In this document: one piece after another, positions 1 through 64,000 of the stretch | Numbering within the stretch: position 1 is the first letter of the stretch | How the letters are laid out: every line of letters begins with the position of its first letter | Assembly: GCA_964599215.1 (NCBI GenBank) | Contig: CAZRDV010000001.1 | Span: forward strand, 55,615 to 119,614 | Direction of reading: 5' to 3' | DNA: 64,000 bases | From: an uncultured archaeon | Lineage (GTDB): Archaea; Aenigmatarchaeota; Aenigmatarchaeia; GW2011-AR5 | Program-made: the position numbers and the translations under genes | Notes under the pieces: generated by a model | Told to the model about the DNA's origin: nothing | The model's input: the letters and a program-made list of their open reading frames with translations, nothing else | Databases searched by the model: none

Positions 1-39
1 GCCTACCTTTCCCAGGATGTTGCTCTTGGCACCAATTTT

Positions 40-864
40 GTGTTCATAGGTATAATGGTAATGATAGCACCATACTCTATTTACAAGTTCTTTGAATTCA
101 GGCGTCTGAAGAGGTATGAGGACGGTTTTCCGGCATTTCTGAGAGATGTTGCCGAGTCCCAGAGGGCTGGTTTGTCGATTATACAGGCAATACGGGTTGC
201 CTCAAAAAATGATTACGGGTTGCTCAGCATCGAAATAAAGAGGATGAACGCAAAGCTAAGCTGGAACGTACCGCTTGAAAAGGTATTGAATGATTTTAGC
301 AGGAAGGTAAGAAAAAACAAGACAATGGTAAGATCAATAATGATAATGCAGGAGGCAAACAAATCAGGCGGTAACATAGAAGAAACCATGGAATCACTTG
401 CAAATAACATAGACATGATAAGAGAGGTCCAGGACGAGAAGGGCATGCTGATGCACCAGCAGGTTATGATGATGTATGCAATCTTCTTCATATTCCTTGG
501 TATAAGCATAGCACTGATTAAATTTCTGATACCAATGCTACAGACCCAGGCATTTGATATGGGGGCTGTGCAGGGTTTCAGTTCAAACCCATGTTCTGTA
601 TGCATGGATGGGGGTGAGGGATGCGCTCCGTGTGAACTGTTCTTTGGAGTGTCTTCATCTTTTGGTTTTGGTGGTAAAGAAGACCCGAGCGGGTATTACA
701 AAGCCCTGTTCTTTCTCATGATAATAATTCAGGGTTTCTTTTCCGGTTTAATCGCCGGCCAGGTAGGGTCTGATTCTATTATTGCTGGCTTAAGGCATTC
801 TATGATTATGCTGCTGTTGGGTATTTTTGCCTTTATTTTGGTAATAAAACTAGGGTTCATATAG
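40..864 (+). CDS. TadC/FlaJ-like type II/IV secretion system F-domain membrane protein; may be 5'-partial at the window edge
   Basis: Polytopic membrane protein with a single cytoplasmic T2SSF-like domain. It is followed on the same strand by two class-III-signal genes. Its architecture resembles 34127..35110 and 35100..35981. Confidence 0.55.
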   Translation: MFIGIMVMIAPYSIYKFFEFRRLKRYEDGFPAFLRDVAESQRAGLSIIQAIRVASKNDYGLLSIEIKRMNAKLSWNVPLEKVLNDFSRKVRKNKTMVRSIMIMQEANKSGGNIEETMESLANNIDMIREVQDEKGMLMHQQVMMMYAIFFIFLGISIALIKFLIPMLQTQAFDMGAVQGFSSNPCSVCMDGGEGCAPCELFFGVSSSFGFGGKEDPSGYYKALFFLMIIIQGFFSGLIAGQVGSDSIIAGLRHSMIMLLLGIFAFILVIKLGFI

Positions 865-868
865 CTCT

Positions 869-1315
869 TTGGTGGTTTGGATGAAGGGCATAATCAATAT
901 AGAATTTGTTATCTCTCTGTTGGTTTTCATAAGCACAGTATCTTTCGTATCAATGATGGTAATAAACAGTTTTCCGGCTTTGCGTTATGAAGCTCTTAGC
1001 AATGATATGAAATCAAAGGCCTACCAGCTTTCAAATGTTATACTTGCTAATTTCTCAGGCCAAGAAACATATGCCCTTGACATGAACAGGATAAACGAAA
1101 TGAAGAACAATTACTGCTACGGTCCTGATGCTTATGAAGCTTTTAGAAACCTATTTTCAGAAAATTTGATACTTGAGATTGAACAGCTTGACGGCACCAC
1201 GCTGATTTCATGTAAGCCTCCTGTAGAAACTCGTTTAAAACCAGAATTTACACTGAAAAGATTTGCTACCGTTAACAATGAAATAATTATCATGAGCATT
1301 GGAATTATAAGGTAA
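869..1315 (+). CDS. Pilin-like protein with class III (type IV prepilin) signal peptide
   Basis: N-terminus MVVWMKG|IINIEFVISLLVF has a basic residue, Gly, a hydrophobic helix and Glu at +5. Starts 5 nt after the T2SSF gene. Confidence 0.5.
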   Translation: MVVWMKGIINIEFVISLLVFISTVSFVSMMVINSFPALRYEALSNDMKSKAYQLSNVILANFSGQETYALDMNRINEMKNNYCYGPDAYEAFRNLFSENLILEIEQLDGTTLISCKPPVETRLKPEFTLKRFATVNNEIIIMSIGIIR

Positions 1316-1317
1316 TA

Positions 1318-2343
1318 TTGATGAAGGGTTTTGTAAGAATATTAGAGGCTGTGATAGCTTCGTTTGTTATACTGATATCTCTGAGCTATTTTATTACAGC
1401 GCCATCAGGTTATGACTATTGGGACGAAACGTTGTTAAGAATCCAGGCCCAGGATGCATTAGCAAGCCTTTACAAGAGTGGTTCATTGGAAAATTATATA
1501 ATAAATAATGATATAGATGGGATTAACAACACGCTGACTGCGATGCTGCCGGGAACTGCTGATTTTTCTGTAGAGATAAAAGGCATGCCAGGCACGATAA
1601 TTTATATAGGCTGTAACTGCAGCGATGCTGAGCTAGCTAATTTAGAAAATATGCTAGGTAAAACCGGGGGTGAAATACGCCTTACATATAATGGACGGCA
1701 AATCGAGATACGGGTGAGTAAGTCTTCTATAGATAATATTGACCCAAGAACCAATATATATTTTATGTTTGATTACACAGACCTGAATCCTTACAAGGAT
1801 AAAATGAACGGTTTTCTCCAGGCCGGCGGAACACTATTCATGCTAGCTGATTTAGATGAAAGTAAGGTTGAAGACGGTATCCTAGATGAGACGTTTGGAC
1901 TGGAATGGACAGACATAACTGCCTCAACAAGTGGAAAATTCTATAACTACGGGGATGTAGAAAAGAGGTCCCACTGGATTAGAAACTATTTCTTAGGCCT
2001 GTCTGGAAATGAGAGCGAAATAGAATTTGACAATGGCAGAGGCGTAGTCAATGATGATAGGACAGTGATAATCGATGATACATATCAGGTATCCAAGGTA
2101 AAGATCAATGAACTTAATTGTGGCAGGACGGTCTGGTTTGCTGGTTATGACGGATCAGGTGATATGAACGATCTGCTGAAGGCCCTTATTCTATGGTCAG
2201 CTGATAACGGGTATAGGATGGATCCTGGCTATAAAACCGCAATGATAGATAAACTGAAGAACAGTGATATTCCTTACACAGAGGCAAGTTATTTATTACC
2301 GAACTACGAAGTGAGATTAAGGGTGTGGGGAATTTTCTACTAA
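1318..2343 (+). CDS. Secreted pilin-like protein with class III signal peptide
   Basis: N-terminus MMKG|FVRILEAVIASFVILISL, followed by a soluble domain. Starts 3 nt after the upstream pilin gene. Confidence 0.5.
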   Translation: MMKGFVRILEAVIASFVILISLSYFITAPSGYDYWDETLLRIQAQDALASLYKSGSLENYIINNDIDGINNTLTAMLPGTADFSVEIKGMPGTIIYIGCNCSDAELANLENMLGKTGGEIRLTYNGRQIEIRVSKSSIDNIDPRTNIYFMFDYTDLNPYKDKMNGFLQAGGTLFMLADLDESKVEDGILDETFGLEWTDITASTSGKFYNYGDVEKRSHWIRNYFLGLSGNESEIEFDNGRGVVNDDRTVIIDDTYQVSKVKINELNCGRTVWFAGYDGSGDMNDLLKALILWSADNGYRMDPGYKTAMIDKLKNSDIPYTEASYLLPNYEVRLRVWGIFY

Positions 2344-2391
2344 CTGCTTAGATGATTAAAAGCCTTATAAGTTTTTAATCTGATTATCATT

Positions 2392-4980
2392 ATGGGTTTT
2401 AAGCTGGCTGCTGCCTTTTTTATTGTACTATTTCTGATAATGTTCATCCCGAGTGTATACGGTGATCTTCTCTGGTTTTCTTCTATAAATTATCAGTCCG
2501 TATTCTGGACAGTATTCACGACCAATGTCTATCTTTTTCTGGCAGGCACGGTAATCTTCTTCCTGTTCCTGTTTATTAACCTGAAACTGGTGAAACGGTT
2601 TTCGAAGAAGAATATATCCTCTTCTATAGTTTTGATAGTTATATTCTTTTCATTGCTACTGGGTATTGTTTTCAGCTCTGGCTGGGAAACTGCACTGAAA
2701 TTCTTCAACTCTGCGCCGTTCGGAACAACTGACCCGGTTTTTGGCAATGACCTGTCTTTCTATGCATTCGACCTGCCGTTTTACTATTATATTCTTTCAT
2801 ATTGTTTCATCCTTGTTATCTTCACAATTGCAATAACAACAATAATCTATATGGCCTATTTCAAGGTGTTTTCTGTCGAGAAGAACCAGAAAAATGTAAA
2901 AACAATGGGTCTGAAAACGAACTTCAAAAAATTCAAGTCAGCAAAAACCCATATCTCGGTGCTTCTTGCAATCCTGTTTTTCCTATTAGGAATATTTCTG
3001 TTCTTAAGCAGGTATGAGGTACTTTTTTCAACAAGAGGCGCGGTTTTTGGTGCTGGTTATACTGACCTGAATATACAACTGCCGTTCTTGCTGATATCAT
3101 CAATTGCCTCCTTTGTTGTTGGCTTTACACTACTTATATCAAGGAAGAAGCTACCGTTGATTGCTGTCTCAATATTGCTAGTTATTTTGTTTATTGGTTC
3201 TATTGCTGGTCTTGCTGTTCAGAAGCTTATTGTAGAGCCTGATGAGTTTACTGTAGAAAGGGAATACATATCAAGAAACATAGAGAATACAATAGAGGCC
3301 TATAACCTTGGTTTTGATGAGAAACAGTTCCCTGCTACCTATGACCTGACAAAAGATGATATAGATGATAACAGCGCCACCATCGACAATATAAGGCTCT
3401 GGGACTTCAGGCCATTGGTGAGAACATATAACCAGTTACAGATATTCAGGACATACTATGATTTTAATGATGTTGATGTTGACAGATATTACTTTGATTC
3501 GAATTATAAACAGGTTATGCTTTCTTCAAGGGAGCTTGACCAAGACAGTCTTGCAGATAAAGCCAAGACCTGGGTCAATGAGCACCTGGTTTATACACAT
3601 GGTTATGGATTGGCAATGAGTCCTGTTGACCGGGTAAGCGAGGGTGGGCTGCCGGAATTTTATGTCAAGGACATACCGCCTGTTGGCATGCAGATAGAAA
3701 GGCCTGAGATATATTACGGTGAAAAAACCGATGACTTTGTAGTTGTTAACACGAAGACAGAGGAGTTTGATTATCCAACAGGTGAAGAGAATGTATATAC
3801 AATATACGAGGGAGATGGCGGGATAGAGCTTAGTGCTCTGAGGAGATTGGCGTATGCAATGAAATTCGGGTCCGTAGAATTGCTGTTATCAGGATCCATA
3901 ACCGACCAGAGCAGGATAATGTTATACAGAAATATAGAAGAAAGGGTAAGCAGGATTGCTCCGTTCCTTAGTTATGACAATGACCCTTACATAGTCATAA
4001 GTGATGGAAAGATGTACTGGATTTATGATGCATACTCTACAACTGACAGGTATCCTTATTCTGAACCGATCGGGGGTTTCAATTACGTAAGAAACTCTGT
4101 TAAGATAGTGATAGACCCTTACAACGGTAAGCTTACATATTATATAATAGATGAAGAGCCCATTATCAATACATATAAAAATATATTTCCTGACCTCTTC
4201 AAAGACTTCTCTGAGATGCCGGATGATCTTAAAAAACACATAAGGTATCCTGAAGATCTCTTCAGCATCCAGGCCAGTCTTTATTCAACTTACCATATGA
4301 GGGACCCGAGGGTATTCTACAACAAAGAGGACCAGTGGATAATACCAGAAGAGATATACAGGAGCAGGAAGCAACAGATGGTGCCTTATTATGTGATAAT
4401 GAAACTGCCAGAAGAGGAAAAAGAGGAGTTCATCTTAATGATACCGTTTGTTCCTAGGGGTAAGGACAACATGATAGGATGGATGGCTGCAAGATGCGAT
4501 GATAGCTATGGAAATGTGATTGTGTACCTGTTCAGCAAACAGGAGCTTATCTACGGTCCTTTGCAGATTGAGGCACGTATCGACCAAGATACTGACATAT
4601 CACAGCTCATAACCCTATGGGACCAGGCAGGGTCTGAGGTTATAAGAGGCAATTTGTTGGTGATACCTATAGAGAATTCATTGTTGTACGTGGAGACGCT
4701 GTACCTGCAATCAAGCGAGACAGCAATACCAGAGCTGAAGAGGGTTATCGTGGCTTATGGTGATTCGTTAACAATGCAGGAAAGCCTGGAAGAGGCCCTG
4801 AACACAATATTCGGGGAGAGTGAGGCAGGACAAGAAAAAACAAAGGAAGAGCTAATCAGCCAGGCAATGGAACATTACAATAGCGCATTGGCGTACTTAA
4901 AAGATGGTGATTTCGCAAAATACGGCGAGGAAATAGAAAACCTTGGGTCATTGTTAGAAGCCCTTCAGGACACCGTCTAA
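2392..4980 (+). CDS. Large membrane protein, UPF0182/COG1615-like (about 7 N-terminal TM helices plus a large soluble domain)
   Basis: 862-aa ORF with multiple N-terminal hydrophobic helices and a long C-terminal soluble region. Family assignment is by architecture only. Confidence 0.45.
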   Translation: MGFKLAAAFFIVLFLIMFIPSVYGDLLWFSSINYQSVFWTVFTTNVYLFLAGTVIFFLFLFINLKLVKRFSKKNISSSIVLIVIFFSLLLGIVFSSGWETALKFFNSAPFGTTDPVFGNDLSFYAFDLPFYYYILSYCFILVIFTIAITTIIYMAYFKVFSVEKNQKNVKTMGLKTNFKKFKSAKTHISVLLAILFFLLGIFLFLSRYEVLFSTRGAVFGAGYTDLNIQLPFLLISSIASFVVGFTLLISRKKLPLIAVSILLVILFIGSIAGLAVQKLIVEPDEFTVEREYISRNIENTIEAYNLGFDEKQFPATYDLTKDDIDDNSATIDNIRLWDFRPLVRTYNQLQIFRTYYDFNDVDVDRYYFDSNYKQVMLSSRELDQDSLADKAKTWVNEHLVYTHGYGLAMSPVDRVSEGGLPEFYVKDIPPVGMQIERPEIYYGEKTDDFVVVNTKTEEFDYPTGEENVYTIYEGDGGIELSALRRLAYAMKFGSVELLLSGSITDQSRIMLYRNIEERVSRIAPFLSYDNDPYIVISDGKMYWIYDAYSTTDRYPYSEPIGGFNYVRNSVKIVIDPYNGKLTYYIIDEEPIINTYKNIFPDLFKDFSEMPDDLKKHIRYPEDLFSIQASLYSTYHMRDPRVFYNKEDQWIIPEEIYRSRKQQMVPYYVIMKLPEEEKEEFILMIPFVPRGKDNMIGWMAARCDDSYGNVIVYLFSKQELIYGPLQIEARIDQDTDISQLITLWDQAGSEVIRGNLLVIPIENSLLYVETLYLQSSETAIPELKRVIVAYGDSLTMQESLEEALNTIFGESEAGQEKTKEELISQAMEHYNSALAYLKDGDFAKYGEEIENLGSLLEALQDTV

Positions 4981-5013
4981 GTATTTTTTAAACATTTCTT
5001 CAATATTATTAAC

Positions 5014-5628
5014 ATGTTCTGTATAAAGTGCGGTAAAAAAGCAGAGATAGGAAATTTTTGCAGCAGCTGTTTTCTTGGCAAGGAGAGCTTATTTGAAATA
5101 AAAGACTTTTTACTGTATGTCTGTGACTGCGGTTCTTATTATGATAAGGTGTGGAGAAAAGCAGATAACGACATTATAAAAGAACAGATAGGAAAAAGGA
5201 TAAAGACAAAATACAGACTCGTAAAGAAGGAGATTGCTCTAAAGAGCTATGGAAACAGGGTAGCTGCTACTATAGTCTGCTATGGAATCGTGCATGCCCA
5301 TAAAAAGAAAGAGGAAAGAAAAATAACAATAACCATCAAGAAAAGAAAATGCGACACCTGTGTAAAATTATTAGGCAGGTACTATGAGGCTGTCCTGCAG
5401 ATAAGAGGCGAATACAACAAGATTTTTAATAAGATTAAAAGCCGGCTGCCGAAAACAGCCAGAACAGAAAAAACAAAGCATGGCTATGATATCCGTTTTC
5501 TTAAGAAATCAGAAGCTGCCAAGATAGCAAAGGCATTAAAGGTTAGATATGAAGTAAAGAGTTCCTTCAAGTTTGTTGCTACAAAGAAGGGCAAGAAATT
5601 ATACAGGAACTACTATTCTGTAAGATGA
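5014..5628 (+). CDS. NMD3-like zinc-ribbon protein (ribosomal export/biogenesis factor family)
   Basis: N-terminal Cys clusters CIKCGK..CSSCF..CDCGSY followed by a basic C-terminal region. Confidence 0.5.
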   Translation: MFCIKCGKKAEIGNFCSSCFLGKESLFEIKDFLLYVCDCGSYYDKVWRKADNDIIKEQIGKRIKTKYRLVKKEIALKSYGNRVAATIVCYGIVHAHKKKEERKITITIKKRKCDTCVKLLGRYYEAVLQIRGEYNKIFNKIKSRLPKTARTEKTKHGYDIRFLKKSEAAKIAKALKVRYEVKSSFKFVATKKGKKLYRNYYSVR

Positions 5629-5680
5629 AGCTACTGTTGTATATAAATAATTATTATAAAATAATAATTGAGTTGGTAAC

Positions 5681-5962
5681 ATGGAACCGGTTGGCAGGGT
5701 CAGAATACCGAAAAAGGGCGAGATTCTGGGTATTATTGAGAGTACCCTAGGTGCGAGCAGGCTTAGGGTAAGATGCAATGACGGTAAAATGAGGATATGC
5801 AGGATACCGGGAAAGCTGAGAAAAAGGGTATGGATGCGTATTGGTGATGTTGTAATTGTTAAGCCCTGGGAGATACAAAATGATAATGGCGATGCAATAT
5901 GGAGATACACTGCTGCTGAAGCTGGATGGCTTAGAAGAAAGGGCATACTAAAAAGTTTCTAA
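5681..5962 (+). CDS. eif1a: Translation initiation factor aIF-1A
   Basis: OB-fold eIF1A signature [51 protein letters not shown]-like tatataaata lies about 35 nt upstream. Confidence 0.85.
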
Positions 5963-5970
5963 ATGTTGTT

Positions 5971-6459
5971 ATGATTGACAGAATCCGAATTCCGAAAAAA
6001 AGAATTTCCGTGCTTGTTGAAAATAAGGGAATGGTTGAAGAGGCTACAAAAACCAAAATAAAATTAAACGATGAAATAACAGTAGCTGGTGGGCCTTTAG
6101 AGATAATGGACGCAAAAAACATGATAAAGGCCATTGGCCGCGGGTTTACAGTAGATACTGCTTTAGAACTGACAGACGAAAAAAATAATTTATGTATAAT
6201 ACCTTTACCAGATGATAGAAAAAAATTAAAGAGGGTTAGAGCAAGAATAATTGGCACAGGGGGTAGGAGCAAGAAAAAGATAGAAAAACTGACTTTTACA
6301 AAAATTGCTGTTTATGGGAAAACTGTCAGTATAATCGGAAAGTATGAAAATGTTGATATCACAAGAGAGGCCATAGAGAAGCTTATAAGAGGTTCTCCGC
6401 ACTCCACGGTGTATAGATTTATTGAAAGGTTATCAAAAAAGTTGAGTGATGTTGTATGA
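5971..6459 (+). CDS. KH-domain RNA-binding protein (Dim2/Pno1-like)
   Basis: Two KH-like segments with GxxG motifs (IIGTGGRSKKKIEKL). Position between eif1a and top6B is typical of archaea. Confidence 0.65.
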   Translation: MIDRIRIPKKRISVLVENKGMVEEATKTKIKLNDEITVAGGPLEIMDAKNMIKAIGRGFTVDTALELTDEKNNLCIIPLPDDRKKLKRVRARIIGTGGRSKKKIEKLTFTKIAVYGKTVSIIGKYENVDITREAIEKLIRGSPHSTVYRFIERLSKKLSDVV

Positions 6460-8009
6460 AGACTGCTGCTGAGCTTGCAAAAGAGCAGAAAGAGATAAGT
6501 ATAAGCGAATTCTTCGAGAAGAACAAGCATCTGCTTGGTTTTGATAATCCAACAAAGGCACTGATGATGACGGTAAAGGAGGGTGTTGACAATTCCCTGG
6601 ATGCAGCAGAAGAGGCGGGTATACTGCCTGATGTTAATGTCAGGATAAAAAATATATCCGATGATAAATTCCAGATTGTAATACAGGACAACGGCCCTGG
6701 TATCGTAAAGGAACAGGTACCAAGGGTATTTGGCAAGCTGCTTTACGGATCCAAGTTCCACAGGCTTAAACAGAACAGGGGCCAGCAGGGGCTTGGTATA
6801 AGCTGCTCTGTTTTATATTCACAGCTAACAACAGGTTCTCCAACCAAGGTCTGGTCAAAAATTGATAACAAAAACAAAACGCATTACTATGAACTCAACA
6901 TAAACACAATCAAGAACGAGCCGGAGATATTGAAAGAGGAAGATATAAACGACGGCTTGAAAGAGCATGGAATAAAAATAGAGATGAGAACCATAGGCAG
7001 GTATAGAAAAACCATTGAAGATTACCTAAAACAGACGTCGATAGCGAATCCGTTTGCAAAGATAGTTTACAACGCGCCGGATGGTACCAGAATTACGTTT
7101 CCCAGGTCTGTTGATGCTCTGCCAAAGCCTGCCAGGGAAATGAGACCCCACCCTTACGGGGTGGAGTTTGGGGTTTTGCTTAGAATGCTAAGCAAAACCA
7201 AGAGCAAGAATCTGGCTTCGTTTCTGTCAAATGAATTCTCTTCGCTTGGTGCCCACTCATCTAATCTGATATGTAAAACAGCCAGACTGGACAGAAACCT
7301 GAAACCTGCAAAACTTACAAGAGATGAGATTGAAAAACTGCTTAATGCAATGCAGAAGGTAAAGATACAGAGGCCACCTTTGGACTGCCTCTCGCCTATA
7401 GGAGACAAGGAACTGGAAAAGAGCCTCAAGAAAGAGTACCCAGAATCTGAATTCATAACCACTGTTCAGAGGGAGCCTGAGGTCTACAGGGGCTTCCCAT
7501 TCATAATAGAGTGCGCAATCGTGTACGGTGCAAAGACCGATAAGATGGATGTTATCCGGTTTGCAAACAGAGTGCCACTGCTGTACCAGGCAGGCGCATG
7601 CGCGATAACCGAGGCTGTCAGAAATGTAGAGTGGAAGCGGTACAACTTACCACAGAGTGGAAATGAGGTTTCAGCGCCGGTTCTGCTTATAGTCCATATG
7701 TGTTCCACATGGGTTCCTTTCATATCAGAGAGCAAAGAGGCAATTGCCAGCTATCCAGAAATAGTAAAGGAGATGAAGCTGGCAATACAGGATGTGGCCC
7801 GTGATGTATCAAGGTTCTTATCTGGTAAACGAAAAGTAGGTGAACAAAAGAGGAGATTGCTTCTCTTTGAAAGGTATGCACATGAAGTCGCTTCCTCTGT
7901 AGCCAAGCTAACAGGCAAGAATGAGAAGGATATAGAAAACCGACTTAAGGATTTAATTTCTAAAAGAATCAGGATAAGTGATAAGGATGAAGAGCAAAGT
8001 GAACAATAA
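6456..8009 (+). CDS. top6B: DNA topoisomerase VI subunit B
   Basis: Bergerat ATPase fold motifs (EGVDNSLDA, GLGISC). 517 aa, directly upstream of and overlapping top6A. Confidence 0.9.
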   Translation: MKTAAELAKEQKEISISEFFEKNKHLLGFDNPTKALMMTVKEGVDNSLDAAEEAGILPDVNVRIKNISDDKFQIVIQDNGPGIVKEQVPRVFGKLLYGSKFHRLKQNRGQQGLGISCSVLYSQLTTGSPTKVWSKIDNKNKTHYYELNINTIKNEPEILKEEDINDGLKEHGIKIEMRTIGRYRKTIEDYLKQTSIANPFAKIVYNAPDGTRITFPRSVDALPKPAREMRPHPYGVEFGVLLRMLSKTKSKNLASFLSNEFSSLGAHSSNLICKTARLDRNLKPAKLTRDEIEKLLNAMQKVKIQRPPLDCLSPIGDKELEKSLKKEYPESEFITTVQREPEVYRGFPFIIECAIVYGAKTDKMDVIRFANRVPLLYQAGACAITEAVRNVEWKRYNLPQSGNEVSAPVLLIVHMCSTWVPFISESKEAIASYPEIVKEMKLAIQDVARDVSRFLSGKRKVGEQKRRLLLFERYAHEVASSVAKLTGKNEKDIENRLKDLISKRIRISDKDEEQSEQ

Positions 8010-9063
8010 ATTAAAGGGGTTAGGTAGTGAAATAGAAGAGCAGATAGACAAGAAGCTGAACCCGAACATATCAATACCGATAAGGACCCTGTCAAATATA
8101 ATATACGACAAGTCCACAGGCCAGCTTACCCTTGGGGACAAGGTATCAAAAAGGTACTTCTTCAATGTTGCGCATGCAAAGAAATTTATGCAGACGATGA
8201 TGGTTGCATCTTTCTGCAATGATCTCATAGGCCAGAATATCCACGCAAGCATAAGGGACATGTTTTACAACCTTAAGAGGACATTGCCTGAAACAAGCGA
8301 GAATACCTTTGATGTTCAGAGCGAAAGCGATCCGATAATAATTGATCTTGAGGTTGCTCTGGATATCTTCAGGGAACAGCTTCATCTGACAACAGACAGA
8401 AAGGGCATAGTAGCAGGCAACGTCATAATAAAAGACAGGGGCGACAGCATTGACTGGTCTAAGCTTGGCAGCGGGGGCTGGTCAATACCCTCAACAGTAG
8501 AGGAAATAGAATTCAGTAAAGTAAATGCTGATTTCGTTCTTGTGGTTGAGAAAAATGCAGGTTTTGAACGCCTTCATGAAGATAAGTTCTGGCAAAAGCA
8601 TAACTGCATATTGATAGGAACCGGCGGGCAGCCGTCGCGTGGAACCAGGTTATTAATACAAAGGCTGAACAGGGAATATAAATTACCTGTATACGTTTTC
8701 ACGGACAGCGATGCATACGGGTGGTATATCTATTCGGTTATAAAGTCCGGTTCAATGAGTCTTGCCCATATCTCAGACAGGATAGCAACACCATCTGCAA
8801 AATTCATTGGACTAACCATATCAGACATATTCGAGTATGAACTGAAGAAATGTATCATCAAGGCAAGGGAGCTTGATATAAAGAGGGCGAAAGAGCTTTT
8901 GAATTACGAGTGGTTCAAGAGGCCGGAATGGCAGAAAGAGATAAACCTGATGATAAAGAAAGGTATAAAAGCCGAGATAGAGGCACTGTCACACCGTGGC
9001 CTGAAGTTCATGTCAGAAACATACCTGCCTGAAAAACTGAAGAAGAAGGCATTCCTTCCGTAA
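7978..9063 (+). CDS. top6A: DNA topoisomerase VI subunit A (Spo11-like)
   Basis: Toprim and winged-helix Spo11 architecture (FVLVVEKNAGFERL, IGTGGQPSRGTR). Overlaps top6B by 32 nt. Confidence 0.9.
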   Translation: MIRMKSKVNNKLKGLGSEIEEQIDKKLNPNISIPIRTLSNIIYDKSTGQLTLGDKVSKRYFFNVAHAKKFMQTMMVASFCNDLIGQNIHASIRDMFYNLKRTLPETSENTFDVQSESDPIIIDLEVALDIFREQLHLTTDRKGIVAGNVIIKDRGDSIDWSKLGSGGWSIPSTVEEIEFSKVNADFVLVVEKNAGFERLHEDKFWQKHNCILIGTGGQPSRGTRLLIQRLNREYKLPVYVFTDSDAYGWYIYSVIKSGSMSLAHISDRIATPSAKFIGLTISDIFEYELKKCIIKARELDIKRAKELLNYEWFKRPEWQKEINLMIKKGIKAEIEALSHRGLKFMSETYLPEKLKKKAFLP

Positions 9064-9133
9064 CTTTCTCTGATTTAATCTTTTAAATCCTTTATTTTAT
9101 AACTTTAATCGATAAAATAATAAGTATTTTGCT

Positions 9134-9231
9134 GCCTCGGTAGCTCAGTAGGTAGAGCAGTTGGCTGTTAAGTGCCTCAAGGCTCATCCACAGTAACCAA
9201 AAGGTCACAGGTTCGAGTCCTGTCCGAGGCG
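9134..9231 (+). tRNA. tRNA, probably tRNA-Asn(GTT), with an approx. 25-nt intron after position 37
   Basis: Acceptor stem GCCTCGG/CCGAGGC, D arm GCTC..GAGC, T arm ACAGG-TTCGAGT-CCTGT, anticodon loop CTGTTAA, discriminator G. Total 98 nt implies an intron. One mismatch at 27:43. Confidence 0.6.
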
Positions 9232-9241
9232 CTTAACTAAA

Positions 9242-9315
9242 GGGAAGGTAGCTCAGCCTGGGAGAGCACACGGCTGAAGACCGTGCTGTCGTGGGTTCAA
9301 ATCCCACCCTTCCCA
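9242..9315 (+). tRNA. tRNA-Phe(GAA)
   Basis: Cloverleaf GGGAAGG..CCTTCCC, anticodon stem-loop CACGG-CTGAAGA-CCGTG, T arm GTGGG-TTCAAAT-CCCAC, discriminator A. 74 nt, no encoded CCA. Confidence 0.9.
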
Positions 9316-9368
9316 TAATTTCTCAGCAAAACCAATCATTTTTTAAATATAAACGCCGAATAATAAGT

Positions 9369-9956
9369 ATGGCCTTTCAATACAGATATAAGGCATTCAC
9401 AATCAGCAACAAACTGTTAGGGGTTCTAAAAAGGAACAGCAGAGCCACAACCATAGTTTCTATTTTAATTATCCTAATCTTCTCGTTCTATCTGATAACA
9501 AGCAGTGTTACAGGTTATATCACATACACAGAAAACCTTGAAGCAAAGCTCAACGAAACGGAAAAAGACCTAGAAATCACAAAGGCCAGTATGGAAGCTT
9601 GCAGCAATAACCTGGCTGATACCAGAGACGACCTTAATTCATGTAATGCTGGCCTGGGTCAGAGCCAGTCACAGCTTTCAACCTGCGAAATACAAAGAAA
9701 TGATTTGACAGAAGAGAACTCACAGCTTGAATCAGATATGGCAGTGTGTGATTCAGAGAGAGCAGATTACCTAAACATGTATGAAACCCGGTTAGAGGCA
9801 TTTAATAACCTGGTTAGGAATTCTGTGAAAGCCATATGCTGCTCATTTAACGACATTGATTCTGGAACAACAAAAGAATGGGGAATAGCTGATAACAAGA
9901 TCGTCTGTACAGGAGGCTACCAGGTTAACTGCGGTACTGGAGAAACCAACTACTAG
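9369..9956 (+). CDS. Hypothetical membrane-anchored coiled-coil protein with a Cys-rich C-terminus
   Basis: ORF 9291..9956 overlaps tRNA-Phe, so the internal Met at 9369 was chosen. One TM helix, a coiled-coil region and a C-terminal CC..C..C cluster. Confidence 0.45.
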   Translation: MAFQYRYKAFTISNKLLGVLKRNSRATTIVSILIILIFSFYLITSSVTGYITYTENLEAKLNETEKDLEITKASMEACSNNLADTRDDLNSCNAGLGQSQSQLSTCEIQRNDLTEENSQLESDMAVCDSERADYLNMYETRLEAFNNLVRNSVKAICCSFNDIDSGTTKEWGIADNKIVCTGGYQVNCGTGETNY

Positions 9957-10003
9957 TCCTTAATAAAAACTTTAATACCTTATCAGAGAGATATTAGATA
10001 CCA

Positions 10004-10582
10004 GTGATTATTATGGTGAAAAAGAAAAAAATCGAAAAAGAAATGATAAAAGAGGTTATAGATTCTGTCCTAGCAGAGGACAAGGTCCTTGTATTCGAAA
10101 ATATAGATCAGGTTTATGAGCCTGGATACTATGGTAAGGAATTAGAAAACAGGCTGGAATTGGCTCTTGTAGAGGCCTGTCTTTTATTGAAAAAGGGTAG
10201 GATAAGGATTATGAAAGGCACTCATCCGATGAAGTTCAAGGAATTATATGAGCATGCGTGTTCTTTTGATAAGCGTTTTCCTGAGAGATTCAGGGTCTAT
10301 GAAGACCTAAGGGAAAGAGGTCTTTTAGTTAGAACAGGCTACAAGTTTGGCTGTGATTTTAGGGTTTATGAGCGTGGTGTGCAGCTGAAGAAGGGCCCGA
10401 AGGCTGCCAAGGAGCATACTAAATGGGTTGTGTTTTGCGTGCCTGAGGATTACACCTGCTCTTTCCAGGAGTTATCCAGGGCAGTGAGGCTGGCACATAA
10501 CATAAGGGCAAGGATGCTGTGGGCAATAGTTGACAATGAAGGGGATTGCACATATCTACAGATAACAAGGCACAAGCCATAG
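10004..10582 (+). CDS. endA: tRNA-splicing endonuclease
   Basis: C-terminal catalytic block YKFGCDFRVYERG...H...K is typical of archaeal EndA. Consistent with intron-containing tRNAs in the window. Confidence 0.8.
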   Translation: MIIMVKKKKIEKEMIKEVIDSVLAEDKVLVFENIDQVYEPGYYGKELENRLELALVEACLLLKKGRIRIMKGTHPMKFKELYEHACSFDKRFPERFRVYEDLRERGLLVRTGYKFGCDFRVYERGVQLKKGPKAAKEHTKWVVFCVPEDYTCSFQELSRAVRLAHNIRARMLWAIVDNEGDCTYLQITRHKP

Positions 10583-10590
10583 ATGATAGT

Positions 10591-11724
10591 ATGCTTGTAA
10601 AGGACCTGATGAATAAGAATGTTGTCTACTGTGAACCTGATGAATCAGTAAGCCAGGCGTTGGGCCTGATGAAAAAATATAAGGTACATCAGTTGCCTAT
10701 TATAAAAGACGGTGAACTGACAGGAATCTTGATATTAAACAAGATCATCACCAGGGAGATAGACCCTCTAAAAACCAAGATATCAACTTTAATGATACCT
10801 TCTCCTAGATTAAGTCCTGATGCTTCTTCAGAGGATGCAATAAAATTACTCCTGGGTTCAAACCTCAGGGCAGTTCCTGTTTTCGATTCCAAACTCAGGG
10901 GAATGATATCTGAACAGGACCTGATGAAGGCTGTTAAGGCTGAAGACAAAATAGCTGTTGAGAAGTGTTGCTATATCGAAGAGGATAGTAATATAGGAAA
11001 GGTCAAGAGCCTTATGATACACAAGAACGTATCAAGGGTTCCTGTTGTAAAGAACGGTAAGTTCATAGGGGTCATTGGCACGCTTGACCTGATAAAGGTC
11101 TTGGAAGGTAAAAGAAGATTTGAGGCACGGCACGGCAGATTAAAAGACAGTGGATACAAAGAGGGCCACAGGGCTCATATTGATAAAATTTCTGTCAGTG
11201 CTGTTATGAGAGAACCGGTTATCCTAAAAGCTGATTATAGTAGCAGCGAGGTTGTTGAATTATTAAAAGAGAATGAAGAGGTTCTGATAGAAAACGGTGC
11301 TCTTGGCCTGATAACAGCAAAGGATATACTAAGGTCAACTGTAAAGCCAAGCAGTTTTTCTTATGTCCAGATAACAGGCATAACAGATGAAGGTGCAATT
11401 GTAACTGATAAAATACATCAGGCAGCTTCAGAATTGGTACAAAGGCTTTCCAGATCAGTAGAGCTGCAGCCAATGAAGATACATATAAAGAAACACAAGA
11501 AGCTAGGGCCAAAAACCAAATATTCTTTGCATATAGAATTGCCTACCTCTCTTGGTCTGTTTGTTTCAACAAAAACACACGGGGTTGGGAAGACCTATGC
11601 TGATCTGCCTACACTTGTTCAGAAAGCTATGAATAATCTTGAGAAGGAGATAAGAAAGAAAATAGAAAAGGGTAGGAGAACAGAAAAGAGAAGGGTTTCT
11701 TCAAAAAGATTAGGAAAAGAGTAG
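10591..11724 (+). CDS. CBS-domain protein (four CBS repeats plus a basic C-terminal tail)
   Basis: Repeated CBS-like segments (VHQLPIIKDGELTGIL; RAVPVFDSKLRGMISEQDL; SRVPVVKNGKFIGVIG). Start moved to an internal Met to avoid overlap with endA. Confidence 0.55.
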   Translation: MLVKDLMNKNVVYCEPDESVSQALGLMKKYKVHQLPIIKDGELTGILILNKIITREIDPLKTKISTLMIPSPRLSPDASSEDAIKLLLGSNLRAVPVFDSKLRGMISEQDLMKAVKAEDKIAVEKCCYIEEDSNIGKVKSLMIHKNVSRVPVVKNGKFIGVIGTLDLIKVLEGKRRFEARHGRLKDSGYKEGHRAHIDKISVSAVMREPVILKADYSSSEVVELLKENEEVLIENGALGLITAKDILRSTVKPSSFSYVQITGITDEGAIVTDKIHQAASELVQRLSRSVELQPMKIHIKKHKKLGPKTKYSLHIELPTSLGLFVSTKTHGVGKTYADLPTLVQKAMNNLEKEIRKKIEKGRRTEKRRVSSKRLGKE

Positions 11725-11727
11725 TTT

Positions 11728-13212
11728 TTATAGAGCCTCTAAATTCTCTCCGCTCAGGAATTCCCTAAGCTTTAGACAGAGTTCCTCTTTTTTGATCCTT
11801 ACCTGTTTCATGGAGTCACGGTCCCTCAGTGTTATACTACTGTTTTCCAATGTTTCATAATCTATTGTTATTGAGGCTGGTACTCCTATCTCGTCCATTC
11901 GTCTATACCGCCTGCCTATGCTGCCTGAATCATCATAGAATACATTGAACCCCAGGCTCTGGAGCAATTTTTTAATCTCTATTGCTTTTTCTGGTAGTTC
12001 ATCTTTATTAACAAGAGGGAATACTGCTGCATCATATGGTGACAGTATTCTAGGGAATCTGAAGACATTTCTTTCTTTCTCTTCTTCGTAGGATAGCAGC
12101 AATAACGCATAGATGTTTCTGTCTACTCCAAAGCTTAATTCCAGTACATGAGGAATAAGTTTCTTTCCATCCACTGAAATAGACATATCCTGTTTTGATA
12201 TCTTCTGGTGTCCGTCGAGATCGTGCGAGGTTCTGTAGTGAATGCCTGCTACCTCTTTCCATTCTAATTCTTCAAGAAAGAGCTCAACATCCCAGTGGTA
12301 TTTGTTATAGAATGCCTTTTCCTCATCGTTCAATTCCTTTAAACGAAATTTGTCTCTTGGTATTTTTAATAAGTCCAGATAAAACTGCTGTACCTTTGCC
12401 ATATGATAAACATAAAACTTCGGTAGTTTCAGGTCTTTGCATGCTATTTCATCTATTTTGTTGCTTTTCCTGTTCTCTTTGGTTAATATCCTAAGCTTGT
12501 AATTCTCTATTTCCTTGAAATTATTATGTTCATTGATTTTATCAGGGTCGAAAAATATTTGTAACTCTGCTTGGCTGAACTCCCTCATCCTTAGGAGCGC
12601 ATTTCTCGGAGAAATCTCGTTTCTGTAAGCCCTGCCTATGATTGCAAGACCCAGAGGCAGCTTTCTTCTAAGGCACTCAAACTCTCTTCTAAAGTTAAGG
12701 TAGGCTCCCTGTGCGGTTTCCGGCAGTAAATATGCCTTCTTCTTATCAGAGCCAGTACCGACGTCAAGAGGGAACATCATGTTTAGGATGCCGGCTTCGT
12801 CCAATGTGCCCTTGCATTTAGGGCACTTTATGCCATGCTTTTTTATAAGCGCCGAAAGTTCCTTTGGTGACAGACCCTCAAAGTTCTCCTTGAGTTCTGA
12901 TTCAACAATATGGTCAGCCCGTTCTGTTAAGCCGCATTTCCTGCACTTGACAATGGGATCAACAAAGCTTTCGAGATGGCCTGAGGCCTTGAAAACATTT
13001 TCCGGCATCACAAACGATGTTTCTATCTCATAAAAATTATCATCCGTCCCCAGGAAAAAGCCTCTCCAGGTATTTTCCCATTTTCTCTTTAACAGGGCTC
13101 CAAGATGCGCATAGTCATAAAAGCCTGATAAGCCTCCGTATATCTCAGAGCTTTGCCAGAAAAAACCGCGACGCTTGGCTATATCATCTATAGTGTCTGT
13201 CTTATTAACCAT
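11728..13212 (-). CDS. glyS: Glycyl-tRNA synthetase (archaeal/eukaryotic type)
   Basis: N-terminus KRRGFFWQSSEIYGGLSGFYDY and class II motifs, 494 aa. Confidence 0.85.
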   Translation of the reverse strand: MVNKTDTIDDIAKRRGFFWQSSEIYGGLSGFYDYAHLGALLKRKWENTWRGFFLGTDDNFYEIETSFVMPENVFKASGHLESFVDPIVKCRKCGLTERADHIVESELKENFEGLSPKELSALIKKHGIKCPKCKGTLDEAGILNMMFPLDVGTGSDKKKAYLLPETAQGAYLNFRREFECLRRKLPLGLAIIGRAYRNEISPRNALLRMREFSQAELQIFFDPDKINEHNNFKEIENYKLRILTKENRKSNKIDEIACKDLKLPKFYVYHMAKVQQFYLDLLKIPRDKFRLKELNDEEKAFYNKYHWDVELFLEELEWKEVAGIHYRTSHDLDGHQKISKQDMSISVDGKKLIPHVLELSFGVDRNIYALLLLSYEEEKERNVFRFPRILSPYDAAVFPLVNKDELPEKAIEIKKLLQSLGFNVFYDDSGSIGRRYRRMDEIGVPASITIDYETLENSSITLRDRDSMKQVRIKKEELCLKLREFLSGENLEAL

Positions 13213-13317
13213 AATATCAATTATACTTCTTTGATTAAATATTTATGAATAGTTTTCTTTTTCGTCTTGTTAAGGTTCTGAGAAGCTTTAAAAGGTTTTA
13301 TTAGATGATATCGAACC

Positions 13318-13878
13318 ATGAGTTTTGAAGAAGAAATTAAAGGAATAATAGCTGATAAAAGGAAAGGTATTATAGGCATAAGGTCGCTTATCCAGCATCA
13401 GCATGCTAAGACTGAGCCACCTGAAGAGCTTATTTATGAAGTAAAAGACTTTATTGACAAGGAGGTATGCAAAGAGTGCGACATGCCTGACCTTCTGACT
13501 ATTGTAGATCCTGATTACTACAAAAAACATAAGGATGAGCTTGTTGTCCCCCATTATGGAACATTAAGTCCTGTATTTTTCTGGCATCTTGATAAGCTGC
13601 CAACTATAGCTTTTGAGGGTATTAGGGGTGCAATATACCCCATAGACGATAAGAACAGGCATATAGATTTTATAGAGATGGACAATACTGCTTATTTTAA
13701 CAATCTTAGTGAAAGAAGAAAGAAAAGACTTGGTCGTTATTATCATGAAGAGCATCCCCACAAAGACAAACCAGAATATAAGGCACATATAAAGTCCGTG
13801 GATGAATTGTATGTAGTATTTGCCAATAGAACCCTAGATAACCTTTTTGATATAAGAAAAGTAGTCAGAATCAAATAA
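13318..13878 (+). CDS. Hypothetical protein
   Basis: 186-aa ORF with good coding appearance and no recognisable motif. Confidence 0.45.
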   Translation: MSFEEEIKGIIADKRKGIIGIRSLIQHQHAKTEPPEELIYEVKDFIDKEVCKECDMPDLLTIVDPDYYKKHKDELVVPHYGTLSPVFFWHLDKLPTIAFEGIRGAIYPIDDKNRHIDFIEMDNTAYFNNLSERRKKRLGRYYHEEHPHKDKPEYKAHIKSVDELYVVFANRTLDNLFDIRKVVRIK

Positions 13879-14139
13879 CCTATTACCTTATTTTTGGATT
13901 AACCTCGAGATTCCCATCGTGTGGATATGAAGTTATTTAAATATGGTCAATGAAGGTGATACGGGTGTGTATTCTGACAGAAACAACGTTCTGTACAAAT
14001 ACCTGTTCATCCTGTGTAAACAGGGAAAAATGTGCGTCTTATACAGCATGGCTGTTAAACAACGGTTTTCTTTAGAATCCAAAAGGCTTTATAAATAAAA
14101 TAAACCAAATCTTATAAACCTGTAAAACAAAGTGATTCT

Positions 14140-15381
14140 ATGTACATACTTACCAAGGAGGGTAAGAAATATCTAGAGAAGGGCTTGCCTGAGAGAAGGC
14201 TTGTTGAATTCCTGAGAAGCGGGAAGAAGACAATAGAGAAAGCCAGGCAGCTAGAGGATTTTGCAATAGCAATACAATGGGCAAAGAAAAACAACTGGGT
14301 AATGGCTGTTCAGGGCGAGATCGAGCTGATAAAAGAGCCTGAGGATTATCCAGAGGAAACTGCGCTAAAGGCTGTTTCTGATGGACGGCAGATCAATGAG
14401 AAAACTGCCTCTATACTGATTAACAGGAGATTAATTGAAAAAGAAAGAGAGGATATTGTCAAGGTAGCCAAGAAATCAGTTGGTAAGGAGATAACAAACC
14501 TTACGCCTGAATTAATAAAAACCGGCCTTTGGAAAGAGGTGAAACTAAAGCCCTACAACGTGGGGGCTGTAGGCAGGAAGGTTTATCCAGGGAAAAGACA
14601 GCCATACCTGCAGTTTGTTTCCCAGATAAAGAAAAAACTCGTTGAGCTCGGTTTCAAAGAGATGGGTGGGCCGTTAATAGAGACGGAATTCTGGAATTTC
14701 GATGCATTATACCAACCGCAGAACCATCCTGCTAGGAGCTGGGCAGCTACTTATCAGCTAAAAGAACCTAAATACGGAAGCATCGATAAGAATATTGCCA
14801 GCCGTGTTGGAAAGGCGCATGAAAAAGGCATAGCAGGAGGCAAAGGCTGGGGTTATAGATGGGATCCAAAAAAAGCAATGCAGCTTATGCCGCGTGCACA
14901 CGGCACATGCCTTTCAGCAAGGACGCTTGCAGGAAAGCCGGATATCCCAGGCAAGTATTTTGCTATTGCCCGTTGCTACAGGCCTGATGTCATTGACGCT
15001 ACCCACCTGATAGAATTCAACCATGCAGAGGGTATTGTTATTGATGAATCGCTCACGCTAAGAAGCCTTCTTGGAATCCTAGAGATGTTCGCAAGGGAGA
15101 TCACCGGGGCAAAGAAGGTGAAATTCTTTCCTGACTACTACCCGTTCACAGAGCCGTCTGTGCAGCTATCAGCAAAGCATCCTGAAATGGGGTGGATAGA
15201 ATTCGGCGGTTCCGGCATCTTCCGCGAAGAGCTAACAAAGCCGTTAGGCATTGATGCCCCTGTTATTGCATGGGGCCTTGGTATTGACAGGCTAGCAATG
15301 TTCAAGCTTGGTATAGAAGACATCCGTTACCTGTTTTCATCTGATCTGAAGTGGCTGCGTGAAACAAAGATGGTGATATAA
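14140..15381 (+). CDS. pheS: Phenylalanyl-tRNA synthetase alpha subunit
   Basis: Class II core (FNFDALYQPQNHPAR, GLGIDRLAM). TATA-like tttataaata lies about 50 nt upstream. Directly followed by pheT. Confidence 0.9.
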   Translation: MYILTKEGKKYLEKGLPERRLVEFLRSGKKTIEKARQLEDFAIAIQWAKKNNWVMAVQGEIELIKEPEDYPEETALKAVSDGRQINEKTASILINRRLIEKEREDIVKVAKKSVGKEITNLTPELIKTGLWKEVKLKPYNVGAVGRKVYPGKRQPYLQFVSQIKKKLVELGFKEMGGPLIETEFWNFDALYQPQNHPARSWAATYQLKEPKYGSIDKNIASRVGKAHEKGIAGGKGWGYRWDPKKAMQLMPRAHGTCLSARTLAGKPDIPGKYFAIARCYRPDVIDATHLIEFNHAEGIVIDESLTLRSLLGILEMFAREITGAKKVKFFPDYYPFTEPSVQLSAKHPEMGWIEFGGSGIFREELTKPLGIDAPVIAWGLGIDRLAMFKLGIEDIRYLFSSDLKWLRETKMVI

Positions 15382-17039
15382 TGCCGACTGTTGAGTTTTA
15401 CCTGAAGGATTTGCAAAGACTGATGAAAAAGAAAGTGACGGCCAAAGAGTTAGAAGAACTTATACTCTATGCAAAAGGTGAGGTTGAAAGCGTAGAAGGC
15501 GACCTGATAAAAGTCGATATAAAGGATACCAACCGGCCTGATTTATGGTCTGTAGAGGGCATTGCACGAGAGCTAAGAACACATATTGGTAAGGCAATAC
15601 CTAAATATAAGATAAGAAAATCCAAATTCCGGATGGTTGTTGATAAAAAGGTTGAGAGGGTCCGTGCAAAGACTGTTGGTGCTGTTGTCAAGGGCCTTCA
15701 CTTTGACAACTACTTCATAAAGCAGATAATACAGCTCCAGGAAAAGATACACCAGACCTACGGTGGCAACAGAAACTTTGCAGCTATAGGTGTCTATGAC
15801 TTTGACAGGATAAAATTCCCAATAAGATATACTACTGTAAAGCCGGATGGTATAAAATTCGTGCCTCTGGAAGCTGAGGAAGCAATGACACCAAGGGAGA
15901 TATTGAAAAAACACCCGTGCGGCCGTGACTATGGGCACTTGATAAACAAGTATCCTGAGTACCCGCTAATGATAGACAGCAAAAAAAACGTGTTGTCAAT
16001 ACCGCCGATAATCAATTCTTCTTACACAGGAAAGATAACCGAGAAGACAAAGAATGTGTTTATTGAAATCACTGGGCACGAGATAGATAGAATATCTGTT
16101 GCATTAAACGTGCTGGTTACTGCTCTGGCAGAGCGCGGGGGCAAGATATACAGCATGGCAATAAAATATCCTGATAAAAAGATTATCAGGCCTGATCTAA
16201 AACCGTTAAAATTCATTCTTGATCCTGATTACTGCAGGCGCGTTATTGGTATTGATATCGATAACAGGGATATAATAAAATTATTAAAAAATTCCGGGTG
16301 CAATGCCAGGCCTGGCAAAAAAATAATCGTGGAATACCCTGCCTACAGGAATGACATAATGCATCAGCGCGATATAATAGAGGATATTGCAATAGCCTAT
16401 GACTACAACAAGATAAAGCCGGAGTTTCCAGAGCTGGTAACCTTAGGGGCTGCCAGTAGGCTTGAGAGTTTCTGCGATACTGTAAGAGAACTGATGGTGG
16501 GTCTTGGTTTCCAGGAAATCATGACTTTTTCCTTAACCAATGAGGATAACCTATTCAAGAAGATGGAGCTTCCTGCCCAGGCAGTATGCAAGATATCAAA
16601 TCCTGTAAGCCTTAACTGGACAGTTCTCAGGAATCAGCTCTTGCCAAGTATGATAGAATTCCTTTCGAATAATCTTCATATAGATTATCCGCAGAAAATT
16701 TTTGAAATAGGCGATTCCGTAGTTCTGGACAGTAAAGAGGAAACGAAAACAAAAACAATGAAGAAGCTGTCGTGTGTGATGACAGACAACAGAACTAGCT
16801 ACGAATCAATAGCCTCTTTGCTGGATGCCCTCATGGTGAATCTTGGATTAAAATATGAATTAAAAGAGGCCAGCCACAAAAGCTTTATTCCCGGAAGAGC
16901 AGCAGCTATAATAGTTAATAATAAGCCAGTAGGCATTATTGGAGAGGTCCACCCGCAGGTCCTTAATAACTGGGGGCTGGAGAAGCCTGTTGTTGGCTTT
17001 GAGCTAGATATCAATAAGATATTTGAAATGGTTAAGTAG
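15381..17039 (+). CDS. pheT: Phenylalanyl-tRNA synthetase beta subunit
   Basis: B3/B4 and B5 domain pattern. Start overlaps the pheS stop (ATAATG). Confidence 0.9.
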   Translation: MPTVEFYLKDLQRLMKKKVTAKELEELILYAKGEVESVEGDLIKVDIKDTNRPDLWSVEGIARELRTHIGKAIPKYKIRKSKFRMVVDKKVERVRAKTVGAVVKGLHFDNYFIKQIIQLQEKIHQTYGGNRNFAAIGVYDFDRIKFPIRYTTVKPDGIKFVPLEAEEAMTPREILKKHPCGRDYGHLINKYPEYPLMIDSKKNVLSIPPIINSSYTGKITEKTKNVFIEITGHEIDRISVALNVLVTALAERGGKIYSMAIKYPDKKIIRPDLKPLKFILDPDYCRRVIGIDIDNRDIIKLLKNSGCNARPGKKIIVEYPAYRNDIMHQRDIIEDIAIAYDYNKIKPEFPELVTLGAASRLESFCDTVRELMVGLGFQEIMTFSLTNEDNLFKKMELPAQAVCKISNPVSLNWTVLRNQLLPSMIEFLSNNLHIDYPQKIFEIGDSVVLDSKEETKTKTMKKLSCVMTDNRTSYESIASLLDALMVNLGLKYELKEASHKSFIPGRAAAIIVNNKPVGIIGEVHPQVLNNWGLEKPVVGFELDINKIFEMVK

Positions 17040-17040
17040 C

Positions 17041-17166
17041 TTACTTCTTGATATCGGGTTTCCATTTCATCGGTTTTACATCGCGCTCTGCATCTCTTCT
17101 AAGGAAGCACTCGTGCGTCTTCTTTTCCTCGTCTGTAATCTCTTTACCGCAATAAGGACATCGCAT
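17041..17166 (-). CDS. Small zinc-ribbon protein (41 aa), putative
   Basis: Own translation gives MRCPYCGKEITDEEKKTHECFLRRDAERDVKPMKWKPDIKK (CxxC...HxC). Below the ORF-track length cut-off, between pheT and the MinD-like gene. Confidence 0.3.
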   Translation of the reverse strand: MRCPYCGKEITDEEKKTHECFLRRDAERDVKPMKWKPDIKK

Positions 17167-17313
17167 ATAATCACGAAATTCTTATTTTTATCTTGCCGCA
17201 TCTGGAGCATCTGTATTTTTGTTGGAACCTTCCATTGCCTGTGTTTTCAGGTCCCAGAAACTTTTCATATTCATGAAGGCCTAGAATGCACTTAAGCGGC
17301 ATCGCGTCACCTA

Positions 17314-18069
17314 CTATCTCCTAAAGAGTGAGAACAATCTATACTGCCATGGTACTCTGAATTCCTCTCCGGCTATTCTGTGGGCAAGCCTGTTTATTTC
17401 TATACTGGCAGGGCTGTTTGGTTTGTGATGAAGTACAGGTATCTTTCTCGATATGCTCTGCTGGATACTGATATCTTCGGGTATTTCTGCCAGCAGCTCG
17501 GTATCCAGCATGCTGACTATTTCTCTTGTTCTCAGCTCATGGCCCTTTCCTGTTACCCTGTTTATAATAAGGCCTGAAACCTTTGTACCGACCTGTTCTG
17601 CTAGTTTTGCAGCTTTCAGGGCATCGGTCACGGCTGGCAGTTCAGGCGTCGTAACTAAGATCATTTCATCAGCTGCTTCTATAGAGGCCAAAGCCTCTCT
17701 ACCAAGGCCAGCAGCTGCATCGATTATGACATACTCTGCGTCACCAACCAGGTCCAGCAGGGCATTAGGCAGGTCTCTTGCATCCACGCCCTTAAGGTCC
17801 TTTAATGCAATGCCTGCCGGAACAATCCTAAGGCCGCTTTCGTGTTCATATATTGCATCCTCCAGGCGTGCGTTGCCCCTTAATACGTCATGCAGGTTAG
17901 TTGGATATAGTGGAAGCCCGAGATGCAAACCAAGATTCGGTGTGGTAAGATTACTATCGAGAATTACAACATTCTTCCCAAGCTCCGCCAGCGCAATGCC
18001 AAGGTTAGCAGTCAGCATGGTCTTTCCTGCGCCGCCTTTGCCTGATGCACAGGTAATTATCTTGGTCAT
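17314..18069 (-). CDS. MinD/ParA-family P-loop ATPase
   Basis: Deviant Walker A CASGKGGAGKT at the N-terminus, 251 aa. Confidence 0.8.
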   Translation of the reverse strand: MTKIITCASGKGGAGKTMLTANLGIALAELGKNVVILDSNLTTPNLGLHLGLPLYPTNLHDVLRGNARLEDAIYEHESGLRIVPAGIALKDLKGVDARDLPNALLDLVGDAEYVIIDAAAGLGREALASIEAADEMILVTTPELPAVTDALKAAKLAEQVGTKVSGLIINRVTGKGHELRTREIVSMLDTELLAEIPEDISIQQSISRKIPVLHHKPNSPASIEINRLAHRIAGEEFRVPWQYRLFSLFRR

Positions 18070-18119
18070 AACAAGATTATTTTATATTCGTAATATTTAA
18101 TAGTTTTCTTCTCGACAAA

Positions 18120-18235
18120 TGGGCGCGACGGGATTCGAACCCGCGACCCCTAGCTTTCTTCCTATCATCCTGGAATCAAATCTTCTATCCCTAAGATAGA
18201 AGGCTAGTGCTCTATCCAAGCTGAGCTACGCGCCC
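18120..18235 (-). tRNA. tRNA-Arg(TCT) with an approx. 41-nt intron after position 37
   Basis: On the reverse complement: acceptor GGGCGCG/CGCGCCC, D arm GCTC..GAGC, anticodon stem CTAGC/GCTAG with loop CTTCTA|intron|A, T arm GCGGG-TTCGAAT-CCCGT, discriminator A. 116 nt total. Confidence 0.65.
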
Positions 18236-18552
18236 TCAGCCCCTTTTTCTTGTAAGAAAAAGGTCCTGGGGTTCAACTTGCAGAAAGCATTCGCTTTCTG
18301 AAGTCTCCAGAAGACGAAAGTCTTCTAGGAGAAAAGAGCCATGGAACATACTATTTATTCCATAACCCTTTGGTTAACAAGACCTTTCTCTCAGTAAGTT
18401 ATTTAAATTCTGCGCCTTAATAAACCTTATTATGAGGCAAGATAAATCGCTTGTAAACATGGTCTTGCTAGTCGTAATGCTCTAAGAGCAACGATATCGT
18501 CTTCTCCCTTTATAACAGTCAAAAACAACAGGAGGAGACGAGAGTATAAAAG

Positions 18553-18834
18553 GTGGAAAGAATGGAAAATGGTGTATACGAGGGGCGTTGTGGCAGCTGT
18601 GCGCTTTTCAGAAAAGCTGTTGATATGTGCCTTGAGAATAGAAACGGTGATCACTGGCTTTATATAATAAAGATGAGGAGCATAGAGCCCAATACTGACG
18701 GAATAAGAATGCACGCCACAGACATTGAACGCGCAGGAGTGAGGTGCATGTATTGCAATAAAGAAATGGTCACAGCTGATACACCGGCATGCGAATCCTA
18801 TGGTATTTTGCAGGATATGAAATGTTATATTTAA
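18553..18834 (+). CDS. Hypothetical Cys-rich small protein
   Basis: 93-aa ORF with CGSC...C..C...CMYC..C, lying between the tRNA/hairpin region and leuS. Confidence 0.35.
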   Translation: MERMENGVYEGRCGSCALFRKAVDMCLENRNGDHWLYIIKMRSIEPNTDGIRMHATDIERAGVRCMYCNKEMVTADTPACESYGILQDMKCYI

Positions 18835-18853
18835 TTAATACTAGGTATTATTT

Positions 18854-21505
18854 ATGCACACTAGAGAAGTAGAAAAGAAATGGCAGAAGAGATGGGAGAG
18901 CAAGAATGCATTCAAACTAGGTAAAAAAAAGAAAAAATATTATGTTCTTGAGATGTTTCCTTATCCCAGCGGCAAGCTCCATATGGGGCATGTAAGGAAT
19001 TATGTTATAGGCGATGCTTTTGCCAGGTTCAAGCGAATGCAGGGCTTTAGTGTTCTCTATCCCATGGGCTACGATTCATTCGGCCTGCCTGCAGAGAATG
19101 CAGCAATAAAAAGTGGTATAGACCCAAGGAAGTGGACTGAAAACAACATAAGGCATATGGAAAAACAGCAGAAATCACTTGGCCTTAGCTATGACTGGTC
19201 CAGAAAAATAGCAACATGCCAGCCTGAATATTACAAATGGAACCAGTGGATTTTCTTAAAGTTCATGGAAAAAGGTCTGGTTTACAGGAAAAAGGCATTT
19301 GTCAACTGGTGTCCCAAGTGCAGCACAGTCCTAGCTAATGAACAGGTCCATGACGGCTGCTGCTGGCGATGTTCGTCAGCTGTCCAAGAAAAAGAGCTGG
19401 AGCAATGGTTCCTTAAACTAACAGATTATGCCCAAGAACTCTTAGATGAGCTGAAGAGGCTTGATTATTGGCCTGAGCGCGTAAAGGTAATGCAGGAGAA
19501 CTGGATAGGAAGAAGCGAGGGCGTAGAAGAATACTGGCAAGTAGATGGCATGGATATGAAATTATCCACATTCACGACATGGCCTCATACAACATATGGA
19601 GCAACATTTATGGTTATTGCTCCTGAGCATCCCCTAATAAAAGAGCTTGTTAAGGGAACTGAGTACGAGAAACGTGCGTCTGAGTTCATCAATAAGATTA
19701 AACAACAGAAGCTAAAAGACAGGATTGATCTGGATAAAGAAAAAGAGGGTTTCTTCACTGGCCGTTATGTTATTAATCACCTGACAGGCTGGAAAATGCC
19801 TTTGTATATAGCTAATTTTGCCATCATGGAATACGGCACAGGTATAGTCAAGTGCTGTCCTACGCATGACCAAAGGGATTTTGAGTTTGCCAAGAAGTAC
19901 AAGCTGCCTTTACAGGTAGTAATCCAGCCAAGAGACCGTGAAATCAAGTCTGAGAAGATGAAGGAGGCTTATGTAGGGGATGGTGTAATGGTTAATGCAG
20001 GCGAATTTAACGGGATGAATCAGAATAAGGCAAACAAGGCTATTGCAGATTATATCGTAAAGCAGGGAAACGGCAGGTTTGCAACGTATTACAAGCTAAG
20101 GGACTGGCTGATATCAAGGCAGAGGTACTGGGGAACGCCGATTCCTGTTTTATATTGCGATAAATGCGGCATAGTTCCGGAGAAGAAACTGCCAGTGCTG
20201 TTGCCAAAGGATGTTAAGTTTACAAGCGGCAATCCATTGGAAACCTCTGAAAGCTTTAAGAAAGCCAGGTGCCCGAAGTGCAAAGGAAAGGCAAGAAGGG
20301 AAACAGACACAATGGATACGTTCTTTGACTCGTCGTGGTATTTCCTGAGATACTGCTCTCCTCATTATGATAAGCTTCCGTTTGATAAGACTGCCGCTAG
20401 GTACTGGATGCCTGTTGACCAGTACATAGGCGGCATCGAACATGCATGCATGCATCTAATATATGCAAGATTCTTTACAAAGGCGTTGCGTGACATTGGG
20501 CTGTTAAATATCAACGAGCCTTTCACAAGGCTGCTTTGCCAGGGCATGGTAATTAAGGATGGCTCAAAGATGAGCAAGAGCGTTGGCAATATAGTTACCC
20601 CTGAAGAGGTGAGCAATAAATACAATGTAGATACTGCCAGGGTCTTCATGCTATTCACAGCGCTGCCTGAAAAGGAGCTTGAATGGAGTGATGATGGTGT
20701 CCAAGGCTCTTACAGGTTCCTGAACAGGATCTACAAGCTTGTTGATAACAAAATAAGCCTTAAACCTGCTAAGAAGCTCTCTCTTATCGACGAATTCATG
20801 CTTGGGAATTGCCACAGAACCATAAAAGAAGTTACAGAAAAGATAGAGAGATTCGAATTAAACCTTGCTTTGAGCAGCATCATGGGGCTTGTTGATGAGC
20901 TCTATAAATACAAGAGGCTTGTAAAAAGCCTGGAGAGTAAAAAGGTTTTCGGTGAGTGCGTCAGAAATCTTATACTCCTCTTATCGCCGTTTGCGCCACA
21001 TCTGGCAGAAGAACTCTGGAGCAAGCTTGGTAAGAAGGGATTTGTTTCGCTGGAACAGTGGCCTGATTATGACAAAAGATTTGTTAGCAGTGAGTTGTAC
21101 TTAAAGGAAAAATTACTGGAAACGGTACTAAAAGATGTGGGAGAGATAAAAAAACTTTCTGAAATAAAACCCAAGAGGATTCATATATTCATCGCAGCTC
21201 CATGGAAGCATAAGGCATATGAGCTTGCTAGGCAGTCCAAGGACAAACTAATAGAAAGGGCAATGGAGGTAAAGGAAATAAAGAATAACAGCGAAATGGC
21301 TGTAAAATACCTGAAATACCTGATGAAGGAATTTGAATTTCCCGGCATCCTAAATCATAAGGAGGAACTGAAGATGTTCAAAGATATTAAGAAATTCCTG
21401 GAAAAAAAAACCAGTTGCAGGATAATCGTAACAGATGAGCAGAAGTCTGACAAGCTAAAGGCAAAACAGTCAAAACCAATGAAGCCTGCACTCTATCTTG
21501 AGTGA
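18854..21505 (+). CDS. leuS: Leucyl-tRNA synthetase
   Basis: Class I motifs HMGHVRNY and KMSKS, plus a CP1 editing region. 883 aa. Confidence 0.95.
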   Translation: MHTREVEKKWQKRWESKNAFKLGKKKKKYYVLEMFPYPSGKLHMGHVRNYVIGDAFARFKRMQGFSVLYPMGYDSFGLPAENAAIKSGIDPRKWTENNIRHMEKQQKSLGLSYDWSRKIATCQPEYYKWNQWIFLKFMEKGLVYRKKAFVNWCPKCSTVLANEQVHDGCCWRCSSAVQEKELEQWFLKLTDYAQELLDELKRLDYWPERVKVMQENWIGRSEGVEEYWQVDGMDMKLSTFTTWPHTTYGATFMVIAPEHPLIKELVKGTEYEKRASEFINKIKQQKLKDRIDLDKEKEGFFTGRYVINHLTGWKMPLYIANFAIMEYGTGIVKCCPTHDQRDFEFAKKYKLPLQVVIQPRDREIKSEKMKEAYVGDGVMVNAGEFNGMNQNKANKAIADYIVKQGNGRFATYYKLRDWLISRQRYWGTPIPVLYCDKCGIVPEKKLPVLLPKDVKFTSGNPLETSESFKKARCPKCKGKARRETDTMDTFFDSSWYFLRYCSPHYDKLPFDKTAARYWMPVDQYIGGIEHACMHLIYARFFTKALRDIGLLNINEPFTRLLCQGMVIKDGSKMSKSVGNIVTPEEVSNKYNVDTARVFMLFTALPEKELEWSDDGVQGSYRFLNRIYKLVDNKISLKPAKKLSLIDEFMLGNCHRTIKEVTEKIERFELNLALSSIMGLVDELYKYKRLVKSLESKKVFGECVRNLILLLSPFAPHLAEELWSKLGKKGFVSLEQWPDYDKRFVSSELYLKEKLLETVLKDVGEIKKLSEIKPKRIHIFIAAPWKHKAYELARQSKDKLIERAMEVKEIKNNSEMAVKYLKYLMKEFEFPGILNHKEELKMFKDIKKFLEKKTSCRIIVTDEQKSDKLKAKQSKPMKPALYLE

Positions 21506-21795
21506 CTTTTAGGGGGTTTACCTTCCCATGATCCAGAGTATTTATATTCTATAGGTGTATTACCCAAGAGTTCTGATACATCTCTTTTAAGAGAAAATGT
21601 ATTGGGATTTTCAGTTAGAATAAGAATATCACTATTATATTGTTTTTCGTTATTAGGTTGGGAATCACTTGAATCAAAAAAAAGGCCATATCCTCTTCTT
21701 TCCATGTCTTCATAGAAGTTTTTTAGTGTTTTTTTATTTGCTTCTGTGATGGCATAGCTTAGAAGAATCCTCTGGGCAACCAACATACTAATCAA
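21493..21795 (-). CDS. Hypothetical protein
   Basis: 100-aa ORF overlapping the upstream minus-strand ORF by 4 nt. Confidence 0.35.
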   Translation of the reverse strand: MISMLVAQRILLSYAITEANKKTLKNFYEDMERRGYGLFFDSSDSQPNNEKQYNSDILILTENPNTFSLKRDVSELLGNTPIEYKYSGSWEGKPPKSHSR

Positions 21796-22079
21796 AACCT
21801 ATCAAGGCTCTTGGCCAATGCCTCTCTCTCGGCATCCTGTTTCTTGACCTTTTCAAACATCGCGTCGAATACGTCATCTATTCTTTTCATTTTGCTCTGC
21901 AGAATAAGGTTTTCTTTTCTCAGCTCAAGAATAGTACACCACAGCTGGGCAATCTTTACATCGTCTGCGTTTCTGTAAGATCCCCTGTGTTTTGCGGTCT
22001 TTCTAAGTATCTCATTCAGCCTTTCTTCGTCTTCTGTTGACATGTACTGCTTCCAGTCTTTTTTCGCGTTGAAAAACAC
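21792..22079 (-). CDS. Hypothetical helical protein
   Basis: 95-aa ORF with charged helical composition. Forms a two-gene unit with 21493..21795. Confidence 0.35.
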   Translation of the reverse strand: MFFNAKKDWKQYMSTEDEERLNEILRKTAKHRGSYRNADDVKIAQLWCTILELRKENLILQSKMKRIDDVFDAMFEKVKKQDAEREALAKSLDRF

Positions 22080-22209
22080 TCAACCACCTTACCTACTAGT
22101 GAGTGACAAATCTTTAAAAACCTTATGCCTAGGGGAATTTGTAATGCTTATGTAATTGGTTTCCCAATAAACATAAAAAGCTTCAGCAAAAGAATGAGAA
22201 AGTGGTATA

Positions 22210-22848
22210 ATGGAAAAAGGGGATTTTATAAAAATAGATTATATTGGCAGGCTGGAAAACGGCGAGATATTCGACCTGACTGATGAAGAAACAGCAAAAA
22301 AGGAAAAGGTACATAACCCGAAGGTAAAGTACAGGCCTGTTCCTGTGATAGTCGGTGCTGGTTTTGTAATAAAGGGGCTGGAGAAGGCATTGTCAGAGAT
22401 GAAATTAGATGAAAGAAAGACAGTAGAGATAAAGGCGGAAGACGGGTTCGGGATGAGGGATCCCAAGCTGGTCAAGGTCGTGCCAAAGAATGCATTCAAG
22501 GGAGAGTTCGAGCCCAGGCAGGGCCTTGTTGTTGATTTCTCCGGGGTAAAGGGAAGGATCCAGTCCGTAAGCGCTGGCAGGGTCATGGTTGATTTCAACA
22601 ATCCGCTTGCTGGAAAGAATCTGAAATATGAATTAGAGATAAAGGAAAAGATTGAGGATCCGGTAAAACAGTCTGAAGCTATATTTGAATTCTTTGGCAT
22701 AGAGGCTTCTGTTGAGATAGCTAAGGGCGTGGCTGATATAGAGGCAAGAGAAATGCCAGAAGAATTGAAGAAAAAGATCAGCTCTTTTATATTGGATTAC
22801 ATCAAAGGTGTGACTAAGGTAAGATTTATATCAACTTACAAAAAATAA
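22210..22848 (+). CDS. FKBP-type peptidyl-prolyl cis-trans isomerase (long archaeal type with IF insert)
   Basis: DFIKIDYIGRLENGEIFD...VIVGAGFVIKGLEKAL..FGMRDPKL matches the FKBP fold plus a flap insertion. Confidence 0.85.
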   Translation: MEKGDFIKIDYIGRLENGEIFDLTDEETAKKEKVHNPKVKYRPVPVIVGAGFVIKGLEKALSEMKLDERKTVEIKAEDGFGMRDPKLVKVVPKNAFKGEFEPRQGLVVDFSGVKGRIQSVSAGRVMVDFNNPLAGKNLKYELEIKEKIEDPVKQSEAIFEFFGIEASVEIAKGVADIEAREMPEELKKKISSFILDYIKGVTKVRFISTYKK

Positions 22849-23126
22849 AATTTCTTTTTTAGCTCTTCAGAACAACAGGCTTGTAATACCATGTTGTATA
22901 TTTGCACCTTGGACATGCTGTAGGTATCTTGTCCTTCCTTGTTTCCCATACATGCCCGCAGTTAGAACACCTTAGTTTCATATTATTACTACTACTATTA
23001 TATATTTAAAGCCGTTTGGTCCAGGAGATATATCATGTCTGCGGCTTTATACTACTACTATTATCTAGTAATAAATTAGCTTTAAATATTTTATTGTGAT
23101 AGTCTAGAAATAATCAGGTGTGGTAA

Positions 23127-24206
23127 ATGGGTGTTTTGGAGTCTAAGAAGGTTGGTCATGGTCCTGCAGACGAGGAATTAAGAAAACTGCTTGAATCCAG
23201 AAAAGCCAACATAAAAGTTGTTGGTGCTGGTGGAGCAGGAGGAAACACTGTTTCTAGATTGATGCAGATAGGTATAATTGGGGCAGAATCGATTGCCATA
23301 AACACAGATGCCCAGGATTTGCTTTATACAGATGCTGATGCCAAGGTGCTTATCGGTAAGGAGATTACAGGCGGCCTTGGGGCAGGAGCTGACCCGAAGG
23401 TTGGAGAAGAGGCAGCCAAAGAAAGCAGGAATGATATTAAAAAGATCCTTGAAGGGTCTGACATGCTATTTATTACTTGCGGTCTAGGAGGAGGCACCGG
23501 TACCGGATCCTCATCCATAATAGCTGACATAGCAAAGAAGATGGGAGCCCTAACCGTAGGTGTTGTTACTCTGCCGTTCACCATGGAGGGAAAGCAGAGG
23601 ATGGACAACGCCAAGGCTGGTTTAGAAAAATTAGAAAACATAGTTGACACCCTGATAATAATACCAAACGACAAATTGTTAGAAATAGTGCCGGATGTTT
23701 CATTGTCAACAGCCTTCAAGGTTGCAGATGAGATACTGGTGAATTCTGTCAAGGGTATAACAGAACTTGTAACAAGGCCTGGTTTGGTTAACCTGGACTT
23801 TGCTGACATAAGAGCAGTGATGGACGGCGGTGGCCTGGCAATGATAGGCATGGGAGACTCTGACGGAGAGAACAGGGCTGTAGAAGCAGTTGAAAGGGCT
23901 TTGAATAATCCGCTGCTTGATGTAGATGTAAACGATGCAAAGGGCGCACTGATCAATGTCTCTGGTGGCGTAGATGTAACCATAAAGGAATGCCAGGAGA
24001 TTGTCGAGGCAGTTGCTGCAAGGCTTAATACTGATGCAAAAATAATATGGGGGGCCCAGATAATCAAGGAACTCGGTGACTCCATAAGAACAATGCTTAT
24101 AATAACAGGTGTTAATTCTCCACAGATATTCGGGCCTGAGAAGACATTCTCCAAGGAGAGGAAGAAAGAAATAGAGAAGGTCCTTGGTATAGACTTCGTC
24201 GAGTGA
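23127..24206 (+). CDS. ftsZ: Cell division GTPase FtsZ
   Basis: Tubulin signature GGGTGTG, T7 loop, N-terminal GAGGAGGN. First gene of the ftsZ-secE-nusG-rpl11 arrangement. Confidence 0.95.
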   Translation: MGVLESKKVGHGPADEELRKLLESRKANIKVVGAGGAGGNTVSRLMQIGIIGAESIAINTDAQDLLYTDADAKVLIGKEITGGLGAGADPKVGEEAAKESRNDIKKILEGSDMLFITCGLGGGTGTGSSSIIADIAKKMGALTVGVVTLPFTMEGKQRMDNAKAGLEKLENIVDTLIIIPNDKLLEIVPDVSLSTAFKVADEILVNSVKGITELVTRPGLVNLDFADIRAVMDGGGLAMIGMGDSDGENRAVEAVERALNNPLLDVDVNDAKGALINVSGGVDVTIKECQEIVEAVAARLNTDAKIIWGAQIIKELGDSIRTMLIITGVNSPQIFGPEKTFSKERKKEIEKVLGIDFVE

Positions 24207-24262
24207 ATACAGCGTTAAAACTGAAATCTAATTATTTAAATACGTTGTTTCTAATTATTCTC

Positions 24263-24433
24263 ATGGCCTTGAGAAATCTTATTGAGAGAATAAAAAGGGT
24301 TTTACTTGTCTCAACTAAGCCGGACAGGGAAGAATTCAAGCAGAGCGTAAAGATAACAGGCATGGGTATATTGATAATAGGGACAGTAGGCTTTGTGATA
24401 TTCATACTGATACAGCTGCTTGGTGGTCTGTGA
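24263..24433 (+). CDS. secE: Protein translocase subunit SecE/Sec61-gamma
   Basis: KPDREEF motif followed by a single TM helix. The ORF opens at 24203 but the homologous core starts at the internal Met. Overlaps the ftsZ stop. Confidence 0.7.
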   Translation: MALRNLIERIKRVLLVSTKPDREEFKQSVKITGMGILIIGTVGFVIFILIQLLGGL

Positions 24434-24870
24434 TGATTGCGACCATAAGAACCACAACCGGAAGAGAAAACGTTGTCATAGAGAGCATAATAGCCAGGAT
24501 AAAGACAAGGAAGCTTCCCATAAAGTCTTTATTCCATCCTGAAGAGTTTCGCGGTTACGTATTCATAGAAGGGGATATAAACGATATAGAGGCCACCATC
24601 AAGGGAATACCACATATAAGAGGCCTTATAAACAAGGATGTTTCCTTATCAGAGCTTGAGAGATTCCTAATAGAAGAAAAGAGGGAAGTGAAGGTAGAAG
24701 TTGGTGACATTATTGAGGTCATAGGAGGCCCGTTCAAGGGAGAGAAGGGCAAGATTACCAGGGTGGACAACACCAAAAACGAGGTTGTGGTAGAATTCCT
24801 TGAAGCTGCCATACCCATACCGGTTACAATCTCAATAAATTCTGTTAGGATATACGAAAAGAAGAAATAA
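24430..24870 (+). CDS. nusG: Transcription elongation factor Spt5/NusG
   Basis: NGN domain plus KOW motif GDIIEVIGGPFKGEKGKI. Conserved position after secE. Confidence 0.85.
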   Translation: MMIATIRTTTGRENVVIESIIARIKTRKLPIKSLFHPEEFRGYVFIEGDINDIEATIKGIPHIRGLINKDVSLSELERFLIEEKREVKVEVGDIIEVIGGPFKGEKGKITRVDNTKNEVVVEFLEAAIPIPVTISINSVRIYEKKK

Positions 24871-24885
24871 TTAGAAATTAATAGT

Positions 24886-25809
24886 TTGTTTCTAAGTAAG
24901 ATTATGCAGGACCTGATTGAGAAAATAATGGAATCCAGCAACCTGGAAAAAAGCAAGATAGAAGAAAAAATCGAGGAAAAGAAGAAAGAACTGCCGGATA
25001 TATCTGAAGAGGGTATAGTAAGGCTGGTTGCCAAGGAGCTGGGAGTTGACCTCCTAAGGCCTGAACCAAAAGAACTCAAGATTAAGAATATAGTTCCTAA
25101 TATGAGGAACATAACATTCATCGCAAAGGTTACAGGCACCCAGCCTGTAAGAGAGTTTAATTCCGGAGGCAATACCGGTCGGGTTCAGAACATTATCCTT
25201 GAGGATGAAACTGGAAAAATACGGCTGTCGCTCTGGAATGAAGAGGTAGACAAATTCAAACTAAACCCTGGTGATGTTATAAAGATTGAAAACAGCAGAA
25301 CAAAAAAAGATAATCTTGGGAACTCGGAAGCTAGAATAAGCTACAGCGGAAATATAGTAAAATCCGATGCAACCATAGAGCTGAAACCAGCAAAGGATTC
25401 TTTTATCGGCCTGGAAGAAGGTGATGATGTTCTTCTAGATGCTACTGTTATCCATATATTTGAAAGACCCATGGTTTATTATTTCTGCCCTATGTGCAGG
25501 TCAAGGGTAATTAATAACACCTGCTCTCTGCACGGAAACGTTGAGCCTAACAAGATATTGATAATGTCAGGCATCCTTGATGATGGGAACACTACAATGA
25601 ACGCGGTATTTTTCGGGGATAGTGCAAAGAGCCTCGCAGGGAAAGATGTAGAAGAAGTAGAAGAAGAGCTAAAGATCAAGCCTGTAGAAAGTTTTATAAA
25701 GGATCTTGACATATTAACAAAGAAATTTAAGATAGACGGGACTACACGAATAAACCAATTAAGCAATGACCTGGAAATAAGGATAAAAAAGATTGAAAGG
25801 AGTGGATGA
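24886..25809 (+). CDS. RPA-like single-stranded DNA-binding protein (OB fold plus C-terminal zinc ribbon)
   Basis: OB-fold block IRLSLWNEEVDKF..GDVIKIEN and zinc ribbon CPMCRSRV..CSLHG. N-terminal helical domain is paralogous to 46994..47947. Confidence 0.7.
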   Translation: MFLSKIMQDLIEKIMESSNLEKSKIEEKIEEKKKELPDISEEGIVRLVAKELGVDLLRPEPKELKIKNIVPNMRNITFIAKVTGTQPVREFNSGGNTGRVQNIILEDETGKIRLSLWNEEVDKFKLNPGDVIKIENSRTKKDNLGNSEARISYSGNIVKSDATIELKPAKDSFIGLEEGDDVLLDATVIHIFERPMVYYFCPMCRSRVINNTCSLHGNVEPNKILIMSGILDDGNTTMNAVFFGDSAKSLAGKDVEEVEEELKIKPVESFIKDLDILTKKFKIDGTTRINQLSNDLEIRIKKIERSG

Positions 25810-25810
25810 T

Positions 25811-26284
25811 ATGGCAAAGGAAACTGTTGAAGCCCTTGTTACTGGTGGCAAAGCAAGCGCTGCTCCTCCTCTTGGGCCTGCTCTTGGTCCGTTGGGCGTT
25901 AACATAGGCGACGTAATCAATAAAATAAACGAGAAGACCAAGGCATTCAATGGCATGGAGGTTCCTGTCAAGGTCATAGTTGACAGCGAGACAAAGAAAT
26001 TCACAATTGTAGTAGGCACACCGCCTGTTACCTCAATGCTGAAGAGCGAGATGAAGGTAAAAAAGCTTGCAAAGATAACAGAAGAGGGTAAAGAATTGCC
26101 GGGTGACCTGCCTCTGGATAAGGTCATCAGCATAGCAAAGGCAAAAGACTCGCTAAGTGGCGACATGAAGGCCAAGGTAAAGCAGGTCTTGGGTACGTGC
26201 CTAAGCTCCGGCGTTACTGTAGACGGCAAGAACCCGAAGGACGTTCAAAAAGAGATAGACGAAGGAAAAATCAAGATAGAATAG
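25811..26284 (+). CDS. rpl11: 50S ribosomal protein L11
   Basis: PPLGPALGPLGVNI signature. Start set at the internal Met MAKET so there is no overlap with the RPA gene. Confidence 0.9.
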   Translation: MAKETVEALVTGGKASAAPPLGPALGPLGVNIGDVINKINEKTKAFNGMEVPVKVIVDSETKKFTIVVGTPPVTSMLKSEMKVKKLAKITEEGKELPGDLPLDKVISIAKAKDSLSGDMKAKVKQVLGTCLSSGVTVDGKNPKDVQKEIDEGKIKIE

Positions 26285-26341
26285 TCTCTTTTTGGCAACC
26301 TTTAAGAACTTTTCGGTGCTTTATAACTGCTTAGTGGTAAT

Positions 26342-26797
26342 ATGTTTTTAAACAAGGCCCTGCCTATACTGTATATAATCGTATTAGGCATGATTCTGAT
26401 AGAATTATTGGAATTCTGGGGGCTTGCTGTAATACTCATGCTTTTTTTGATAATAACCCTTGTTCAGAAGATCTATGTAGAAACCAAGGTACGTGATACA
26501 GAAAAGACAAGAAAGAACATGATTGACCTGGTAACAGAGAAACTGGACATCTTCTCTAACCGTATCGGGGATATAGGTTACAACCTTGATAAGCACGTGT
26601 ATGCACTGGAAAACAGGATAAATGAGGTCAGGCATTCGTATGAAGTAGAGATGGATAGTAATTACAGGGAGCTTGCAAAAAAAATATTCGACATAGAAAA
26701 CAGGCTAAACGAGGTCAAGAAGACGCTTGGTGCAGCTTTTGGTTCTCTGGATGAGAGGGTAAGGAAGTTCGAAAAGGAAGAAGAGTGGAGTGGCTAA
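26342..26797 (+). CDS. Hypothetical membrane-anchored coiled-coil protein
   Basis: Two N-terminal TM helices then a coiled coil. Inserted between rpl11 and rpl1. Confidence 0.45.
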   Translation: MFLNKALPILYIIVLGMILIELLEFWGLAVILMLFLIITLVQKIYVETKVRDTEKTRKNMIDLVTEKLDIFSNRIGDIGYNLDKHVYALENRINEVRHSYEVEMDSNYRELAKKIFDIENRLNEVKKTLGAAFGSLDERVRKFEKEEEWSG

Positions 26798-27199
26798 GTG
26801 ATTTTAATGATGCAGAGATACAGTAATTCTCTTGGAAGGGCCAAAGCTGAATCGATGCGAATCTATTCTGATTTGGCTGAAAAGGCTAGAGATCAATTGA
26901 TAGAGGATATAAGAAACGCTATAAGAGGCTTGTCTTATAACGGGCAACTAGAAATAGAAACCATCTGGGAAGGGTCCCTAAAAACAAGTAAATATTACAT
27001 TGAGGGTAATAAAATATTCAGACAGGACGAATTATATGAAAAATCTAAGCCAAAAAGATGGAGTGACCCGGTAGAGATAAGTGCTGAAGATATACCTCTA
27101 GAGAAAATTGATATGAGGAGAGTTCCGCACGACCTTATAAAATTGGGGTATAAAATAGAAACGGCACAAAAGGAGCAACCAAAAATTGATGCGAAATAA
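26798..27199 (+). CDS. Hypothetical protein
   Basis: 133-aa ORF starting right after the upstream stop. Second gene inserted in the ribosomal cluster. Confidence 0.45.
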   Translation: MILMMQRYSNSLGRAKAESMRIYSDLAEKARDQLIEDIRNAIRGLSYNGQLEIETIWEGSLKTSKYYIEGNKIFRQDELYEKSKPKRWSDPVEISAEDIPLEKIDMRRVPHDLIKLGYKIETAQKEQPKIDAK

Positions 27200-27274
27200 T
27201 CTTTTTATACTTTTCACTGTTAATTAGTTAGATACCCGCTTACTGCGATAAATTCTATAGCAGGAGGGTCTTTT

Positions 27275-27877
27275 ATGGAAACAAAAGGAATTGATGAAGC
27301 TATCAGTGAGATTAGCCAACAGAAGAGAAAATTTGTCCAGGGCTTTGACTTGATTATAAACTTAAAGAGCATTGATCTGAAGAAGCCGGAAAACAAGTTT
27401 TCAAAGAACATGGTACTGCCTCACGGCCGTGGTAAAGATATAGAAGTTGCTGTAATATCTGATTCTATTCCAGGTGCTCTTACCAAAAGTGATATAGAAG
27501 GGCTTGGGAAGGACAAGGCAAAGGTAAAGGATGTTATTAGAAAATATGAGTTCTTCCTGTGCGAGGCACCGCTCATGCCACTTGTTGGTAAGGTTCTAGG
27601 GCGTTATCTAGGCCCGAAGAATAAAATGCCTGTTATACTGCCTCCTGGTGCAGACGCTGATAAAATGACCGGAGAGCTAAAAAAATCAGTCAGGATAGGT
27701 ATACGGGATTCCCCGACTATTCATGTTTTTGTTGGCAGGGAGGATATGGATCCTGCTCATGTAAAGGAAAATATAGAAAAGGTTATTGGAGAGGTGAAAA
27801 AATCATTGCCAGCCAAGGTACAGATAAAGAATATCTATCTAAAGCTGACAATGAGCAAGCCTGTAAAAATCGGGTGA
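27275..27877 (+). CDS. rpl1: 50S ribosomal protein L1
   Basis: L1 fold motifs (NLKSIDLKKPENKF, VLGRYLGPKNKMP). Confidence 0.9.
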   Translation: METKGIDEAISEISQQKRKFVQGFDLIINLKSIDLKKPENKFSKNMVLPHGRGKDIEVAVISDSIPGALTKSDIEGLGKDKAKVKDVIRKYEFFLCEAPLMPLVGKVLGRYLGPKNKMPVILPPGADADKMTGELKKSVRIGIRDSPTIHVFVGREDMDPAHVKENIEKVIGEVKKSLPAKVQIKNIYLKLTMSKPVKIG

Positions 27878-27881
27878 TAGC

Positions 27882-28793
27882 ATGCTGAGAGATGAAAAAC
27901 CAAAGCTTGTTGAGGAACTTAAAGGACTTATCAATACTTATTCGGTTGTAGGGCTCCTGAACATGCACTCGATGCCTGCAAAGCAGCTGCAACAGATAAA
28001 AACTGATCTGAAGGGCGTAGCAACAATAAAGATGAGCAAGAAGAACCTGATAAAAAAGGCGTTAGAAGGTTCGGAGAAGAACGTAAAGACACTAGAGGAA
28101 AAGATAGTTGGAGAGCCTGCAATGATATTTTCAAATGAAGACCCGTTCCGTCTTTTTAAGATACTGAAAGAAAACAGATCAAGCGCCCCTGCCAGGCTAG
28201 GTGATATAGCTCCTCATGATATAATTATTCCCAAGGGCTCTACTGGCCTGCCTCCTGGTCCGGCTATATCGACACTGCAGAAAATTGGTCTGAAAACCAC
28301 TGTTGATAAGGGAAAGATAGCAGTAGCTGCTGACAAGGTTGTTGTTAAAGCAGGTGAGGCAGTAAAGGAGGATGCTGTAAACGCACTAAATCTTTTGAAA
28401 ATAGAGCCTATGGAAATAGGCCTAGACCTTGTTTCTGCATGGCAGGATGAAAAGATATATGATAAGGGTGTACTGGATATAGATGCTGATGAATTTCTCA
28501 ATAACCTCAGCCTTGCTGTTCATCAGATGATAAATATTTCGTTGAATACAGGCTACCTTGTGCCTGAAACAGCAAAGATGGCTCTGCAGAAGGCATTCAT
28601 AGAGGCAAAGGAATTAGCGCTAACTGCAAACATACTTGATAAAGATATCATAGGTGAACTGTTATTAAAGGCGATTTCAGAGGCCAAAGCATTAGATGCT
28701 TTAGTGCCCGAAACTAAGGAGGAAAGGCCTGAAGAAGAAAAGCCCAAGGGGGGAGAAAATAATAGTTCCGATAAAAAAGAGGTGGAAAAATGA
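27882..28793 (+). CDS. rplP0: 50S ribosomal protein L10 / acidic protein P0
   Basis: 303 aa with an acidic, Lys/Glu-rich C-terminal tail. Conserved position after rpl1. Confidence 0.85.
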
Positions 28794-29083
28794 ATCTAGT
28801 ATATGGTGCGCTTCTCTTACATTCTGCCGGAAAGGAAATAAACGAAGAGTCAATAAAAAAGATAGCAGAAGCTACTGGTGAGAAAGTAGAAGAATCCCAG
28901 GTCAAAGCACTTATTGCTGCACTGGATGGTGTGAACATAGAAGATGTTATAAGCAAGGCAGCAATGCCTGTTGCCGTACCTGCAGCAGCACCTGCAGCAG
29001 AAGAGAAGAAGGAAGAGAAGCCAGAAGAAAAGGAAAAGAAAGCAGAAGAAGCAGCTGAAGGATTAGGTGCTCTTTTCGGATGA
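28790..29083 (+). CDS. rpl12: 50S ribosomal stalk protein L12/P1
   Basis: Ala/Glu/Lys-rich hinge and C-terminal GLGALFG motif. Overlaps the P0 stop. Confidence 0.8.
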
Positions 29084-29135
29084 TTTTTTGGATTTTTGCC
29101 TGTTTTTATCAAATAATTAGATGTTAGAATCTATT

Positions 29136-30938
29136 TTATTCTAGAACAGCCCTTATTCTTCGCACGCCTGCAGACACTGCTTCCTCTTTGATAATCCTGA
29201 ATTTTCCAAGCTCTTTAGTGTTTTTAACATGCGGACCTGAGCATATCTCCTTGGAGAAATCACCTATTGTATAGACAGAGACGTGTTCTCCGTATTTAGA
29301 TTCGAAGAAACCGAGCGCACCCTGGTTTTTTGCAGCTTCAGGCGTCATCTCATCGCAACTAACATCAAGGCCGGATTCAATAATCTTATTTACAAGCTCT
29401 TCCACCTTTTTTAGCTGTTCTTTGGTCATCTTTTCTTTATGCGAGAAATCAAACCTTAGGCGCTCAGCAGTTATGTTGCTTCCCCTCTGCTTTACATGGG
29501 GTCCGAGAACAATTCTTAATGCCTCATGCAACAGGTGCGTTGCTGTATGGTATTTTACTGCTGTATTGCTGTGATCAGCAAGTCCGCTCTTGAATATGCC
29601 TTCTGTGCTCTTCCTGCTAAGCTCCTGGTGTTTTTCAAATTCATTTTCAAATTCTTTTTTGTCCACTGTCCAGCCCTTTTCTTTTGCAAGCTCCTCTGTC
29701 ATCTCGATTGGAAAACCATATGACTGGAAAAGGAGGAAGGCGTCTCTGCCGCTTATAATCTTATTTTTTGGTGCAAGCCTGCTGAAATGCTTCATTCCCT
29801 TGTCAAGTGTTTTTCTGAATCTCTCTTCTTCTTTTTCTATTTCGTCTATTATGAAATCCCTGTGCTTCTTAAGCTCAGGATAATGAGAATACATTTCAAT
29901 TATCAAGCCTGCTAGCTGGGTTATGCCATCCTTCATGCCCAATAGCATGGAATGTCTTATTGATCTTCTGAGCAGCCTTCTTACTATATAGCCATGGCCG
30001 AGGTTTGATGGGGTTATTGCCCTGTCGTCTCCGAGGACAAAAACAACAGCACGCATATGATCTGCAATTATCCTTTCTGATTTTGTATCTTCGTTTTCCG
30101 ATAACTCCCTTATCTTCTTTATTATTGGCAGGAATAGCTCTGTTTCATATACGCTTTCTTTTTTCTGCAGAACTGCTGTTGTGCGCTCAAGTCCCATTCC
30201 TGTATCAACGTTCTTCTGCTTCAGCAGCTCGTATCGTCCATCCTTTGTCTTGTTGTATTCCATGAACACGTCATTCCATATCTCGAAATACTTACCGCAG
30301 TTGCAGCCAGGTTTGCAGTTTTTTGAGCATTTTTTCTTTCCTATATCAAAAAACATTTCTGTGCACGGCCCGCACGGACCTGTCAGGCCTGATGGTCCCC
30401 ACCAGTTGTCTTTTTTTGGATTGTAAAACAGCCTTTCTTTAGGCACGCCGAGCTTCATCCATGCCTTTGCTGACTCCTCATCTTTCGGGGCGTCGCTGTC
30501 GCCGGCAAAAACAGTTACGTTTATCCTTTCTTTGTCAAGGCCCAGGCCTTTTGTCATGAACTCAAGGCTCCATTCTATTGCCTCTTTCTTGAAATAATCA
30601 CCAAAGCTCCAGTTTCCAAGCATCTCGAAGAACGTATTGTGGAAAGGGTCGCCAACATCGTTTATGTCGTCTGTACGCAGGCATTTCTGCACATCAACAA
30701 TTCTTTTTCCAAGCGGGTGTTTCTGGCCAAGCAAGAAAGGCACAAGCGGGTGCATGCCAGCTGTTGTAAACAAGACTGTTGGATCGTTCTCAGGAATAAG
30801 CGAGTATGATGGTATAAATTTGTGATCCTTTTCCTCAAAAAATTTTATATATTTCCTCTTCAGCTCTTCAGCTTCCATAGTAGAAATTATAGAATAGGAT
30901 ATTTTAAAAGCATTGATAAGATGGTTAGGAAGTAACAT
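29136..30938 (-). CDS. alaS: Alanyl-tRNA synthetase, short (600 aa) bacterial-type form
   Basis: N-terminus DPTVLFTTAGMHPLVPFLLG and FFEMLGNWSFGDYFK resemble E. coli AlaRS. Editing zinc motifs HTATHLLH and CSGPHV are present. No C-Ala domain. Confidence 0.8.
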   Translation of the reverse strand: MLLPNHLINAFKISYSIISTMEAEELKRKYIKFFEEKDHKFIPSYSLIPENDPTVLFTTAGMHPLVPFLLGQKHPLGKRIVDVQKCLRTDDINDVGDPFHNTFFEMLGNWSFGDYFKKEAIEWSLEFMTKGLGLDKERINVTVFAGDSDAPKDEESAKAWMKLGVPKERLFYNPKKDNWWGPSGLTGPCGPCTEMFFDIGKKKCSKNCKPGCNCGKYFEIWNDVFMEYNKTKDGRYELLKQKNVDTGMGLERTTAVLQKKESVYETELFLPIIKKIRELSENEDTKSERIIADHMRAVVFVLGDDRAITPSNLGHGYIVRRLLRRSIRHSMLLGMKDGITQLAGLIIEMYSHYPELKKHRDFIIDEIEKEEERFRKTLDKGMKHFSRLAPKNKIISGRDAFLLFQSYGFPIEMTEELAKEKGWTVDKKEFENEFEKHQELSRKSTEGIFKSGLADHSNTAVKYHTATHLLHEALRIVLGPHVKQRGSNITAERLRFDFSHKEKMTKEQLKKVEELVNKIIESGLDVSCDEMTPEAAKNQGALGFFESKYGEHVSVYTIGDFSKEICSGPHVKNTKELGKFRIIKEEAVSAGVRRIRAVLE

Positions 30939-31404
30939 TGCCTGTGGTATTGCCGGTGGTGTTGCCTGTTATCTCTTCGTAGCCGCATTCAAGCGGTGTT
31001 ATTAGCAGGATATTACAGAGGCTATCAAATATGTTGCCTCTGGTTACATTTGTTATTTCCTCTTCGCCGTAAGGGCCTGTTACAACAGCATAGGTCTCGT
31101 TGCCTGGTATTTTTTCAACTATAAGCTGGATTTGATTATCGTTGGTTCTTAGATAATCAGGAAGGTTGTCTACATAAGAGATTATACCTGGATCAGGGTT
31201 ATACACTTTCATTATTGTAAATCCTACTCTCAGATATTCATTCTCTATGGCTGGGTCCAGCTCCCCTTCTATTACAAACTCTTTCAGCTCGTTTGTTTCT
31301 TCCGGTGGGGTTATGGCGCTTGTAAATACATATGCAATACTTGACATGAAGAATATGGAGGCTACGAGCAGCACGCCTATTCTCTGTTTTGTTATCTTTT
31401 TCAT
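30925..31404 (-). CDS. Hypothetical secreted/membrane-anchored protein
   Basis: N-terminal signal/TM helix and C-terminal TGNTTGNTTGNVTS repeat (sequon-rich). Confidence 0.45.
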   Translation of the reverse strand: MKKITKQRIGVLLVASIFFMSSIAYVFTSAITPPEETNELKEFVIEGELDPAIENEYLRVGFTIMKVYNPDPGIISYVDNLPDYLRTNDNQIQLIVEKIPGNETYAVVTGPYGEEEITNVTRGNIFDSLCNILLITPLECGYEEITGNTTGNTTGNVTS

Positions 31405-32318
31405 TTTTCTCCCATGATGTAGTTATATGCTGATATGGCTGCTATTGCGCCATCAGCTGCTGCTGTTATGTTCTGCTTCAGTTGATTACTACTAATATCG
31501 CCGGCTGCAAAAACTCCAGGCACGTTGGTCTCTCTCTTCTCGCTTATAATTATGAATCCTTCCTTATCAAGCGTTACTCCGAGGTCTTTTATCAGGTTTG
31601 TTGCAGGAACAGACCCTATCTCCATGAATACGCCATTAACAGGCAGGGTAGATATTTCATTGGTTTTAACGTTTCTTATCTTGACTGAGTTTACAAAATC
31701 CTTTCCGATAATCTCTTCAATAACAGAGTCCCATATCATTTTTATACTGCTTTTGAACAGCCTGTCCTGTAATATTTTCTCAGCTCTCAGCTGATCTCTT
31801 CTATGGATTATGTAAACGTTCTTTGCCATACCCTCCATGAAAAGGGCCCCTTTTACAGCAGAATCGCCGCCGCCAATGATGGCAATATCCTTGTTCTTGA
31901 ACAGAGGCCCGTCACATACTACGCAATATGATACGCCCTTGCCTAAAAACTTTTCTTCTCCAGGAACATTGGCTTTTCTGTATTTAAGGCCTGTGGCAAG
32001 GATGACTGCCTTGGCTTCGTAATCAGACCTGGCTCTTACAAGAAAGTGGCTGTTCTTTTTGAGGATAACAATAACCTTATCCTTTTTTATTTCACAGCCA
32101 TGGTCAATGACCTGTTTTTTCATTTTGTCTATTAGGTCCTTGCCTGTTATGCTATCAAAGCCTGGATAATTCTCTAGCATGGGGGTTATTTCCAGGTTGG
32201 AGAGCTGTGATGGGTTATCTAGAACCAGGGTATTCATACCCTGCCGCCTGGCGAATATAGCTGCTGTTAGCCCTGCTGGTCCTGAACCAATTATTATCAG
32301 ATCGTACATTAGTATCAT
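31401..32318 (-). CDS. trxB: Thioredoxin reductase
   Basis: FAD motif IIIGSGPAGLTAA, redox CVVC active site, NAD(P) motif IIGGGDSA. Confidence 0.85.
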   Translation of the reverse strand: MILMYDLIIIGSGPAGLTAAIFARRQGMNTLVLDNPSQLSNLEITPMLENYPGFDSITGKDLIDKMKKQVIDHGCEIKKDKVIVILKKNSHFLVRARSDYEAKAVILATGLKYRKANVPGEEKFLGKGVSYCVVCDGPLFKNKDIAIIGGGDSAVKGALFMEGMAKNVYIIHRRDQLRAEKILQDRLFKSSIKMIWDSVIEEIIGKDFVNSVKIRNVKTNEISTLPVNGVFMEIGSVPATNLIKDLGVTLDKEGFIIISEKRETNVPGVFAAGDISSNQLKQNITAAADGAIAAISAYNYIMGEK

Positions 32319-32406
32319 CTGTATGATTAATTTTTAAAAGATTAAACAGGCAGCCAAAGTAATAAAAGGTTTTGTCCTTTGGAGGGGGAATAATTAGATC
32401 TTAAAA

Positions 32407-32492
32407 TAGCCCTGGTAGGATTCGAACCTACGTCACGAGGTCCAGAGCCTCGTATCCTTGACCATTTTCCAGATAATCTAGACCACAGGGCT
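32407..32492 (-). tRNA. Candidate tRNA-Gln(CTG) with about 13 extra nt in the D-loop (possible non-canonical intron)
   Basis: Reverse complement: acceptor AGCCCTG/CAGGGCT, anticodon stem-loop CGAGG-CTCTGGA-CCTCG, T arm GTAGG-TTCGAAT-CCTAC, discriminator A. The D-arm region is 31 nt rather than about 17-18. Confidence 0.5.
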
Positions 32493-32511
32493 TTATAAGA
32501 AATAGAATGAA

Positions 32512-32745
32512 TTAAACACTTAAATCTTTCAGTAGCTTGTTTCCCTTCCTTGTTATTATGAAACATGTAGAACCAAGCGGGTTTATAGCCCTTATCAGAT
32601 TCTTTTCAATCAGATTCTGAGTAGCAGAGTCTACAATGCCTGTGCTGTCAGGGCTGTTCAGGGTGTTTTTTAGCTCGATTTTTGTAGTTAACTTGGCTTC
32701 TCCTATTTTCTTCAATATCCTTTCTTCTGTTTTTGTTATGTCCAT
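32512..32745 (-). CDS. Small hypothetical protein, possible winged-helix
   Basis: 77-aa ORF. Weak support. Confidence 0.3.
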   Translation of the reverse strand: MDITKTEERILKKIGEAKLTTKIELKNTLNSPDSTGIVDSATQNLIEKNLIRAINPLGSTCFIITRKGNKLLKDLSV

Positions 32746-32827
32746 TGTACTTACCTAGGTATTTAATAATCTATGAAGAAATAAATAAATTACGATAGAT
32801 ATAAAAGAGTTAGAAAATAAGTTTGAG

Positions 32828-33259
32828 ATGAGAAAAATGCCAATAATCGGTCTGAATCTGAGATCAGTCAAAGCAAGTGTAAATGAGGTCAACAGCGGAA
32901 AGAGTGTGGACATCAAGTCATCTCCGGTAATAGAAAAGATAGTAAAGAAGAGCATAAATCTGCCAGGCGTAAATGAAATCCTATCAATAGGCTTTAAATT
33001 TACTACACATTATGAGCCTAAGGTCGGGGAAATATTCTTTGAGGGCGATGTTCTTTACAGTTCAGGAAATATAAAAGATGTGTTGAAGAAATGGGAAAAG
33101 GATAAAAAAATGGATGATAACATGGCTCTGGAGGTCCTGAATGCCATATTCAGAAGGTGTCTTACAAAGGGTATAGACATTGCGGCTGAGTTGGGACTGC
33201 CTCCGCCGATAAGGTTTCCGGTTGTAAAGCCAAAGGAACAGGATGAATACATAGGATGA
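32828..33259 (+). CDS. Hypothetical protein
   Basis: 143-aa ORF with no recognisable motif. Confidence 0.4.
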   Translation: MRKMPIIGLNLRSVKASVNEVNSGKSVDIKSSPVIEKIVKKSINLPGVNEILSIGFKFTTHYEPKVGEIFFEGDVLYSSGNIKDVLKKWEKDKKMDDNMALEVLNAIFRRCLTKGIDIAAELGLPPPIRFPVVKPKEQDEYIG

Positions 33260-33317
33260 CGTAATGCAATTGTAATGCCTATTTGTAGATTCTTTAGAAT
33301 AAAGCTATGGTACTGCC

Positions 33318-33641
33318 TCAGCCTCTAAGGTCGTCTAGTATATCTCTGCTTATTTTCTTTTCTTCGAGCTTTTCGTCCAGCAAATCAATCCTTTCCCTTA
33401 CGTCTTCAATGCTCCTCTTCAGTTCGAATATATCATCGTTCTTGATTGAAGAGATTTCCCTATTTATTGAATCTATTACGTCCTTCTGTTTTGTGAATTT
33501 CTCGCTTATTATACTTGCAAATTCCCTTAGAAACTCACTTATTTCCAGCTCTCTTTTTTCGGCAGTTGTCAATTCTTCGTACATTATAATGATAAGCTGA
33601 AAAAGTTTTAATAGGCGTAGCATTTTTGGCCATGAAAACAT
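33318..33641 (-). CDS. Hypothetical coiled-coil protein
   Basis: 107-aa helical, charged protein. Confidence 0.4.
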   Translation of the reverse strand: MFSWPKMLRLLKLFQLIIIMYEELTTAEKRELEISEFLREFASIISEKFTKQKDVIDSINREISSIKNDDIFELKRSIEDVRERIDLLDEKLEEKKISRDILDDLRG

Positions 33642-33684
33642 TTAAATAGGGGGAAAAACAACTTATACAAAGGAGGGAACTGAA

Positions 33685-34065
33685 ATGAAAATAAAAGGAC
33701 AAGCAGCCATGGAGTACCTCATGACATACGGCTGGGCTATAATTATTATAATTGTGGCTGTAGCTGCTCTTTATGCCATGGGTGTATTCAATCTAGGAGG
33801 GAGTACAGTACCTTGTTCACCGTGTTTCAGCTACTTTGCATTCATAGACTACGCTAACGATACACTTAAAATCAGAAACGGGGCTTACGATATTCAGTCC
33901 ATGACTATCGATACAGGAACACTGAGTACATCAACACCAAGCCCAGGTAACGATATAACCGTTACAGGGTTAGCAGGAACAGGTGACTTGACCCTTACAA
34001 TAACATACAACCTTACATCTTCTGGTTTGGTCCACACGGATTCAGCAACCATACACAGGGGATAA
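33685..34065 (+). CDS. Type IV pilin with class III signal peptide (Q+1/E+5 type)
   Basis: MKIKG|QAAMEYLMTYGWAIIIIIVAVAALYA has basic residues, Gly at -1, Gln at +1 and Glu at +5. Solitary gene, convergent with the pilus operon. Confidence 0.65.
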   Translation: MKIKGQAAMEYLMTYGWAIIIIIVAVAALYAMGVFNLGGSTVPCSPCFSYFAFIDYANDTLKIRNGAYDIQSMTIDTGTLSTSTPSPGNDITVTGLAGTGDLTLTITYNLTSSGLVHTDSATIHRG

Positions 34066-34126
34066 AAGGCTGCATAGATAGGTAATGTGTTTTATTTATT
34101 GAATTTTTTCTTATTCTTTTTTACTT

Positions 34127-35110
34127 TTAGAACATAGTACCGAACATACTTATAAGAACAGTTTTTGAAAGGAAGTATATTCCTAAGCCTAGGAAAAGCA
34201 ATATGGGAATGAATTTCAGCCCTGATCTCTCTGAACCCTCCTGCACCAGGCCTATGAGCATACCACCGAAAATAGATGTGATTAGAATAGCCAAGATAGA
34301 GTAGAGATTCAGGAATTCTGAATCAATTTCAGTGCTACTGAAGCTGATAAACGGGGCGTTGCCAGGAATGTTTTCTGTATCCATTCCCCCTGTTATCTCC
34401 CCCATGCTTGTGACAAGAAACCCTGATACCGAGTATAAGAGCGGTGCGCCTATTCCAGCCGCGAAGAAGATAAATATAACGTACATCATAACTATGGCGC
34501 TAACCTCTTTTCTCATGGTTTTTGTCTGCCTTATATCCTCTGCAAGGCTATCCAACAGGCTTGGAAGATTTCCGCCTTTTAGGAGTCCTTCTGCTAGCAG
34601 GTCCATGCTTCTTCTCAGGGCATTTGAATTGAATTTATCAACCAGCCTTTTGAGTGCGGTTTCTGCTGATTCTCCTGATATGGTCTCTTTTGCTGCCTGT
34701 TTGATTTCTGTCTCCAGTTGACCGAATTCAGGTCTTGCTGAGAGCAGCAAGGCCTTATCAATGGTGAAACCTGAACGAATATTGGATGAAAGGAGCCTTA
34801 AGAAATCAGGAATTATGTCTTCTACAAACTTTGTTCTGCTGTCAGTCTTTATGATCAAAACAGAGTGAATCAGAATCCCAAATAAAATAAAAATAACTAA
34901 AAAAACCGGCAGAACAAGGCTGCTGGCTATTATGCCTAAAAAATACAGAACAAGACTTATTAAACCAAATATAATGCCGTAAAAGACGAAAATACCGACA
35001 AATTTCTCAGCTGGCATGGATACCTTTGAATATATCAAATACCTCTTGATCCATCCCTTGTAGGAGGATGGTGCAAACCTGTACAATCTGTTATAAATTC
35101 TATACCTCAA
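34127..35110 (-). CDS. TadC/FlaJ-like T2SSF-domain membrane protein (pilus platform subunit)
   Basis: N-terminal TM pair, cytoplasmic T2SSF-like helical domain, C-terminal TM bundle. Last gene of the operon. Confidence 0.7.
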   Translation of the reverse strand: MRYRIYNRLYRFAPSSYKGWIKRYLIYSKVSMPAEKFVGIFVFYGIIFGLISLVLYFLGIIASSLVLPVFLVIFILFGILIHSVLIIKTDSRTKFVEDIIPDFLRLLSSNIRSGFTIDKALLLSARPEFGQLETEIKQAAKETISGESAETALKRLVDKFNSNALRRSMDLLAEGLLKGGNLPSLLDSLAEDIRQTKTMRKEVSAIVMMYVIFIFFAAGIGAPLLYSVSGFLVTSMGEITGGMDTENIPGNAPFISFSSTEIDSEFLNLYSILAILITSIFGGMLIGLVQEGSERSGLKFIPILLFLGLGIYFLSKTVLISMFGTMF

Positions 35111-35981
35111 TGGAAGGCCTCCTGTTCTTTATTATTCCGATGAAAGAAAACTGGAATACAATCAAAATAAGCAAGAGTAAAAAGAATATTGTTCTTGTTA
35201 TAGGGAACCCTGAAAATGAGGATATTATAATAAGAAAGGTAGTACCGAGCGAGGGTATGACCACGGCAAGCATCATGTACATCATTGCCATTGGGTTAAG
35301 CTGTGATCCGTATTTACGTATTGCTATTCTCTGTTCACTTGAAACATTATTAACAATGCTCTCAAGAGTGCTTCCTAGATCGGTACCTGACCTCATGGAA
35401 TTGGTTATCTGCCATATCGCCCTTCTGAAATGAAGAGACGGATTCTTTAATGCAAGTTCTTCCAGGGCAGTGTCTTCAGGCATACCAGTCGAGATTTTTT
35501 TGGTGCATATGGCAATTTCATCGGAGAGGGCACCATAGTTCTGTTTAGCGACGGAAACAAGCGAATCAAACAAAGAAACTCCTGATTTCACCTGTATGGT
35601 CAGGTGCCTTAAGCCATACAGAATATTTTTTTCCAGTTCTTTAACCTTTCTTGTAATCATAAGTTTCGGGTAAAGAAGTACATAAATAAAAGCTAGCAGG
35701 GAGACGCTGATAGCAGTTAGAAAAGATATGAATAAGAAATTAAGTTCAAGTATCTTCCCAAGGGTAAGGAATGATATTAATAAAAGGAAAAACCAGAAAA
35801 TTGATGTGATGAAGGCAACAGAGGCATACTCTCTTGCATCAATATCTATTTCAGCCTGTTTTAAGTACATATTAAGGGATGAGTGTTTTACTATCTTGTC
35901 CCCTATTCTTGTGAATCTTCTAGCTAACCTAAATATCTTTTCTAGAGGAAATGGAACAAAGGGAATTTTCTTCAATTTCAT
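35100..35981 (-). CDS. TadB/FlaJ-like T2SSF-domain membrane protein (second platform subunit)
   Basis: Same single-domain architecture as 34127..35110, overlapping it by 11 nt. Split platform as in bacterial TadB/TadC. Confidence 0.7.
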   Translation of the reverse strand: MKLKKIPFVPFPLEKIFRLARRFTRIGDKIVKHSSLNMYLKQAEIDIDAREYASVAFITSIFWFFLLLISFLTLGKILELNFLFISFLTAISVSLLAFIYVLLYPKLMITRKVKELEKNILYGLRHLTIQVKSGVSLFDSLVSVAKQNYGALSDEIAICTKKISTGMPEDTALEELALKNPSLHFRRAIWQITNSMRSGTDLGSTLESIVNNVSSEQRIAIRKYGSQLNPMAMMYMMLAVVIPSLGTTFLIIISSFSGFPITRTIFFLLLLILIVFQFSFIGIIKNRRPSIEV

Positions 35982-37507
35982 ATGCTCTCCAAATAGTATT
36001 TTGGGATAATTTCATCCGCATTCTTTTTGTTTTTTATGAGTTTCAGAACATTTTCAGGATCCTGATAATATTCGGAGATAACAAAACCGACGCCGTTTAC
36101 AGTATTAACCTTGTTCCTAACAAGCCAGTCGAGTATGACCTGCTTTGCTTTCAGGTCTTTCTGGATTTCAATTTCTGTCATCCCGCCATAAGACTTCAGC
36201 TTTTCCATCAGCTTGATGCTCTCTTTATATTTTATTATTTCGTCTTTCAATGGGTCCCATTTGAAAAGAACCCTTAACTCTTCTTTAGCCTTTTCCTCAC
36301 CTGTCGCTATGGTTGGGAGCATTTCCACTACCTCGTAGATTCTTCTTATGCCTTTTCTCCTGTCTCTGAACATGACTATCAGTAAATCTAATGATTCCAG
36401 GAGCGGCTCTGGCACGGATATCGGTGCGTTTACAAGCCTTCTGAATGTTTGTTCCGCAGTATCTGCATGCAGTGTAGAATAGACGCTATGGCCGGTGTGC
36501 ATTGCTTCAAAAAGAACTTCTGCTTCTTCTGCTCTTCTTATTTCGCCTACAACTATCCTGTCAGGCCTCATTCTAAGGCTGTTTACCAAAAGGTCTAGCA
36601 TACCTATCCCGCCCTTTCCTTCTGGATTTGGTTCTCTTGTTGTCAGTGGTACCCAGTGCAAGAAATCAGGCAGATTTACTTCTCGCGTGTCTTCTATGCT
36701 TATTATACGCTGATTTGGCGGTATGAAAGGCATTAGTGTGTTGAGAAAGGAGGTTTTGCCAGTTGCAGTGCCGCCAGAAACTATCATGTTCATCTCAAAT
36801 TCAATAGCCAGCCAGAGCAGTGCTGTTATTTGTGATGATGTTGTTTTGTGTTCAATTAGATCGGTAATGGTCCACGGCTTCCTTCTAAACATTCTTATTG
36901 ATATAGTATTACCTACAGTGGAGATTGGAAAAAGTGTTGCATTAACCCTGTCACCGCTGATTAGGTGTGCATCAAGCAGAGGGTGCATGGTTGTTATCTG
37001 TCTTCCAACCTTTCTTCCTATGGATGATGCATAGTTTAAGATGTTGGCTTCGCTGTCAATGGTAATGTTTGTCTTAAGCCAGCCGTATTGTTTATGATAA
37101 ACCCATACAGGGCTTTTTGATGAATTGACAACTATTTCCTCAAGCCTACCATCTGCCAATAACATTTCAATGTTTCCTAATCCAAGCATCTCGTGAACCA
37201 AAGAGGTTGCTAAAAAGTTCTCTTCTAGCTCAGTTATTCCGAAGAGCTTTTCTCTTATAATTTTAACCCCACGTGAGTATAACTTCGCTTTCATTTCTTC
37301 TAGGGCCTGTGGATCCAATAATTCATGTGTATTGATTTGTAATTTATTGATGATTTCTTCCTTTGCTTCATCAAGCAGCGCAAGCGTCCCTTCCTCCAGT
37401 TTTGGCATTTTTACAAAGTATATGGGAACAAAATCATGCTTGTCTTTTTTTATCTCTACTTCAACTTTGATTCTGTCAGCCGAAAACGAATATTTGTCTA
37501 TCATCAT
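35978..37507 (-). CDS. Type II/IV secretion system ATPase (FlaI/TadA/VirB11 family)
   Basis: Walker A GGTATGKTSFLNTL, Asp box IEDTREV, Walker B/His box RMRPDRIVVGEIR..HTGH. 509 aa with a long N-terminal domain. Confidence 0.9.
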   Translation of the reverse strand: MMIDKYSFSADRIKVEVEIKKDKHDFVPIYFVKMPKLEEGTLALLDEAKEEIINKLQINTHELLDPQALEEMKAKLYSRGVKIIREKLFGITELEENFLATSLVHEMLGLGNIEMLLADGRLEEIVVNSSKSPVWVYHKQYGWLKTNITIDSEANILNYASSIGRKVGRQITTMHPLLDAHLISGDRVNATLFPISTVGNTISIRMFRRKPWTITDLIEHKTTSSQITALLWLAIEFEMNMIVSGGTATGKTSFLNTLMPFIPPNQRIISIEDTREVNLPDFLHWVPLTTREPNPEGKGGIGMLDLLVNSLRMRPDRIVVGEIRRAEEAEVLFEAMHTGHSVYSTLHADTAEQTFRRLVNAPISVPEPLLESLDLLIVMFRDRRKGIRRIYEVVEMLPTIATGEEKAKEELRVLFKWDPLKDEIIKYKESIKLMEKLKSYGGMTEIEIQKDLKAKQVILDWLVRNKVNTVNGVGFVISEYYQDPENVLKLIKNKKNADEIIPKYYLESI

Positions 37508-38295
37508 ACCCTCCTCAAAACAGGCTTGCCTATGGCAGGATAGTCTATTTTTATAAGCCCGTGCTCTTCCAGTATCCTTGCCAGTTCTTCTATATGAGCT
37601 TCTTTCATTCCTGTTTCCTGTGCGATCTTTCCTATGCTGACCTTTGTTGTCACCATGTTCAATATCTTGTCTATATCAGTTTCTATTACGTTCCCCATTT
37701 CTTTTTGCATCACATCGAAAAACAGTCTCATTATACCTTTCATCACGTCTGTTCTGGTAGCTATGCCTGTTAAAGACCCCTTATTATTCACTACAGCCAG
37801 TCTTTCTGCATTGTTTTTATTTATCGTCTTTACCGCCTGGTTCAGGGTGTCGTCTTCCCTTACGGTAAATGGTTTGCGCATAACATCTCGGATAATGGTG
37901 CACCCCATGGCTTTTATGTCTTTGACGGTAATATCGTTTTTGCCCAATATTTTCAGTATGTCTGACTTGTTGATAATACCTACCAATTTGTTTCTGGATA
38001 GAACAGGGGCGCCATCAATCTTATCCCTGAAGAACATGTCTGCAGCGTTTCCTAGGTTGTCCTTTTCATCTAGCGTCTTCGGAGCTGGTACCATGATGTC
38101 CCTTATTTTTACAGTACCTATAATTATCTTATTCGTTACTGCCTTTACCCGCCTCTTCCTCGAAGCTGCAATATTGTCCAGTGTTTGCTTTGCTACTTTC
38201 TTTTGTGATTTTATTTTCATCTTTTTTTTACCAGCCTTTGGTGTCCTGTTTTTCATTTTGTTAACCTCCTTTTTCAATGATAATTTCTTAGCCAT
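37504..38295 (-). CDS. CBS-pair protein with C-terminal winged-helix domain, embedded in the pilus operon
   Basis: Lys-rich N-terminus, two CBS motifs (IMVPAPKTL..; VIRDVMRKPFTV..), C-terminal helix-turn-helix-like IGKIAQETGMKEAHIEELARILEEHGLIKI. ATGA overlap with the ATPase gene. Confidence 0.65.
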   Translation of the reverse strand: MAKKLSLKKEVNKMKNRTPKAGKKKMKIKSQKKVAKQTLDNIAASRKRRVKAVTNKIIIGTVKIRDIMVPAPKTLDEKDNLGNAADMFFRDKIDGAPVLSRNKLVGIINKSDILKILGKNDITVKDIKAMGCTIIRDVMRKPFTVREDDTLNQAVKTINKNNAERLAVVNNKGSLTGIATRTDVMKGIMRLFFDVMQKEMGNVIETDIDKILNMVTTKVSIGKIAQETGMKEAHIEELARILEEHGLIKIDYPAIGKPVLRRV

Positions 38296-38348
38296 AAATC
38301 ACCACCTTTTCTTATTCTATTATAATTTTCCATATATTAATTCTTCTT

Positions 38349-39611
38349 TTAGATTAATAACTCTGATACACCATATATCGCATGGTGCGTGCTTCCTAGC
38401 GAGGTTATGTTATCTATTCTGAATGTAGGGTCTAGGCCCTTTACAGCATAGCCGTTTATCACATCGTTAGAAAAGTAAAGGTAATCTATATTTGTCTGTT
38501 GGTTTTTTATATCAAGGTCCAGTAACAGTAAGTATACCTTGTTAACAAAGCTTTCTAGTCCTATCGTATAATTTGTCTGGTTTGCGTACTTTTCCTGCAC
38601 TTCTAAGGAGCCTTCAAGTCGGTCAAGAAAACTCGCACCGACAGTGCTGGTGTAATAAACTGAATTCTCTGTATGATTCTTAAGTGTGTCTATAAACCAG
38701 ACCCTGCCTTTATCCCCGTCAACAAGGAGGTTTGTACTGTTTTCTATAAGAACCGTTGCGCCAGATGCATTGTAGACGTATGTATTTGTTGCCCCTGGGC
38801 TGACAGTTTCCTCGGATACAATTCCGAGGAATTGGTTAACTGTAGGGAGAGGGATAAGGGAGGCGTCGTCTGTAACCAGAATTTTTTCATCTTTATCTGG
38901 AACATTTAAAATCTCGGCCATGGATGAAGCTGGTATTACAACACCCTGTCCGTACACCCAGTTGCTGTTACCCATGCTATCTATGAGAAGTTCGGTATAG
39001 TTTTCATACCCAGCCTTTGCTATAAGATTGGTAGCCCTTCCTATAGTATTCAAAGGGTAAGTAGGATCTTCAAACCCCTCTATAGAAGTTAGATGATTGA
39101 GTGTTTCATCTCTGTTCAGGCTTGCAGTACCTCCTTTATCAGAGATGTTTATATTCATTACTCCGGTTGTAACCAGATTCCAGCTGTCATAGGGTTTTAC
39201 TTCAAAATTAGTAATGATTATGTTAATGTTATAGCCCTTGGTATCTCCTACATTTTTTATTTGAGCTATCCAGTCTGGAAGTGTATTGTTCTCCATCAGG
39301 CTTTGTGGTGTAGAATGCAGAGTACCATTCCAAGCTAGTTCTGCAAGGCTTTCCTGAGAATTGTTCAGGGAAACGCCTTCTGATACGATGGAACTTATGC
39401 ATACAGAGATTGCCCTTTTTGTTATGATGTCTGATGCCTTGTTGACATCCCTTACTATGCCTTCGTACATCTTGTACATGTCGTTTAACCTAGCTTCAAT
39501 AGAAATCTGTTCCCTTTTATGATGAACAAGGCCCTTCTGTATTTCTATCATACTAAGAAGTGTTATTGTTAACGAAATCAATATTAAACTGAACATAATG
39601 CCCTTTTTCAT
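38349..39611 (-). CDS. Secreted pilin-like glycoprotein with class III-type signal
   Basis: Internal start MKKG|IMFSLILISLTITLL chosen (the ORF opens at 39656). Many N-x-S/T sequons. 4-nt overlap with the vWA gene. Confidence 0.5.
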   Translation of the reverse strand: MKKGIMFSLILISLTITLLSMIEIQKGLVHHKREQISIEARLNDMYKMYEGIVRDVNKASDIITKRAISVCISSIVSEGVSLNNSQESLAELAWNGTLHSTPQSLMENNTLPDWIAQIKNVGDTKGYNINIIITNFEVKPYDSWNLVTTGVMNINISDKGGTASLNRDETLNHLTSIEGFEDPTYPLNTIGRATNLIAKAGYENYTELLIDSMGNSNWVYGQGVVIPASSMAEILNVPDKDEKILVTDDASLIPLPTVNQFLGIVSEETVSPGATNTYVYNASGATVLIENSTNLLVDGDKGRVWFIDTLKNHTENSVYYTSTVGASFLDRLEGSLEVQEKYANQTNYTIGLESFVNKVYLLLLDLDIKNQQTNIDYLYFSNDVINGYAVKGLDPTFRIDNITSLGSTHHAIYGVSELLI

Positions 39612-42229
39612 TTTTCCCACATCAAAACTTTTATCAGGCTTGGCCCCCATAGCCATCTCAAGCCTTTTAGATTCTTGGTTTCAGTAGCTATATTCCCTTC
39701 TCCTGCCTCCACATAGTCGCTTATTTCATTCTCAAGCCTTTGTATTGCATCAGCTGTTGCTGATTCATAACTGTCTAACATATCACCGTATCCTACTGAA
39801 CCACTTACCCTTATAGTATAGATGATTCTGTTGTCTGGAGATCCGCCCGTAGCATTGCTCGGCTCTACGCCGGTTCCAATCCTTACAGAGTTGTTTCCTG
39901 AGCTTATGTAATCTAAGGGTATCTGAACTATGTATGGATCTCCAAGGCTCTGGTAATCAACAATATAATCACCGAGCCAGTATATACCTGTCCAGTCGAT
40001 TAAAGGATTATTCACATACACGCGATCTGTCCAGAATTCTGAAGAATAGGATGTAATCTTAGCATCAGCTATTCTCACTTTCTCTGATACATTGAACCAC
40101 CCTTCTTTATATGGAATATCTATGGTGTCACCTGTGAAGTTTCTAAATCTTGCAGTTTCACGTGTCAGGGAGATCTCTCCGTATTCATACGGTAGTATGT
40201 TGGGTGTATAATCAAACCCTATATAAGAATCCGGATAAAGGATGTTTCCTGCTGAGATGTTACCGTCTATAGTTATTACCTGTGCCTTGTATCGTATCAC
40301 TATATTCTCAGCTATACGGCGGTATATCTCTCTCAGTTCTTCTGAATCAGCACTGGCGTAGTAAAGTCCTTCTCCACAACTTGCAATTGACCTCAGGGTC
40401 CAGTTTGCGTTTGGACAGCTTGCTACAGGACCAAATCCTATAGAGTGCACCACTGCGTCCAGATCGTTATGAACCCTGCAGGAAGAGTAATTTGCATTTT
40501 GCATTGCACCATTGCAGCTATTACCAGTGCAATCTGATGCACTGCCGAAACAGTCTGTGAATTGTGATGCTGTACTGGTTCCTGTTGAATTACAGCTTAT
40601 ACAGAAAAATAAGAACCAATCAGCGCAGCCGCAGCATGCAGAAGGAATTCCGTCAGACATAACAATTATATATTTTTCCCTGGAGGAGTTGCTGTAGGTA
40701 TTCAGGATATTGTATGCCCTGTTGATTGCACAACAGATGCAGGTGCCTCCTGAAGGCTCTTCTGGATAACCATCAATATGAGTTATTAATTCTTCTCTTG
40801 TTGAACCAAGGTCAGGCGTGTATACATAAGCATCGGAATTAAAGCCGACCAGTCCCATTCTATTGCCTGTGACATTCATGATGATGTTGATGAATTCTTT
40901 GTCAAGGCATCTGGCCAGGCTTATTCTGCTTGTGTTTGAGCTGTTTATTTCTGGATCACCACAATCTGAAATTACATTACCGTCATCGCTGCTGTTCATC
41001 TTCCAGTTCATACTTCCTGAAAGGTCTGTTATAAGAATAACATCTGCTTGCCCTTGTTTTATAAAGAGTGGTGATCCAGGTTCCAATCCAAACCTTATTG
41101 GTATTGTTTCTTCACTAAGATGTTCGTAATCCAATCCTGTTAAGGCAAGACTAGAATTTATTTCTGTGTTGTTCAGAAAAACGGTCTGTTCTCCTGAGGC
41201 ATTGCTCTTATAGACAGTTGCATTACCGATTGTAAATAAGAGGGTTGCATTTTCTATGTTGTTTAGATAGTGCAGGGATGCATTCATAGAACTTATGTTT
41301 CCTTGGACATAGAAAGACGAATACAGATTAATAAGTCCGTGTATACCTGGGAAATAGTACCTGCTGTTTGGTTTATCAGTAATCATCTCAGAGGTGTTGT
41401 AGCTGACCCTGAGGTATCCGCCGCCTATATAACTCCCGTTTCCTGTAAAGTTGATGTTGATTATATTGTCGCCAGAATTAAAATTATCTAGGTAGCTATA
41501 ATTGATGTTCCATGTGTCTGCTGTCATGTTTCCGTCACCAGAAGATTTAGTATAGAAGCCTGAATCCTGGTTGTTTATGTACAAGCTGAAGTTGTTGCCT
41601 GCATTGAATTCAATATAAGCCTCATTCACAACCTCGATTATTGGCAGAGTTATGATTCTAGTTATGTTTCCTTCTCCGACAAAACCTCCGAAGTATGCAT
41701 AGGCTGATTCTGTCTTACTCTTTATGCTTGTTAGAAATGCCCTTGCAAGGTAACCCTGGGTTGGTTTTCCAACCATGTAACCTGTTTCTATCCTGGCTGA
41801 AACTGCTGTATTTCTCTCTGACAGGCTGCATGAAGAATATATAGATTCATTTTCAAGATAGAGGCCAATACAGAAATCAAGAGTAATCCTTTCCATGACC
41901 TCTTTAGATATATTAAGCGCTATTGACCTGTTGCCGGCGTACCAGAAACTGGCAATCAGGTCTAATATTGTCTTGTTCAGGTCTGCTTCTTTTATGACAT
42001 TCTTCGATACTAAGTTTGCTATGGTCGGCTTATCAATGAAACTAGATGCCTTTAGGTGGGAGATTGCTTCCATGGTGTCATCCGCAATATAGCTTAGCTT
42101 TTCATATTGTCTTTCCTGAAATGTACTTTCTGAACTCCAATAGCTGCCGAACATTAGAATAGATAACAGCAAGATAGACGTCCCTAAGAGAATGTCTAAT
42201 GTAAACACGAATCCTTTTTTCATTTCCAC
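39608..42229 (-). CDS. Large secreted vWA-domain glycoprotein, putative pilus tip adhesin
   Basis: N-terminus MEMKKG|FVFTLDILLG. vWA/MIDAS motifs DLSGSM ... VMSDG at about aa 395-640 with a Cys-rich insert. More than 25 N-glycosylation sequons. 873 aa. Confidence 0.8.
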   Translation of the reverse strand: MEMKKGFVFTLDILLGTSILLLSILMFGSYWSSESTFQERQYEKLSYIADDTMEAISHLKASSFIDKPTIANLVSKNVIKEADLNKTILDLIASFWYAGNRSIALNISKEVMERITLDFCIGLYLENESIYSSCSLSERNTAVSARIETGYMVGKPTQGYLARAFLTSIKSKTESAYAYFGGFVGEGNITRIITLPIIEVVNEAYIEFNAGNNFSLYINNQDSGFYTKSSGDGNMTADTWNINYSYLDNFNSGDNIININFTGNGSYIGGGYLRVSYNTSEMITDKPNSRYYFPGIHGLINLYSSFYVQGNISSMNASLHYLNNIENATLLFTIGNATVYKSNASGEQTVFLNNTEINSSLALTGLDYEHLSEETIPIRFGLEPGSPLFIKQGQADVILITDLSGSMNWKMNSSDDGNVISDCGDPEINSSNTSRISLARCLDKEFINIIMNVTGNRMGLVGFNSDAYVYTPDLGSTREELITHIDGYPEEPSGGTCICCAINRAYNILNTYSNSSREKYIIVMSDGIPSACCGCADWFLFFCISCNSTGTSTASQFTDCFGSASDCTGNSCNGAMQNANYSSCRVHNDLDAVVHSIGFGPVASCPNANWTLRSIASCGEGLYYASADSEELREIYRRIAENIVIRYKAQVITIDGNISAGNILYPDSYIGFDYTPNILPYEYGEISLTRETARFRNFTGDTIDIPYKEGWFNVSEKVRIADAKITSYSSEFWTDRVYVNNPLIDWTGIYWLGDYIVDYQSLGDPYIVQIPLDYISSGNNSVRIGTGVEPSNATGGSPDNRIIYTIRVSGSVGYGDMLDSYESATADAIQRLENEISDYVEAGEGNIATETKNLKGLRWLWGPSLIKVLMWEK

Positions 42230-42693
42230 ACCACAGAATCCAGAAAAACAAAGGTGCTGTTTAATATGCCTGCTCTCTTCACCTTGATAACATCCCTGCT
42301 GTTTGACGGAGTTAAACCGAAATTAAATAATGTTGTGTTTGTCTCGTCGTAAACTAAAAAATAATATTCCAGGTCACCTAAACCAAGCAATTGTTTGGAA
42401 GCGTTGTAACCAATTTCATTTAGGCTGTTCATCTTAGAGTAGTTGAATGCATGGTTATCCTGAAAGCCGAGGCTGATTATGTTGGTCTTATTCCAGTTAT
42501 TTGGTACGCCCTGCCTAAACCAGACATCAGAAGTAAGATATGCTTTTTCTATTAAGTCATCTAAGTACCGTGTTTCGTCTATCTGTGATGTAACGCCTAC
42601 CCATTGTATAAGCAGGATACTAACAACTAAAAAAAATACAAACGATGCTATAATGAAATCGTATGAAAGCTGGGCCTTAAGTAACATAGACAA
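42220..42693 (-). CDS. Pilin-like protein with class III signal
   Basis: MSMLLKA|QLSYDFIIASFVFFLVVSIL has Gln at +1. Sequon-rich soluble part. Confidence 0.5.
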   Translation of the reverse strand: MSMLLKAQLSYDFIIASFVFFLVVSILLIQWVGVTSQIDETRYLDDLIEKAYLTSDVWFRQGVPNNWNKTNIISLGFQDNHAFNYSKMNSLNEIGYNASKQLLGLGDLEYYFLVYDETNTTLFNFGLTPSNSRDVIKVKRAGILNSTFVFLDSVVWK

Positions 42694-43063
42694 CCCCGTT
42701 TATATTTTCAATAAGATTCCAGCCTGTTTTAATTTCGCCTGTAATATTCTTTGTTGAGATTATACAGGCTTTTGATCCATGATCCCAGTCTATAAACACA
42801 GCATAATCACTAACTACTATATCAAAATTGGATACGCCGAAAAGCGTTTCCTCTATATAAAAAGACCGTCTGTATGAATCGCCGAATCTTACTGCTGAAT
42901 TGATTTCAAATGCAGTTCTTTCACAGAGTTTTTCGATTTCTTCGTCTGCTTTTATATTAAAACTCCTTTCCCTGAGTGACATCTCGCCAAAGATAAAGAG
43001 TGTGAACATTACTATCAGAACTGACAGGAGTACCATAAACTCTATAGTCATTTGACCCTTCAT
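42677..43063 (-). CDS. Type IV pilin (Q+1/E+5)
   Basis: MKG|QMTIEFMVLLSVLIVMF has the canonical prepilin N-terminus. 128 aa. Confidence 0.7.
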   Translation of the reverse strand: MKGQMTIEFMVLLSVLIVMFTLFIFGEMSLRERSFNIKADEEIEKLCERTAFEINSAVRFGDSYRRSFYIEETLFGVSNFDIVVSDYAVFIDWDHGSKACIISTKNITGEIKTGWNLIENINGVVYVT

Positions 43064-43464
43064 TCAACCACAGTTATGTTTACAGAATACTTATCAGCAA
43101 TCAGCGCAATGAAGTAGCATCCGTTGTTTGTCGGCACAGAACCATTTAACATAGGTATCGTATCACTGTAGATGTCCACGATGCCGGCTGATGTCTTTAG
43201 CTTGAATAATACCATGCTGTCTAATAATACCTCTTCCACACCCTCTGGGATACAGACATTTATTGTCAGCCTTGCTGGAGGGCCCTGGGAGTAAACCCAG
43301 TTGGCGCTTTCAGCGATTTTGCTTGCAGCAGCCTTTGCAGATGATATCTTCACATCCTCTTTGTAGCCAAGCAGGTTCTGGTTAGAATAGAGGATAAGTG
43401 GTACGAGTATTGCCAGCGCAAGCCCGATGATTACTAGATATTCAACAGATGCCTGAGCTTTCAT
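43060..43464 (-). CDS. Type IV pilin (Q+1/E+5), first gene of the operon
   Basis: MKA|QASVEYLVIIGLALAILV. 134 aa. 4-nt overlap with the next pilin gene. Confidence 0.7.
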   Translation of the reverse strand: MKAQASVEYLVIIGLALAILVPLILYSNQNLLGYKEDVKISSAKAAASKIAESANWVYSQGPPARLTINVCIPEGVEEVLLDSMVLFKLKTSAGIVDIYSDTIPMLNGSVPTNNGCYFIALIADKYSVNITVVE

Positions 43465-43913
43465 AAATATAGTTATTCTCGCCCTAATAAGAGTTTTATT
43501 TTAAAGTTTTCTGTGCAAATACTAAACTGACGTAGTATTCTGAGTGAGAAGTTAAAACTAACAGCATTATTGATGTCTACTGATCTGCTATATAATATAG
43601 GCCCCCGGTTTAACTCTCACATTTGGGTGTGAGTTCACCTATCTTCTGTAATATATATTTGATTAAGCTTATTATCAATAATATATTATACTATTAATAA
43701 TTAGTATGAAAGATATTTGATGTAATATATATTGTAGTAGATACTACCATGATTATCTCTCACAAAAGAAATATAGGCTTGAAGATATATTTGTCAAATG
43801 ATTCTTAATTACATATCAATCTCAATAGATATTTCTTAGAATATAATATATCTGAAAATTTGGTTATATCTCTCACATAAGAAAATTATTTTGTTAAAAG
43901 TAAGCAAAATAGG
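43465..43913 (-). promoter_or_regulatory. AT-rich upstream region of the pilus operon containing three TCTCTCACA-type motif copies
   Basis: Motifs at about 43611 (actctcacatttgggtgtgag), 43755 (tatctctcacaaaagaaa) and 43868 (tatctctcacataagaaa). Multiple TATA-like tracts. Confidence 0.4.
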
Positions 43914-44450
43914 CTACTCTTCTTGCTTATTTTCATTCTTTTCTACCTTATTTTCTTCGTTTATTGCTTCATTTTGCTCTTCTTTTTCCGGCTTCATGGT
44001 GCGCGCCATCTCTAACATAAGAAGGTCGTCAAAATCCTTTGCAATTCTTCGTGTTTTTCTCATAAATGCCTTTGTTGCTGATTCTACCCTGTCTAAGAGG
44101 CGGTTTACAGTAGGTGCTGTAAGCATATATCCCTTAATAAAATCATTTCCTGATGGTATTTTAACGAATTCCATCAGCCCCAGGGTTCTCCATTTCCTTA
44201 TTTCCTCGTATGTCTGGCTCTGTGATATTGATAATATCTGGGAGATCTGCTCTATTGACAGCGGTATGTTCTCTTTTCTGTATTTTAGCAGCTCCAGGAG
44301 CAGCTTTGAATGGTCTGCCCTGCTCTCTTTTCTTTTAAGACCTAGTCTCCGGACCAGGGCAACAGAAAGGTCGTTTGTTGTTATATTTAGTTTGTTATCA
44401 GGCGGCTCAACTCGTATAAAAACCATATCAGAAAGCTTCTTTTTCGGCAT
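43914..44450 (-). CDS. HTH transcriptional regulator, putative
   Basis: Central helix-turn-helix-like segment (IEQISQILSISQSQTYEEIRKWRTLGLMEF) and acidic Glu/Lys-rich C-terminus. Immediately upstream of the pilus operon on the same strand. Confidence 0.5.
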   Translation of the reverse strand: MPKKKLSDMVFIRVEPPDNKLNITTNDLSVALVRRLGLKRKESRADHSKLLLELLKYRKENIPLSIEQISQILSISQSQTYEEIRKWRTLGLMEFVKIPSGNDFIKGYMLTAPTVNRLLDRVESATKAFMRKTRRIAKDFDDLLMLEMARTMKPEKEEQNEAINEENKVEKNENKQEE

Positions 44451-44755
44451 TTTCTCACCTCATGTGGCAATCATGATAACTAACTTCTCTTGGTAATTCT
44501 TCTTTTGTTAGGGATTTATCTCCCTTTCCTAACATAAAAACACTCTTCATTTTTTAGTTGTAGTGGCTCTACCATATGCCCTGTTTTTGGCATCTTTGAT
44601 GCAAAACCTTGCCCTTGTATTAACACCTTTAGGCCTAGCGGTTTTTATTCTTTGTGGTATTTGACAGTAATTACTATCAAACATAGGAGTAGAGCCATTT
44701 TCTAAAAAGTAGGTTCCAAAGACCTGTTATTTTATTCAGAATTAAGGCATAATGA

Positions 44756-45441
44756 CTATTTTACGTTTTTCCTAAAATGTCGGTTCCATGTTTCATCGGT
44801 TCTACACTCAAGTTTACAGGGACTGTTGGCTTTCAAGAAACTATCAACATATTGATGTGTAAGACCATTATAGTTTGTAGTTTCTCCATTATGCCTGTGT
44901 TGGAGATTAAATCGGATGTTTACCCCGGATCCACCTGCATATTCAACAATAACCCTGTGTCCCATAGTCTGCACCTAATAATGAATCATAGCTTGTGGCA
45001 GAATTTTTTGCGTTTCTTGCTTTGTATACCTTTGTTCAGACAGGCAATAGCTATTACAGCCGATATCAGGGATATAAAAAGGTGCAGGAGTCGTTGGTGC
45101 TACTGAATTGCAGGCGTCTCCTGCGCAACGACATAAATCAAGAGTCAAATCCTTGAGGTAAGAACCGAAATTATATTTTTCCATAATGCATCACATCATA
45201 CTCCTTCTGGCAAAGGCATGTGAGAAATCTCGCTTTTAAAGAATCTTTTCGCTTTACCGCCACCGATGACATATACAATAGGTTTTATACCCTCGGTCTG
45301 AAGTTGGGATGAGACATCAAAAGGGTCTAATCCACTGCGAACATTGCCGTTGGGTGGGTCAATTGTATAAGAATCTCCGTTCCATGGGCCGTTCTGTGTA
45401 ATTTCATATATAGGCCTGCCGTTAGAATTGTATCCTTTCAT
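44756..45441 (-). pseudogene. Possible disrupted gene: three consecutive same-strand ORFs separated by one in-frame TAG and one frameshift
   Basis: ORF 44975..45184 ends with TAG at 44975-44977 and ORF 44756..44974 continues in the same frame. ORF 45196..45441 lies 11 nt upstream in another frame. No family recognised. Confidence 0.25.
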
Positions 45442-45598
45442 ACCTGCTACACCCTTATTTTATATAAATTAACATCTATTTAAGTTTTACTATTCCTCAG
45501 TGGTGAACAGTGGGTGGGTGTGGGACTTGTTTAAAAAAGTGGGAATTAGGTGGGAGTTATGATTAAAGAATCTTTATCGGAGATTCTAGTAGGTTATC

Positions 45599-45940
45599 AT
45601 GAAAATTGCTGTTGATGAGTGGGAGAACGAGGATGCAGCCGAGGCAGAACGTTCTGGCGTCTACGAATTAGACGATAAAGTCTTTGACGCTCTTTCTGAA
45701 TACTATAAAACAGGTTTTGTTGATCCTATAATTGAAAAGGGTGTCAAAAAAATTGAAGAAAAGTGGTTTCTTGAATATGATGTGAGGGATGGAAGCCAGA
45801 TAAACCATATGGTTGGTTTGTATACTATTGCTAATGGAGTTTTTCTTAAATACGATGGTACTGACATTAAAAACAGGTTCTCAACAACATACACGCCTTC
45901 TTTGTCAATAGAAGAAATAAGGGAAGATCTTAAGATTTAG
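45599..45940 (+). CDS. Hypothetical protein
   Basis: 113-aa acidic ORF. Confidence 0.4.
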   Translation: MKIAVDEWENEDAAEAERSGVYELDDKVFDALSEYYKTGFVDPIIEKGVKKIEEKWFLEYDVRDGSQINHMVGLYTIANGVFLKYDGTDIKNRFSTTYTPSLSIEEIREDLKI

Positions 45941-46314
45941 ACAGGATCGTAGCCGCCTTTGCTGAACGGATTGCAGCGCAGCAGCCTGAATGCGCCTTTG
46001 GCGATGCCGAGAAAAGAGCCATACTTGCTTATAGCTGCCTTCGTGTATTCAGAGCAGGTTGGGTAATATCTGCAGATTCTTTTCACATGCAGTTTTCTTT
46101 TCATCTGAGGATCTATCTCTGCCTGATAATATTTTATCAATGAAATGAAATCCATCTTTATCAGCATTCTTAGTATCCTTATCATTCTTTTCGGATCGTA
46201 GAAAGAAGCGATGCCAGAAGCTGCAGATGTCGTAGAACAGCAATTTACACCAACTGCCTCTTCTATCTGGGATATACAGCCGCTGATGATGTCTTCTCCT
46301 GCCATGATACTCAT
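45937..46314 (-). CDS. yidD: YidD-like (DUF37) membrane protein insertion efficiency factor homologue
   Basis: C-terminal 80 aa match the YidD pattern LIKYYQ..IDP...CRYYPTCSEY..AAISKYG..G...G..RLLRCNPFSKGGYDPV. The true start is probably the internal Met near 46188. Confidence 0.65.
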   Translation of the reverse strand: MSIMAGEDIISGCISQIEEAVGVNCCSTTSAASGIASFYDPKRMIRILRMLIKMDFISLIKYYQAEIDPQMKRKLHVKRICRYYPTCSEYTKAAISKYGSFLGIAKGAFRLLRCNPFSKGGYDPV

Positions 46315-46598
46315 TTCTTCTTTCTTAGTTTTGTGAACCTTCTAAGGACAGATTCGAAATCATTTGCAAGGTCCGTGCCCTCTGGTGTGAGCTTGATGTA
46401 TTTTATCCTTCCGCTTTTCTCAAAATCAACCAGGCCCAGGTCCCTAAAAAGGTCGAGAAGCTTCACAGTATGAGAATACGTACAGTCTGTCTCCTTGGCA
46501 AGAATAGAAACATACTTGGTGTTGCCGAGTTTTATATTCATAAGTAACCTAACAGGCTTTTTTCTAAGAAACAGCTCTTCTAGAACCTTTACTGCCAT
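46311..46598 (-). CDS. Winged-helix transcriptional regulator, putative
   Basis: 95 aa, helix-turn-helix-like segment SILAKETDCTYSHTVKLLDLFRDLGLV. Overlaps the YidD-like gene by 4 nt. Confidence 0.55.
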   Translation of the reverse strand: MAVKVLEELFLRKKPVRLLMNIKLGNTKYVSILAKETDCTYSHTVKLLDLFRDLGLVDFEKSGRIKYIKLTPEGTDLANDFESVLRRFTKLRKKK

Positions 46599-46725
46599 AG
46601 TTTTATTATGGCATTCTTTGTTTAAATAGTTTCAACTATATTTCGGAGAATATCTTTTTTATCAGATACTTTTAGTTTTTGTAGATGCCTTACGATTATT
46701 TAAGATTTCTGATAAAAATAATGTT

Positions 46726-46929
46726 ATGGAGCTGACCCTGCAGCCGATAAGGCGGCTATTTAAGACAGCTGGAGCAAAAAGGGTTTCCAATAAAGCAGCT
46801 AACGAGCTGTCAAAGGTTCTTGAGAGCAGGGCAAAGCTTATTGCTGCAGAGGCGAAGAAGATTTCTGAGCACAGTGGAAGGAGAACTGTGCTGAAAAGGG
46901 ATATAAAAATGGCCAGAAAGACAGCTTAA
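46726..46929 (+). CDS. Archaeal histone (HMf family)
   Basis: Histone-fold signature LPIRRLFKTAGAKRVSNKAANELSKVLE...EHSGRRTVLKRDIKMA. 67 aa. Confidence 0.85.
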   Translation: MELTLQPIRRLFKTAGAKRVSNKAANELSKVLESRAKLIAAEAKKISEHSGRRTVLKRDIKMARKTA

Positions 46930-46993
46930 CAATTTCTCAAGTTGTCTTGTGCTCTCTCTCTCCCTTTAAACCTTTTTCCCGAATATTATTAGC

Positions 46994-47947
46994 ATGGATG
47001 AGATCATTAAAAAAATTGCTGATGATTCAGGCCTTTCGGAAGAAGAGATAAAAGAGCTGATAGATGAGAAGAGAAACGAATTCTCAGGCATGGTCTCAGA
47101 CGAGGGTGCTGCTCATATTGTTGCAAAGGAGCTTGGAATCTCTCTTACTAAAAGAAAACTTAAGATAGAGAACATAATACCTGGGATGAGGAACGTAAGC
47201 ATCCTTGGTAGGATTGTAAATATAGGCGGTATACGTGAGTTCTCAAGAAAAGGATCCAAGGGAAGGGTTGCAAACTTTTTAATAGCAGATGAAACAGGCT
47301 CGATAAGACTATCATTGTGGGACGATGAGATAGATAAGATGAGTGATATTCCTTTGGGAGAGGTTGTCAGGATAGATGGTTTTGCAAAGGAGGATAATAC
47401 AGGAAGGCCTGAATTAAGGATTGGCAGATTCGGAGCTGTAACAAGGAGCAATGAGGCTTTTCCTTCTATAGAGAAGCTGATAAAGGAAAGGCGGTATGAC
47501 AAAAAGAAGATAGCTGAATTAAAAATGAATTCATCAGCAGCTGTACGGGCTGCTTTACTTCAGGTTTTTGAAGGGAATATTTTCTATTATACCTGCCCCA
47601 GGTGCAATTCCAAACTAAAGGACTTTGTCTGCAGCGAGCACGGAAAAGTTAAGCCGGATTATACTCCTGTGCTGAGCGGGATAATAGACGATGGTTCTGA
47701 CAACATAAGGGTTGTTATGTTCGGTGAGAGCGCAGAAAAAATATTTAGGATGCCTAAAGAAGAGGTGAAGAAAATTTTTGACGAGAGGGGTATGTCAGTG
47801 CTGGATAGGATTGAGCTGGGGAAAGAATTCATCTTCGAGGGCAGGGTAAGGAGGAATGAATATTTTGACAGGCTGGAATTTGTAGCCAATAATATTAAAA
47901 ATGTTGATGTTAAAGAGGAGATAGGATTCTTGCTGGAGAGGCAGTGA
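46994..47947 (+). CDS. RPA-like ssDNA-binding protein (OB fold plus zinc ribbon), paralogue of 24886..25809
   Basis: [23 protein letters not shown] block. Zinc ribbon [14 protein letters not shown]-terminal domain similar to the other RPA. 4-nt overlap with radA. Confidence 0.75.
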
Positions 47948-48909
47948 TTGATATGGGCGAAAAGGCAGATAATGATATAAGCGTAGAAGACCTTCCTGGA
48001 ATTGGGCCAAAGGGTGCACAGAAACTAAAGGAAGCAGGCTATGAAGACCTGATGAGCATTGCTGCTGCTTCTTCCGGCGAGCTAGCAAGTGTCTGTGAAA
48101 TAGGCGATGCAACTGCAGAGAAGATAATAGCAGCTGCACGTTCGAAACTAGACATGGGTTTCAAGACAGCAGAGGATGTCCTGGAGAAGAGGAAGGAGAT
48201 CGGAAAGATAACCACTGGCAGCAAGTCGTTAGATGCATTGCTTGGTGGTGGTGTTGAAACAAAGGCAATAACAGAGGGTTTTGGTGCATTTGGTTCTGGA
48301 AAAACCCAGCTGGGTTTCCAGCTGGCAGTTAATGTGCAGATGCCAAAAGAGAAAGGCGGTCTGAATGGCCGTTGTATTTTTATCGATACCGAGAGCACGT
48401 TCAGGCCTGAAAGGATTGCGCAGGTAGCAGAGGCATCTGGACTGGATTCGAAAAAGGTTCTGAAGAATATTTACATTGCAAAGGCGTTCAACTCAGATCA
48501 TCAGATTGTTCTTGTGGACAAGGCAAAAGACATAATAAAGGAAAAGAACATCAGGCTTATTATTATCGACTCGCTTATGTCGCATTTCAGATCAGATTAT
48601 ACCGGCCGGGGTGAGCTTGCTCCAAGGCAGCAGAAGCTGAACAGGCATTTGCATGCGCTGCAGAAAATAGCTGATGTTAACAACATTGCAGTTTACGTAA
48701 CAAACCAGGTAATGTCAAGGCCTGACATTCTTTTCGGAGACCCGACAACTGCAATAGGTGGGCACGTCCTAGGGCATGCTTCCACGTTCCGTCTCTACCT
48801 GAGAAAAAGCAAGGCGAACACAAGGATATGCAGGCTTATCGACTCGCCGTCACTGCCAGAGGGCGAGGCAGTATTCATCGTAACAGAAAAAGGACTGGAA
48901 GATAAGTAA
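47944..48909 (+). CDS. radA: DNA repair and recombination protein RadA
   Basis: HhH N-terminal domain, Walker [10 protein letters not shown], Walker B LIIIDS. 321 aa. Confidence 0.95.
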
Positions 48910-48911
48910 CC

Positions 48912-48930
48912 ATTTCTTATGTTAGGGATA
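48912..48930. repeat. 19-nt element ATTTCTTATGTTAGGGATA, copy 1 (identical copy at 49317..49335)
   Basis: Exact 19/19 identity read in the sequence. Lies about 22 nt downstream of the PRC-barrel gene stop. Confidence 0.8.
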
Positions 48931-48953
48931 GATAACAGGTTTTAAAGAAAAAA

Positions 48954-49214
48954 TCAAACAATCTCCTTCTCAGAAACTATTACGAAGTCTCCTATGCTCC
49001 TTACTGAAGAAAACGGTACAAGGAGCCTGTTGTTTCCGTCTCTCTCAAGGTTCAGGTCAGAGCTGTGCTTTGTTGGCTCTACCAGAACAACGCTTATCAG
49101 CTCGCCTGTCTCAGCAGCGAAGTTTATATCGCCGACAACACCGAACTTCCTGCCAGTCTCTTCAGAAACAACAACCTTTCCAAGAACTTCCTTTCCCCTG
49201 TTTTGAATCATCAA
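48954..49214 (-). CDS. PRC-barrel domain protein
   Basis: 86 aa. GKVVVSEETGRKFGVVGDINF...LLVPFSSV is typical of small archaeal PRC-barrel proteins. Flanked by identical 19-nt direct repeats. Confidence 0.55.
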   Translation of the reverse strand: MMIQNRGKEVLGKVVVSEETGRKFGVVGDINFAAETGELISVVLVEPTKHSSDLNLERDGNNRLLVPFSSVRSIGDFVIVSEKEIV

Positions 49215-49316
49215 ATCACTTATTATAATTCAACCCAAAATTTAAATAGATTCTTTATCTTGGTTTTTATTTTAAAACCGGTTTTTCCAGGCATTTAACA
49301 TTACAGGAGCATCACG

Positions 49317-49335
49317 ATTTCTTATGTTAGGGATA
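49317..49335. repeat. 19-nt element ATTTCTTATGTTAGGGATA, copy 2
   Basis: Exact copy, immediately downstream of the AAA+ gene stop codon (49336). Confidence 0.8.
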
Positions 49336-50577
49336 TCAGGCCTTTACAACAAGGGTCCTGATTCTCGGCGAGAGCTGATAAACAAAGGTCTTCTCTGTTT
49401 TTCTCCTTTCAACAAGCTCCTCGTTCATCATCTCCTTCAGTACGTTGTTTACTGACCTAACTGCATGCTGCCGTGTTTTGTATTTCTCTAGGTTCAGTGA
49501 ATCAGCAAGCTGCCCAGGTGTCATAGGCTTGATAAGCAGTTCTGATATCTTCCTCTTCAGCGGTGTCATTTTCTCCAGAAGCCTAAGGGATGGTGCTTTT
49601 TCCTTTTTCTCATCAAACAGCTCAGTACTTATTTTGTCCGCTCCTTCTGCTATTGCCTTGTTCATGAGCTCATTGCAGAGCCTTATGACCTCCCTCGGGA
49701 AGCCTCCTGTTCTCTCATAAATAAGGTTTATGGTAGCTTCGTCAAACGGGCCTGGAAAAGAGCCGCCGACCTTTTCAATCCTTTTTTTTATCATCTCGCC
49801 GGTTTCTTCTTTTGTTAGGGATAAAAGCTCTATTCTGGCCATTATTCTCTTTCTGAGTGTCTCCAACTCGCTCAGGTTCTCCTCAAATATAGGCAGCGCA
49901 GACAGCACTATGAATAGATTATCAACCTGGTCGCTAAGGACCCTGAGCCATTCCAGCACGCTCTTCTCTGACTCATGGGCCTCATCTAGGAGGATTATCA
50001 GTCTCTTCTGACTAAGCTTCTTATTTAAAAAGCCTGGTATTGAGTTCAGGTTTCTTATGTGAGGGATAAACAGCCTCAGAATTCTCATTAAAAAGTTTGG
50101 CTTAAAATGCTCATTAAAAATATCAATAAATTCTGCTGAATTGGCTGGCGGCTTTCCTATATAAATGATGTCATAGCTGTCTTGCAGTTTAAAAGCAAGC
50201 CATCTTAGAAGGCTTGTCTTTCCAGAGCCTGTTGGGCCAAGAACCAGGCTCAGTTTATGCCTTTCTTCTATAGCCCTTATAATTCCTGTTTTTTCCTCTT
50301 CATAACCAACAAAAATAGAGGGTTCTATGCTTAATGTAAAAGGGTTTTCTGAGCACCCGAATGCCTGAAAAAACTCCTTTGTCGTCTTTTCTGGCTTTTC
50401 TGTTGGTTTTACCCTAGCTTCAGATGGTGGTTCTTGCCTTATCTGCTTGTCAGGCTCAGAAGGGCTGTCAGCTGGCTGGGGGGTCATTTTCGAAGGGTGG
50501 GTTTTTCCTGTTGGAGTTTCATCATCAGCAGAATTTTGCGTTTTTTGATCATTTTCTTCCATGTTACTTATTATCAA
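49336..50577 (-). CDS. AAA+ ATPase with C-terminal winged helix (Orc1/Cdc6-like or archaeal ATPase PF01637-like); family unresolved
   Basis: About 100-aa low-complexity P/E/K/T N-terminus, then NPF...FVGYEEE...LVLGPTGSGKTSLLRWL (Walker A), Walker B IILLDEAHE, and a C-terminal winged-helix-like domain. Confidence 0.7.
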   Translation of the reverse strand: MIISNMEENDQKTQNSADDETPTGKTHPSKMTPQPADSPSEPDKQIRQEPPSEARVKPTEKPEKTTKEFFQAFGCSENPFTLSIEPSIFVGYEEEKTGIIRAIEERHKLSLVLGPTGSGKTSLLRWLAFKLQDSYDIIYIGKPPANSAEFIDIFNEHFKPNFLMRILRLFIPHIRNLNSIPGFLNKKLSQKRLIILLDEAHESEKSVLEWLRVLSDQVDNLFIVLSALPIFEENLSELETLRKRIMARIELLSLTKEETGEMIKKRIEKVGGSFPGPFDEATINLIYERTGGFPREVIRLCNELMNKAIAEGADKISTELFDEKKEKAPSLRLLEKMTPLKRKISELLIKPMTPGQLADSLNLEKYKTRQHAVRSVNNVLKEMMNEELVERRKTEKTFVYQLSPRIRTLVVKA

Positions 50578-51156
50578 TACTGCTGAATATAAAGATTTTG
50601 ATATTCAACTTCACGGATGTTCATCTAACTTCACGAGAAATAAGAGCAACTTCACGAACAACTTCACGAAAACCTTCATATTTCATATGAAGTTCACCAT
50701 GAATTCATATGAAGTTGTTAAAACTAATATGAAGTTCATGAAGGGTATATGAAGCTAGGATGAAGCCCCAAAAGCCTAAAGTGAGTGTTTTACTATCTAT
50801 TTTAGTTGTAGTAAGAGTCTAAATGTGAGTTTTGAGTGTTATAATAATTGGGTCTGTATATTTGTAATAATTTGTTCAAATAACTTCATGGTATGTTCAT
50901 AGAATGTTCACGGACCTTCACAGACCTTCACGGAATGTTCATGAAGGTCAATATGAACTTCATATGAAGTTCATTCATGTCTCACATTTTGTGAGCTTTT
51001 TGAGCTTATTTGTGAGGCTTGAGAGTGGTTTAACTAAGAAAAAATAAATCGAAATCAATTCTAAAAAAGACTGATAATCGATATATGTCCTTTTCAGCCT
51101 TTAAAAGATATCATCTGGTCTTTAAAGACTGGAAAATACGGCTATGAGTACTGCCA
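50578..51156. repeat. Repeat-dense intergenic region (AACTTCACG x4, TTCACGGA/TTCACAGA x3, CATATGAAGTT x3, palindrome AACTTCATATGAAGTT)
   Basis: Read directly in the sequence at 50600-50770 and 50880-50990. Also CTCACATTTTGTGAG palindrome at about 50981. Confidence 0.7.
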
Positions 51157-51459
51157 CTACCCGTAGTGGTTCATTAATTTAAGCAGCCTTAGTATCTTAT
51201 CAAGGCTATCGCCTTGCTGAAGCCTCTCAATAACAAATGGCTTTAGCTTTATTACCCTTAGAAGCGGTTTGCCTGTTCCTCCTAGGCTAACATCTTCTAC
51301 CAAGGGCTTCAGTAGCGTATCTATATACTTGGCAACAGTAGAGTGGTGGATTCCTGTTTCCTCAGCTATTCTTCTGAGCCAGATTCCATCTGGATGGTTA
51401 GCTAAGACACTAATAATAGCTGTGATTTTCTTCTTATCAAAGCCCTTTTTCCTGCCCAT
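51157..51459 (-). CDS. Small winged-helix DNA-binding protein
   Basis: 100 aa with helix-turn-helix-like GIWLRRIAEETGIHHSTVAKYIDTL. Confidence 0.5.
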   Translation of the reverse strand: MGRKKGFDKKKITAIISVLANHPDGIWLRRIAEETGIHHSTVAKYIDTLLKPLVEDVSLGGTGKPLLRVIKLKPFVIERLQQGDSLDKILRLLKLMNHYG

Positions 51460-51607
51460 ATAGCCTCACATAGAATAAATTAGCCAGCTGGCTATATAAA
51501 GTTTATCTCTGGCAAAACAAGCCAAAATACGAAGAATTTGATGGATTTATACTGAATAAAGGCCGTAATCAAGAGGTCTCACATAGCCTTATGATAAGAT
51601 ATTTGAT

Positions 51608-52831
51608 TTAGCTCTCTGGAAATACGAAGTCTTTCGGCACAACTACAATGCCTGAATTCTCCACATGGAGCCCCCTGCTTTTATCGTAGTCCATATCATA
51701 ACCTATTTCTGTGCCTGCAGGTATTGTAACGTATTTGTCTACTATGGTTCTTCTTAATCTGGCATTCTTTCCAACCTGAACACCGGTAAACAGTATGGAT
51801 TCGACTATTTCTGAATTCTCTATACATACATCTGGGGAGATAATTGAATATGAGACTGTAGAATTCTTTCCGCTCACTATAGAACCATCTGAAAGATGCG
51901 AGTGATCCACATTACCGTCTAAGACCTTAGCAGGTGGATTTGGTATATTGAATGTATGTATTGGCCATAATTCCCCATAGACATCAAAAAGCGGTTCATC
52001 CTTAACCAGGTCCATGTTGGCTTCAAAAAAAGCATCTACTGTACCTATATCTTTCCAATATTCAGAATCTTTTATACGTTCCTTGCGTATCTTTTTTCGT
52101 ATACCGTCTTCATTTAGTAAATAAACATAGTCTTCTATAATGTTTTCTTTTGTATAATCATAGCCGTATGTACTGTATCTATTAAGATTGTTTCGTATTA
52201 TATCTTTACCAAAGTCATCACCTCCTCTTTCAAAGGCATCGTTCAGTACATTGGCATTGAAGATATATACACCCATTGAACCTAGTATACTGCCAGACTC
52301 AGGCGGTGTATCTGGTTTCTCTTCAAAGTGTGTTACTTCGTTGTTGCTATCTATCTCAAGGCACCCAAATCTCGATGCGTCTTCCTTTGGGATCTCTATT
52401 GCTGATATTGTTACATCTGCTTTTTTTCTTCTATGGAAGTCGAGCATTCTGCTGTAATCCATCTTATAGATATGGTCTGCACACAGTATCATAACATAAT
52501 CAGCGTCGCCCATGCGTTGTGTATTCTGCCTTACTGCGTCTGCTGAACCTCTATACCATTCCTCTTCAGGTGATCTTGTATATACCAAATGACTCCATCC
52601 ATCCTGAAGGTGATATGATAGAGATTCCTTCTTTGCTTGTATAATAACAACAGGCTTGATTGCCAATGGTAGGTTTGATTTTTCCTTAGAATTCTGGATA
52701 TTGCTTAGTACAAAATCTATGATTCTATATTTACCAGCAAAGGGAACAGCTGGTTTTGTCCTTTTTATTGTCAGAGGCCCGAGTCGCTCCCCAGGTCCTC
52801 CGGCAAGTACGTATGCCATTACGTCGTACAT
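51608..52831 (-). CDS. glgC: Glucose-1-phosphate adenylyltransferase-like nucleotidyltransferase (GlgC family)
   Basis: N-terminus AYVLAGGPGERLGPLT..PAVPFAGKYRIIDFVLSN and a C-terminal left-handed beta-helix region. Confidence 0.75.
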   Translation of the reverse strand: MYDVMAYVLAGGPGERLGPLTIKRTKPAVPFAGKYRIIDFVLSNIQNSKEKSNLPLAIKPVVIIQAKKESLSYHLQDGWSHLVYTRSPEEEWYRGSADAVRQNTQRMGDADYVMILCADHIYKMDYSRMLDFHRRKKADVTISAIEIPKEDASRFGCLEIDSNNEVTHFEEKPDTPPESGSILGSMGVYIFNANVLNDAFERGGDDFGKDIIRNNLNRYSTYGYDYTKENIIEDYVYLLNEDGIRKKIRKERIKDSEYWKDIGTVDAFFEANMDLVKDEPLFDVYGELWPIHTFNIPNPPAKVLDGNVDHSHLSDGSIVSGKNSTVSYSIISPDVCIENSEIVESILFTGVQVGKNARLRRTIVDKYVTIPAGTEIGYDMDYDKSRGLHVENSGIVVVPKDFVFPES

Positions 52832-52970
52832 AATCCTACAGGAAATAGAGTCCTATAAAAGGTCTTAAAGATAGTTATAGGCTTTCTAGACTGCTTTATA
52901 GCTATGCTTCTGCTGTTTCTTGCACAACTTCCCAAATAGACTTAAATTGTTTCGCATTTTCATAGTTTCT

Positions 52971-53507
52971 ATGAGGTGTTTTGTTGCTGTTGATGTGCCT
53001 GAAGAAATAAAAGCGAAAATACAGGAGGCTCAGAGGCAGTTTTCTAATTTCGACGCCAAATTAGTAGAACTAAAGAATTTACACTTTACGCTGAAGTTTT
53101 TAGGCGATATCAATGAAGAGCAGGTAGAAGAAGCAGGGGAGAAGTTATCTGCTGTTGCTAATAATACTTCTTCGTTTACTGTTTTGCTTAATGGAATGGG
53201 TGCGTTTCCTAGTTTATCCTACATAAGGGTTGTCTGGATTGACGCTGTTTCTGATAATTTCCTTAACCTACACAAGGCAGTTGCTGATGCTTTGAAGGGT
53301 ATCGGAAAACCTGAGTCTGCTCCGCACCTGACTGTTGTACGAATACGTTCGCCGCGCAACAAGGAAACAATAGCCAGGATAATAAAGAGGTATGAAAAAG
53401 AGGCATTTGGCTCCATGCTTGTAGACAGAATAATCCTGAAAAAATCGACGCTGACTCCAAGAGGGCCGGTATACGAAAATCTGAGGATTTTTGAGTTGGG
53501 TAAATGA
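52971..53507 (+). CDS. thpR: RNA 2',3'-cyclic phosphodiesterase (2H phosphoesterase, LigT/ThpR family)
   Basis: Two H-x-T/S-x motifs (LHFTLKFLG and PHLTVVR). Start set at the internal Met MRCFVAVDV. Confidence 0.75.
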   Translation: MRCFVAVDVPEEIKAKIQEAQRQFSNFDAKLVELKNLHFTLKFLGDINEEQVEEAGEKLSAVANNTSSFTVLLNGMGAFPSLSYIRVVWIDAVSDNFLNLHKAVADALKGIGKPESAPHLTVVRIRSPRNKETIARIIKRYEKEAFGSMLVDRIILKKSTLTPRGPVYENLRIFELGK

Positions 53508-53866
53508 TATCTGATTCACAGCTTATGAAGCTGTCTTTTGCGATTGCTGTTATAGGCGTACTAAGCTTATTTGTCATTGTCCAGTTAATAGAGCCCTTGT
53601 CCGTAAGAATAGGGGAGATAAACGAGGGTATGAGCGGGCAACTAATCATGACAGAGGGCACGGTTAGCTCTCTTTCCACGGTAAATGGTAATGTTTTTCT
53701 GACACTGTCAGACAATGGTGAGATAAAAGTAGTGATTTTCAGTAAAGACGCAGGGAAAAACAATGCCTATGAATTAAAGAACAATGATAAAATAAGAATA
53801 GAGGGCAGGGTTTCCATCTACGAAAACGAATTAGAAATAATAGCAGAGAAAATAGAGAAAATATAA
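53504..53866 (+). CDS. Hypothetical membrane-anchored OB-fold-like protein
   Basis: N-terminal TM helix, then a beta-rich about 90-aa domain. Overlaps the thpR stop. Confidence 0.4.
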   Translation: MISDSQLMKLSFAIAVIGVLSLFVIVQLIEPLSVRIGEINEGMSGQLIMTEGTVSSLSTVNGNVFLTLSDNGEIKVVIFSKDAGKNNAYELKNNDKIRIEGRVSIYENELEIIAEKIEKI

Positions 53867-53891
53867 AAGCAGGAAAAACAAATCATTAGTT

Positions 53892-54635
53892 ATGAAGGCC
53901 ATAGTATTGGCAGGCGGGTTTGCCAAAAGGCTCTGGCCGCTGACACTGAACAAGGCAAAGCCGTTGCTTGATATCGGCGGAAAGCCGATAATAAACTACG
54001 TAATAGAAAAACTGGAAGGAATGGATGAAATAGAAGAAATCTTTGTTTCTACCAATGCAAAATTTGACCAGGCATTTAGAAAATGGCTTGATAAATACAA
54101 GTTCAAGAAGGTAAGGGTGGTTATAGAAGAGACGCGCAGCGAGGAAGAGAAGCTGGGGGCAATAGGAGGGATTACTTTTGTTCTTGAGAGGGAAAAAATA
54201 GACGATGACTGCCTTATAGTAGCTGGTGATAATATACTTGGTTTTGAGGTTTCTGATTTTCTGGATTTCTACAGAGGAAGGGAAGCTCCGGTAATCGCAT
54301 TATTCGATGTCAAGGATCTTGAAAAAGCAAAAATATATGGAATAGTTGGAATGGATGATAACAAAAAGATAGTTGATTTCGTGGAAAAGCCGAAGGAACC
54401 AAAATCTACTCTGGCAAGCATCTGCTGTTACGTATTCCCGAAAAATACAATAGAGCTATTTCCAGAATATCTCAAAAGCGGTAATTCAAAAGACGCCCCA
54501 GGCTTCTTCCTGCAGTGGTTGGTTAAGAAAAAGGATGTCTTTGGCTTTGTTTTCAGCAACTACTGGTTTGATATAGGCTCTTTTGAATCGCTGGAAGAGG
54601 CAAGAGGTTTCATGAATAATGCTCAGTCTACTTAA
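53892..54635 (+). CDS. Sugar-phosphate nucleotidyltransferase (NTP_transferase family)
   Basis: MKAIVLAGGFAKRLWPLT..KPLL signature at the N-terminus. 247 aa. Confidence 0.85.
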   Translation: MKAIVLAGGFAKRLWPLTLNKAKPLLDIGGKPIINYVIEKLEGMDEIEEIFVSTNAKFDQAFRKWLDKYKFKKVRVVIEETRSEEEKLGAIGGITFVLEREKIDDDCLIVAGDNILGFEVSDFLDFYRGREAPVIALFDVKDLEKAKIYGIVGMDDNKKIVDFVEKPKEPKSTLASICCYVFPKNTIELFPEYLKSGNSKDAPGFFLQWLVKKKDVFGFVFSNYWFDIGSFESLEEARGFMNNAQST

Positions 54636-54930
54636 AAATTAGATAATATAGAGAGTATTTCAATTTCGGCGGTTTCTTGGATATTGAAGAAGATCTAAAG
54701 GGCTTCTTTTTACTTATTTCCTTGGGTCTGATGAATACTTTATTTTTTTGTGTCTTATGTATACCATTTACCGCAATTCAAATTTTTTACACTTAATTGT
54801 TTTATAATTTTTATCAAGTAAATCCTCAAAAAGTACGTACGTGATTCTACTTTTTATATCCTTAATCTTATTCCTTCTTTTCTTGCAAATTTCCTAATTT
54901 TATCTGGTATCTCGAATTCAATTCTCATGG

Positions 54931-56304
54931 TTATTCACTGTTTACAATCCCTTCTTCCAAAATCTTTGAGAACTTATCTTTCAATTCCTCGAATCCTTTT
55001 TCATCGTCAGCTTCTACTGTAAGCCGTATCTTTGGTTCGGTGTTCGATGCGCGGAGCAATATCCAGCCATTGTCAAAATCTATCCTTATACCGTCTATTG
55101 TGTTTATGTTTTTGTATTCTTTCAGGAATTCTTCCTTTATTTTATCAATAACAGAGAATTTCTTGTTATCAGGGCATTTGAAATTAATCCTGTCAAACGG
55201 ATATGCCTTTATTTTGTCGACTATTTCTGAGAGTTTCTCGTCTTTACCGGATAAAACAACTGCTGCGTATAAGCTGACTGCCATGGAATCGTCATACGGA
55301 ACCAGGGATGGTATTATGTAATGGCCTGAGGATTCCACACCAAAGCATGCTTTATTTTTGTGCGCCTCGCTTACAATATATGGGTGGCCGACTCTTACGC
55401 GTAGAACCTCTCTGCCGAACTGCTTTGCTATAGCATCCAGTACGCGCGAGCACTCTACATTAGCGATTATAGGGCCTTGCTCTTTTTTTAACAGCTCTGA
55501 AAGTATCAGAAAAGACACCTGCTCTGGCGTAAGCTTTCTGCCCTTGTCATCAATAAGAACCATTCTATCTGCATCGCCATCATAGGCAATACCTAAATCT
55601 GCCTTTTCTGCCTCCTTCTTCAGCACTGTCAGCGGGTCTTCCTCTGGTTCTGGGCTCCTGTTTGGAAAGGTCCCGTCTAGTTCATCAAAAATAGGAACAA
55701 CAGAAAATCCTGCTCTCTCAAACAAATCCTTGACAAACAAAGCTGCCATGCCATTGCCGCAATCTAAGACCACTTTTAGTTTTTTATCTGCGTGAATGCT
55801 GAGAAGGTGGTTCTTATACTCTTCGATGACCTGACTACTTTCTAGATTAGAGATATTGCCTACTGCCTTGCCTGATTTGATATCTCCTTTTAAGAAATCG
55901 CCCCTGATTCTGAAGTTCTCCTCTTCAACAAAGCCCTCTCCGTTTGGATGAAAGAACTTTACGCCATTCCACCCCTTTGGCAGGTGTGAAGCAGTTATGT
56001 AAGCAAGTGTCTTGTAATGCTGAATTGCGTAGAACATTGCAGCTCCCATTGGTACTAGACCAAGGTCGATAATGTCGCTGCCTGCCGCTGTCACGCCAGT
56101 GGCAAAGGCATTTTTCAAGCCTTTGCTAGACAACCGCATGTCCATTGCAACGACAATATTTTTAGCACTGCCTACAAGACAACTGCCTATTCTCTCCGTT
56201 ATGCCTTCGTCAATATCCTTTTTGTAAATGCCTCGTATATCATAAGAACGGAAGATATGGGAGAATTTTCCCGGGTCCTTTTCATGCATAATCTTATATT
56301 CCAT
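54931..56304 (-). CDS. Phosphoglucomutase/phosphomannomutase family protein
   Basis: Active-site region TASHLPKGWNGVKF (phosphoserine loop) and Mg-binding DGDADR. 457 aa. Confidence 0.85.
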   Translation of the reverse strand: MEYKIMHEKDPGKFSHIFRSYDIRGIYKKDIDEGITERIGSCLVGSAKNIVVAMDMRLSSKGLKNAFATGVTAAGSDIIDLGLVPMGAAMFYAIQHYKTLAYITASHLPKGWNGVKFFHPNGEGFVEEENFRIRGDFLKGDIKSGKAVGNISNLESSQVIEEYKNHLLSIHADKKLKVVLDCGNGMAALFVKDLFERAGFSVVPIFDELDGTFPNRSPEPEEDPLTVLKKEAEKADLGIAYDGDADRMVLIDDKGRKLTPEQVSFLILSELLKKEQGPIIANVECSRVLDAIAKQFGREVLRVRVGHPYIVSEAHKNKACFGVESSGHYIIPSLVPYDDSMAVSLYAAVVLSGKDEKLSEIVDKIKAYPFDRINFKCPDNKKFSVIDKIKEEFLKEYKNINTIDGIRIDFDNGWILLRASNTEPKIRLTVEADDEKGFEELKDKFSKILEEGIVNSE

Positions 56305-56322
56305 GGCAACAATTAAAAGAGT

Positions 56323-57474
56323 ATGTTAGGCAGTATGAAAAAGAAGATAGCAAGGCGTGTCATATGGGGCATGAACATGAAAAAGGGCGAGTCCCTTTTT
56401 CTAAGGGGAGGCTCGCATGAACAGGAACTGATAGAGGAGATGGCAATAACTGCAATGAAGCAGGGAAACGATGTGATGACAGGCATGGGTTCTGACGAGC
56501 TTGCAAAGCGGGTTTATTCTGAGATTCCGATGCCTTACATCAAAAGGACTTCAAAGCTTTCCATGAAGCTCATGGAAGCTCTAAACAACTACGTTGGTAT
56601 AGAGAAACTAAAAGATCCTAGGATTGCTGAGAAATTCCCGCCTAAGAAAATAGCTGCCTCGCAACAGGCAAATGAACCAATACAAAAGAAGATAGAAAAA
56701 TACAAAATAAAGACGTGCGTTGTTGGTTACCCAACAAAAGAAATGGCAGGCAAGCTTAACATAAAATTCGCTCTGCTGGAAAAATTTATTCTCAACGGCA
56801 TGCTGATAAGCTACAAGGACCTTATGAAAAAGGCAGGCTTCCTATACAAGAATCTTGTAAACGCTGAGTACGTACGTGCCTATGATGAATACGGAACAGA
56901 TCTTAAACTCCGTGTAAAGAACAGGCGGCCGCTTGTTGATGACGGCTTCATAAGCAATGCTGACATAAAGAATGGTGATCTTCACAGCAATCTTCCGTGC
57001 GGAGAGCTTTTCCTTGCGCCTGTAGAGACGTACGGCGAGGGTGTTCTTGTATCGCCAAAAAGAACTGATGTCTATACAGGCAAGATGATAGAAAACATAA
57101 GGCTTGTGTTTGAAAAAGGAAGGCTTAACCTGAAAAAGACCAGGGCTGAAAAAAATGAAAGGGCGCTGAAGACGACTCTTAAAAATTCCATGGCTGTTGA
57201 CAGGAAGCTGTACAAAAAAGTAAGGACGATAAATGTTGCTGAGCTTGGCATTGGCATGAATCCTGTAATAGACAAAATAATCGGTTATCTGCTGTCAGAC
57301 GAAAAGATAGGCGGGACAATACATGTGGCAATAGGGGAGAACTACAGGTTCCCGAACGGGAGAAGCCGCTCATGCCTGCACTGGGATTTCATAAGCAACA
57401 AGGGGATAAATCTCTCTGCGGTATCCGGCAAAAAAGAAAAAATTATAATTGAGAATGGCAAATGCTGTTTTTGA
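56323..57474 (+). CDS. Aminopeptidase-like protein (possibly M29/AmpS family)
   Basis: 383-aa ORF. The family call is by size and general pattern only and is weak. Confidence 0.4.
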   Translation: MLGSMKKKIARRVIWGMNMKKGESLFLRGGSHEQELIEEMAITAMKQGNDVMTGMGSDELAKRVYSEIPMPYIKRTSKLSMKLMEALNNYVGIEKLKDPRIAEKFPPKKIAASQQANEPIQKKIEKYKIKTCVVGYPTKEMAGKLNIKFALLEKFILNGMLISYKDLMKKAGFLYKNLVNAEYVRAYDEYGTDLKLRVKNRRPLVDDGFISNADIKNGDLHSNLPCGELFLAPVETYGEGVLVSPKRTDVYTGKMIENIRLVFEKGRLNLKKTRAEKNERALKTTLKNSMAVDRKLYKKVRTINVAELGIGMNPVIDKIIGYLLSDEKIGGTIHVAIGENYRFPNGRSRSCLHWDFISNKGINLSAVSGKKEKIIIENGKCCF

Positions 57475-57742
57475 TTGGTAATAGTTCTTTAGAAATTGTT
57501 TCTAATTTTTTAGAAAACTTTATATATAACTTAATGATAATTATGATTGGTGAATTGAAAATGGCAAAGAAGAGAAAGAAGAAGAAATAAACCAAAAACT
57601 GAGCATTGAGCGATGATGTGAAAAGCTAAACCTTATATCCTATTTTGTGGGAATTTCTGTGGGGATGTAGATATTTAAATAATGATGGGGTCTAGTAATT
57701 TAAATTTGTTCTACTGTTAGAATAGACGTTAGTGGTAGCAGT

Positions 57743-57889
57743 ATGGATGTACCAGATTGTTGTGGAGAGAAAATGAAGATTAACATAGAGACGAGCAGGT
57801 TTATCGAGCTGCGGTGCAATAAATGCGGTGACATAGTCTACCTCAAAAAAGATGCTGATTCCCAGAAGCCTGTTATGCTTGATGACTAG
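57743..57889 (+). CDS. Small zinc-ribbon protein (48 aa), putative
   Basis: Own translation gives MDVPDCCGEKMKINIETSRFIELRCNKCGDIVYLKKDADSQKPVMLDD. Below the ORF-track cut-off. Confidence 0.3.
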   Translation: MDVPDCCGEKMKINIETSRFIELRCNKCGDIVYLKKDADSQKPVMLDD

Positions 57890-58836
57890 AAATCTGTCAG
57901 GTTCTTTAAAGAATTTTTCTTTAGCACGAAGTCATTTTCTATTCTTATTCCGTCTCTCTTATAGATGCCTGGCTCGATTGTGAAGACCATGTTTTCCTTA
58001 AGTATGTCTTTGCTGTCCTTTGAAAGTGATGGCTTCTCATGAATCTCTATGCCGATTCCGTGCCCGAGTGAATGTGTAAAGAATTTCTTATCCCTGCCCA
58101 GCTTTTTCCTGACAAAAAGGTCAATGTCGCCTGCTTTTACACCGGGCTTTATTCTTGGATATACCTCTTCCAGTATTTTTTTAAGATGCCTCTCTTTGCT
58201 ATGGCCAATGGTTCTTGTTACGTCTGAGCAATAGCCTTTGTATTTTACTCCGAAATCGATTAGCAGCGGTTTTTTGATCTTCTTTTTGGTTGGCACGTGA
58301 TGGGGATTCCTTGTGTTGCTTCCGCTTGCTACTATGGGGTCGAAAGAGGGTTCAACACCATGGTCATGGATAGCTGATAGTAATTTCTGCTTAAGCCTGA
58401 GCTCTGTTGATCTGCTATCTATTTCGAAAAATATGTCTTTTGAAATTTTACATGCCTTTTTTATACAGTTCACTTCATAGTCTGTTTTAATCGACCGGAC
58501 CTGCTCAAGCTCCTTTGTTATGTCTCTTGTGCTTGCTCTTTTTCTGATCAGCCTGAAAATAGATACAGGGAGGTTTTTTTCGTTAATTCCTATAACGCCG
58601 TCCTTCGGCAGTTTTTCTATAAATTCCTTGTTCTTTATTACTATTCTTCTGAAGCCTTTTGGTTTTTCATCTATTTTGCTCTGCATTATAACAGGCTTAG
58701 AGAAGTCGTAGAACAGTATGCCGCTTGAAGAGTTTGTAAAATAGAAAAAATTCGGGTCCTTGGAAAAAATCAGGATCCCGTCCAACTTTTTTTTCAGATG
58801 CCTTATTTTCCCCAGCCTTTTCTTTATCTCGTTCAT
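57886..58836 (-). CDS. M24-family metallopeptidase (Xaa-Pro aminopeptidase/creatinase-like)
   Basis: Pita-bread metal-ligand pattern HSLGHGIGIEIHE and FTIEPGIY. 316 aa. Confidence 0.8.
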   Translation of the reverse strand: MNEIKKRLGKIRHLKKKLDGILIFSKDPNFFYFTNSSSGILFYDFSKPVIMQSKIDEKPKGFRRIVIKNKEFIEKLPKDGVIGINEKNLPVSIFRLIRKRASTRDITKELEQVRSIKTDYEVNCIKKACKISKDIFFEIDSRSTELRLKQKLLSAIHDHGVEPSFDPIVASGSNTRNPHHVPTKKKIKKPLLIDFGVKYKGYCSDVTRTIGHSKERHLKKILEEVYPRIKPGVKAGDIDLFVRKKLGRDKKFFTHSLGHGIGIEIHEKPSLSKDSKDILKENMVFTIEPGIYKRDGIRIENDFVLKKNSLKNLTDF

Positions 58837-59984
58837 TTTAAATCTTTCATTGTCAGGATCTTTACTGGTCCTGATTTAACCCTTTCCTTGTAATCAGTTC
58901 CTACCAGGCATGCAACCTTCTTCTGAAGTGCAAGATCAACAATGCTCTGGTTTATCTTACCGTCGAACACGATTGTATGGACGTCTTTGGTTATCATCTC
59001 TGCCAGCTCGCTTAGCGGAACCTTGCTCAGGATCTTATAATCCTTGTCTATCATGTAGGCTGCTCTTGACCCGATTATGTCCTCCATCAGCGAAGCCAGC
59101 CGCCTCCTGTCTTCAGGCACCTCGTCTTTCTTGACCTCTCTGCCTTCTTGCATTTTTTTAACAACAACCTGGTCAACAGGCACCTTTTCTCTCAGCGCTT
59201 TGAATATCTGCTTCTTTGTAAGCTCTTCTACCTCCTTTCCGCTCTCTGCCCTGGCAATAAAATCTATATCTGCCACTGACAGCAGCTTCTTGAGATCCAA
59301 GTCACCACCGCGGTCACCGTCAAGGAAGGCAGTTATTATTCGCTCTTTTGAGAGCGCCACTATGGTGTCAGGTATCTTGCTGCCTTCTATTGCTATGACG
59401 TTTCTTATTCCGTTCTTAAGTAGGTTTATAACATCTGCCCTTCCTTCAACTACTATTATTTCGTCTGATTCTTCCAGGTCAGGTCCGCAACTCAGTCCCT
59501 GATAGCTAAGGACTTCGTGGGTTCTTACTGCTTCTTTTATGGATTCTGATAGCTTCTGGCTGTCAGGCACGCCGTTCTCTATCATGTCCCTCATAATCTC
59601 TTTTGCACGGTCAACAACGTACCTTCTTTTTTGCGACCTTACGTCCTTTATTTTAATTATCTGTATCTTGGCATCGCACGGGCCAACCTTATCTATTGTT
59701 TCAAGGGATGCGGCTATAAGAGACGATTCTGAAGAATCCAGGGAAGACGGTATTTCTATCTCTCCGCTGCTTTTCCCGGTTTCTGTCTTTATGCTTACCT
59801 CTATTCTTCCGATTCTGCCGGTTTTCTGCAGCTCCCTTAGATCAAGATCCTGGCCTAAGAGGCCTTCGGTCTGACCGAATATGGCTCCTATGACGTCCGG
59901 CTTTTCCACAACGCCGCTTGCCTCGAACTTCAGATATATCAGATACTTAGCAAAATTCTGAGCTAGTTTAGACATACTAATCAC
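58833..59984 (-). CDS. dnaG: Archaeal DnaG-like primase (Toprim domain)
   Basis: Toprim motifs VVEGRADVINLL and FLDGDRGGDL. 383 aa. 4-nt overlap with the M24 peptidase gene. Confidence 0.8.
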   Translation of the reverse strand: MISMSKLAQNFAKYLIYLKFEASGVVEKPDVIGAIFGQTEGLLGQDLDLRELQKTGRIGRIEVSIKTETGKSSGEIEIPSSLDSSESSLIAASLETIDKVGPCDAKIQIIKIKDVRSQKRRYVVDRAKEIMRDMIENGVPDSQKLSESIKEAVRTHEVLSYQGLSCGPDLEESDEIIVVEGRADVINLLKNGIRNVIAIEGSKIPDTIVALSKERIITAFLDGDRGGDLDLKKLLSVADIDFIARAESGKEVEELTKKQIFKALREKVPVDQVVVKKMQEGREVKKDEVPEDRRRLASLMEDIIGSRAAYMIDKDYKILSKVPLSELAEMITKDVHTIVFDGKINQSIVDLALQKKVACLVGTDYKERVKSGPVKILTMKDLK

Positions 59985-60185
59985 CTTTTTTCGTATATAG
60001 ACAGAACCAGGCTTAACTAAATGCGGTACAGATAAAACTTATTTTTTCCATCAATTCACCGAATGAACATTATTGATAATCAAAACCTATTCTGTCTTGG
60101 AATATAATAATAGAAAGGTTTTTAAGGCTTGTCATGCCCGGGAAAATAGGCTTTTTGTTGCTTCTGAAGCCCTTCAGTATCCTTC

Positions 60186-60737
60186 TTAATCTTGGCCTGT
60201 ATTAGCATCAATATCAACTAATAGCTTGGCATCTTCGTACTTCTCTTTTATAATTTCCCTTGTCTCTGGCATCGTAAGCTTCTTGTCTGCCTTTTCTATC
60301 TTTTTCTTGACCCATTGCAAGGCTTTTTCAAAATCCTTTTCTCTTTCAAGCCCTATTTTTACCAGAAACGGCAGTGCAGTTATGTGCGCCATTGCATCTG
60401 CGTTGCGGACTATCTCTGCTTCTTTTGTTTTCGGTTCTCCACTTGTTCTGTGGGTTAGTATGCACTTCTTTACTTTCTCTATGTTTTCGTCGGAATAATT
60501 CAATTCCTTCAGAAGCTTGGCTGCTCTTTCTGCTCCTACTGTTTCGTGTTTTTCGTCGTTATCCTTTACAGCTATGTCGTGAAGCAGAGCAGCTAGTTCA
60601 ACAACCTCTTGGTCTGCGCTGGTTCTTTCAGCAAGAAGCTTTGCATACTTTACAACCAGAAGAACATGATAATTATAATCATCAGCAGTGTAGTAGCCTC
60701 TGGCTTTTTCTCTTAACTTTGCTAATCTGTCTGCCAT
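60186..60737 (-). CDS. HD-domain phosphohydrolase
   Basis: LAALLHDIAVKD HD motif. Start set at the internal Met MADRL. Confidence 0.7.
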   Translation of the reverse strand: MADRLAKLREKARGYYTADDYNYHVLLVVKYAKLLAERTSADQEVVELAALLHDIAVKDNDEKHETVGAERAAKLLKELNYSDENIEKVKKCILTHRTSGEPKTKEAEIVRNADAMAHITALPFLVKIGLEREKDFEKALQWVKKKIEKADKKLTMPETREIIKEKYEDAKLLVDIDANTGQD

Positions 60738-60850
60738 ACAAATCGAATATAAAAATTGTCCCACCAGTAACATCGTTTTTCATCAACTGGACCGAAGTCC
60801 TGTTCTAACGACTGAGGGCTGATGGGACAGTATTAATAGTAGGCATGGGT

Positions 60851-61339
60851 TTAAATGGTTTTCAGCTGGCCTATTTTCTTTTCAAGCTCTTTTCCAGTAG
60901 CCTTCAGGTTAACGAATTCCTTTTTCAGCAAAGGAAGGATATCAGAGAGATAAAAATCATTGAAGGTTCTTGTTACAGGCCCGGTTTTCTTCATTGCTGT
61001 CTGTAAGATGCCCTTGAACCTTATATCCAAGAAACCGTTTGTGGTGCTTTCTCCGTTCAGGTCAAAGATTATCACTGATCTGGTAAATTTGTCTATCTTC
61101 TTCTTTAATTCAAATGAAAGCTCTATCCTCTTTCTTGGTCCGTCTGTTTCATAGATGTTCTTCTTTTCAACAGGCTCGCCAAAATTACTTGCTATTTCCT
61201 TTATCTTAAGCGACAGTAAAAACGGGTCAGGCGTAGATAACCGGATGTTCTCGGAGAATATCTCTTCTGTTATACGCATATTAATTTTTTGTCTGGTTAG
61301 AATAAAAAGTTTGTTAATTAGTCCCTGCACTCTTCGCAC
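60851..61339 (-). CDS. Hypothetical protein
   Basis: 162-aa ORF with no recognisable motif. Confidence 0.4.
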   Translation of the reverse strand: MRRVQGLINKLFILTRQKINMRITEEIFSENIRLSTPDPFLLSLKIKEIASNFGEPVEKKNIYETDGPRKRIELSFELKKKIDKFTRSVIIFDLNGESTTNGFLDIRFKGILQTAMKKTGPVTRTFNDFYLSDILPLLKKEFVNLKATGKELEKKIGQLKTI

Positions 61340-61839
61340 TTGTAGACACCGTCTACCTCCTTGACATCGTCACTGTAGTTTCCGCATACCTCGCATCCTG
61401 AAAAGCCGGTTTCTTCACGCATTCTCAGTGCTCCCATCTTCATCCTCTCCAGTAGTATGTTGAACAGGGCAGGCTCGACCCTCAATATGTCATTATTGGT
61501 TATTATTCCAACAAGCCGGTCTTTATCAAAAACAGGCAGTTTCTCTATTCTCTTTGATACCATAAGCCGTGCTGCATGCTCTATTGTTTTTTTAGGCGAT
61601 ATCTTTATCAGGCTCTTGCTCATTACATCCTTTGCTTTTTTGCCCTTGCCTGATGCTATATGCTTGTATACGATATCACGCGTACTTAGTATGCCGACGA
61701 CTCTGCCTCCGGACATAACAAGAACGGAGCCTATTTTGTACTTTTTCATCATCATTGCTGCTTTTTTTATAGGGTCTGACACACCTATGCTCCTGATTTT
61801 CTTTGTCATCACGTCTTTAACAAGGGCATTGAACTTCAT
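61318..61839 (-). CDS. CBS-pair protein with C-terminal zinc ribbon
   Basis: Two CBS segments and a C-terminal CEVCGN...CEEC. 173 aa. Confidence 0.7.
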   Translation of the reverse strand: MKFNALVKDVMTKKIRSIGVSDPIKKAAMMMKKYKIGSVLVMSGGRVVGILSTRDIVYKHIASGKGKKAKDVMSKSLIKISPKKTIEHAARLMVSKRIEKLPVFDKDRLVGIITNNDILRVEPALFNILLERMKMGALRMREETGFSGCEVCGNYSDDVKEVDGVYKCEECRD

Positions 61840-61908
61840 AATGATCTATGCCTTAATTGTTATTATTATATTAAAAGTTTTTAATACAGGTATAGAGAGT
61901 GCATAGGC

Positions 61909-62289
61909 ATGTTCAAGTATATGAAGGGCTACCGCGGTGAGCGCGAACTCGTACATAAGCTATCAGGCCTTGGTTTCATGGTTGTGAGGACTCCTAGATC
62001 CGGAAGAATCGGGCTTGCGTCGCCGGACATAATAGCTGCAAAGGTAGGCAGGCTTATCGTAATAGAATGCAAGTCCAGGAAATCCGGATTCACTGTGCCG
62101 GCTGAGCAGCTGGATGAACTCAGGGAATGGAAAACCAAGGCCGGCGCTAAGGCATACATCGGCTGCAAAGTTTCGAGAAGGGGCTGGTTCTTTCTGAGGC
62201 TTGATGACGTTGTAAAAAACAAGGGCAATGTCGGGAAGAAGTTCCTAGAAGAAAAATCTATAACAATAGAAAAGTTAGCTGCTGATTAA
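61909..62289 (+). CDS. hjc: Holliday junction resolvase Hjc
   Basis: GERELVHKLSGLGFMVVRTPRSG...PDIIAAK...IECKSRK matches the archaeal Hjc nuclease fold pattern. Confidence 0.85.
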   Translation: MFKYMKGYRGERELVHKLSGLGFMVVRTPRSGRIGLASPDIIAAKVGRLIVIECKSRKSGFTVPAEQLDELREWKTKAGAKAYIGCKVSRRGWFFLRLDDVVKNKGNVGKKFLEEKSITIEKLAAD

Positions 62290-62357
62290 AGTATTTAAAC
62301 ATTTGACAAATTTTCATGACTAGAAAAAATTAAATACAGTCAAGTGAAATAGGTATC

Positions 62358-63671
62358 GTGAATTCTATGAAGAATGGCTCAGCTGTAGCTGGATTTTACA
62401 AGCTTGATATAAACAAGAGGCACAGGATAGTAAAGAGGTTTGCAAAGCTCAGTGAAAAGGATCTGAGATTGTTAAAGGGTGCTGCACTTTCTCTGAAAAC
62501 AGCTGACAGGATGGTTGAGAATGTTGTCGGCACAACGCACCTGCCGCTTGGCCTAGGTCTTAACTTTCTTATAAACGGCAGGGATTACATGGTGCCTATG
62601 GCCCTGGAGGAGCCGAGCGTGATTGCTGCTGCTTCGCATGCTGCAAAGCTTGCAAGGCCTACTGGTGGATTCGTTGCAGGCAGTGACGAGCCGCTGATGA
62701 TAGGCCAGATACAGCTGACAGGAATAAAGAACCTTAAGAAGGCGAGAAAGCTCGTGCTAAAGAACAAATCCAGAATAAAGGAGATGGCTAACAGTCTCGA
62801 CTCGACGATAGTAAATCTTGGCGGCGGTGTAAAGGATGTTGATGCCAGGATACTAAAAACTAAGAACGGAAAAATGCTCATCGTGCACTTAATAGTTGAT
62901 GTAAGGGATGCAATGGGTGCAAACATAATAAATACAATGTGCGAATTTGTTTCGCCTTTTCTTGTTGGCATTACAGGCGGAAAAATTGGGCTCAGAATCG
63001 TGTCCAACCTTGCAACAAAGAGGATGGCCTGGGCAAGGGCTGTCTGGAGCAAGGACATAATAGGCGAAGAGACTGTTGATGGTGTCTTAAAAGCGTACGC
63101 CTTTGCAGAGGCAGATGCGCACAGATGCACCACGCACAACAAGGGGATAATGAACGGTATTGATGCTGTTTTAATTGCGACGGGCAACGACTTTAGGGCA
63201 GTAGAGGCAGGTGCGCATGCCTATGCTTCTAATGGCGGTTACAAATGCCTGACCAAATACAAAAAAGACTGGCACGGAAATTTAATAGGAAGCATAGAAA
63301 TACCAATGGCCATTGGTATCGTGGGTGGTGTAACAAAAACTCATCCTGTTGCCAATATTTCCCTGAAAATACTGGGTGTTAAAAACGCACAGGAGCTTGC
63401 TGCTATAATTGCGAGTGTCGGGCTTGCACAAAACTTTGCTGCGCTTAGGGCACTGGCAACAGAGGGCATTCAAAAGGGGCATATGGAGCTTCATGCATGC
63501 AACATCGCAGTAATTGCAGGCGCCAAGGGCACGGCAGTAGAAAAACTCTCGAAAAGGCTTGTTAAAGAGAGAGACATAAGCGTCTCAAGAGCAAAGGAAC
63601 TTATGAAAACCCTTTTCAGGCGCAAGAAAAAGATAATTGTAAAAAAGAAAATCAGGGTACGGATTAGGTAA
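62358..63671 (+). CDS. hmgA: 3-hydroxy-3-methylglutaryl-CoA reductase
   Basis: Conserved blocks EEPSVIAAASHAAKL, DAMGANIINTMCE, GTVGG-like and an HMG-CoA reductase C-terminal region. 437 aa. Confidence 0.9.
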   Translation: MNSMKNGSAVAGFYKLDINKRHRIVKRFAKLSEKDLRLLKGAALSLKTADRMVENVVGTTHLPLGLGLNFLINGRDYMVPMALEEPSVIAAASHAAKLARPTGGFVAGSDEPLMIGQIQLTGIKNLKKARKLVLKNKSRIKEMANSLDSTIVNLGGGVKDVDARILKTKNGKMLIVHLIVDVRDAMGANIINTMCEFVSPFLVGITGGKIGLRIVSNLATKRMAWARAVWSKDIIGEETVDGVLKAYAFAEADAHRCTTHNKGIMNGIDAVLIATGNDFRAVEAGAHAYASNGGYKCLTKYKKDWHGNLIGSIEIPMAIGIVGGVTKTHPVANISLKILGVKNAQELAAIIASVGLAQNFAALRALATEGIQKGHMELHACNIAVIAGAKGTAVEKLSKRLVKERDISVSRAKELMKTLFRRKKKIIVKKKIRVRIR

Positions 63672-63678
63672 AGGATTA

Positions 63679-63882
63679 TTATTTGTAAACATCAAGGATT
63701 TTTATATCCCCTAGGCCTCGTTTTAAACATGTTAAATCTTTTTTATCTGCCAAGAACATGCTAGATGTGCCGTCTGAATGACCAATACCAAGCGCATCAT
63801 ATTTATCCAGCATGTCAAAATATCTTCTGGAAGTTACCACATCTGCACATTCGTCATCAAAAGCAACTAGTACTTCAACCAT
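63679..63882 (-). CDS. Hypothetical small protein
   Basis: 67-aa ORF. Weak support. Confidence 0.25.
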   Translation of the reverse strand: MVEVLVAFDDECADVVTSRRYFDMLDKYDALGIGHSDGTSSMFLADKKDLTCLKRGLGDIKILDVYK

Positions 63883-64000
63883 AATTAGAAATATAGGTAA
63901 AATATAAAAAACGGTTGTATTCCATTTACTGCCGAAATATAGTTATATCCAGCTAGCTAAGTTAGATCCGATTGGGAAAAAATCATAATCAGTCTGGTTA

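Follow-up and report, generated by a model that had tools for sequence, protein, structure and literature searches.

Three of the four tRNA genes in the 64-kb stretch of archaeal DNA analysed here (64,000 nucleotides, hereafter the window) are interrupted, and the tRNA-splicing endonuclease (EndA) encoded near two of the four carries, by alignment, a basic loop next to its catalytic histidine. The window covers housekeeping genes on a DPANN chromosome of the Aenigmarchaeota type and comes from a lineage in which tRNA introns are unusually common. It adds a good new instance to a phenomenon already on record, the co-occurrence of L3-loop EndA with disrupted tRNA genes in DPANN. Taken as a whole, an explanation that joins an intron-rich DPANN lineage, a spliced mini-intron in tRNA-Gln, and an L3-bearing, α4-type EndA is in our judgment probably correct. 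The first-pass annotation of this DNA had listed interrupted genes of 98, 116, and 86 nt with inserts of 25, 41, and 13 nt, beside an intronless tRNA-Phe; these counts and lengths were reproduced, by Rfam for Asn, Arg, and Phe and by reading of the sequence for Gln.

Two of the interruptions follow the classical pattern. The tRNA-Asn(GTT) gene (9134..9231, + strand, 98 nt; Rfam 60.7 bits) consists of exon 1 (9134-9170), a 25-nt intron at 37/38 (9171-9195), and exon 2 (9196-9231); Rfam cmscan places 26 bases after position 37 where the model has one, which gives the 25-nt insert. The tRNA-Phe(GAA) gene (9242..9315, + strand, 74 nt; Rfam 68.1 bits, and ARAGORN) is intronless and begins 10 nt downstream of tRNA-Asn, and the two are probably co-transcribed. 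In tRNA-Arg(TCT) (18120..18235, - strand, 116 nt; Rfam 57.4 bits), cmscan likewise locates a 41-nt insert after position 37, so that exon 1 (18235-18197) is followed by an intron at 37/38 (18196-18156) and exon 2 (18155-18120). Scanning both precursors for bulge-helix-bulge (BHB) motifs yielded, in each, just one pair of cuts by which the anticodon loop is regained: tRNA-Asn has a central helix with 4/4 pairs (CTGT/ACAG), 4 outer and 1 inner base pairs, and the bulges TA|A and TA|A, and tRNA-Arg has a 4/4 central helix (CTTC/GAAG) with 5 outer and 2 inner base pairs. The two inserts are canonical BHB (hBHBh') introns at 37/38, bulge geometry included, in the positions that had been proposed for them, and the motif on the junction scan is perfect.

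Removal of either insert leaves a standard cloverleaf with the 7-nt anticodon loop intact, as seen with ARAGORN and in the Rfam alignments, and the genes spliced in silico were called tRNA-Asn(gtt) and tRNA-Arg(tct) by ARAGORN. Run in its default or intron mode, the same program misplaced the introns and named the genes Thr(agt) and SeC(tca), assignments that in-silico splicing ruled out. We propose that the anticodon arm and intron of pre-tRNA-Asn and pre-tRNA-Arg(UCU) would fold as a classical BHB, that EndA would cleave both 3-nt bulges, and that the exons would be joined by an RtcB-type RNA ligase whose gene lies outside the window. Rfam and a T-arm scan found no further tRNA or T-arm-like site in the window beyond the four tRNAs; T-arm-like matches at 39872 and 41079 fall inside a long ORF and were dismissed as chance.

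The third interruption lies in the D-loop of tRNA-Gln(CTG) (32407..32492, - strand, 86 nt), recognized by direct reading of the sequence and by ARAGORN after removal of the insert. Read directly, the gene is a cloverleaf with 13 surplus bases in the D-loop, AGCCCTG TG GTCT AG[ATTATCTGGAAAA]TGGTCAA GGAT A CGAGG CTCTGGA CCTCG TGAC GTAGG TTCGAAT CCTAC CAGGGCT A, in which exon 1 (32492-32478) and exon 2 (32464-32407) flank the insert, a putative mini-intron at 15/16 (32477-32465, ATTATCTGGAAAA). The locus scores 27.7 bits in Rfam against a threshold of 29, because the model skips the D arm. Whether a tRNA finder would call this locus had been put forward as a check on it: ARAGORN placed the gene at exactly 32407-32492 but typed it, unspliced, as Ile(aat), and returned tRNA-Gln(ctg) once the 13 bases were removed in silico. 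An alignment of the window with two orthologous loci (L012 and L008) revealed an A/T-rich block with TTTAAG/TTTAAT motifs directly upstream (32493..32560, - strand), where ~70 nt are largely invariant, whereas downstream of the TTT run the three sequences diverge immediately. The block is promoter-like in composition and position and may serve as the promoter. In the proposed mechanism, the tRNA-Gln(CUG) precursor would contain a 13-nt D-loop mini-intron, most likely between positions 15 and 16, and the 5' strand of the D stem (G10-U13) would pair with GGAA in the 3' part of the intron, which mimics the true D-stem 3' strand GGAU. After cutting and ligation the D stem would re-pair normally and close a 9-nt D-loop, AGUGGUCAA.

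The intron-like character of the Gln insert emerges from its orthologues, whose pattern suggests that it is excised. In L008 and in L012, the one further orthologue obtained through synteny with the adjacent TrxR gene, the exons are identical to those of the window at 73 of 73 positions (n = 3 genes including the window), and the inserts of the window, L012, and L008 measure 13, 13, and 11 nt, respectively, with the sequences ATTAATTGGAAAA and ACTTTGGAAAA in the latter two. The neighboring TrxR is 89% identical in L012, and 72% identical and syntenic in L008; no tRNA adjoins TrxR in L013-L018. Identical exons, a variable insert, and a conserved upstream block together indicate that the gene is under selection and that the insert evolves faster than the exons. 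With inserts also found elsewhere in homologous genes, the evolution of this element appears intron-like.

D-loop inserts of 15-31 nt also occur in five further tRNA-Gln genes, found in metagenomes and MAGs (L001, L002, L004, L009, and L011; the L003 and L007 sequences are identical to L002). For all five, the sole cut pair that restores a canonical D arm has a 4/4 central helix, for which the background rate is 2.1%, and 2-8 bp in its inner helix. Some of these genes have their D-loop intron at 20/21 or 21/22, within a full BHB, a C-G to U-A change between L002 and L011 is compensatory within the central helix, and the intron of L004 lies at 15/16, the site favored for the window, with a related 3' end (CTGGACGA|TGG) and a full helix. 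A scan of the genome collection contributed one of these loci, L001, from a Nanoarchaeia MAG. Three of the ten matches from the metagenome scan (L005, L006, and L010) were discarded as bacterial tRNA-Gln genes whose upstream match was due to chance.

The first-pass annotation had proposed that the Gln insert is spliced from the D-loop like the other two introns. The insert is real, located in the D-loop, and intron-like in its orthologues, but its BHB has only 3/4 central pairs when cut in the register that returns the D-loop to normal; because the motif is degenerate, the junctions cannot be fixed exactly and splicing can only be inferred. That register (A), which gives the 9-nt D-loop, places G10 opposite A26 in the window, L012, and L008, and forms neither an outer nor an inner helix in any of the three. 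Under strict BHB criteria, scanning of the Gln precursor gave no motif restoring a canonical D-loop, and minimum free energy (MFE) folding of the precursors from the window, L012, and L008 favored no structure competent for splicing, the 5' junction of the window precursor being buried in a 6-bp hairpin. Two other registers (B and C) have a 4/4 central helix and an AAA 3' bulge but leave the D-loop at 11 or 13 nt. It is possible, though we think unlikely, that the true junctions are these and not 15/16: cuts behind positions 16 and 27 (register C) would release an 11-nt intron and leave the mature D-loop AGAAUGGUCAA, and cuts behind positions 17 and 26 (register B) would release a 9-nt intron and leave a 13-nt D-loop. 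The 4/4 helix of both registers, with the AAA 3' bulge and 1-2 outer pairs, is present in the window, L012, L008, and L004; AAA 3' bulges recur in the clade (tRNA-Asn of L019 and L021, and L002 and L011); and in register C the strand of the 3' helix and the bulge together coincide exactly with the invariant TGGA+AAA, and the loop exactly with the variable bases. Against these registers, when the D arm is compared with its uninterrupted form in L001, L009, and L011, the inserted block is uniquely A16-A28, so the ancestral AGUGGUCAA is regained in register A alone; register B would make the mature sequence differ among orthologues; and in L004 the longest inner helix (5 bp) belongs to register A. 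D-loops of 11-13 nt would, tentatively, also alter the short alpha region that is paired with a 4-nt variable loop in Glu/Gln-type tRNAs, as in E. coli tRNA-Glu.

The missing strict BHB, the Rfam score under threshold, and a most stable fold that conceals the 5' junction would also be expected if the 13 bases were simply retained, either in a tRNA that works with a 22-nt D-loop or in a decaying pseudogene. We consider this very unlikely, given that the exons are 73/73 identical beside a protein that is only 72-89% identical, that the upstream block is conserved, that the indel and the substitutions are confined to the insert, and that the D-loop inserts of relatives are demonstrably of the BHB type. 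At ~75% neutral identity, the chance of 73 unchanged bases is ~1e-9, which argues against a pseudogene, and we know of no functional cytoplasmic tRNA with a 22-nt D-loop. The ARAGORN output for the unspliced gene would make 32407-32492 a type-II-like tRNA-Ile(AAU) whose variable arm is long, a reading to which we assign almost no probability and which is effectively refuted. Its parse turns the insert into the anticodon loop and the true anticodon arm into the variable arm; removal of the insert produces a standard Gln(ctg) cloverleaf, the L008 gene with its shorter insert is called Gln(ctg) by ARAGORN even unspliced, and the exons match tRNA-Gln genes elsewhere. To our knowledge, AAU is not used as an archaeal Ile anticodon. 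A mini-intron excised between positions 15 and 16 is the reading that we prefer for tRNA-Gln.

The other two interrupted genes also differ in their introns among relatives. Two syntenic loci whose EndA is 75% identical to that of the window (L019 and L020) encode a tRNA-Asn without the 37/38 intron and with a 13-nt D-loop intron (central helix 4/4), and their tRNA-Arg(TCT) has introns of 15, 17, and 28 nt at the D-loop, 29/30, and 40/41, each with a 4/4 central helix; splicing of the latter in silico leaves a 75-nt tRNA-Arg(tct). In L021 and L022 (EndA 88% and 85% identical), tRNA-Asn has introns of 10 and 11 nt at 37/38. Orthologous Asn introns are, in other words, 25, 11, or 10 nt long at 37/38 or 13 nt long in the D-loop, and the Arg gene has one intron or three.

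The endA gene (10004..10582, + strand; Pfam) encodes 192 residues from a GTG start (189 from the ATG at 10013), with PF02778 at residues 20-82 and PF01974 at residues 92-184. It was earlier described as a single endA about 0.8 kb from tRNA-Asn; the distance agrees (773 nt downstream of tRNA-Asn, 689 nt downstream of tRNA-Phe), and the word single holds for the 64 kb in which it could be checked, where there is no paralogue. No second EndA-family gene was found within ±10 kb of endA in L019-L022 either. The proximity of endA to the tRNA genes is conserved synteny of housekeeping genes and is not evidence for a functional unit. Among solved structures, the best relative over the full length is the α4 EndA of Methanocaldococcus jannaschii (1a79, E 9e-33), and homologues with 67-96% identity are named Candidatus Aenigmarchaeota. 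Judged from these similarities, the protein is predicted to be a single-unit, M. jannaschii-like EndA of the α4 type. Its acidic L10-type loop, VDNEGD, aligns at the motif level with VDADGD of M. jannaschii; in α4 enzymes this loop resides on the subunit with the active site and enables dimers to self-assemble as a tetramer. A search for exact copies of the window EndA returned no recorded contig.

Between the catalytic Tyr and His, the alignments indicate a basic L3 insertion of the Nanoarchaea/ARMAN-2 type (residues 126-137, 10379..10414, + strand; VQLKKGPKAAKE), directly before catalytic His138. It adds 6 residues relative to M. jannaschii, for a Tyr-His spacing of 15 residues versus 9, and aligns gap-free to the α subunit of Nanoarchaeum equitans (NEQ205; VIPKKGKRSERE), where LKKGPKAAKEH of the window faces PKKGKRSEREH. 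The loop is almost invariant in 120 close EndA homologues. Neither a CSL (L1) nor an ASL (L2) loop, which are insertions early in the catalytic unit that bear the conserved RNA-binding Lys, is present, as no insertion longer than one residue relative to M. jannaschii was found in residues 20-120. The window loop corresponds to the NEQ-specific loop, residues 90-98 (Hirata 2012), which is the L3 of Kaneta et al. (2018, NAR, PMC5829648). L3 has been tied in that literature to relaxed specificity (Kaneta 2018, PMC5829648), in line with the earlier suggestion that D-loop introns here go with a relaxed-specificity endonuclease. We propose that the lysine-rich L3 beside the catalytic His would let EndA accept relaxed substrates; against this, in ARMAN-2, mutation of the equivalent loop lysines had no reported effect on activity or specificity in the account of Hirata 2012.

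The Tyr/His/Lys triad of this EndA is incomplete. Y246, H257, and K287 of 1r0v align with Y122, H138, and A169, and a second alignment agrees; Tyr122 and His138 are present and Ala169 (codon 10508..10510, + strand) occupies the position of the catalytic Lys (M. jannaschii K156, A. fulgidus K287). The same column is Ala in 119 of 120 close EndA homologues. An EndA without this lysine may be less active, or may need a partner gene outside the 64 kb. One form of the latter, in which EndA is a structural or partly active subunit working with a second EndA-family protein in an (αβ)2-like assembly, strikes us as improbable. The Ala at the K156/K287 position, in the window as in 119/120 close homologues, would fit it, as would a two-unit protein (P0241) that scores close and the diversity of DPANN EndA architectures, which include α4, (αβ)2, and ε2 (Kaneta 2018, PMC5829648). 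Against it, the protein keeps Tyr122, His138, the RNA-binding Arg162, and the L10-type loop, its family is strongly conserved, and neither the window nor the ±10 kb around endA in L019-L022 contains a paralogue. Structural β subunits normally lose the Tyr and His as well. The L3-bearing DPANN enzymes, moreover, were classed as α4 (Kaneta 2018, PMC5829648).

Another reading, conceivable yet doubtful, is that the clade combines fast-turnover tRNA introns like those of Thermoproteales with a homotetramer-type EndA whose active site is rewired, the triad Lys (Ala169) being replaced by an L3 lysine such as K132 of the invariant G-P-K. It would cover introns of 7-13 nt, positions in the D-loop and stems, up to three introns per gene, and introns that do not form a complete BHB, and the L3 loop would also admit substrates with only a short helix flanked by single strands. 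Compensation by a loop lysine found no specific support, since a basic residue occupies the loop position in both Lys-keeping and Lys-lacking L3 loops; the only association that holds is that of triad-lysine loss with long loops.

L3-loop α4 EndAs of DPANN lineages have been associated with more disrupted tRNA genes (Kaneta 2018, PMC5829648), and the enzymes described there resemble that of the window in being single-unit, with an insertion by the catalytic His and non-canonical and multiple tRNA introns. Theirs is a survey-level correlation whose text, as far as it is accessible, names no Aenigmarchaeota case, whereas the window provides specific genes, intron positions, and turnover; nor does that portion of the paper mention a loss of the triad lysine, which marks the window family. 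N. equitans NEQ205 (PDB 3iey) shares with the window EndA a Tyr-His loop of equal length and a K-K-G-basic pattern, and non-canonical BHB motifs are among the substrates cut by the enzyme of N. equitans (cited in Kaneta 2018, PMC5829648). In contrast to the full-length window protein with its L10-type loop and Ala, NEQ205 is a shortened α subunit that needs the β subunit NEQ261, is devoid of an L10-type loop, and keeps the triad Lys. The homotetrameric α4 prototype from M. jannaschii (1a79) has both domains, the triad Tyr and His, and the L10 motif in common with the window EndA, but it is devoid of L3, retains K156, and in the accounts of Kaneta 2018 and Hirata 2012 counts as an enzyme strict for canonical BHB motifs.

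The first-pass annotation overstated its case in calling a D-loop intron notable outside Thermoproteales: non-canonical or D-arm introns are documented in Methanopyrus kandleri (a D-arm HBh' intron in tRNA-Glu), Thaumarchaeota, N. equitans, and ARMAN. As in the genes described here, Thermoproteales, Thaumarchaeota, M. kandleri, and ARMAN-2 (with a BHL pre-tRNA-Cys) have introns outside 37/38, including the D arm, at up to three per gene, with relaxed HBh'/BHL motifs and with intron positions that differ between orthologous genes. Their enzymes are of other kinds, (αβ)2 or ε2 with CSL/ASL loops in Thermoproteales, Thaumarchaeota, and ARMAN-2 and (αβ)2 without a specific loop in M. kandleri, whereas the EndA of the window is α4-like with L3 only. 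The introns also differ from those of the four lineages in that many are very short (10-13 nt) and in that the window Gln insert has no complete central helix in the favored register.

In summary, the window offers a gene-level case for the proposal that loop insertions in EndA have co-evolved with the disruption of tRNA genes in DPANN. In genomes of this kind, standard tRNA finders call too few genes, as the tRNA-Gln gene, sub-threshold in Rfam and mis-typed by ARAGORN, illustrates, and this affects both the tRNA complement and the completeness estimates of DPANN MAGs. Together, a very short, BHB-poor D-loop insert and an EndA without the triad lysine raise the questions of what a splicing endonuclease minimally requires of its substrate and of its active site.

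Four tRNA loci were found in the window, and no further tRNA-like elements beyond them. Three score above the Rfam threshold: tRNA-Asn(GTT) at 9134-9231 (+; 60.7 bits), in which 26 bases follow position 37 where the model has 1; tRNA-Phe(GAA) at 9242-9315 (+; 68.1 bits), which is uninterrupted; and tRNA-Arg(TCT) at 18120-18235 (-; 57.4 bits), in which position 37 precedes an insert of 41 nt. The fourth, tRNA-Gln(CTG) at 32407-32492 (-), was recognized by direct reading of the sequence; its Rfam score of 27.7 bits, itself obtained with the D arm skipped, lies below the threshold of 29. The first-pass annotation had counted three interrupted tRNAs out of four, and indeed Asn, Arg, and Gln carry an insert and only Phe does not; its tRNA lengths, insert sizes, and 0.8-kb distance to endA were all correct. 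Since only 10 nt separate tRNA-Asn from tRNA-Phe (9231-9242), the two are probably on a single transcript. In L022, a relative at the endA locus, the pair is 261 nt apart with a called 81-aa ORF in between.

We scanned all cut-site pairs against the archaeal rule for bulge-helix-bulge (BHB) motifs, i.e. a 4-bp helix between two 3-nt bulges, with a cut after the second base of each bulge. In tRNA-Asn, the pair 37/62 releases a 25-nt intron, with a complete central helix (4/4, CTGT/ACAG), a 4-bp outer helix formed by the anticodon stem, and two TAA bulges, each cut after TA. In tRNA-Arg, the pair 39/80 in gene coordinates, equivalent to position 37/38, releases a 41-nt intron, with central, outer, and inner helices of 4/4 (CTTC/GAAG), 5 bp, and 2 bp, respectively. 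ARAGORN identified the in silico spliced products as Asn(gtt) and Arg(tct). The junction check proposed earlier thus returned the canonical motif for both genes, and these anticodon-loop introns are textbook BHB introns. By eye, CTTCTATC in pre-tRNA-Arg (18182-18202, -), which comprises the anticodon loop and the first intron bases, is perfectly complementary to the intronic GATAGAAG; this 8-bp hairpin is a competitor of the BHB fold and would hide the 5' splice site together with the anticodon.

The tRNA-Gln reads directly as acceptor stem AGCCCTG/CAGGGCT, D stem GTCT/GGAT, anticodon arm CGAGG-CTCTGGA-CCTCG, a 4-nt variable loop, and T arm GTAGG-TTCGAAT-CCTAC, and its D-loop, AG-ATTATCTGGAAAA-TGGTCAA, exceeds the usual AGTGGTCAA by 13 bases. 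ARAGORN called tRNA-Ile(aat) at the same coordinates, which we rejected, the sequence being a Gln(CTG) cloverleaf; once the 13 bases are deleted in silico, the program reports tRNA-Gln(ctg). The same gene lies 5' of the thioredoxin reductase (TrxR) gene in two syntenic relatives, L012 and L008 (TrxR 89% and 72% identical to that of the window, respectively; L008 flanking DNA ~72-76%). Across the three loci the exons are identical at 73/73 positions and the ~70 nt upstream are also conserved; the downstream sequence diverges at once. The window insert reads ATTATCTGGAAAA, and its counterparts are ATTAATTGGAAAA (L012) and ACTTTGGAAAA (L008); the differences and a 2-nt indel are confined to the 5' half, with TGGAAAA invariant. 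Identical exons around a variable insert, together with the upstream conservation, argue against a decaying pseudogene, and the comparison shows a weaker constraint on the insert than on the tRNA body.

Five more tRNA-Gln genes with D-loop inserts, of 15-31 nt, were retrieved from other uncultured lineages when public genomic and metagenomic sequences were scanned by pattern (L001, L002, L004, L009, and L011; the L003 and L007 genes are identical in sequence to L002). The sole named source among the five is that of L001, a Nanoarchaeia MAG. In all five, the only cut pair restoring a canonical D arm also meets the BHB rule, with an inner helix of 2-8 bp and a 4/4 central helix, which occurs in 2.1% of arbitrary cut pairs; between L002 and L011 the central helix shows a compensatory change, from C-G to U-A. 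The L004 intron interrupts its gene where the window insert does, at 15/16, and the intron 3' ends are related (CTGGACGA in L004 and CTGGAAAA in the window, each followed by TGG). Rfam gave 26-33 bits for the genes of L001, L008, L011, and L012 and no reported match for those of L002, L004, and L009, and ARAGORN missed the L001 gene, finding no tRNA. Genes of this kind are likely under-annotated.

The BHB motif of the window tRNA-Gln is degenerate, with three possible registers. Register A (cuts after 15 and 28, 13-nt intron) has a 3/4 central helix (U13-G23, C12-G24, and U11-A25, with G10 opposite A26), no outer helix, a 5' site within a 9-nt hairpin loop, and a mature 9-nt D-loop, AGUGGUCAA. 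Registers C (cuts after 16 and 27, 11-nt intron) and B (cuts after 17 and 26, 9-nt intron) each combine a 4/4 central helix with an AAA bulge, the outer helices being 1 and 2 bp and the D-loops 11 nt (AGAAUGGUCAA) and 13 nt, respectively; the mature D-loop of register B is not the same among the orthologues. The inner helix is 0 in all three registers. L004 is compatible with each of them, its inner helix being longest in A. At minimum free energy, the window precursor folds into a 6-bp hairpin burying the 15/16 junction; this extension is not kept in L012 or L008. A short D-loop goes with a 4-nt variable loop in Glu/Gln-type tRNAs, such as E. coli tRNA-Glu. We favour register A for the putative intron because A16-A28 is the unique placement of the inserted block when the uninterrupted D arms of L001, L009, and L011 serve as the reference, and because only its removal restores a short D-loop matching the 4-nt variable loop.

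Intron turnover was apparent in relatives at the endA locus. L019 and L020 (EndA 75% identical to that of the window, same gene order) have an intronless tRNA-Phe, as in the window, and a tRNA-Asn (L019 9777-9862) without the 37/38 intron and with a 13-nt D-loop intron (cut pair 20/33, complete 4/4 central helix, AAA bulge), removal of which yields the exact D-loop of the window gene, AGTAGGTA. Their orthologous 135-nt tRNA-Arg(TCT) genes, identical to each other (L019 17690-17824 and L020 17664-17798, -), contain three BHB-type introns: a D-loop intron of 15 nt, one of 17 nt at 29/30, and one of 28 nt at 40/41, the central helix being 4/4 in all three; the remaining 75 nt are tRNA-Arg(tct) for ARAGORN, and the window gene has a single intron, of 41 nt, at 37/38. 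In L021 and L022, which are closer relatives (EndA 88% and 85% identical), tRNA-Asn (5872-5954 and 8864-8947, respectively) has 37/38 introns of 10 and 11 nt, versus 25 nt in the window; the central helix is 4/4, the outer helix 4 bp, and the inner helix essentially missing, so that these are bulge-helix-loop (BHL) mini-introns. The lineage thus appears intron-rich, with introns that change position, and short introns (10-13 nt) whose 5' site sits in a small loop are usual for the clade, a style that the window Gln insert fits. The tally of three introns in four genes for the window and four in three for L019 covers far too few genes to generalize; Chan et al. 2021 give means of 0.21 (archaea overall) and 0.84 (Thermoproteales) introns per gene.

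Both Pfam domains are present in the 192-aa window EndA, and its best solved match is 1a79, the M. jannaschii homotetramer subunit (E 9e-33, full length). The acidic L10-type loop, missing from the N. equitans alpha subunit, is kept (VDNEGD, for VDADGD in M. jannaschii), and the alignment contains no insertion in its N-terminal half, where the crenarchaeal CSL and ARMAN ASL sites lie. Its N-terminus (10004-10060) is a lysine-rich tail (MVKKKK...), also present in homologues, often before an acidic variable linker, and absent from M. jannaschii and N. equitans EndA. Six extra residues separate the catalytic Tyr122 and His138, and LKKGPKAAKEH in this region aligns gap-free with N. equitans PKKGKRSEREH. 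The insertion corresponds to the NEQ-specific loop (residues 90-98, with K93, K94, K96, and R97; Hirata et al. 2012), later named L3 by Kaneta et al. 2018 (PMC5829648). That paper associates L3-bearing alpha4-type EndAs of several DPANN lineages with more disrupted tRNA genes. Given the L3 loop and this association, the earlier proposal that EndA must accept relaxed substrates agrees with the published hypothesis, in which the role of L3 in alpha4 enzymes is putative. Neither activity nor specificity is reported to have changed when the equivalent loop lysines of ARMAN-2 were mutated (Hirata et al. 2012).

The A. fulgidus triad Y246/H257/K287 (1r0v) aligns to Y122/H138/A169 of the window EndA, and the M. 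jannaschii numbering, counted in the sequence, agrees (Y115, H125, K156). The Ala169 codon (10508-10510, +) thus occupies the position of the lysine (K287; K282 in ARMAN-2) that hydrogen-bonds to the scissile phosphate (Miyata et al. 2025), and the column is Ala in 119/120 close homologues. Among 150 representatives of 50%-identity clusters, counting only domains with both Tyr and His, this lysine was absent from 9 of 19 domains with a long Tyr-His loop (13 residues or more) but from only 4 of the 125 short-loop domains (Fisher p ~9e-7, uncorrected for phylogeny). The hypothesis that a loop lysine substitutes for the triad lysine is without specific support, because a basic residue follows the conserved glycine in Lys-keeping and Lys-lacking long loops alike. 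The best-scoring representative, P0241 (360 aa), is an EndA of two units, each with Tyr and His, Ser at the triad-lysine position, and a long Tyr-His loop; in usual alpha'2 enzymes the N-terminal unit is degenerate.

EndA homologues (67-96% identity) are metagenomic, the named ones being Candidatus Aenigmarchaeota or archaeon GW2011_AR5. The window encodes archaeal housekeeping proteins (topoisomerase VI B and A, GlyRS, PheRS alpha and beta, LeuRS, AlaRS, FtsZ, RadA, RPA, ribosomal proteins L1 and L10, HMG-CoA reductase) and two pilus-assembly loci, but neither RtcB nor a second EndA-family ORF was found within its 64 kb. An 862-aa protein of the uncharacterised family UPF0182 (2392-4980, +; full-length Pfam match, 928 bits) is encoded between a pilus-assembly gene and NMD3. 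Because the order TopoVI-B, TopoVI-A, (tRNAs), EndA, CBS protein, GlyRS, PheRS is common to relatives, the proximity of endA and tRNAs is conserved synteny, not an operon-like unit. In L021, the endA, CBS, and GlyRS genes are separated by two LAGLIDADG-domain ORFs with weak or faint Pfam matches (8424-9560, -, and 11331-12569, +), which may be mobile homing-endonuclease-like insertions, as they are missing from the window, L019, and L022.

A literature search found no paper specifically on Aenigmarchaeota tRNA introns. The first-pass annotation had regarded a D-loop intron as notable outside Thermoproteales; however, non-canonical and D-arm introns are already documented in M. kandleri, Thaumarchaeota, N. 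equitans, and ARMAN, and the DPANN-L3 link is published as well (Kaneta et al. 2018). Since all features fall in known categories (37/38 BHB introns, relaxed non-canonical BHB/BHL motifs, multi-intron tRNAs, and a loop-bearing EndA), the finding is a real, well-supported further example of a known phenomenon, of experimental interest for its BHB-poor 13-nt Gln D-loop insert and its lysine-less EndA.

Follow-up and report, generated by a model that had tools for sequence, protein, structure and literature searches.

A probable Epd-like type IV pilus locus of a DPANN archaeon with a large vWA pilin-like protein

Results and Discussion

Organization of the locus

What structure is made by a set of tightly packed genes that combine pilus machinery with a large vWA protein, and where in this structure would the vWA protein be placed? 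An ORF check of the window, i.e. the whole 64 kb stretch of DNA analyzed here, showed that the nine minus-strand genes of the initial annotation are all present (34127-43464) and mostly overlapping. From pil1 to the last platform gene the eight junctions are overlaps of 4, 17, 4 and 4 nt, a gap of 53 nt, and overlaps of 4, 4 and 11 nt. The products are three small Q+1 prepilin-like proteins, an 871-aa vWA protein, a 420-aa protein (p420), a CBS-wHTH protein, a T2SSE ATPase and two platform proteins with a single T2SSF domain each, and a tenth associated gene is found on the plus strand at 33685-34065, outside the previously annotated region. Each of six locus proteins has a single N-terminal TM segment with a class III motif, a status that for the vWA protein and p420 was judged from the motif only. 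Among orthologues two motif classes were seen, Q+1 with E+5 and a hydrophobic +1 without E+5.

In its core the initial annotation was right: an ATPase and two single-domain platforms are joined in one type IV pilus operon with Q+1 prepilins and a large vWA protein of extracellular location. So was the DPANN-like origin, as MAGs of Aenigmatarchaeota are the nearest relatives and the source archaeon is probably Aenigmatarchaeota-like. In our view the likely product of the locus is an archaeal type IV pilus of the Epd-like kind ('system 1'-type, Tad-related), made by a DPANN archaeon and carrying the vWA protein and the other large pilin-like protein at its tip. The split platform and the Q+1 pilins are the two features that place it in 'system 1' rather than in clade 2 or subsystem 4A.

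The assembly machinery

The ATPase (35978-37507, minus strand, 509 aa) belongs to the FlaI/TadA/archaeal GspE family, as the T2SSE profile matched at 125.8 bits (cut-off 24.9). The Walker A, Asp box, Walker B and His box are all intact, and judged by these motifs the enzyme is catalytically intact. Among NCBIfam models the best match was FlaI (282 bits, cut-off 550); TadA scored 203 bits, and both are below their equivalog cut-offs. Of solved structures A. fulgidus GspE 2OAP is the nearest (239 bits; FlaI 189 and CpaF 170). The two platform genes were confirmed by T2SSF matches of 63.1 and 60.3 bits (cut-off 25.2). The first (35100-35981, minus strand, 293 aa) aligns to positions 4-249 of the 555-position ArlJ/FlaJ model and the second (34127-35110, minus strand, 327 aa) to positions 253-553, corresponding to the N- and C-terminal halves, respectively. 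They are paralogues (27% identity, E 3e-11), and the order ATPase, N-half, C-half is kept in 48 of 49 related loci. The split platform had been read as the bacterial TadB/TadC arrangement, but it also occurs in archaeal Epd-like/'system 1' loci and in many euryarchaeal clade 2 loci, and an archaeal system of this type is regarded as the source of the bacterial pair (PMC6668835, PMC4858521, bioRxiv 10.64898/2026.04.22.720090). No prepilin peptidase gene was found in the 64 kb window or beside related loci.

Directly upstream, and overlapping the ATPase gene by 4 nt, is the gene for the CBS-wHTH protein (37504-38295, minus strand), a cytoplasmic protein of 263 aa with a Lys-rich N-terminus, a CBS pair and a C-terminal wHTH. 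The initial assignment holds: the CBS match is clear (88.3 bits), and the wHTH, weak on the single sequence, is backed by a profile of 18 orthologous C-termini that matched LrpA HTH (E 1e-4) as well as Lrp/AsnC, IclR and ArsR HTH families, with PF25212 in 11 of the 18. Across DPANN the C-terminal ~60 aa are conserved in the gene directly preceding that of the ATPase, whether or not CBS is present. Probably the protein is a regulator of the locus or a partner of the ATPase.

Small prepilins and a convergent pilin gene

The non-coding region ahead of the operon was read on the minus strand (43465-43913, 449 nt). A TATA-like box, CTTTAAAATA, is located at 43497-43506, 33-42 nt ahead of the pil1 ATG, and may be the promoter. 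Three exact direct copies of TGTGAGAGWTA (43611-43621, 43754-43764 and 43867-43877), with no further exact copy in the 64 kb window, may act as an operator; the element is not conserved upstream of orthologous loci.

The three small proteins that follow, all on the minus strand, are pil1 (43060-43464, 134 aa, MKA/QASVEYL, predicted cleavage site marked by a slash, with one N-terminal hydrophobic helix), pil2 (42677-43063, 128 aa, MKG/QMTIEF, overlapping pil1 by 4 nt) and pil3 (42220-42693, 157 aa, or 155 aa from ATG 42687; KA/QLSYDF). The first two carry Q+1 and E+5, and pil3 has Q+1 with an acidic +5/+6. The class III signal profile PF04021 did match pil1 (18.9 bits) and pil2 (13.4 bits), yet below its cut-off of 23.7. 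The [KR][GA]/Q...E motif is kept in orthologues, with Q+1 in 34/35 for pil1, 22/24 for pil2 and 23/27 for pil3, which bears out the earlier calling of two Q+1/E+5 prepilins and a third class III signal protein. A pil1 orthologue lies upstream of the vWA gene in 55 of 73 loci with enough flank. We regard pil1, pil2 and pil3 as probable minor pilins.

The tenth gene, overlooked in the initial annotation, is convergent with the operon and encodes a 126-aa prepilin (33685-34065, plus strand; MKIKG/QAAMEYLMTYGWAI, Q+1/E+5). Upstream of it are a separate TATA-like box (33640-33648) and, at 33672-33677, a strong ribosome-binding site, GGAGGG. Of 84 related loci, 39 have a homologue no farther than 10 kb from the vWA gene, and the N-terminus of these proteins, Q-x-A-M-E-Y-L-M-T-Y-G-W-A-I, is highly conserved, with Q+1 in 38 of the 39. 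This protein is probably the major pilin.

The vWA protein and p420

The vWA gene (39608-42223, minus strand) had been given a length of 873 aa from GTG 42229; the vWA call stands, and the likely start is ATG 42223, giving 871 aa. The N-terminus, MKKG/FVFTLD, is class III-like, as is that of p420, a feature missed in the initial annotation, and the motif is conserved in 57 orthologues of the vWA protein. An N-terminal helix (9-34) is followed by a helical region to ~114 with no obvious small pilin beta-sheet, beta-sandwich domains (117-350), the vWA domain (~393-643) with a Cys-rich insert at ~530-560, and C-terminal beta domains (660-870). VWA_2 (35.8 bits) and VWA (26.4 bits) both scored over cut-off, and the Pfam search gave no further family and no match to the PilY1 propeller. 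Across 73 sequences each of the MIDAS residues D400, S402, S404, T494 and D524 is either invariant or conserved at 90% or more. With 31 N-x-S/T sequons against 12.2 +/- 2.9 in shuffles (z ~6) the protein is indeed sequon-rich, and it contains 18 Cys residues. The AF2 model (mean pLDDT 87) had as its top PDB match in Foldseek the S. sanguinis vWA pilin PilB (E 2.4e-12), followed by the pilus-tip adhesins Mfa5 and PitA.

ArnB appears at rank 12 among these matches, vWA regulators are linked to thaumarchaeal 4A loci (PMC4858521), and FlaI is the best NCBIfam match of the ATPase, so one could picture a cytoplasmic, ArnB-type vWA protein tied to the pilus genes for regulation only, or a cluster that is in fact an archaellum. 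We find this hardly credible, since the class III-like helix, the sequons and the Cys residues indicate an extracellular protein, no FHA or MoxR partner gene is present at the locus, the FlaI score is far under its cut-off, and Pfam and NCBIfam profile searches detected no archaellin, FlaF, FlaG or FlaH gene there.

For p420 (38349-39611, minus strand), MKKG 39611 is the most likely start within the 435-aa ORF, in agreement with the 420 aa annotated, and the N-terminus reads MKKG/IMFSL. The sequon excess is weaker than in the vWA protein (11 vs. 6.0 +/- 2.0 in shuffles). The protein is a pilin-like module with a grafted domain: a 77-residue N-terminal helix and a beta-sheet form a pilin-like lollipop, and a 'swivelling' beta/beta/alpha domain makes up the C-terminus. 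A homologue was detected near the vWA gene in 68 of 69 loci with enough downstream flank.

The pilin module of p420 matches the pseudopilins GspK and GspI, and this is one reason to consider a short pseudopilus or bindosome-like assembly that displays or secretes the two large proteins, as in type II secretion or Sulfolobus Bas, in place of a long pilus. NCBIfam matches to BasB (E 0.039) and BasE (130 bits) point the same way, as does the presence of many 'minor' pilins and just one small candidate shaft pilin. However, the Bas matches are far under threshold, real pili are made by Epd-like relatives (PMC4858521, PMC3875500), and the 126-aa pilin, transcribed separately from a gene with a strong ribosome-binding site and highly conserved at its N-terminus, has the features of a major shaft subunit. 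We therefore judge this alternative improbable.

Conservation and position of the vWA protein

The block pil1-pil2-pil3-vWA-p420 recurs across DPANN and Altiarchaeota in at least 284 species. Of 30 loci with full flanks, 28 have the genes for the ATPase and the two platform proteins no more than 10 kb from the vWA gene. The vWA module is present not only in Altiarchaeota but also in bins labelled Methanosarcinales or Euryarchaeota, and tblastn gave no match to the vWA protein among 72,556 plasmids. Longer family members have added CBM, LamG or DUF2341 modules. The vWA protein is not evolving more rapidly than the platforms, being conserved to a similar level (about 30-52% across phyla), and judged from these comparisons a conserved core role would fit better than a host-specific adhesin.

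Such conservation, expected of a core assembly part, suits a model in which the type IV pilus is real and the vWA protein and p420, cleaved or not, stay in the membrane as base, anchor or assembly-priming factors. This role, in which pilus number and length and not binding would be affected, was first proposed for TadG, in an anchor hypothesis cited by Makarova et al. (PMC4858521); deletion of CpaL mainly reduces pilus number (PMC11870444), and the Q+1/E+5 signature seen in the other pilins is absent from the vWA protein and p420. On the other hand, the near-invariant MIDAS motif, the heavy sequon excess and many extracellular Cys residues, the adhesin-type add-on modules of related proteins and the tip location of the closest structural matches all argue against a membrane base, which we consider rather unlikely. 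Moreover, priming complexes of studied systems end at the tip, so priming and tip roles are not mutually exclusive.

Comparison with known systems

Among the systems most like the proposed tip-bearing pilus is the Epd (EppA-dependent) pilus of Methanococcus maripaludis ('clade 1'/'system 1'), a family reported in DPANN (PMC4858521, PMC6668835, bioRxiv 10.64898/2026.04.22.720090), which has an ATPase with two single-T2SSF platforms, several Q+1 pilins (PF04021-type signal), and a single transcription unit that includes multiple minor pilins as well as large adhesin-like proteins. Our locus differs in having no EppA peptidase, FlaH-like or MinD-like gene, in its gene order (ATPase, N-half, C-half), in its large accessory proteins (a vWA pilin and a swivelling-domain pilin instead of the DUF2341-type of clade 1) and in its candidate major pilin, which has 126 aa and a globular C-terminal part whereas Epd and Flp pilins have ~70 aa.

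The Tad system combines small minor pilins with a large MIDAS-vWA pilin-like protein predicted at the tip (TadE/TadF/TadG; CpaJ/CpaK/CpaL in Caulobacter; PMC11870444), a vWA domain likewise interrupted or flanked by beta-rich domains, a split TadB/TadC platform and a single CpaF/TadA-like ATPase (PMC11870444, PMC6668835). In contrast, secretin, TadZ, TadD and a Flp-type pilin are lacking here, the archaeon has no outer membrane, and homology with TadG beyond the vWA fold is at most putative. S. sanguinis PilB has a class III signal, a pilin part and a MIDAS-bearing vWA module. Its partner is another modular pilin, PilC, and the vWA protein and p420 may cooperate likewise. Sequence identity to PilB is 13-15% and the TM-score only ~0.47 on the target; PilB is half as long and lacks the further beta-sandwich and C-terminal domains and the Cys-rich insert of the archaeal protein, and the two differ in signal motif, organism and machinery lineage. 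In type IVa pili (PilY1 with FimU-PilVWX) and type II secretion (GspH-I-J-K), small minor pilins and one or two large proteins prime and cap the filament. PilY1, to which the vWA protein had been likened, has a vWA-like N-terminal domain but is not a pilin and is defined by its C-terminal beta-propeller, so that PilB and CpaL/TadG, rather than PilY1, are the closer analogues of a protein with its own pilin-type N-terminus.

Conserved type IV pilus loci in DPANN have already been reported (PMC11291902). Compared by core genes and lineages, the two type IV pilus-like loci that Hamm et al. 2024 describe for cluster 2 DPANN are alike in their CpaF-like ATPase, TadC and PilA-type pilins and come from the same lineages (Nanohalo-, Woese-, Pace-, Nano- and Aenigmarchaeota); that paper stresses coiled-coil proteins, and no vWA protein is described in the main text or the supplements covered. 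The window itself carries parts of two type IV pilus-like loci of this kind.

A model for the pilus

We propose that a prepilin peptidase encoded elsewhere would cut after [KR][GA], and that an ATPase hexamer docked on the TadC/TadB-like platform pair would pull pilins from the membrane and polymerize them into a shaft of the 126-aa Q+1/E+5 pilin. The minor pilins pil1-3 and the two large modular pilin-like proteins would form a priming complex that nucleates assembly and ends at the pilus tip, by analogy with GspH-K, FimU-PilVWX-PilY1, S. sanguinis PilA-B-C and Caulobacter CpaJ-K-L, which do so or are predicted to. The missing Q+1/E+5 signature of the vWA protein and p420 is as expected for the first subunits of a filament. 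At the tip the vWA module, predicted to be N-glycosylated, may display its MIDAS site to a ligand carried by a surface or by another cell and bind it, and the CBS-wHTH protein probably ties expression or ATPase activity to an adenosyl-ligand signal. The cleavage, the formation of a filament, the location at its tip and the binding of a ligand are predictions of this model, and the vWA protein is a candidate tip adhesin.

Taken together, the pilus machinery is of an already known kind, and the large adhesin-like vWA 'pilin' is previously undiscussed. What was thought new is thus partly so: split platforms, DPANN pilus loci and vWA modular pilins at bacterial pilus tips (PilB, CpaL/TadG; PMC8179133, PMC11870444) are known, whereas within the limits of the literature covered we found no paper describing an archaeal vWA pilin module, and the suggestion that such a protein is undescribed for archaeal pili survived this search. 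The vWA pilin is a good candidate for how tiny DPANN cells adhere, and may thereby serve attachment to a host.

Organization of the locus and its source organism

Nine co-directional open reading frames lie on the minus strand between positions 34127 and 43464, as the initial annotation proposed, and the same nine genes are present in independent public gene calls of an identical contig (JGI 3300031698, Ga0315537_1000207; Logan assembly), where the ATPase gene starts one codon later than the 509-aa form analyzed here. With the most plausible start codons, the first four junctions overlap by 4, 17, 4 and 4 nt, the fifth is a gap of 53 nt and the last three overlap by 4, 4 and 11 nt, as suggested by the initial view that the genes mostly overlap by 4-17 nt. 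A 178-aa gene located upstream (43914-44450) was considered as a member of the cluster and rejected, as its homologues occur in identical contigs only.

Aenigmatarchaeota MAGs hold the proteins most closely related to those of the locus, in agreement with the DPANN-like origin assumed from the start. The organism is an archaeon also because the window holds, away from the locus, tRNA genes that probably carry introns together with a tRNA-splicing endonuclease. Two tRNA genes, at 9134-9231 (+, 98 nt) and 18120-18235 (-, 116 nt), were matched by Rfam and missed by ARAGORN, and since both also exceed the usual length they probably contain introns; the gene for the tRNA-intron endonuclease is close to them, at 10004-10582 (+). 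ARAGORN further reported an 86-nt tRNA-Ile with the unusual anticodon AAT at 32407-32492 (-), a call that is doubtful because the Rfam tRNA model is silent there at gathering score.

An ordinary archaeal pilus machinery

The 509-aa ATPase (35978-37507, -) matched the T2SSE family (PF00437) with 125.8 bits against a cut-off of 24.9, and the two platform genes, coding for an N-half (35100-35981, -) and a C-half (34127-35110, -), matched T2SSF (PF00482) with 63.1 and 60.3 bits against a cut-off of 25.2. Both assignments of the initial annotation are thereby confirmed, and a PilB/FlaI/TadA-family secretion ATPase with a polytopic T2SSF platform is what the locus shares with the whole TFF superfamily. 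The Walker A, Asp box, Walker B and His box of the ATPase are intact. A PDB search gave A. fulgidus GspE (239 bits) as its best solved relative, ahead of FlaI (189 bits) and of the Tad ATPase CpaF (170 bits), and the NCBIfam equivalog models of FlaI (282 bits, cut-off 550) and TadA (203 bits, cut-off 373) were both missed. It is extremely improbable that the cluster is an archaellum or that its vWA protein is an ArnB-like regulator, as membership tests disfavour both; for the archaellum, the FlaI score lies far under its cut-off, and neither an archaellin nor FlaF/G/H was found at the locus with Pfam and NCBIfam.

The platform proteins align to positions 4-249 and 253-553 of the 555-position ArlJ/FlaJ model, that is, to its N-half and C-half, and therefore represent one FlaJ-type platform that has been split. 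The gene order ATPase, N-half, C-half is kept in 48 of 49 loci. Such a platform was initially regarded as a bacterial TadB/TadC arrangement and as the main novelty, which was mistaken: archaeal pili of the Epd-like kind ('clade 1', 'system 1') have been described with split platform genes, as have many clade 2 loci, and the bacterial TadB/TadC pair is thought to derive from such an archaeal system via gene fission and transfer (PMC4858521; PMC6668835). The pilus machinery is ordinary for archaea, the split platform, a trait shared with Epd-like/system 1 pili, being unsurprising.

Heuristic scans for a prepilin peptidase gave no multi-TM GxGD candidate in the window or beside 86 related loci, and returned platform proteins and one unrelated 8-TM protein only. 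Elsewhere in the window, at 17314-18069 (-), a stand-alone MinD/ParA-family ATPase of 251 aa is encoded. For pili of archaeal clades 1 and 2, proteins from this family (FleN/MinD, TadZ-like) have been proposed as partners.

Six pilin-like proteins in two classes

In a motif scan, six proteins carry the archaeal class III pattern ([KR][GA] with a hydrophobic helix after it): the small prepilin-like proteins pil1, pil2 and pil3, the vWA protein (871 aa; 39608-42223, -), the 420-aa p420 (38349-39611, -), which starts with MKKG, and a 126-aa pilin encoded convergently at 33685-34065 (+). Each of the six has exactly one N-terminal hydrophobic segment, and across orthologues taken from more than 80 loci these conserved motifs fall into two classes. 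The first has Q at +1 (pil1 in 34 of 35 orthologues, pil2 in 22 of 24, pil3 in 23 of 27 and the 126-aa pilin in 38 of 39), in most cases together with an acidic +5 or +6 residue, whereas the second, formed by the vWA protein and p420, has a hydrophobic +1 and no E+5. Q+1 with an acidic +5/+6 is the signature of EppA-type (Epd) pilins, and Q+1 pilins are a second trait that pil1, pil2, pil3 and the 126-aa protein share with archaeal Epd-like/system 1 pili. The proposed class III signals are putative: the motif is present and conserved in orthologues, and the PF04021 model scored 18.9 bits on pil1 and 13.4 bits on pil2, both under the cut-off of 23.7.

The 126-aa pilin has a highly conserved N-terminus (QxAMEYLMTYGWAI), and its gene has its own TATA-like box and a GGAGGG ribosome-binding site; from these features it is probably the major shaft pilin. 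An alternative in which the locus builds a pseudopilus or a bindosome-like display system we regard as very unlikely.

The vWA protein and p420 look like modular pilins

The vWA domain expected from the initial annotation was recovered above cut-off by both VWA_2 (PF13519) and VWA (PF00092), and its fold was also present in the structure prediction. Judged from an alignment of 73 sequences, the protein has an intact predicted metal site of the MIDAS type (D-x-S-x-S ... T ... D), with an invariant D524 and conservation of at least 90% at D400, S402, S404 and T494. An AlphaFold2 model made with 73 homologues (mean pLDDT 87) shows an N-terminal helix, a helical region, beta-sandwich domains, the vWA domain and C-terminal beta domains; a Cys-rich insert in the vWA domain is the low-confidence part. 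The description of the protein as sequon-rich was also correct, with 31 N-glycosylation sequons against 12.2 +/- 2.9 expected, and because of this excess and its 18 cysteines the protein is likely to be extracellular. The model of p420 is very confident (pLDDT 95) and consists of a 77-residue N-terminal helix and a beta-sheet, followed by a C-terminal 'swivelling' beta/beta/alpha domain.

In a Foldseek search many vWA structures matched the vWA protein at probability 1.00. The best solved match was PilB of Streptococcus sanguinis (E 2.4e-12), a type IV pilin onto which a vWA module is grafted (PMC8179133), and the next ones include the pilus-tip adhesins Mfa5 and PitA. From their pilin-type N-termini and models, and for the vWA protein also from these structural matches, the vWA protein and p420 look like modular pilins. 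The comparison with PilY1-type tip adhesins made in the initial annotation is consequently not the best one: PilY1/PilC is a non-pilin with a C-terminal beta-propeller, whereas the vWA protein gave no propeller-family match and carries its own pilin-type N-terminus. It also differs from the archaeal pilus-linked vWA proteins described by Makarova et al., which are ArnB-like regulators encoded with MoxR/GvpN ATPases (PMC4858521), and membership in that type was considered and rejected.

Longer variants exist in both families. PepSY was found in 590-700-aa forms of the p420 family (P0124-P0127, P0161), and 1100-1500-aa forms of the vWA family add PF21471, CBM_4_9, PF17829, Laminin_G_3 or DUF2341 (P0247-P0264, P0278, P0289). 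The pattern points to a conserved pilin carrier on which modules are exchanged, and the CBM_4_9, LamG-like and DUF2341 modules are compatible with a role in binding. A role of the two large proteins limited to the membrane base or to priming is, in our judgment, unlikely; pilin-type N-termini that lack E+5 have to be set here beside a predicted metal site and structural matches to tip adhesins.

A tightly linked block across DPANN

The vWA protein has a large family of relatives, in which conservation spans the full length. In a scan with one genome per GTDB species, relatives were found in at least 284 species, the best 80 of which belong to Aenigmat-, Woese-, Pace-, Nano-, Parv-, Micr-, Nanohalo- and Altiarchaeota. 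A search from a Nanohaloarchaeota orthologue returned no protein named for a cultivated DPANN species, and among 72,556 plasmids, with a query aimed at annotated TadG genes, the vWA protein had no tblastn match. Linkage was counted with tblastn of the window's proteins against 86 related loci. A p420 homologue is near the vWA gene in 68 of the 69 loci with enough downstream sequence and a pil1 homologue is upstream of it in 55 of 73, and of the 30 loci whose flanks reach at least 9 kb each way, 28 have the ATPase gene and the two platform genes within 10 kb. Relative to the vWA gene, the motor genes are co-directional and downstream in 29 loci and divergent and upstream in 19. The synteny search suggested initially has thus shown that the five-gene block and its linkage to the motor are kept across DPANN and Altiarchaeota loci. 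The vWA protein is conserved at 31-52%, against 32-55% and 31-49% for the platform proteins, and by this measure it behaves like a core part of the system rather than a fast-evolving host-range factor.

A few bins with the full block are deposited under the labels 'uncultured Methanosarcinales', 'Euryarchaeota SM23-78' or 'Coatesbacteria' (loci L026, L029, L047, L052, L060, L061, L042 and L044). Either these bins are mislabelled or contaminated, or the module is also present outside DPANN and Altiarchaeota.

A probable winged-helix partner of the ATPase

The gene upstream of the ATPase encodes the predicted CBS-wHTH protein (263 aa; 37504-38295, -), in which the CBS pair was identified by Pfam and the C-terminal 60 residues form the winged-helix domain. 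The latter is weak from the single sequence and clear from a profile of 18 orthologues (LrpA HTH, E 1e-4), 11 of which matched PF25212 (HVO_A0114). Across DPANN phyla (loci L003-L078) this domain (37507-37704, -) is encoded directly upstream of the pilus ATPase gene, with a C-terminal consensus of about 60 aa (...ETxIDKL...IEEWAxILEEHGLIxIxYP) fused to differing N-terminal regions, CBS domains being confined to an Aenigmatarchaeota-like subset of loci. The same window encodes a 392-aa protein with four CBS domains (10546-11724, +) and a protein with an N-terminus that is CBS-like by eye (61318-61839, -). With CBS sensors apparently frequent in this genome, the pair carried by the pilus-linked wHTH protein may reflect a habit of the lineage.

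The 449-nt region upstream of pil1 contains three exact direct copies of TGTGAGAGWTA (43611-43621, 43754-43764 and 43867-43877, -), 113-143 nt apart and the only exact copies in the window. The repeats may be an operator for the CBS-wHTH protein. A conserved operator was rejected, as the motif is absent upstream of the orthologous loci of other species and was found in the organism's own contigs only.

Proposed mechanism and relation to known systems

Around the observed parts list, conserved linkage, MIDAS site and pilin-type N-termini, the most likely model, drawn by analogy with studied type IV filaments, is one in which a class III peptidase encoded elsewhere would process the pilins and the ATPase, acting on the split platform, would polymerize the 126-aa pilin. 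The five co-transcribed pilin-like proteins would form a priming complex that nucleates the filament and remains at its tip, with the vWA protein and p420 as the first subunits; Q+1/E+5 would be missing from both large subunits just as the equivalent residue is missing from GspK and CpaL. The glycosylated vWA module could then bind a ligand via its metal site, and the CBS-wHTH protein would probably respond to an adenosyl-ligand signal by regulating either the locus or the ATPase.

Unlike bacterial Tad (type IVc) pili, the locus has no secretin RcpA, TadZ, TadD, Flp pilin or TadE/F/G-type N-terminal domains, as scanned with Pfam and NCBIfam on the nine locus proteins and the 126-aa pilin. Large adhesin-like proteins and at least five minor pilins have been described for Epd-like/system 1 pili, and system 1 is stated to occur in DPANN (2026 preprint, bioRxiv 10.64898/2026.04.22.720090). 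In cluster 2 DPANN, two conserved loci of a type IV pilus-like kind were reported by Hamm et al. 2024 (PMC11291902), whose supplementary text contains no vWA, TadC or PilA terms. Our window also contains the terminal part of a second type IV pilus-like locus, at 1-2343 (+), with 2392-4980, which matches that report: a T2SSF platform gene running off the left edge (to 864, +; 55 bits, closest to the C-half gene) is followed by genes for two class-III-signal proteins, MKG/IINIEF (869-1315, +) and MMKG/FVRILE (1318-2343, +), and then by one for an 862-aa UPF0182 membrane protein (2392-4980).

Modular pilins with a vWA domain are established in bacteria, as PilB (PMC8179133) and as CpaL/TadG of Tad pili (PMC11870444). 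In agreement with the initial view that such a protein is undescribed for archaeal pili, our literature search, which covered few subscription journals and so leaves a prior description possible, found no mention of an archaeal vWA pilin or of the five-gene block. Taken together, the finding is real and its outline identification correct. New is a DPANN-wide, tightly linked minor-pilin block that includes a putative vWA modular pilin with an intact predicted MIDAS and a second putative modular pilin, and that is accompanied by a pilin that is probably the major one and by a conserved wHTH protein as a probable ATPase partner.

A bolder proposal, which we consider distinctly unlikely, is that pil1-pil2-pil3-vWA-p420 is the counterpart of TadE/TadF/TadG (CpaJ/K/L) by descent and not by convergence, and a general DPANN host-contact device. 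If true, a vWA-bearing tip or priming complex would predate Tad and would already have been present in the ancestral archaeal Epd-like system. It would also go against a preprint according to which DPANN genomes lack type IV pilus components (bioRxiv 10.1101/2020.05.14.094862).

How DPANN recognise and hold surfaces or host cells is an open question with few candidate molecules. The locus supplies one that is open to sequence searches: a vWA protein of pilin-like build whose predicted metal-dependent adhesion site is intact. It is accompanied by four other pilin-like proteins and almost always adjoined by a pilus motor, in most DPANN phyla and Altiarchaeota. The locus would also carry the 'modular pilin' idea over from bacteria to archaea, and it raises the evolutionary question of where the Tad tip complex (TadG/CpaL) originated. 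Because this candidate is conserved, linked to the motor and present in at least 284 species, the question of DPANN attachment becomes testable.

Follow-up and report, generated by a model that had tools for sequence, protein, structure and literature searches.

DPANN archaea are tiny and mostly symbiotic, and pili stand out as candidates for the structures by which they attach to their hosts. To our knowledge, the motors of these pili are known only from gene lists. In the DNA analysed here (a stretch of 64,000 nucleotides, referred to as the window), a gene for a CBS-domain protein directly precedes the gene for the ATPase of a type IV pilus, which raises the question of whether its product belongs to the pilus machine and which part of the protein accounts for this position.

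A CBS and winged-helix gene in a pilus operon

The gene occupies positions 37504..38295 of the minus strand as an open reading frame running from ATG to TGA, encodes 263 amino acids and has homologues of 35-88% identity. Its product comprises a disordered Lys/Arg-rich tail, a CBS pair and a C-terminal winged-helix (WH) domain, and is called the CBS-WH protein below. A Shine-Dalgarno-like GGTGGTGA lies upstream of the start (38299..38306, minus strand), and the start codon is supported by the N-terminus MAKK.SLKKEV, which is kept in close homologues. At the other end the TGA stop (37504-37506) overlaps the ATG of the ATPase gene (37505-37507), giving the ATGA at 37504..37507 of the minus strand that an earlier sequence-only reading of this DNA had described and that we find again. 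Such an overlap, or a very short spacing to the ATPase gene, is shared by many CBS-WH relatives. Within the CBS-WH coding sequence, GAGGAGGG at 37509-37516 could provide the ATPase gene with a candidate ribosome-binding site of its own.

The operon consists of nine genes, all on the minus strand and separated by short spacers or overlapping. Downstream of the CBS-WH gene lie the T2SSE-family pilus assembly ATPase (509 aa; 35978..37507; PF00437, E 2e-36), whose closest solved relatives are A. fulgidus GspE 2OAP (5e-70), FlaI and CpaF, and two TadC/T2SSF platform proteins of 293 aa (35100..35981; PF00482, E 3e-17) and 327 aa (34127..35110; PF00482, E 2e-16). On the upstream side, translation reveals a 435-aa protein (38349..39656) with the prepilin-like N-terminus KKG/IMFSLILISL; it had no match in the Pfam scan and, judging from homologues in related loci, is a conserved pilus-locus component. 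Further upstream are an 873-aa protein (39608..42229) with a VWA domain (VWA_2, E 1e-8) and a prepilin-like N-terminus, a candidate adhesin or minor pilin, and three small prepilin-like genes (42220-42693, 42677-43063 and 43060-43464) whose products begin with MKAQASVEYL, MKGQMTIEFM and LKAQLSYDF. In this group the Pfam Class_IIIsignal model gives only a weak hit (18.9 bits, below the 23.7 cut-off); the genes are conserved in related loci. A 450-nt region upstream of the pilin operon (43465-43913) contains TGTGAGAGWTA repeats, and a spacer of 53 nt (38296-38348) precedes the CBS-WH gene. A translated 126-aa pilin gene (MKIKGQAAMEYL..., 33685..34065) converges on the operon from the plus strand and has the same position in related loci. 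The locus thus combines PF00437 and two PF00482 proteins with prepilin-like N-termini, the combination that identifies an archaeal type IV pilus (T4P) locus, and the ATPase, two platform proteins, VWA protein and prepilin-like neighbours bear out the claimed embedding of the gene in a pilus operon. The Pfam scan found no dedicated prepilin peptidase (class III signal peptidase) among the nine genes.

The polybasic tail and the CBS pair

The tail spans codons 1-57 (38125..38295, minus strand), contains 22 K/R and 2 D/E residues, and is predicted to be disordered (pLDDT <50). K/R-rich tails were present in 45/65 CBS-WH homologues, with a mean K/R content of 38%, and an amphipathic motif opens several of them. 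Together with the basic C-terminal end of the protein the tail could bind nucleic acid, an observation that counts against an adaptor function.

Codons 58-190 (37726..38124, minus strand) encode the CBS pair, or Bateman module. The Pfam scan confirmed this part of the earlier reading, with a PF00571 score of 88.3 bits (cut-off 24; E 4.2e-25) over two stretches, far above chance. In the AF2 model residues 60-190 have a pLDDT of ~90. When the full-length model was compared with the PDB by Foldseek, the only matches were to solved CBS pairs, at target-normalised TM values of 0.8-0.88 and ~26% identity (E 2e-11 and target-normalised TM 0.81-0.88 for 2EF7 and 2P9M); they carried no information on the C-terminus. 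Both CBS motifs retain a conserved ribose-binding-type G-h-h-T/S-x-x-D motif, GIINKSD (106-112) and GIATRTD (177-183). In the homologue alignment G177 and T180 are invariant, and G106, D112 and D183 nearly so. Judged by these motifs, binding of a ligand that contains adenosine (ATP/ADP/AMP, SAM or c-di-AMP) is most likely, and the pair probably dimerises. The stand-alone archaeal CBS-pair proteins MJ0922, ST2348, MJ1225 and MJ0100 have the Bateman fold in common with the CBS-WH protein, with profile matches to E 1e-31; at ~26% identity to solved CBS pairs, however, their ligands are not transferable to it. Alignment to the solved stand-alone chains ends at the CBS region, and none of them is described as pilus-linked.

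Two further CBS proteins had been pointed out in the window, and both are present, one at 10591-11724 with four CBS motifs and one at 61318-61839 with two. Three CBS proteins in ~60 genes, taken without a comparison set, do not establish an expansion of CBS modules, and that suggestion is unsupported.

The winged helix and its link to the ATPase gene

The WH domain (codons 204-263; 37507..37686, minus strand) carries the signature ET.ID ... EEW/L..ILEEH ... YP..G.P. Two independent AF2 runs predicted a canonical H1-S1-H2-H3-S2-wing-S3 topology, with a pLDDT of ~80 when the whole protein was modelled and of 86.7 when the domain was modelled by itself. In Foldseek, the WH-only model matched solved MarR, ArsR, TFE and Z-alpha domains in the PDB with TM values of 0.6-0.79; these are generic wHTH neighbours (best E 0.009) that offer no functional clue. 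The fold that had been called from the sequence therefore stands, though all Pfam HTH scores of the window protein are sub-threshold: 16.1 bits for HTH_47 (cut-off 27.1), 16.4 for Rrf2 (30) and 12.5 for HTH_IclR (22). None of the named HTH families (MarR, TrmB/Lrs14, Rrf2, HTH_47, IclR) reached its curated threshold for this protein, and among its NCBIfam matches (E up to 0.001) every one includes the CBS region and none is to an HTH-type model. The closest neighbours of the WH domain in sequence and fold are nevertheless DNA-binding regulators (MarR, ArsR, TrmB and, weakly, Lrs14), which also counts against an adaptor.

A profile of the 66-aa domain matched 2,753 protein clusters. It recognised residues 198-263 of the window protein with an E value of 2.7e-35, and the CBS-WH open reading frame was its sole match within the window. 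We found no above-threshold Pfam or NCBIfam model for the WH family; across 150 members, the NCBIfam Lrs14 model matched 18, and the Pfam models DUF2226 and HVO_A0114 matched 4 and 7, respectively. Ten candidates with a mid-protein WH domain, scanned to follow up these Pfam matches, showed TM-like tails instead. A word-indexed protein search with the profile returned 31 mostly short, unnamed proteins, none from a cultivated organism, and two archaeal pilus censuses make no mention of the family (PMC4858521; bioRxiv 10.64898/2026.04.22.720090).

Thirteen positions are near-invariant among 213 unique WH domains: T9, D12, E40, E41, W42, L46, E47, E48, H49, Y56, P57, G60 and P62. Helix 3 starts with columns that are 96% (column 40) and 90% (column 41) acidic, followed by 96% Trp; in the window protein these residues are E235, E236 and L237, with Leu in place of Trp. 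The 'LEExGLI' half of this helix is a generic wHTH feature of MarR/TrmB-type domains, a further point against an adaptor, and only the EEW part is unusual. The wing reads Y-P-x-x-G-x-P and is not basic, and the median net charge of the 213 domains is -1; helix 3 and the wing lack the basic or polar surface expected for reading DNA. The "recognition" helix thus begins with a near-invariant acidic Glu-Glu-Trp, unlike what one would expect of a surface that binds DNA. A conserved protein partner would account for an invariant acidic helix 3 start and a Pro/Gly wing more readily than would divergent DNA operators.

We examined gene order from both sides. The WH-anchored set comprised 64 loci from species-representative genomes, retrieved by the WH-domain pattern only, of which 62 had at least 300 nt of downstream sequence and form the basis of the counts. 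In 54/62 the next gene on the same strand was a T2SSE ATPase homologue, at gaps estimated to lie mostly between -24 and +350 nt; an adjacent ATPase was missing in the other 8/62, which counts against an adaptor. The reciprocal set consisted of 80 metagenome loci retrieved via the ATPase only (49-63% identity), 76 of them with upstream room, and here a WH-domain gene was located upstream on the same strand in 74/76. The gene is kept in the pilus loci of relatives, with its homologue directly upstream of the ATPase down to ~35% identity. The WH gene also keeps its ATPase neighbour in five loci in which the pilin block is inverted (L001, L004, L023, L036 and L050). This conserved order, inversion included, strongly backs the proposal that the protein is an accessory or regulatory factor of the pilus rather than a chance neighbour. 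A divergent pilin block places the WH gene beside a short shared promoter region, an arrangement that is typical of autoregulators as well and in that respect counts against an adaptor.

The N-terminal part of the upstream protein is far less constant. Among the 74 ATPase-anchored loci, 49 encode transmembrane (TM) segments plus WH, 14 another N-terminal extension, 7 CBS plus WH and 4 the WH domain only. The 7/74 CBS pairs are confined to the closest, Aenigmatarchaeota-like relatives, and CBS pairs occur in 22/64 WH-anchored loci. The N-terminal module is mostly a TM hairpin, with coiled coils, bare WH domains and one MinD-like ATPase making up the others. The top 160 proteins of the family include 38 with CBS+WH, ~26 that carry two TM helices after the WH domain, 17 that are short and consist of WH only, and a single protein containing five WH repeats. 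The link to the ATPase thus lies in the C-terminal WH domain (54/62 and 74/76 loci), whereas the CBS pair is a lineage-specific insert in the WH family.

Long WH proteins were considered as possible ATPase fusions ('Rosetta stone') and ruled out: the proteins of loci L067 and L068 gave only sub-threshold coiled-coil-type matches, and the long representatives proved to be CBS proteins whose basic tails are very long.

A candidate accessory subunit of the pilus motor

Because a WH gene is found directly upstream of the ATPase gene in nearly all related DPANN pilus loci examined, its product is probably an accessory subunit of the motor and not an ordinary transcription factor. The CBS-WH gene represents the form, equipped with a putative nucleotide sensor, that an undescribed WH protein takes in one lineage. 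We put it at somewhat better than an even chance that this protein is a membrane-proximal adaptor of the pilus motor to which an adenosine-ligand sensor was added in this lineage. It would then be a cytoplasmic, probably membrane-peripheral accessory subunit of the DPANN-type (Aenigmatarchaeota-like) T4P motor. The WH domain, which stays constant across a large uncharacterised family, would dock on the motor, either on the ATPase or on the TadC platform, through its Glu-Glu-Trp surface instead of binding DNA. The N-terminal part would act as a variable 'input or anchor' module, a TM hairpin in most lineages and, in this one, a polybasic tail followed by the CBS pair. The ligand state of the CBS pair may tune how the WH domain engages the motor, and we infer that pilus assembly could in this way be coupled to energy or second-messenger status. 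In a search for a docking site, the N-terminal 100 aa proved to be the least conserved part of the ATPase, and thus no conserved docking site was apparent, which counts against this reading.

The same protein could instead be a ligand-responsive one-component transcription factor, its CBS pair sensing an adenosine ligand and its wHTH binding operators to autoregulate the pilus motor or pilin operons, a reading that we regard as unlikely while granting it appreciable weight. The predicted fold is nearest to MarR/ArsR-type regulators, and part of the family yields weak scores with MarR, TrmB, HTH_28 and Lrs14 models, whereas the window protein falls below every HTH family threshold. In several relatives the gene comes first in the motor operon, separated from a divergently oriented pilin operon by an AT-rich spacer of 43-85 nt, as would suit an autoregulator; yet the linkage is specific to the ATPase gene and not to a promoter position, and inspection of six divergent intergenic regions by eye revealed no shared palindrome. 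The polybasic tail would be compatible with DNA binding, NCBIfam holds models of CBS-containing regulators (CcpN, HhpR and SpxR), some of them weakly matched by the CBS region of the window protein, and membrane-bound regulators are known from archaeal pilus and archaellum loci (PMC4858521). Against this weigh the near-invariant Glu-Glu-Trp opening of helix 3, the non-basic wing and the median charge of -1. These helix 3 and wing residues are moreover invariant across genomes labelled Aenigmatarchaeota, Woesearchaeota and Nanoarchaeota, whereas operator-reading residues normally diverge, and most family members are TM-hairpin, coiled-coil or 70-aa stand-alone proteins with no obvious dimerisation module.

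Some T4P-like systems act in DNA uptake or exchange, and in a pilus-like machine the WH domain and polybasic tail together might handle nucleic acid on the cytoplasmic side without the protein being a regulator. The winged-helix fold, the tail and the membrane anchoring of most family members next to a secretion-type ATPase would suit such a role, but the canonical nucleic-acid-binding face of the WH domain is acidic, the full pilin set and VWA adhesin-like protein are typical of an adhesive pilus, and no nuclease, translocase or DNA-receptor gene was seen in the operon; we hold this explanation to be improbable. Least credible is a generic housekeeping CBS protein that entered the operon by chance and has no pilus-specific role. 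CBS proteins are common, and the window contains two others, but adjacency is conserved in both directions next to ATPases that are only ~50% identical, the stop and start codons overlap, and the WH profile picks out this open reading frame only. The conserved gene order effectively refutes that reading.

The motor adaptor may also be seen in a broader form, which we advance more tentatively and at less than even probability. The WH domain would mark a subunit that is present in almost every two-platform DPANN pilus motor and has so far escaped notice, an ATPase-binding part that acts as a membrane-tethered adaptor or stator-like piece. In Aenigmatarchaeota the anchor would have been replaced by the polybasic tail and CBS sensor, and an adenosine nucleotide or second messenger would directly gate pilus extension and thereby host attachment. 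As a neighbour of the pilus ATPase in nearly every ATPase-anchored locus, the WH family is a strong candidate for a missing component of the machine. Its CBS version offers a direct handle on how the energy state of the cell, or a cyclic nucleotide, might switch the motor, and the family may represent a concrete case of a winged helix turned from DNA binding to protein docking.

Known systems provide partial parallels. The sequence-only reading had drawn a loose analogy to FlaH, which survives as far as FlaH/ArlH and the CBS-WH protein are both small cytoplasmic proteins of nucleotide-binding type, encoded beside the ATPase of an archaeal type IV filament and expected to act on the motor; FlaH interacts directly with FlaI (PMC4858521). 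It does not extend to structure: the KaiC-like fold is unrelated, neither a RecA/KaiC domain (Pfam) nor a Walker A motif (regular expression) was detected in the CBS-WH protein, and sensing would occur through the CBS pair and docking through the winged helix. The MarR, ArsR, TrmB and Lrs14 regulators share the predicted wHTH topology (TM 0.6-0.79) and weak profile matches to some members. In contrast to these, the window WH domain is C-terminal, and in the family such domains often accompany TM hairpins; helix 3 opens with invariant acidic residues, and the wing is non-basic. Pili and biofilm in Sulfolobus are controlled by regulators of the Lrs14 type, but T4P and archaellum loci never contain Lrs14 genes (PMC4858521), whereas the WH family gene is almost always inside a T4P locus.

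CBS-domain proteins have been reported to co-localise with TFF subsystem 4B (Thermoproteus tenax) and 4F (Halobacteria) loci, and regulatory coupling was suggested (bioRxiv 10.64898/2026.04.22.720090). That remark is incidental and relates to different subsystems and lineages; the main text contains none of the terms 'winged', 'wHTH', 'HTH' or 'helix-turn-helix' and is silent on CBS proteins in connection with DPANN. Possible further relatives of the WH family are arCOG07564, a haloarchaeal coiled-coil or aspartate-rich component, and arCOG07863, which has a 'C-terminal wHTH' and is encoded next to a pilin gene of Caldivirga. Accessory regulators encoded in pilus loci also include the FleN/MinD/TadZ-type ATPases (arCOG00589; PMC4858521). 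The window protein differs from them in having no P-loop, and what links the two is the shared WH module only: in locus L026 a single protein joins a ParA/MinD-like ATPase to a WH domain of this family, and the gene for the fusion lies between those for a CBS-WH protein and the pilus ATPase.

The CBS–winged-helix gene and its pilus operon

The gene at 37504–38295 (−) is a genuine open reading frame of 263 amino acids, with GGTGGTGA located 4 nt 5′ of its ATG. The sequence-only reading had proposed a CBS pair plus winged helix (WH), embedded in a pilus operon and overlapping the ATPase start. An HMM scan confirmed the CBS pair (Pfam score 88.3 bits, cut-off 24; E=4e-25), and both embedding and overlap can be read in the window, where the TGA stop shares bases with the ATG of the T2SSE ATPase gene (ATGA, 37504–37507). 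The winged helix was recovered as a fold but not as a known family: two AlphaFold2 runs gave a canonical C-terminal winged helix (pLDDT 86.7 for the domain alone, ∼80 within the full-length model) resembling MarR, ArsR, TFE and Z-alpha domains (Foldseek TM-score 0.6–0.79; E-values weak, 0.009 or worse), whereas the last ∼60 residues stayed below the threshold of every HTH family searched. Membership of a named HTH family was rejected on those thresholds, and domain and motif searches ruled out a FlaH homologue. Residues 1–57 are disordered and polybasic (22 K/R, 2 D/E).

The type IV pilus operon comprises nine co-oriented genes that overlap or are closely spaced. On the − strand, a run of three small prepilin-like genes (43464–42220) is followed by genes for an 873-aa VWA protein (39608–42229) and a 435-aa protein (38349–39656), the CBS-WH gene, the ATPase (35978–37507) and two T2SSF/TadC platform genes (35100–35981 and 34127–35110). 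An additional pilin gene (33685–34065, +) is convergent with the operon. The VWA and 435-aa proteins are conserved across related loci and share a prepilin-like KKG/hydrophobic N-terminus; rather than regulating from the cytoplasm, they might serve as minor pilins or pilin-like adhesins. The solved structures nearest to the ATPase are A. fulgidus GspE, FlaI and CpaF, and the most similar loci bear Aenigmatarchaeota labels.

Upstream of the first pilin gene, a 450-nt non-coding stretch (43465–43913) holds three exact copies of TGTGAGAGWTA (43611, 43754 and 43867, − strand). The rest of the window has no further copy (chance expectation 0.1), nor do the 151 related loci. The three copies may be operator or promoter repeats of the operon. 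Immediately upstream lies a 178-aa ORF (43914–44450, −) with an acidic tail and, by eye, a helix-turn-helix-like stretch, LSIEQISQILSISQSQTYEEIRKW; it had no Pfam match within an E-value limit of 0.01. This ORF may encode the operon's actual transcription regulator.

Gene order of the winged-helix gene and the ATPase

Scanning species-representative genomes with the WH-domain pattern alone yielded 64 loci, labelled mainly Aenigmatarchaeota, Woesearchaeota and Nanoarchaeota. A T2SSE ATPase homologue was the next same-strand gene in 54 of the 62 loci with at least 300 nt downstream; CBS was present in 22/64. Some of the exceptions (L013, L018 and L038) have no ATPase next, yet adjoin pilus genes; the remainder (L035 and L067–L069) are either unrelated long proteins, whose only matches were sub-threshold and of coiled-coil type, or multidomain proteins. 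When metagenomes were scanned with the ATPase alone (80 loci, 49–63% identity), 74 of the 76 loci with upstream room carried a same-strand WH-domain gene upstream of it: 49 encoded transmembrane (TM) segments plus WH, 14 another N-terminal extension, 7 CBS plus WH, and 4 WH alone. CBS occurs with those ATPases that are nearest to the window's own (56–62% identity). By the counts in both directions, the WH gene almost always accompanies ATPases of this clade; the CBS pair is an N-terminal module and lineage-specific.

We found 11 close homologues of the full protein. In every homologue contig of sufficient length the gene lies directly 5′ of an ATPase–TadC–TadC unit, a position kept at 35–39% identity and also where the pilin block is inverted. 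The C-terminal domain is the best-conserved part of the alignment, and one homologue (P0011) has this domain without the CBS pair.

Two loci with typical Aenigmatarchaeota-like pilus genes, L013 and L029 (ATPase 60% identical to that of the window), are labelled 'Mollicutes bacterium' and 'Heimdallarchaeota', respectively, and are possibly mis-binned contigs.

Architectures of the winged-helix family

With a 66-aa WH profile, a search of 1.84 billion representative proteins found 2,753 matches with E no higher than 1e-3, of which 685 had E no higher than 1e-10. Among 160 proteins counted (the best matches listed plus close homologues of the window protein), 68 join WH to an N-terminal extension that is neither TM nor CBS, 38 are CBS plus WH, about 26 have WH then two TM helices, about 7 have N-terminal TM helices then WH, 17 are short and WH only, and one carries five tandem WH domains. 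That protein, P0012 (657 aa, representative library), is the top match of the profile (E=4.5e-31). Pfam detected CBS in 29 of 150 representatives listed and no HTH model in more than 10; NCBIfam added only weak Lrs14-type matches among these members. In the typical TM form an N-terminal hairpin leads through a basic linker into the WH domain, which would place the latter in the cytoplasm. At L026 a ParA/MinD-like P-loop ATPase (6216–7226, +; Pfam ParA E=6e-26) with a C-terminal WH (E∼1e-7) lies between a CBS-WH gene and the pilus ATPase; none of the other 288 WH proteins examined, this one included in the count, has such a fusion.

In three loci (L081, L086 and L127) the WH gene 5′ of the ATPase encodes an N-terminal WH followed by 130–240 residues that are rich in charge and, by eye, coiled-coil-like, a further architecture that recurs in the family.

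Of 65 unique CBS-WH proteins, 45 carry N-terminal tails of 15 aa or more, averaging 38% K/R and 9% D/E; several of these start with an amphipathic motif (for example, ILxWLRKxF). We tentatively take the tail for a peripheral membrane anchor in place of the TM hairpin, although binding to nucleic acid is just as possible. Both CBS motifs retain the ribose-binding-type pattern G-h-h-T/S-x-x-D.

Protein partner or DNA reader

The CBS-WH protein probably belongs among the accessory/regulatory partners of type IV filament ATPases. The main text of the 2016 census of archaeal type IV pili lists FlaH, FleN/MinD, vWA/MoxR, TFIIB and assorted regulators as associated, without CBS or HTH; in its supplements arCOG00610 adjoins a prepilin peptidase gene and arCOG07863, a 'C-terminal wHTH', a Caldivirga pilin gene (PMC4858521). 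A 2026 preprint makes only passing mention of CBS proteins close to 4B and 4F loci (bioRxiv 10.64898/2026.04.22.720090). In arCOG00610 HTH precedes CBS, the opposite order to that in the window protein.

Across 213 unique WH domains (median net charge −1), T9, D12, E40, E41, W42, L46, E47, E48, H49, Y56, P57, G60 and P62 are near-invariant. We discounted the LEExGLI stretch, a generic recognition-helix feature of MarR/TrmB-type domains. Two features are unusual for a DNA reader: the Glu-Glu-Trp with which helix 3 begins on its DNA-facing side, and the Pro/Gly wing. As both hold constant across phyla, we suspect that the partner is a conserved protein. We lean slightly towards a putative accessory subunit whose WH domain would dock on the pilus motor and whose CBS pair would place it under adenosine-ligand control; a search of the ATPase N-terminus found no conserved docking site. 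The main rival, a ligand-responsive transcription factor, appears rather unlikely. In its favour, the WH domain's structural neighbours are wHTH proteins, the tail is basic and the gene occupies a divergent-promoter position in some relatives; no shared operator was seen by eye in six divergent intergenic regions. The initial idea of a nucleotide-sensing accessory factor or regulator was right in outline, but the emphasis now falls on the WH domain instead of the CBS pair.

The window encodes two further CBS proteins. One (10546/10591–11724, +) has four CBS motifs, then ∼110 residues lacking a Pfam match, and its gene adjoins an apparent tRNA-splicing endonuclease gene (by eye). CBS proteins bound to the Methanosarcina ribosome (9znf, 9zni) are among the best solved-structure matches of the CBS-WH profile. 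The other (61318–61839, −), a CBS pair with a CxxC...CxxC tail resembling a zinc ribbon, looks like an ordinary small CBS protein of archaea.
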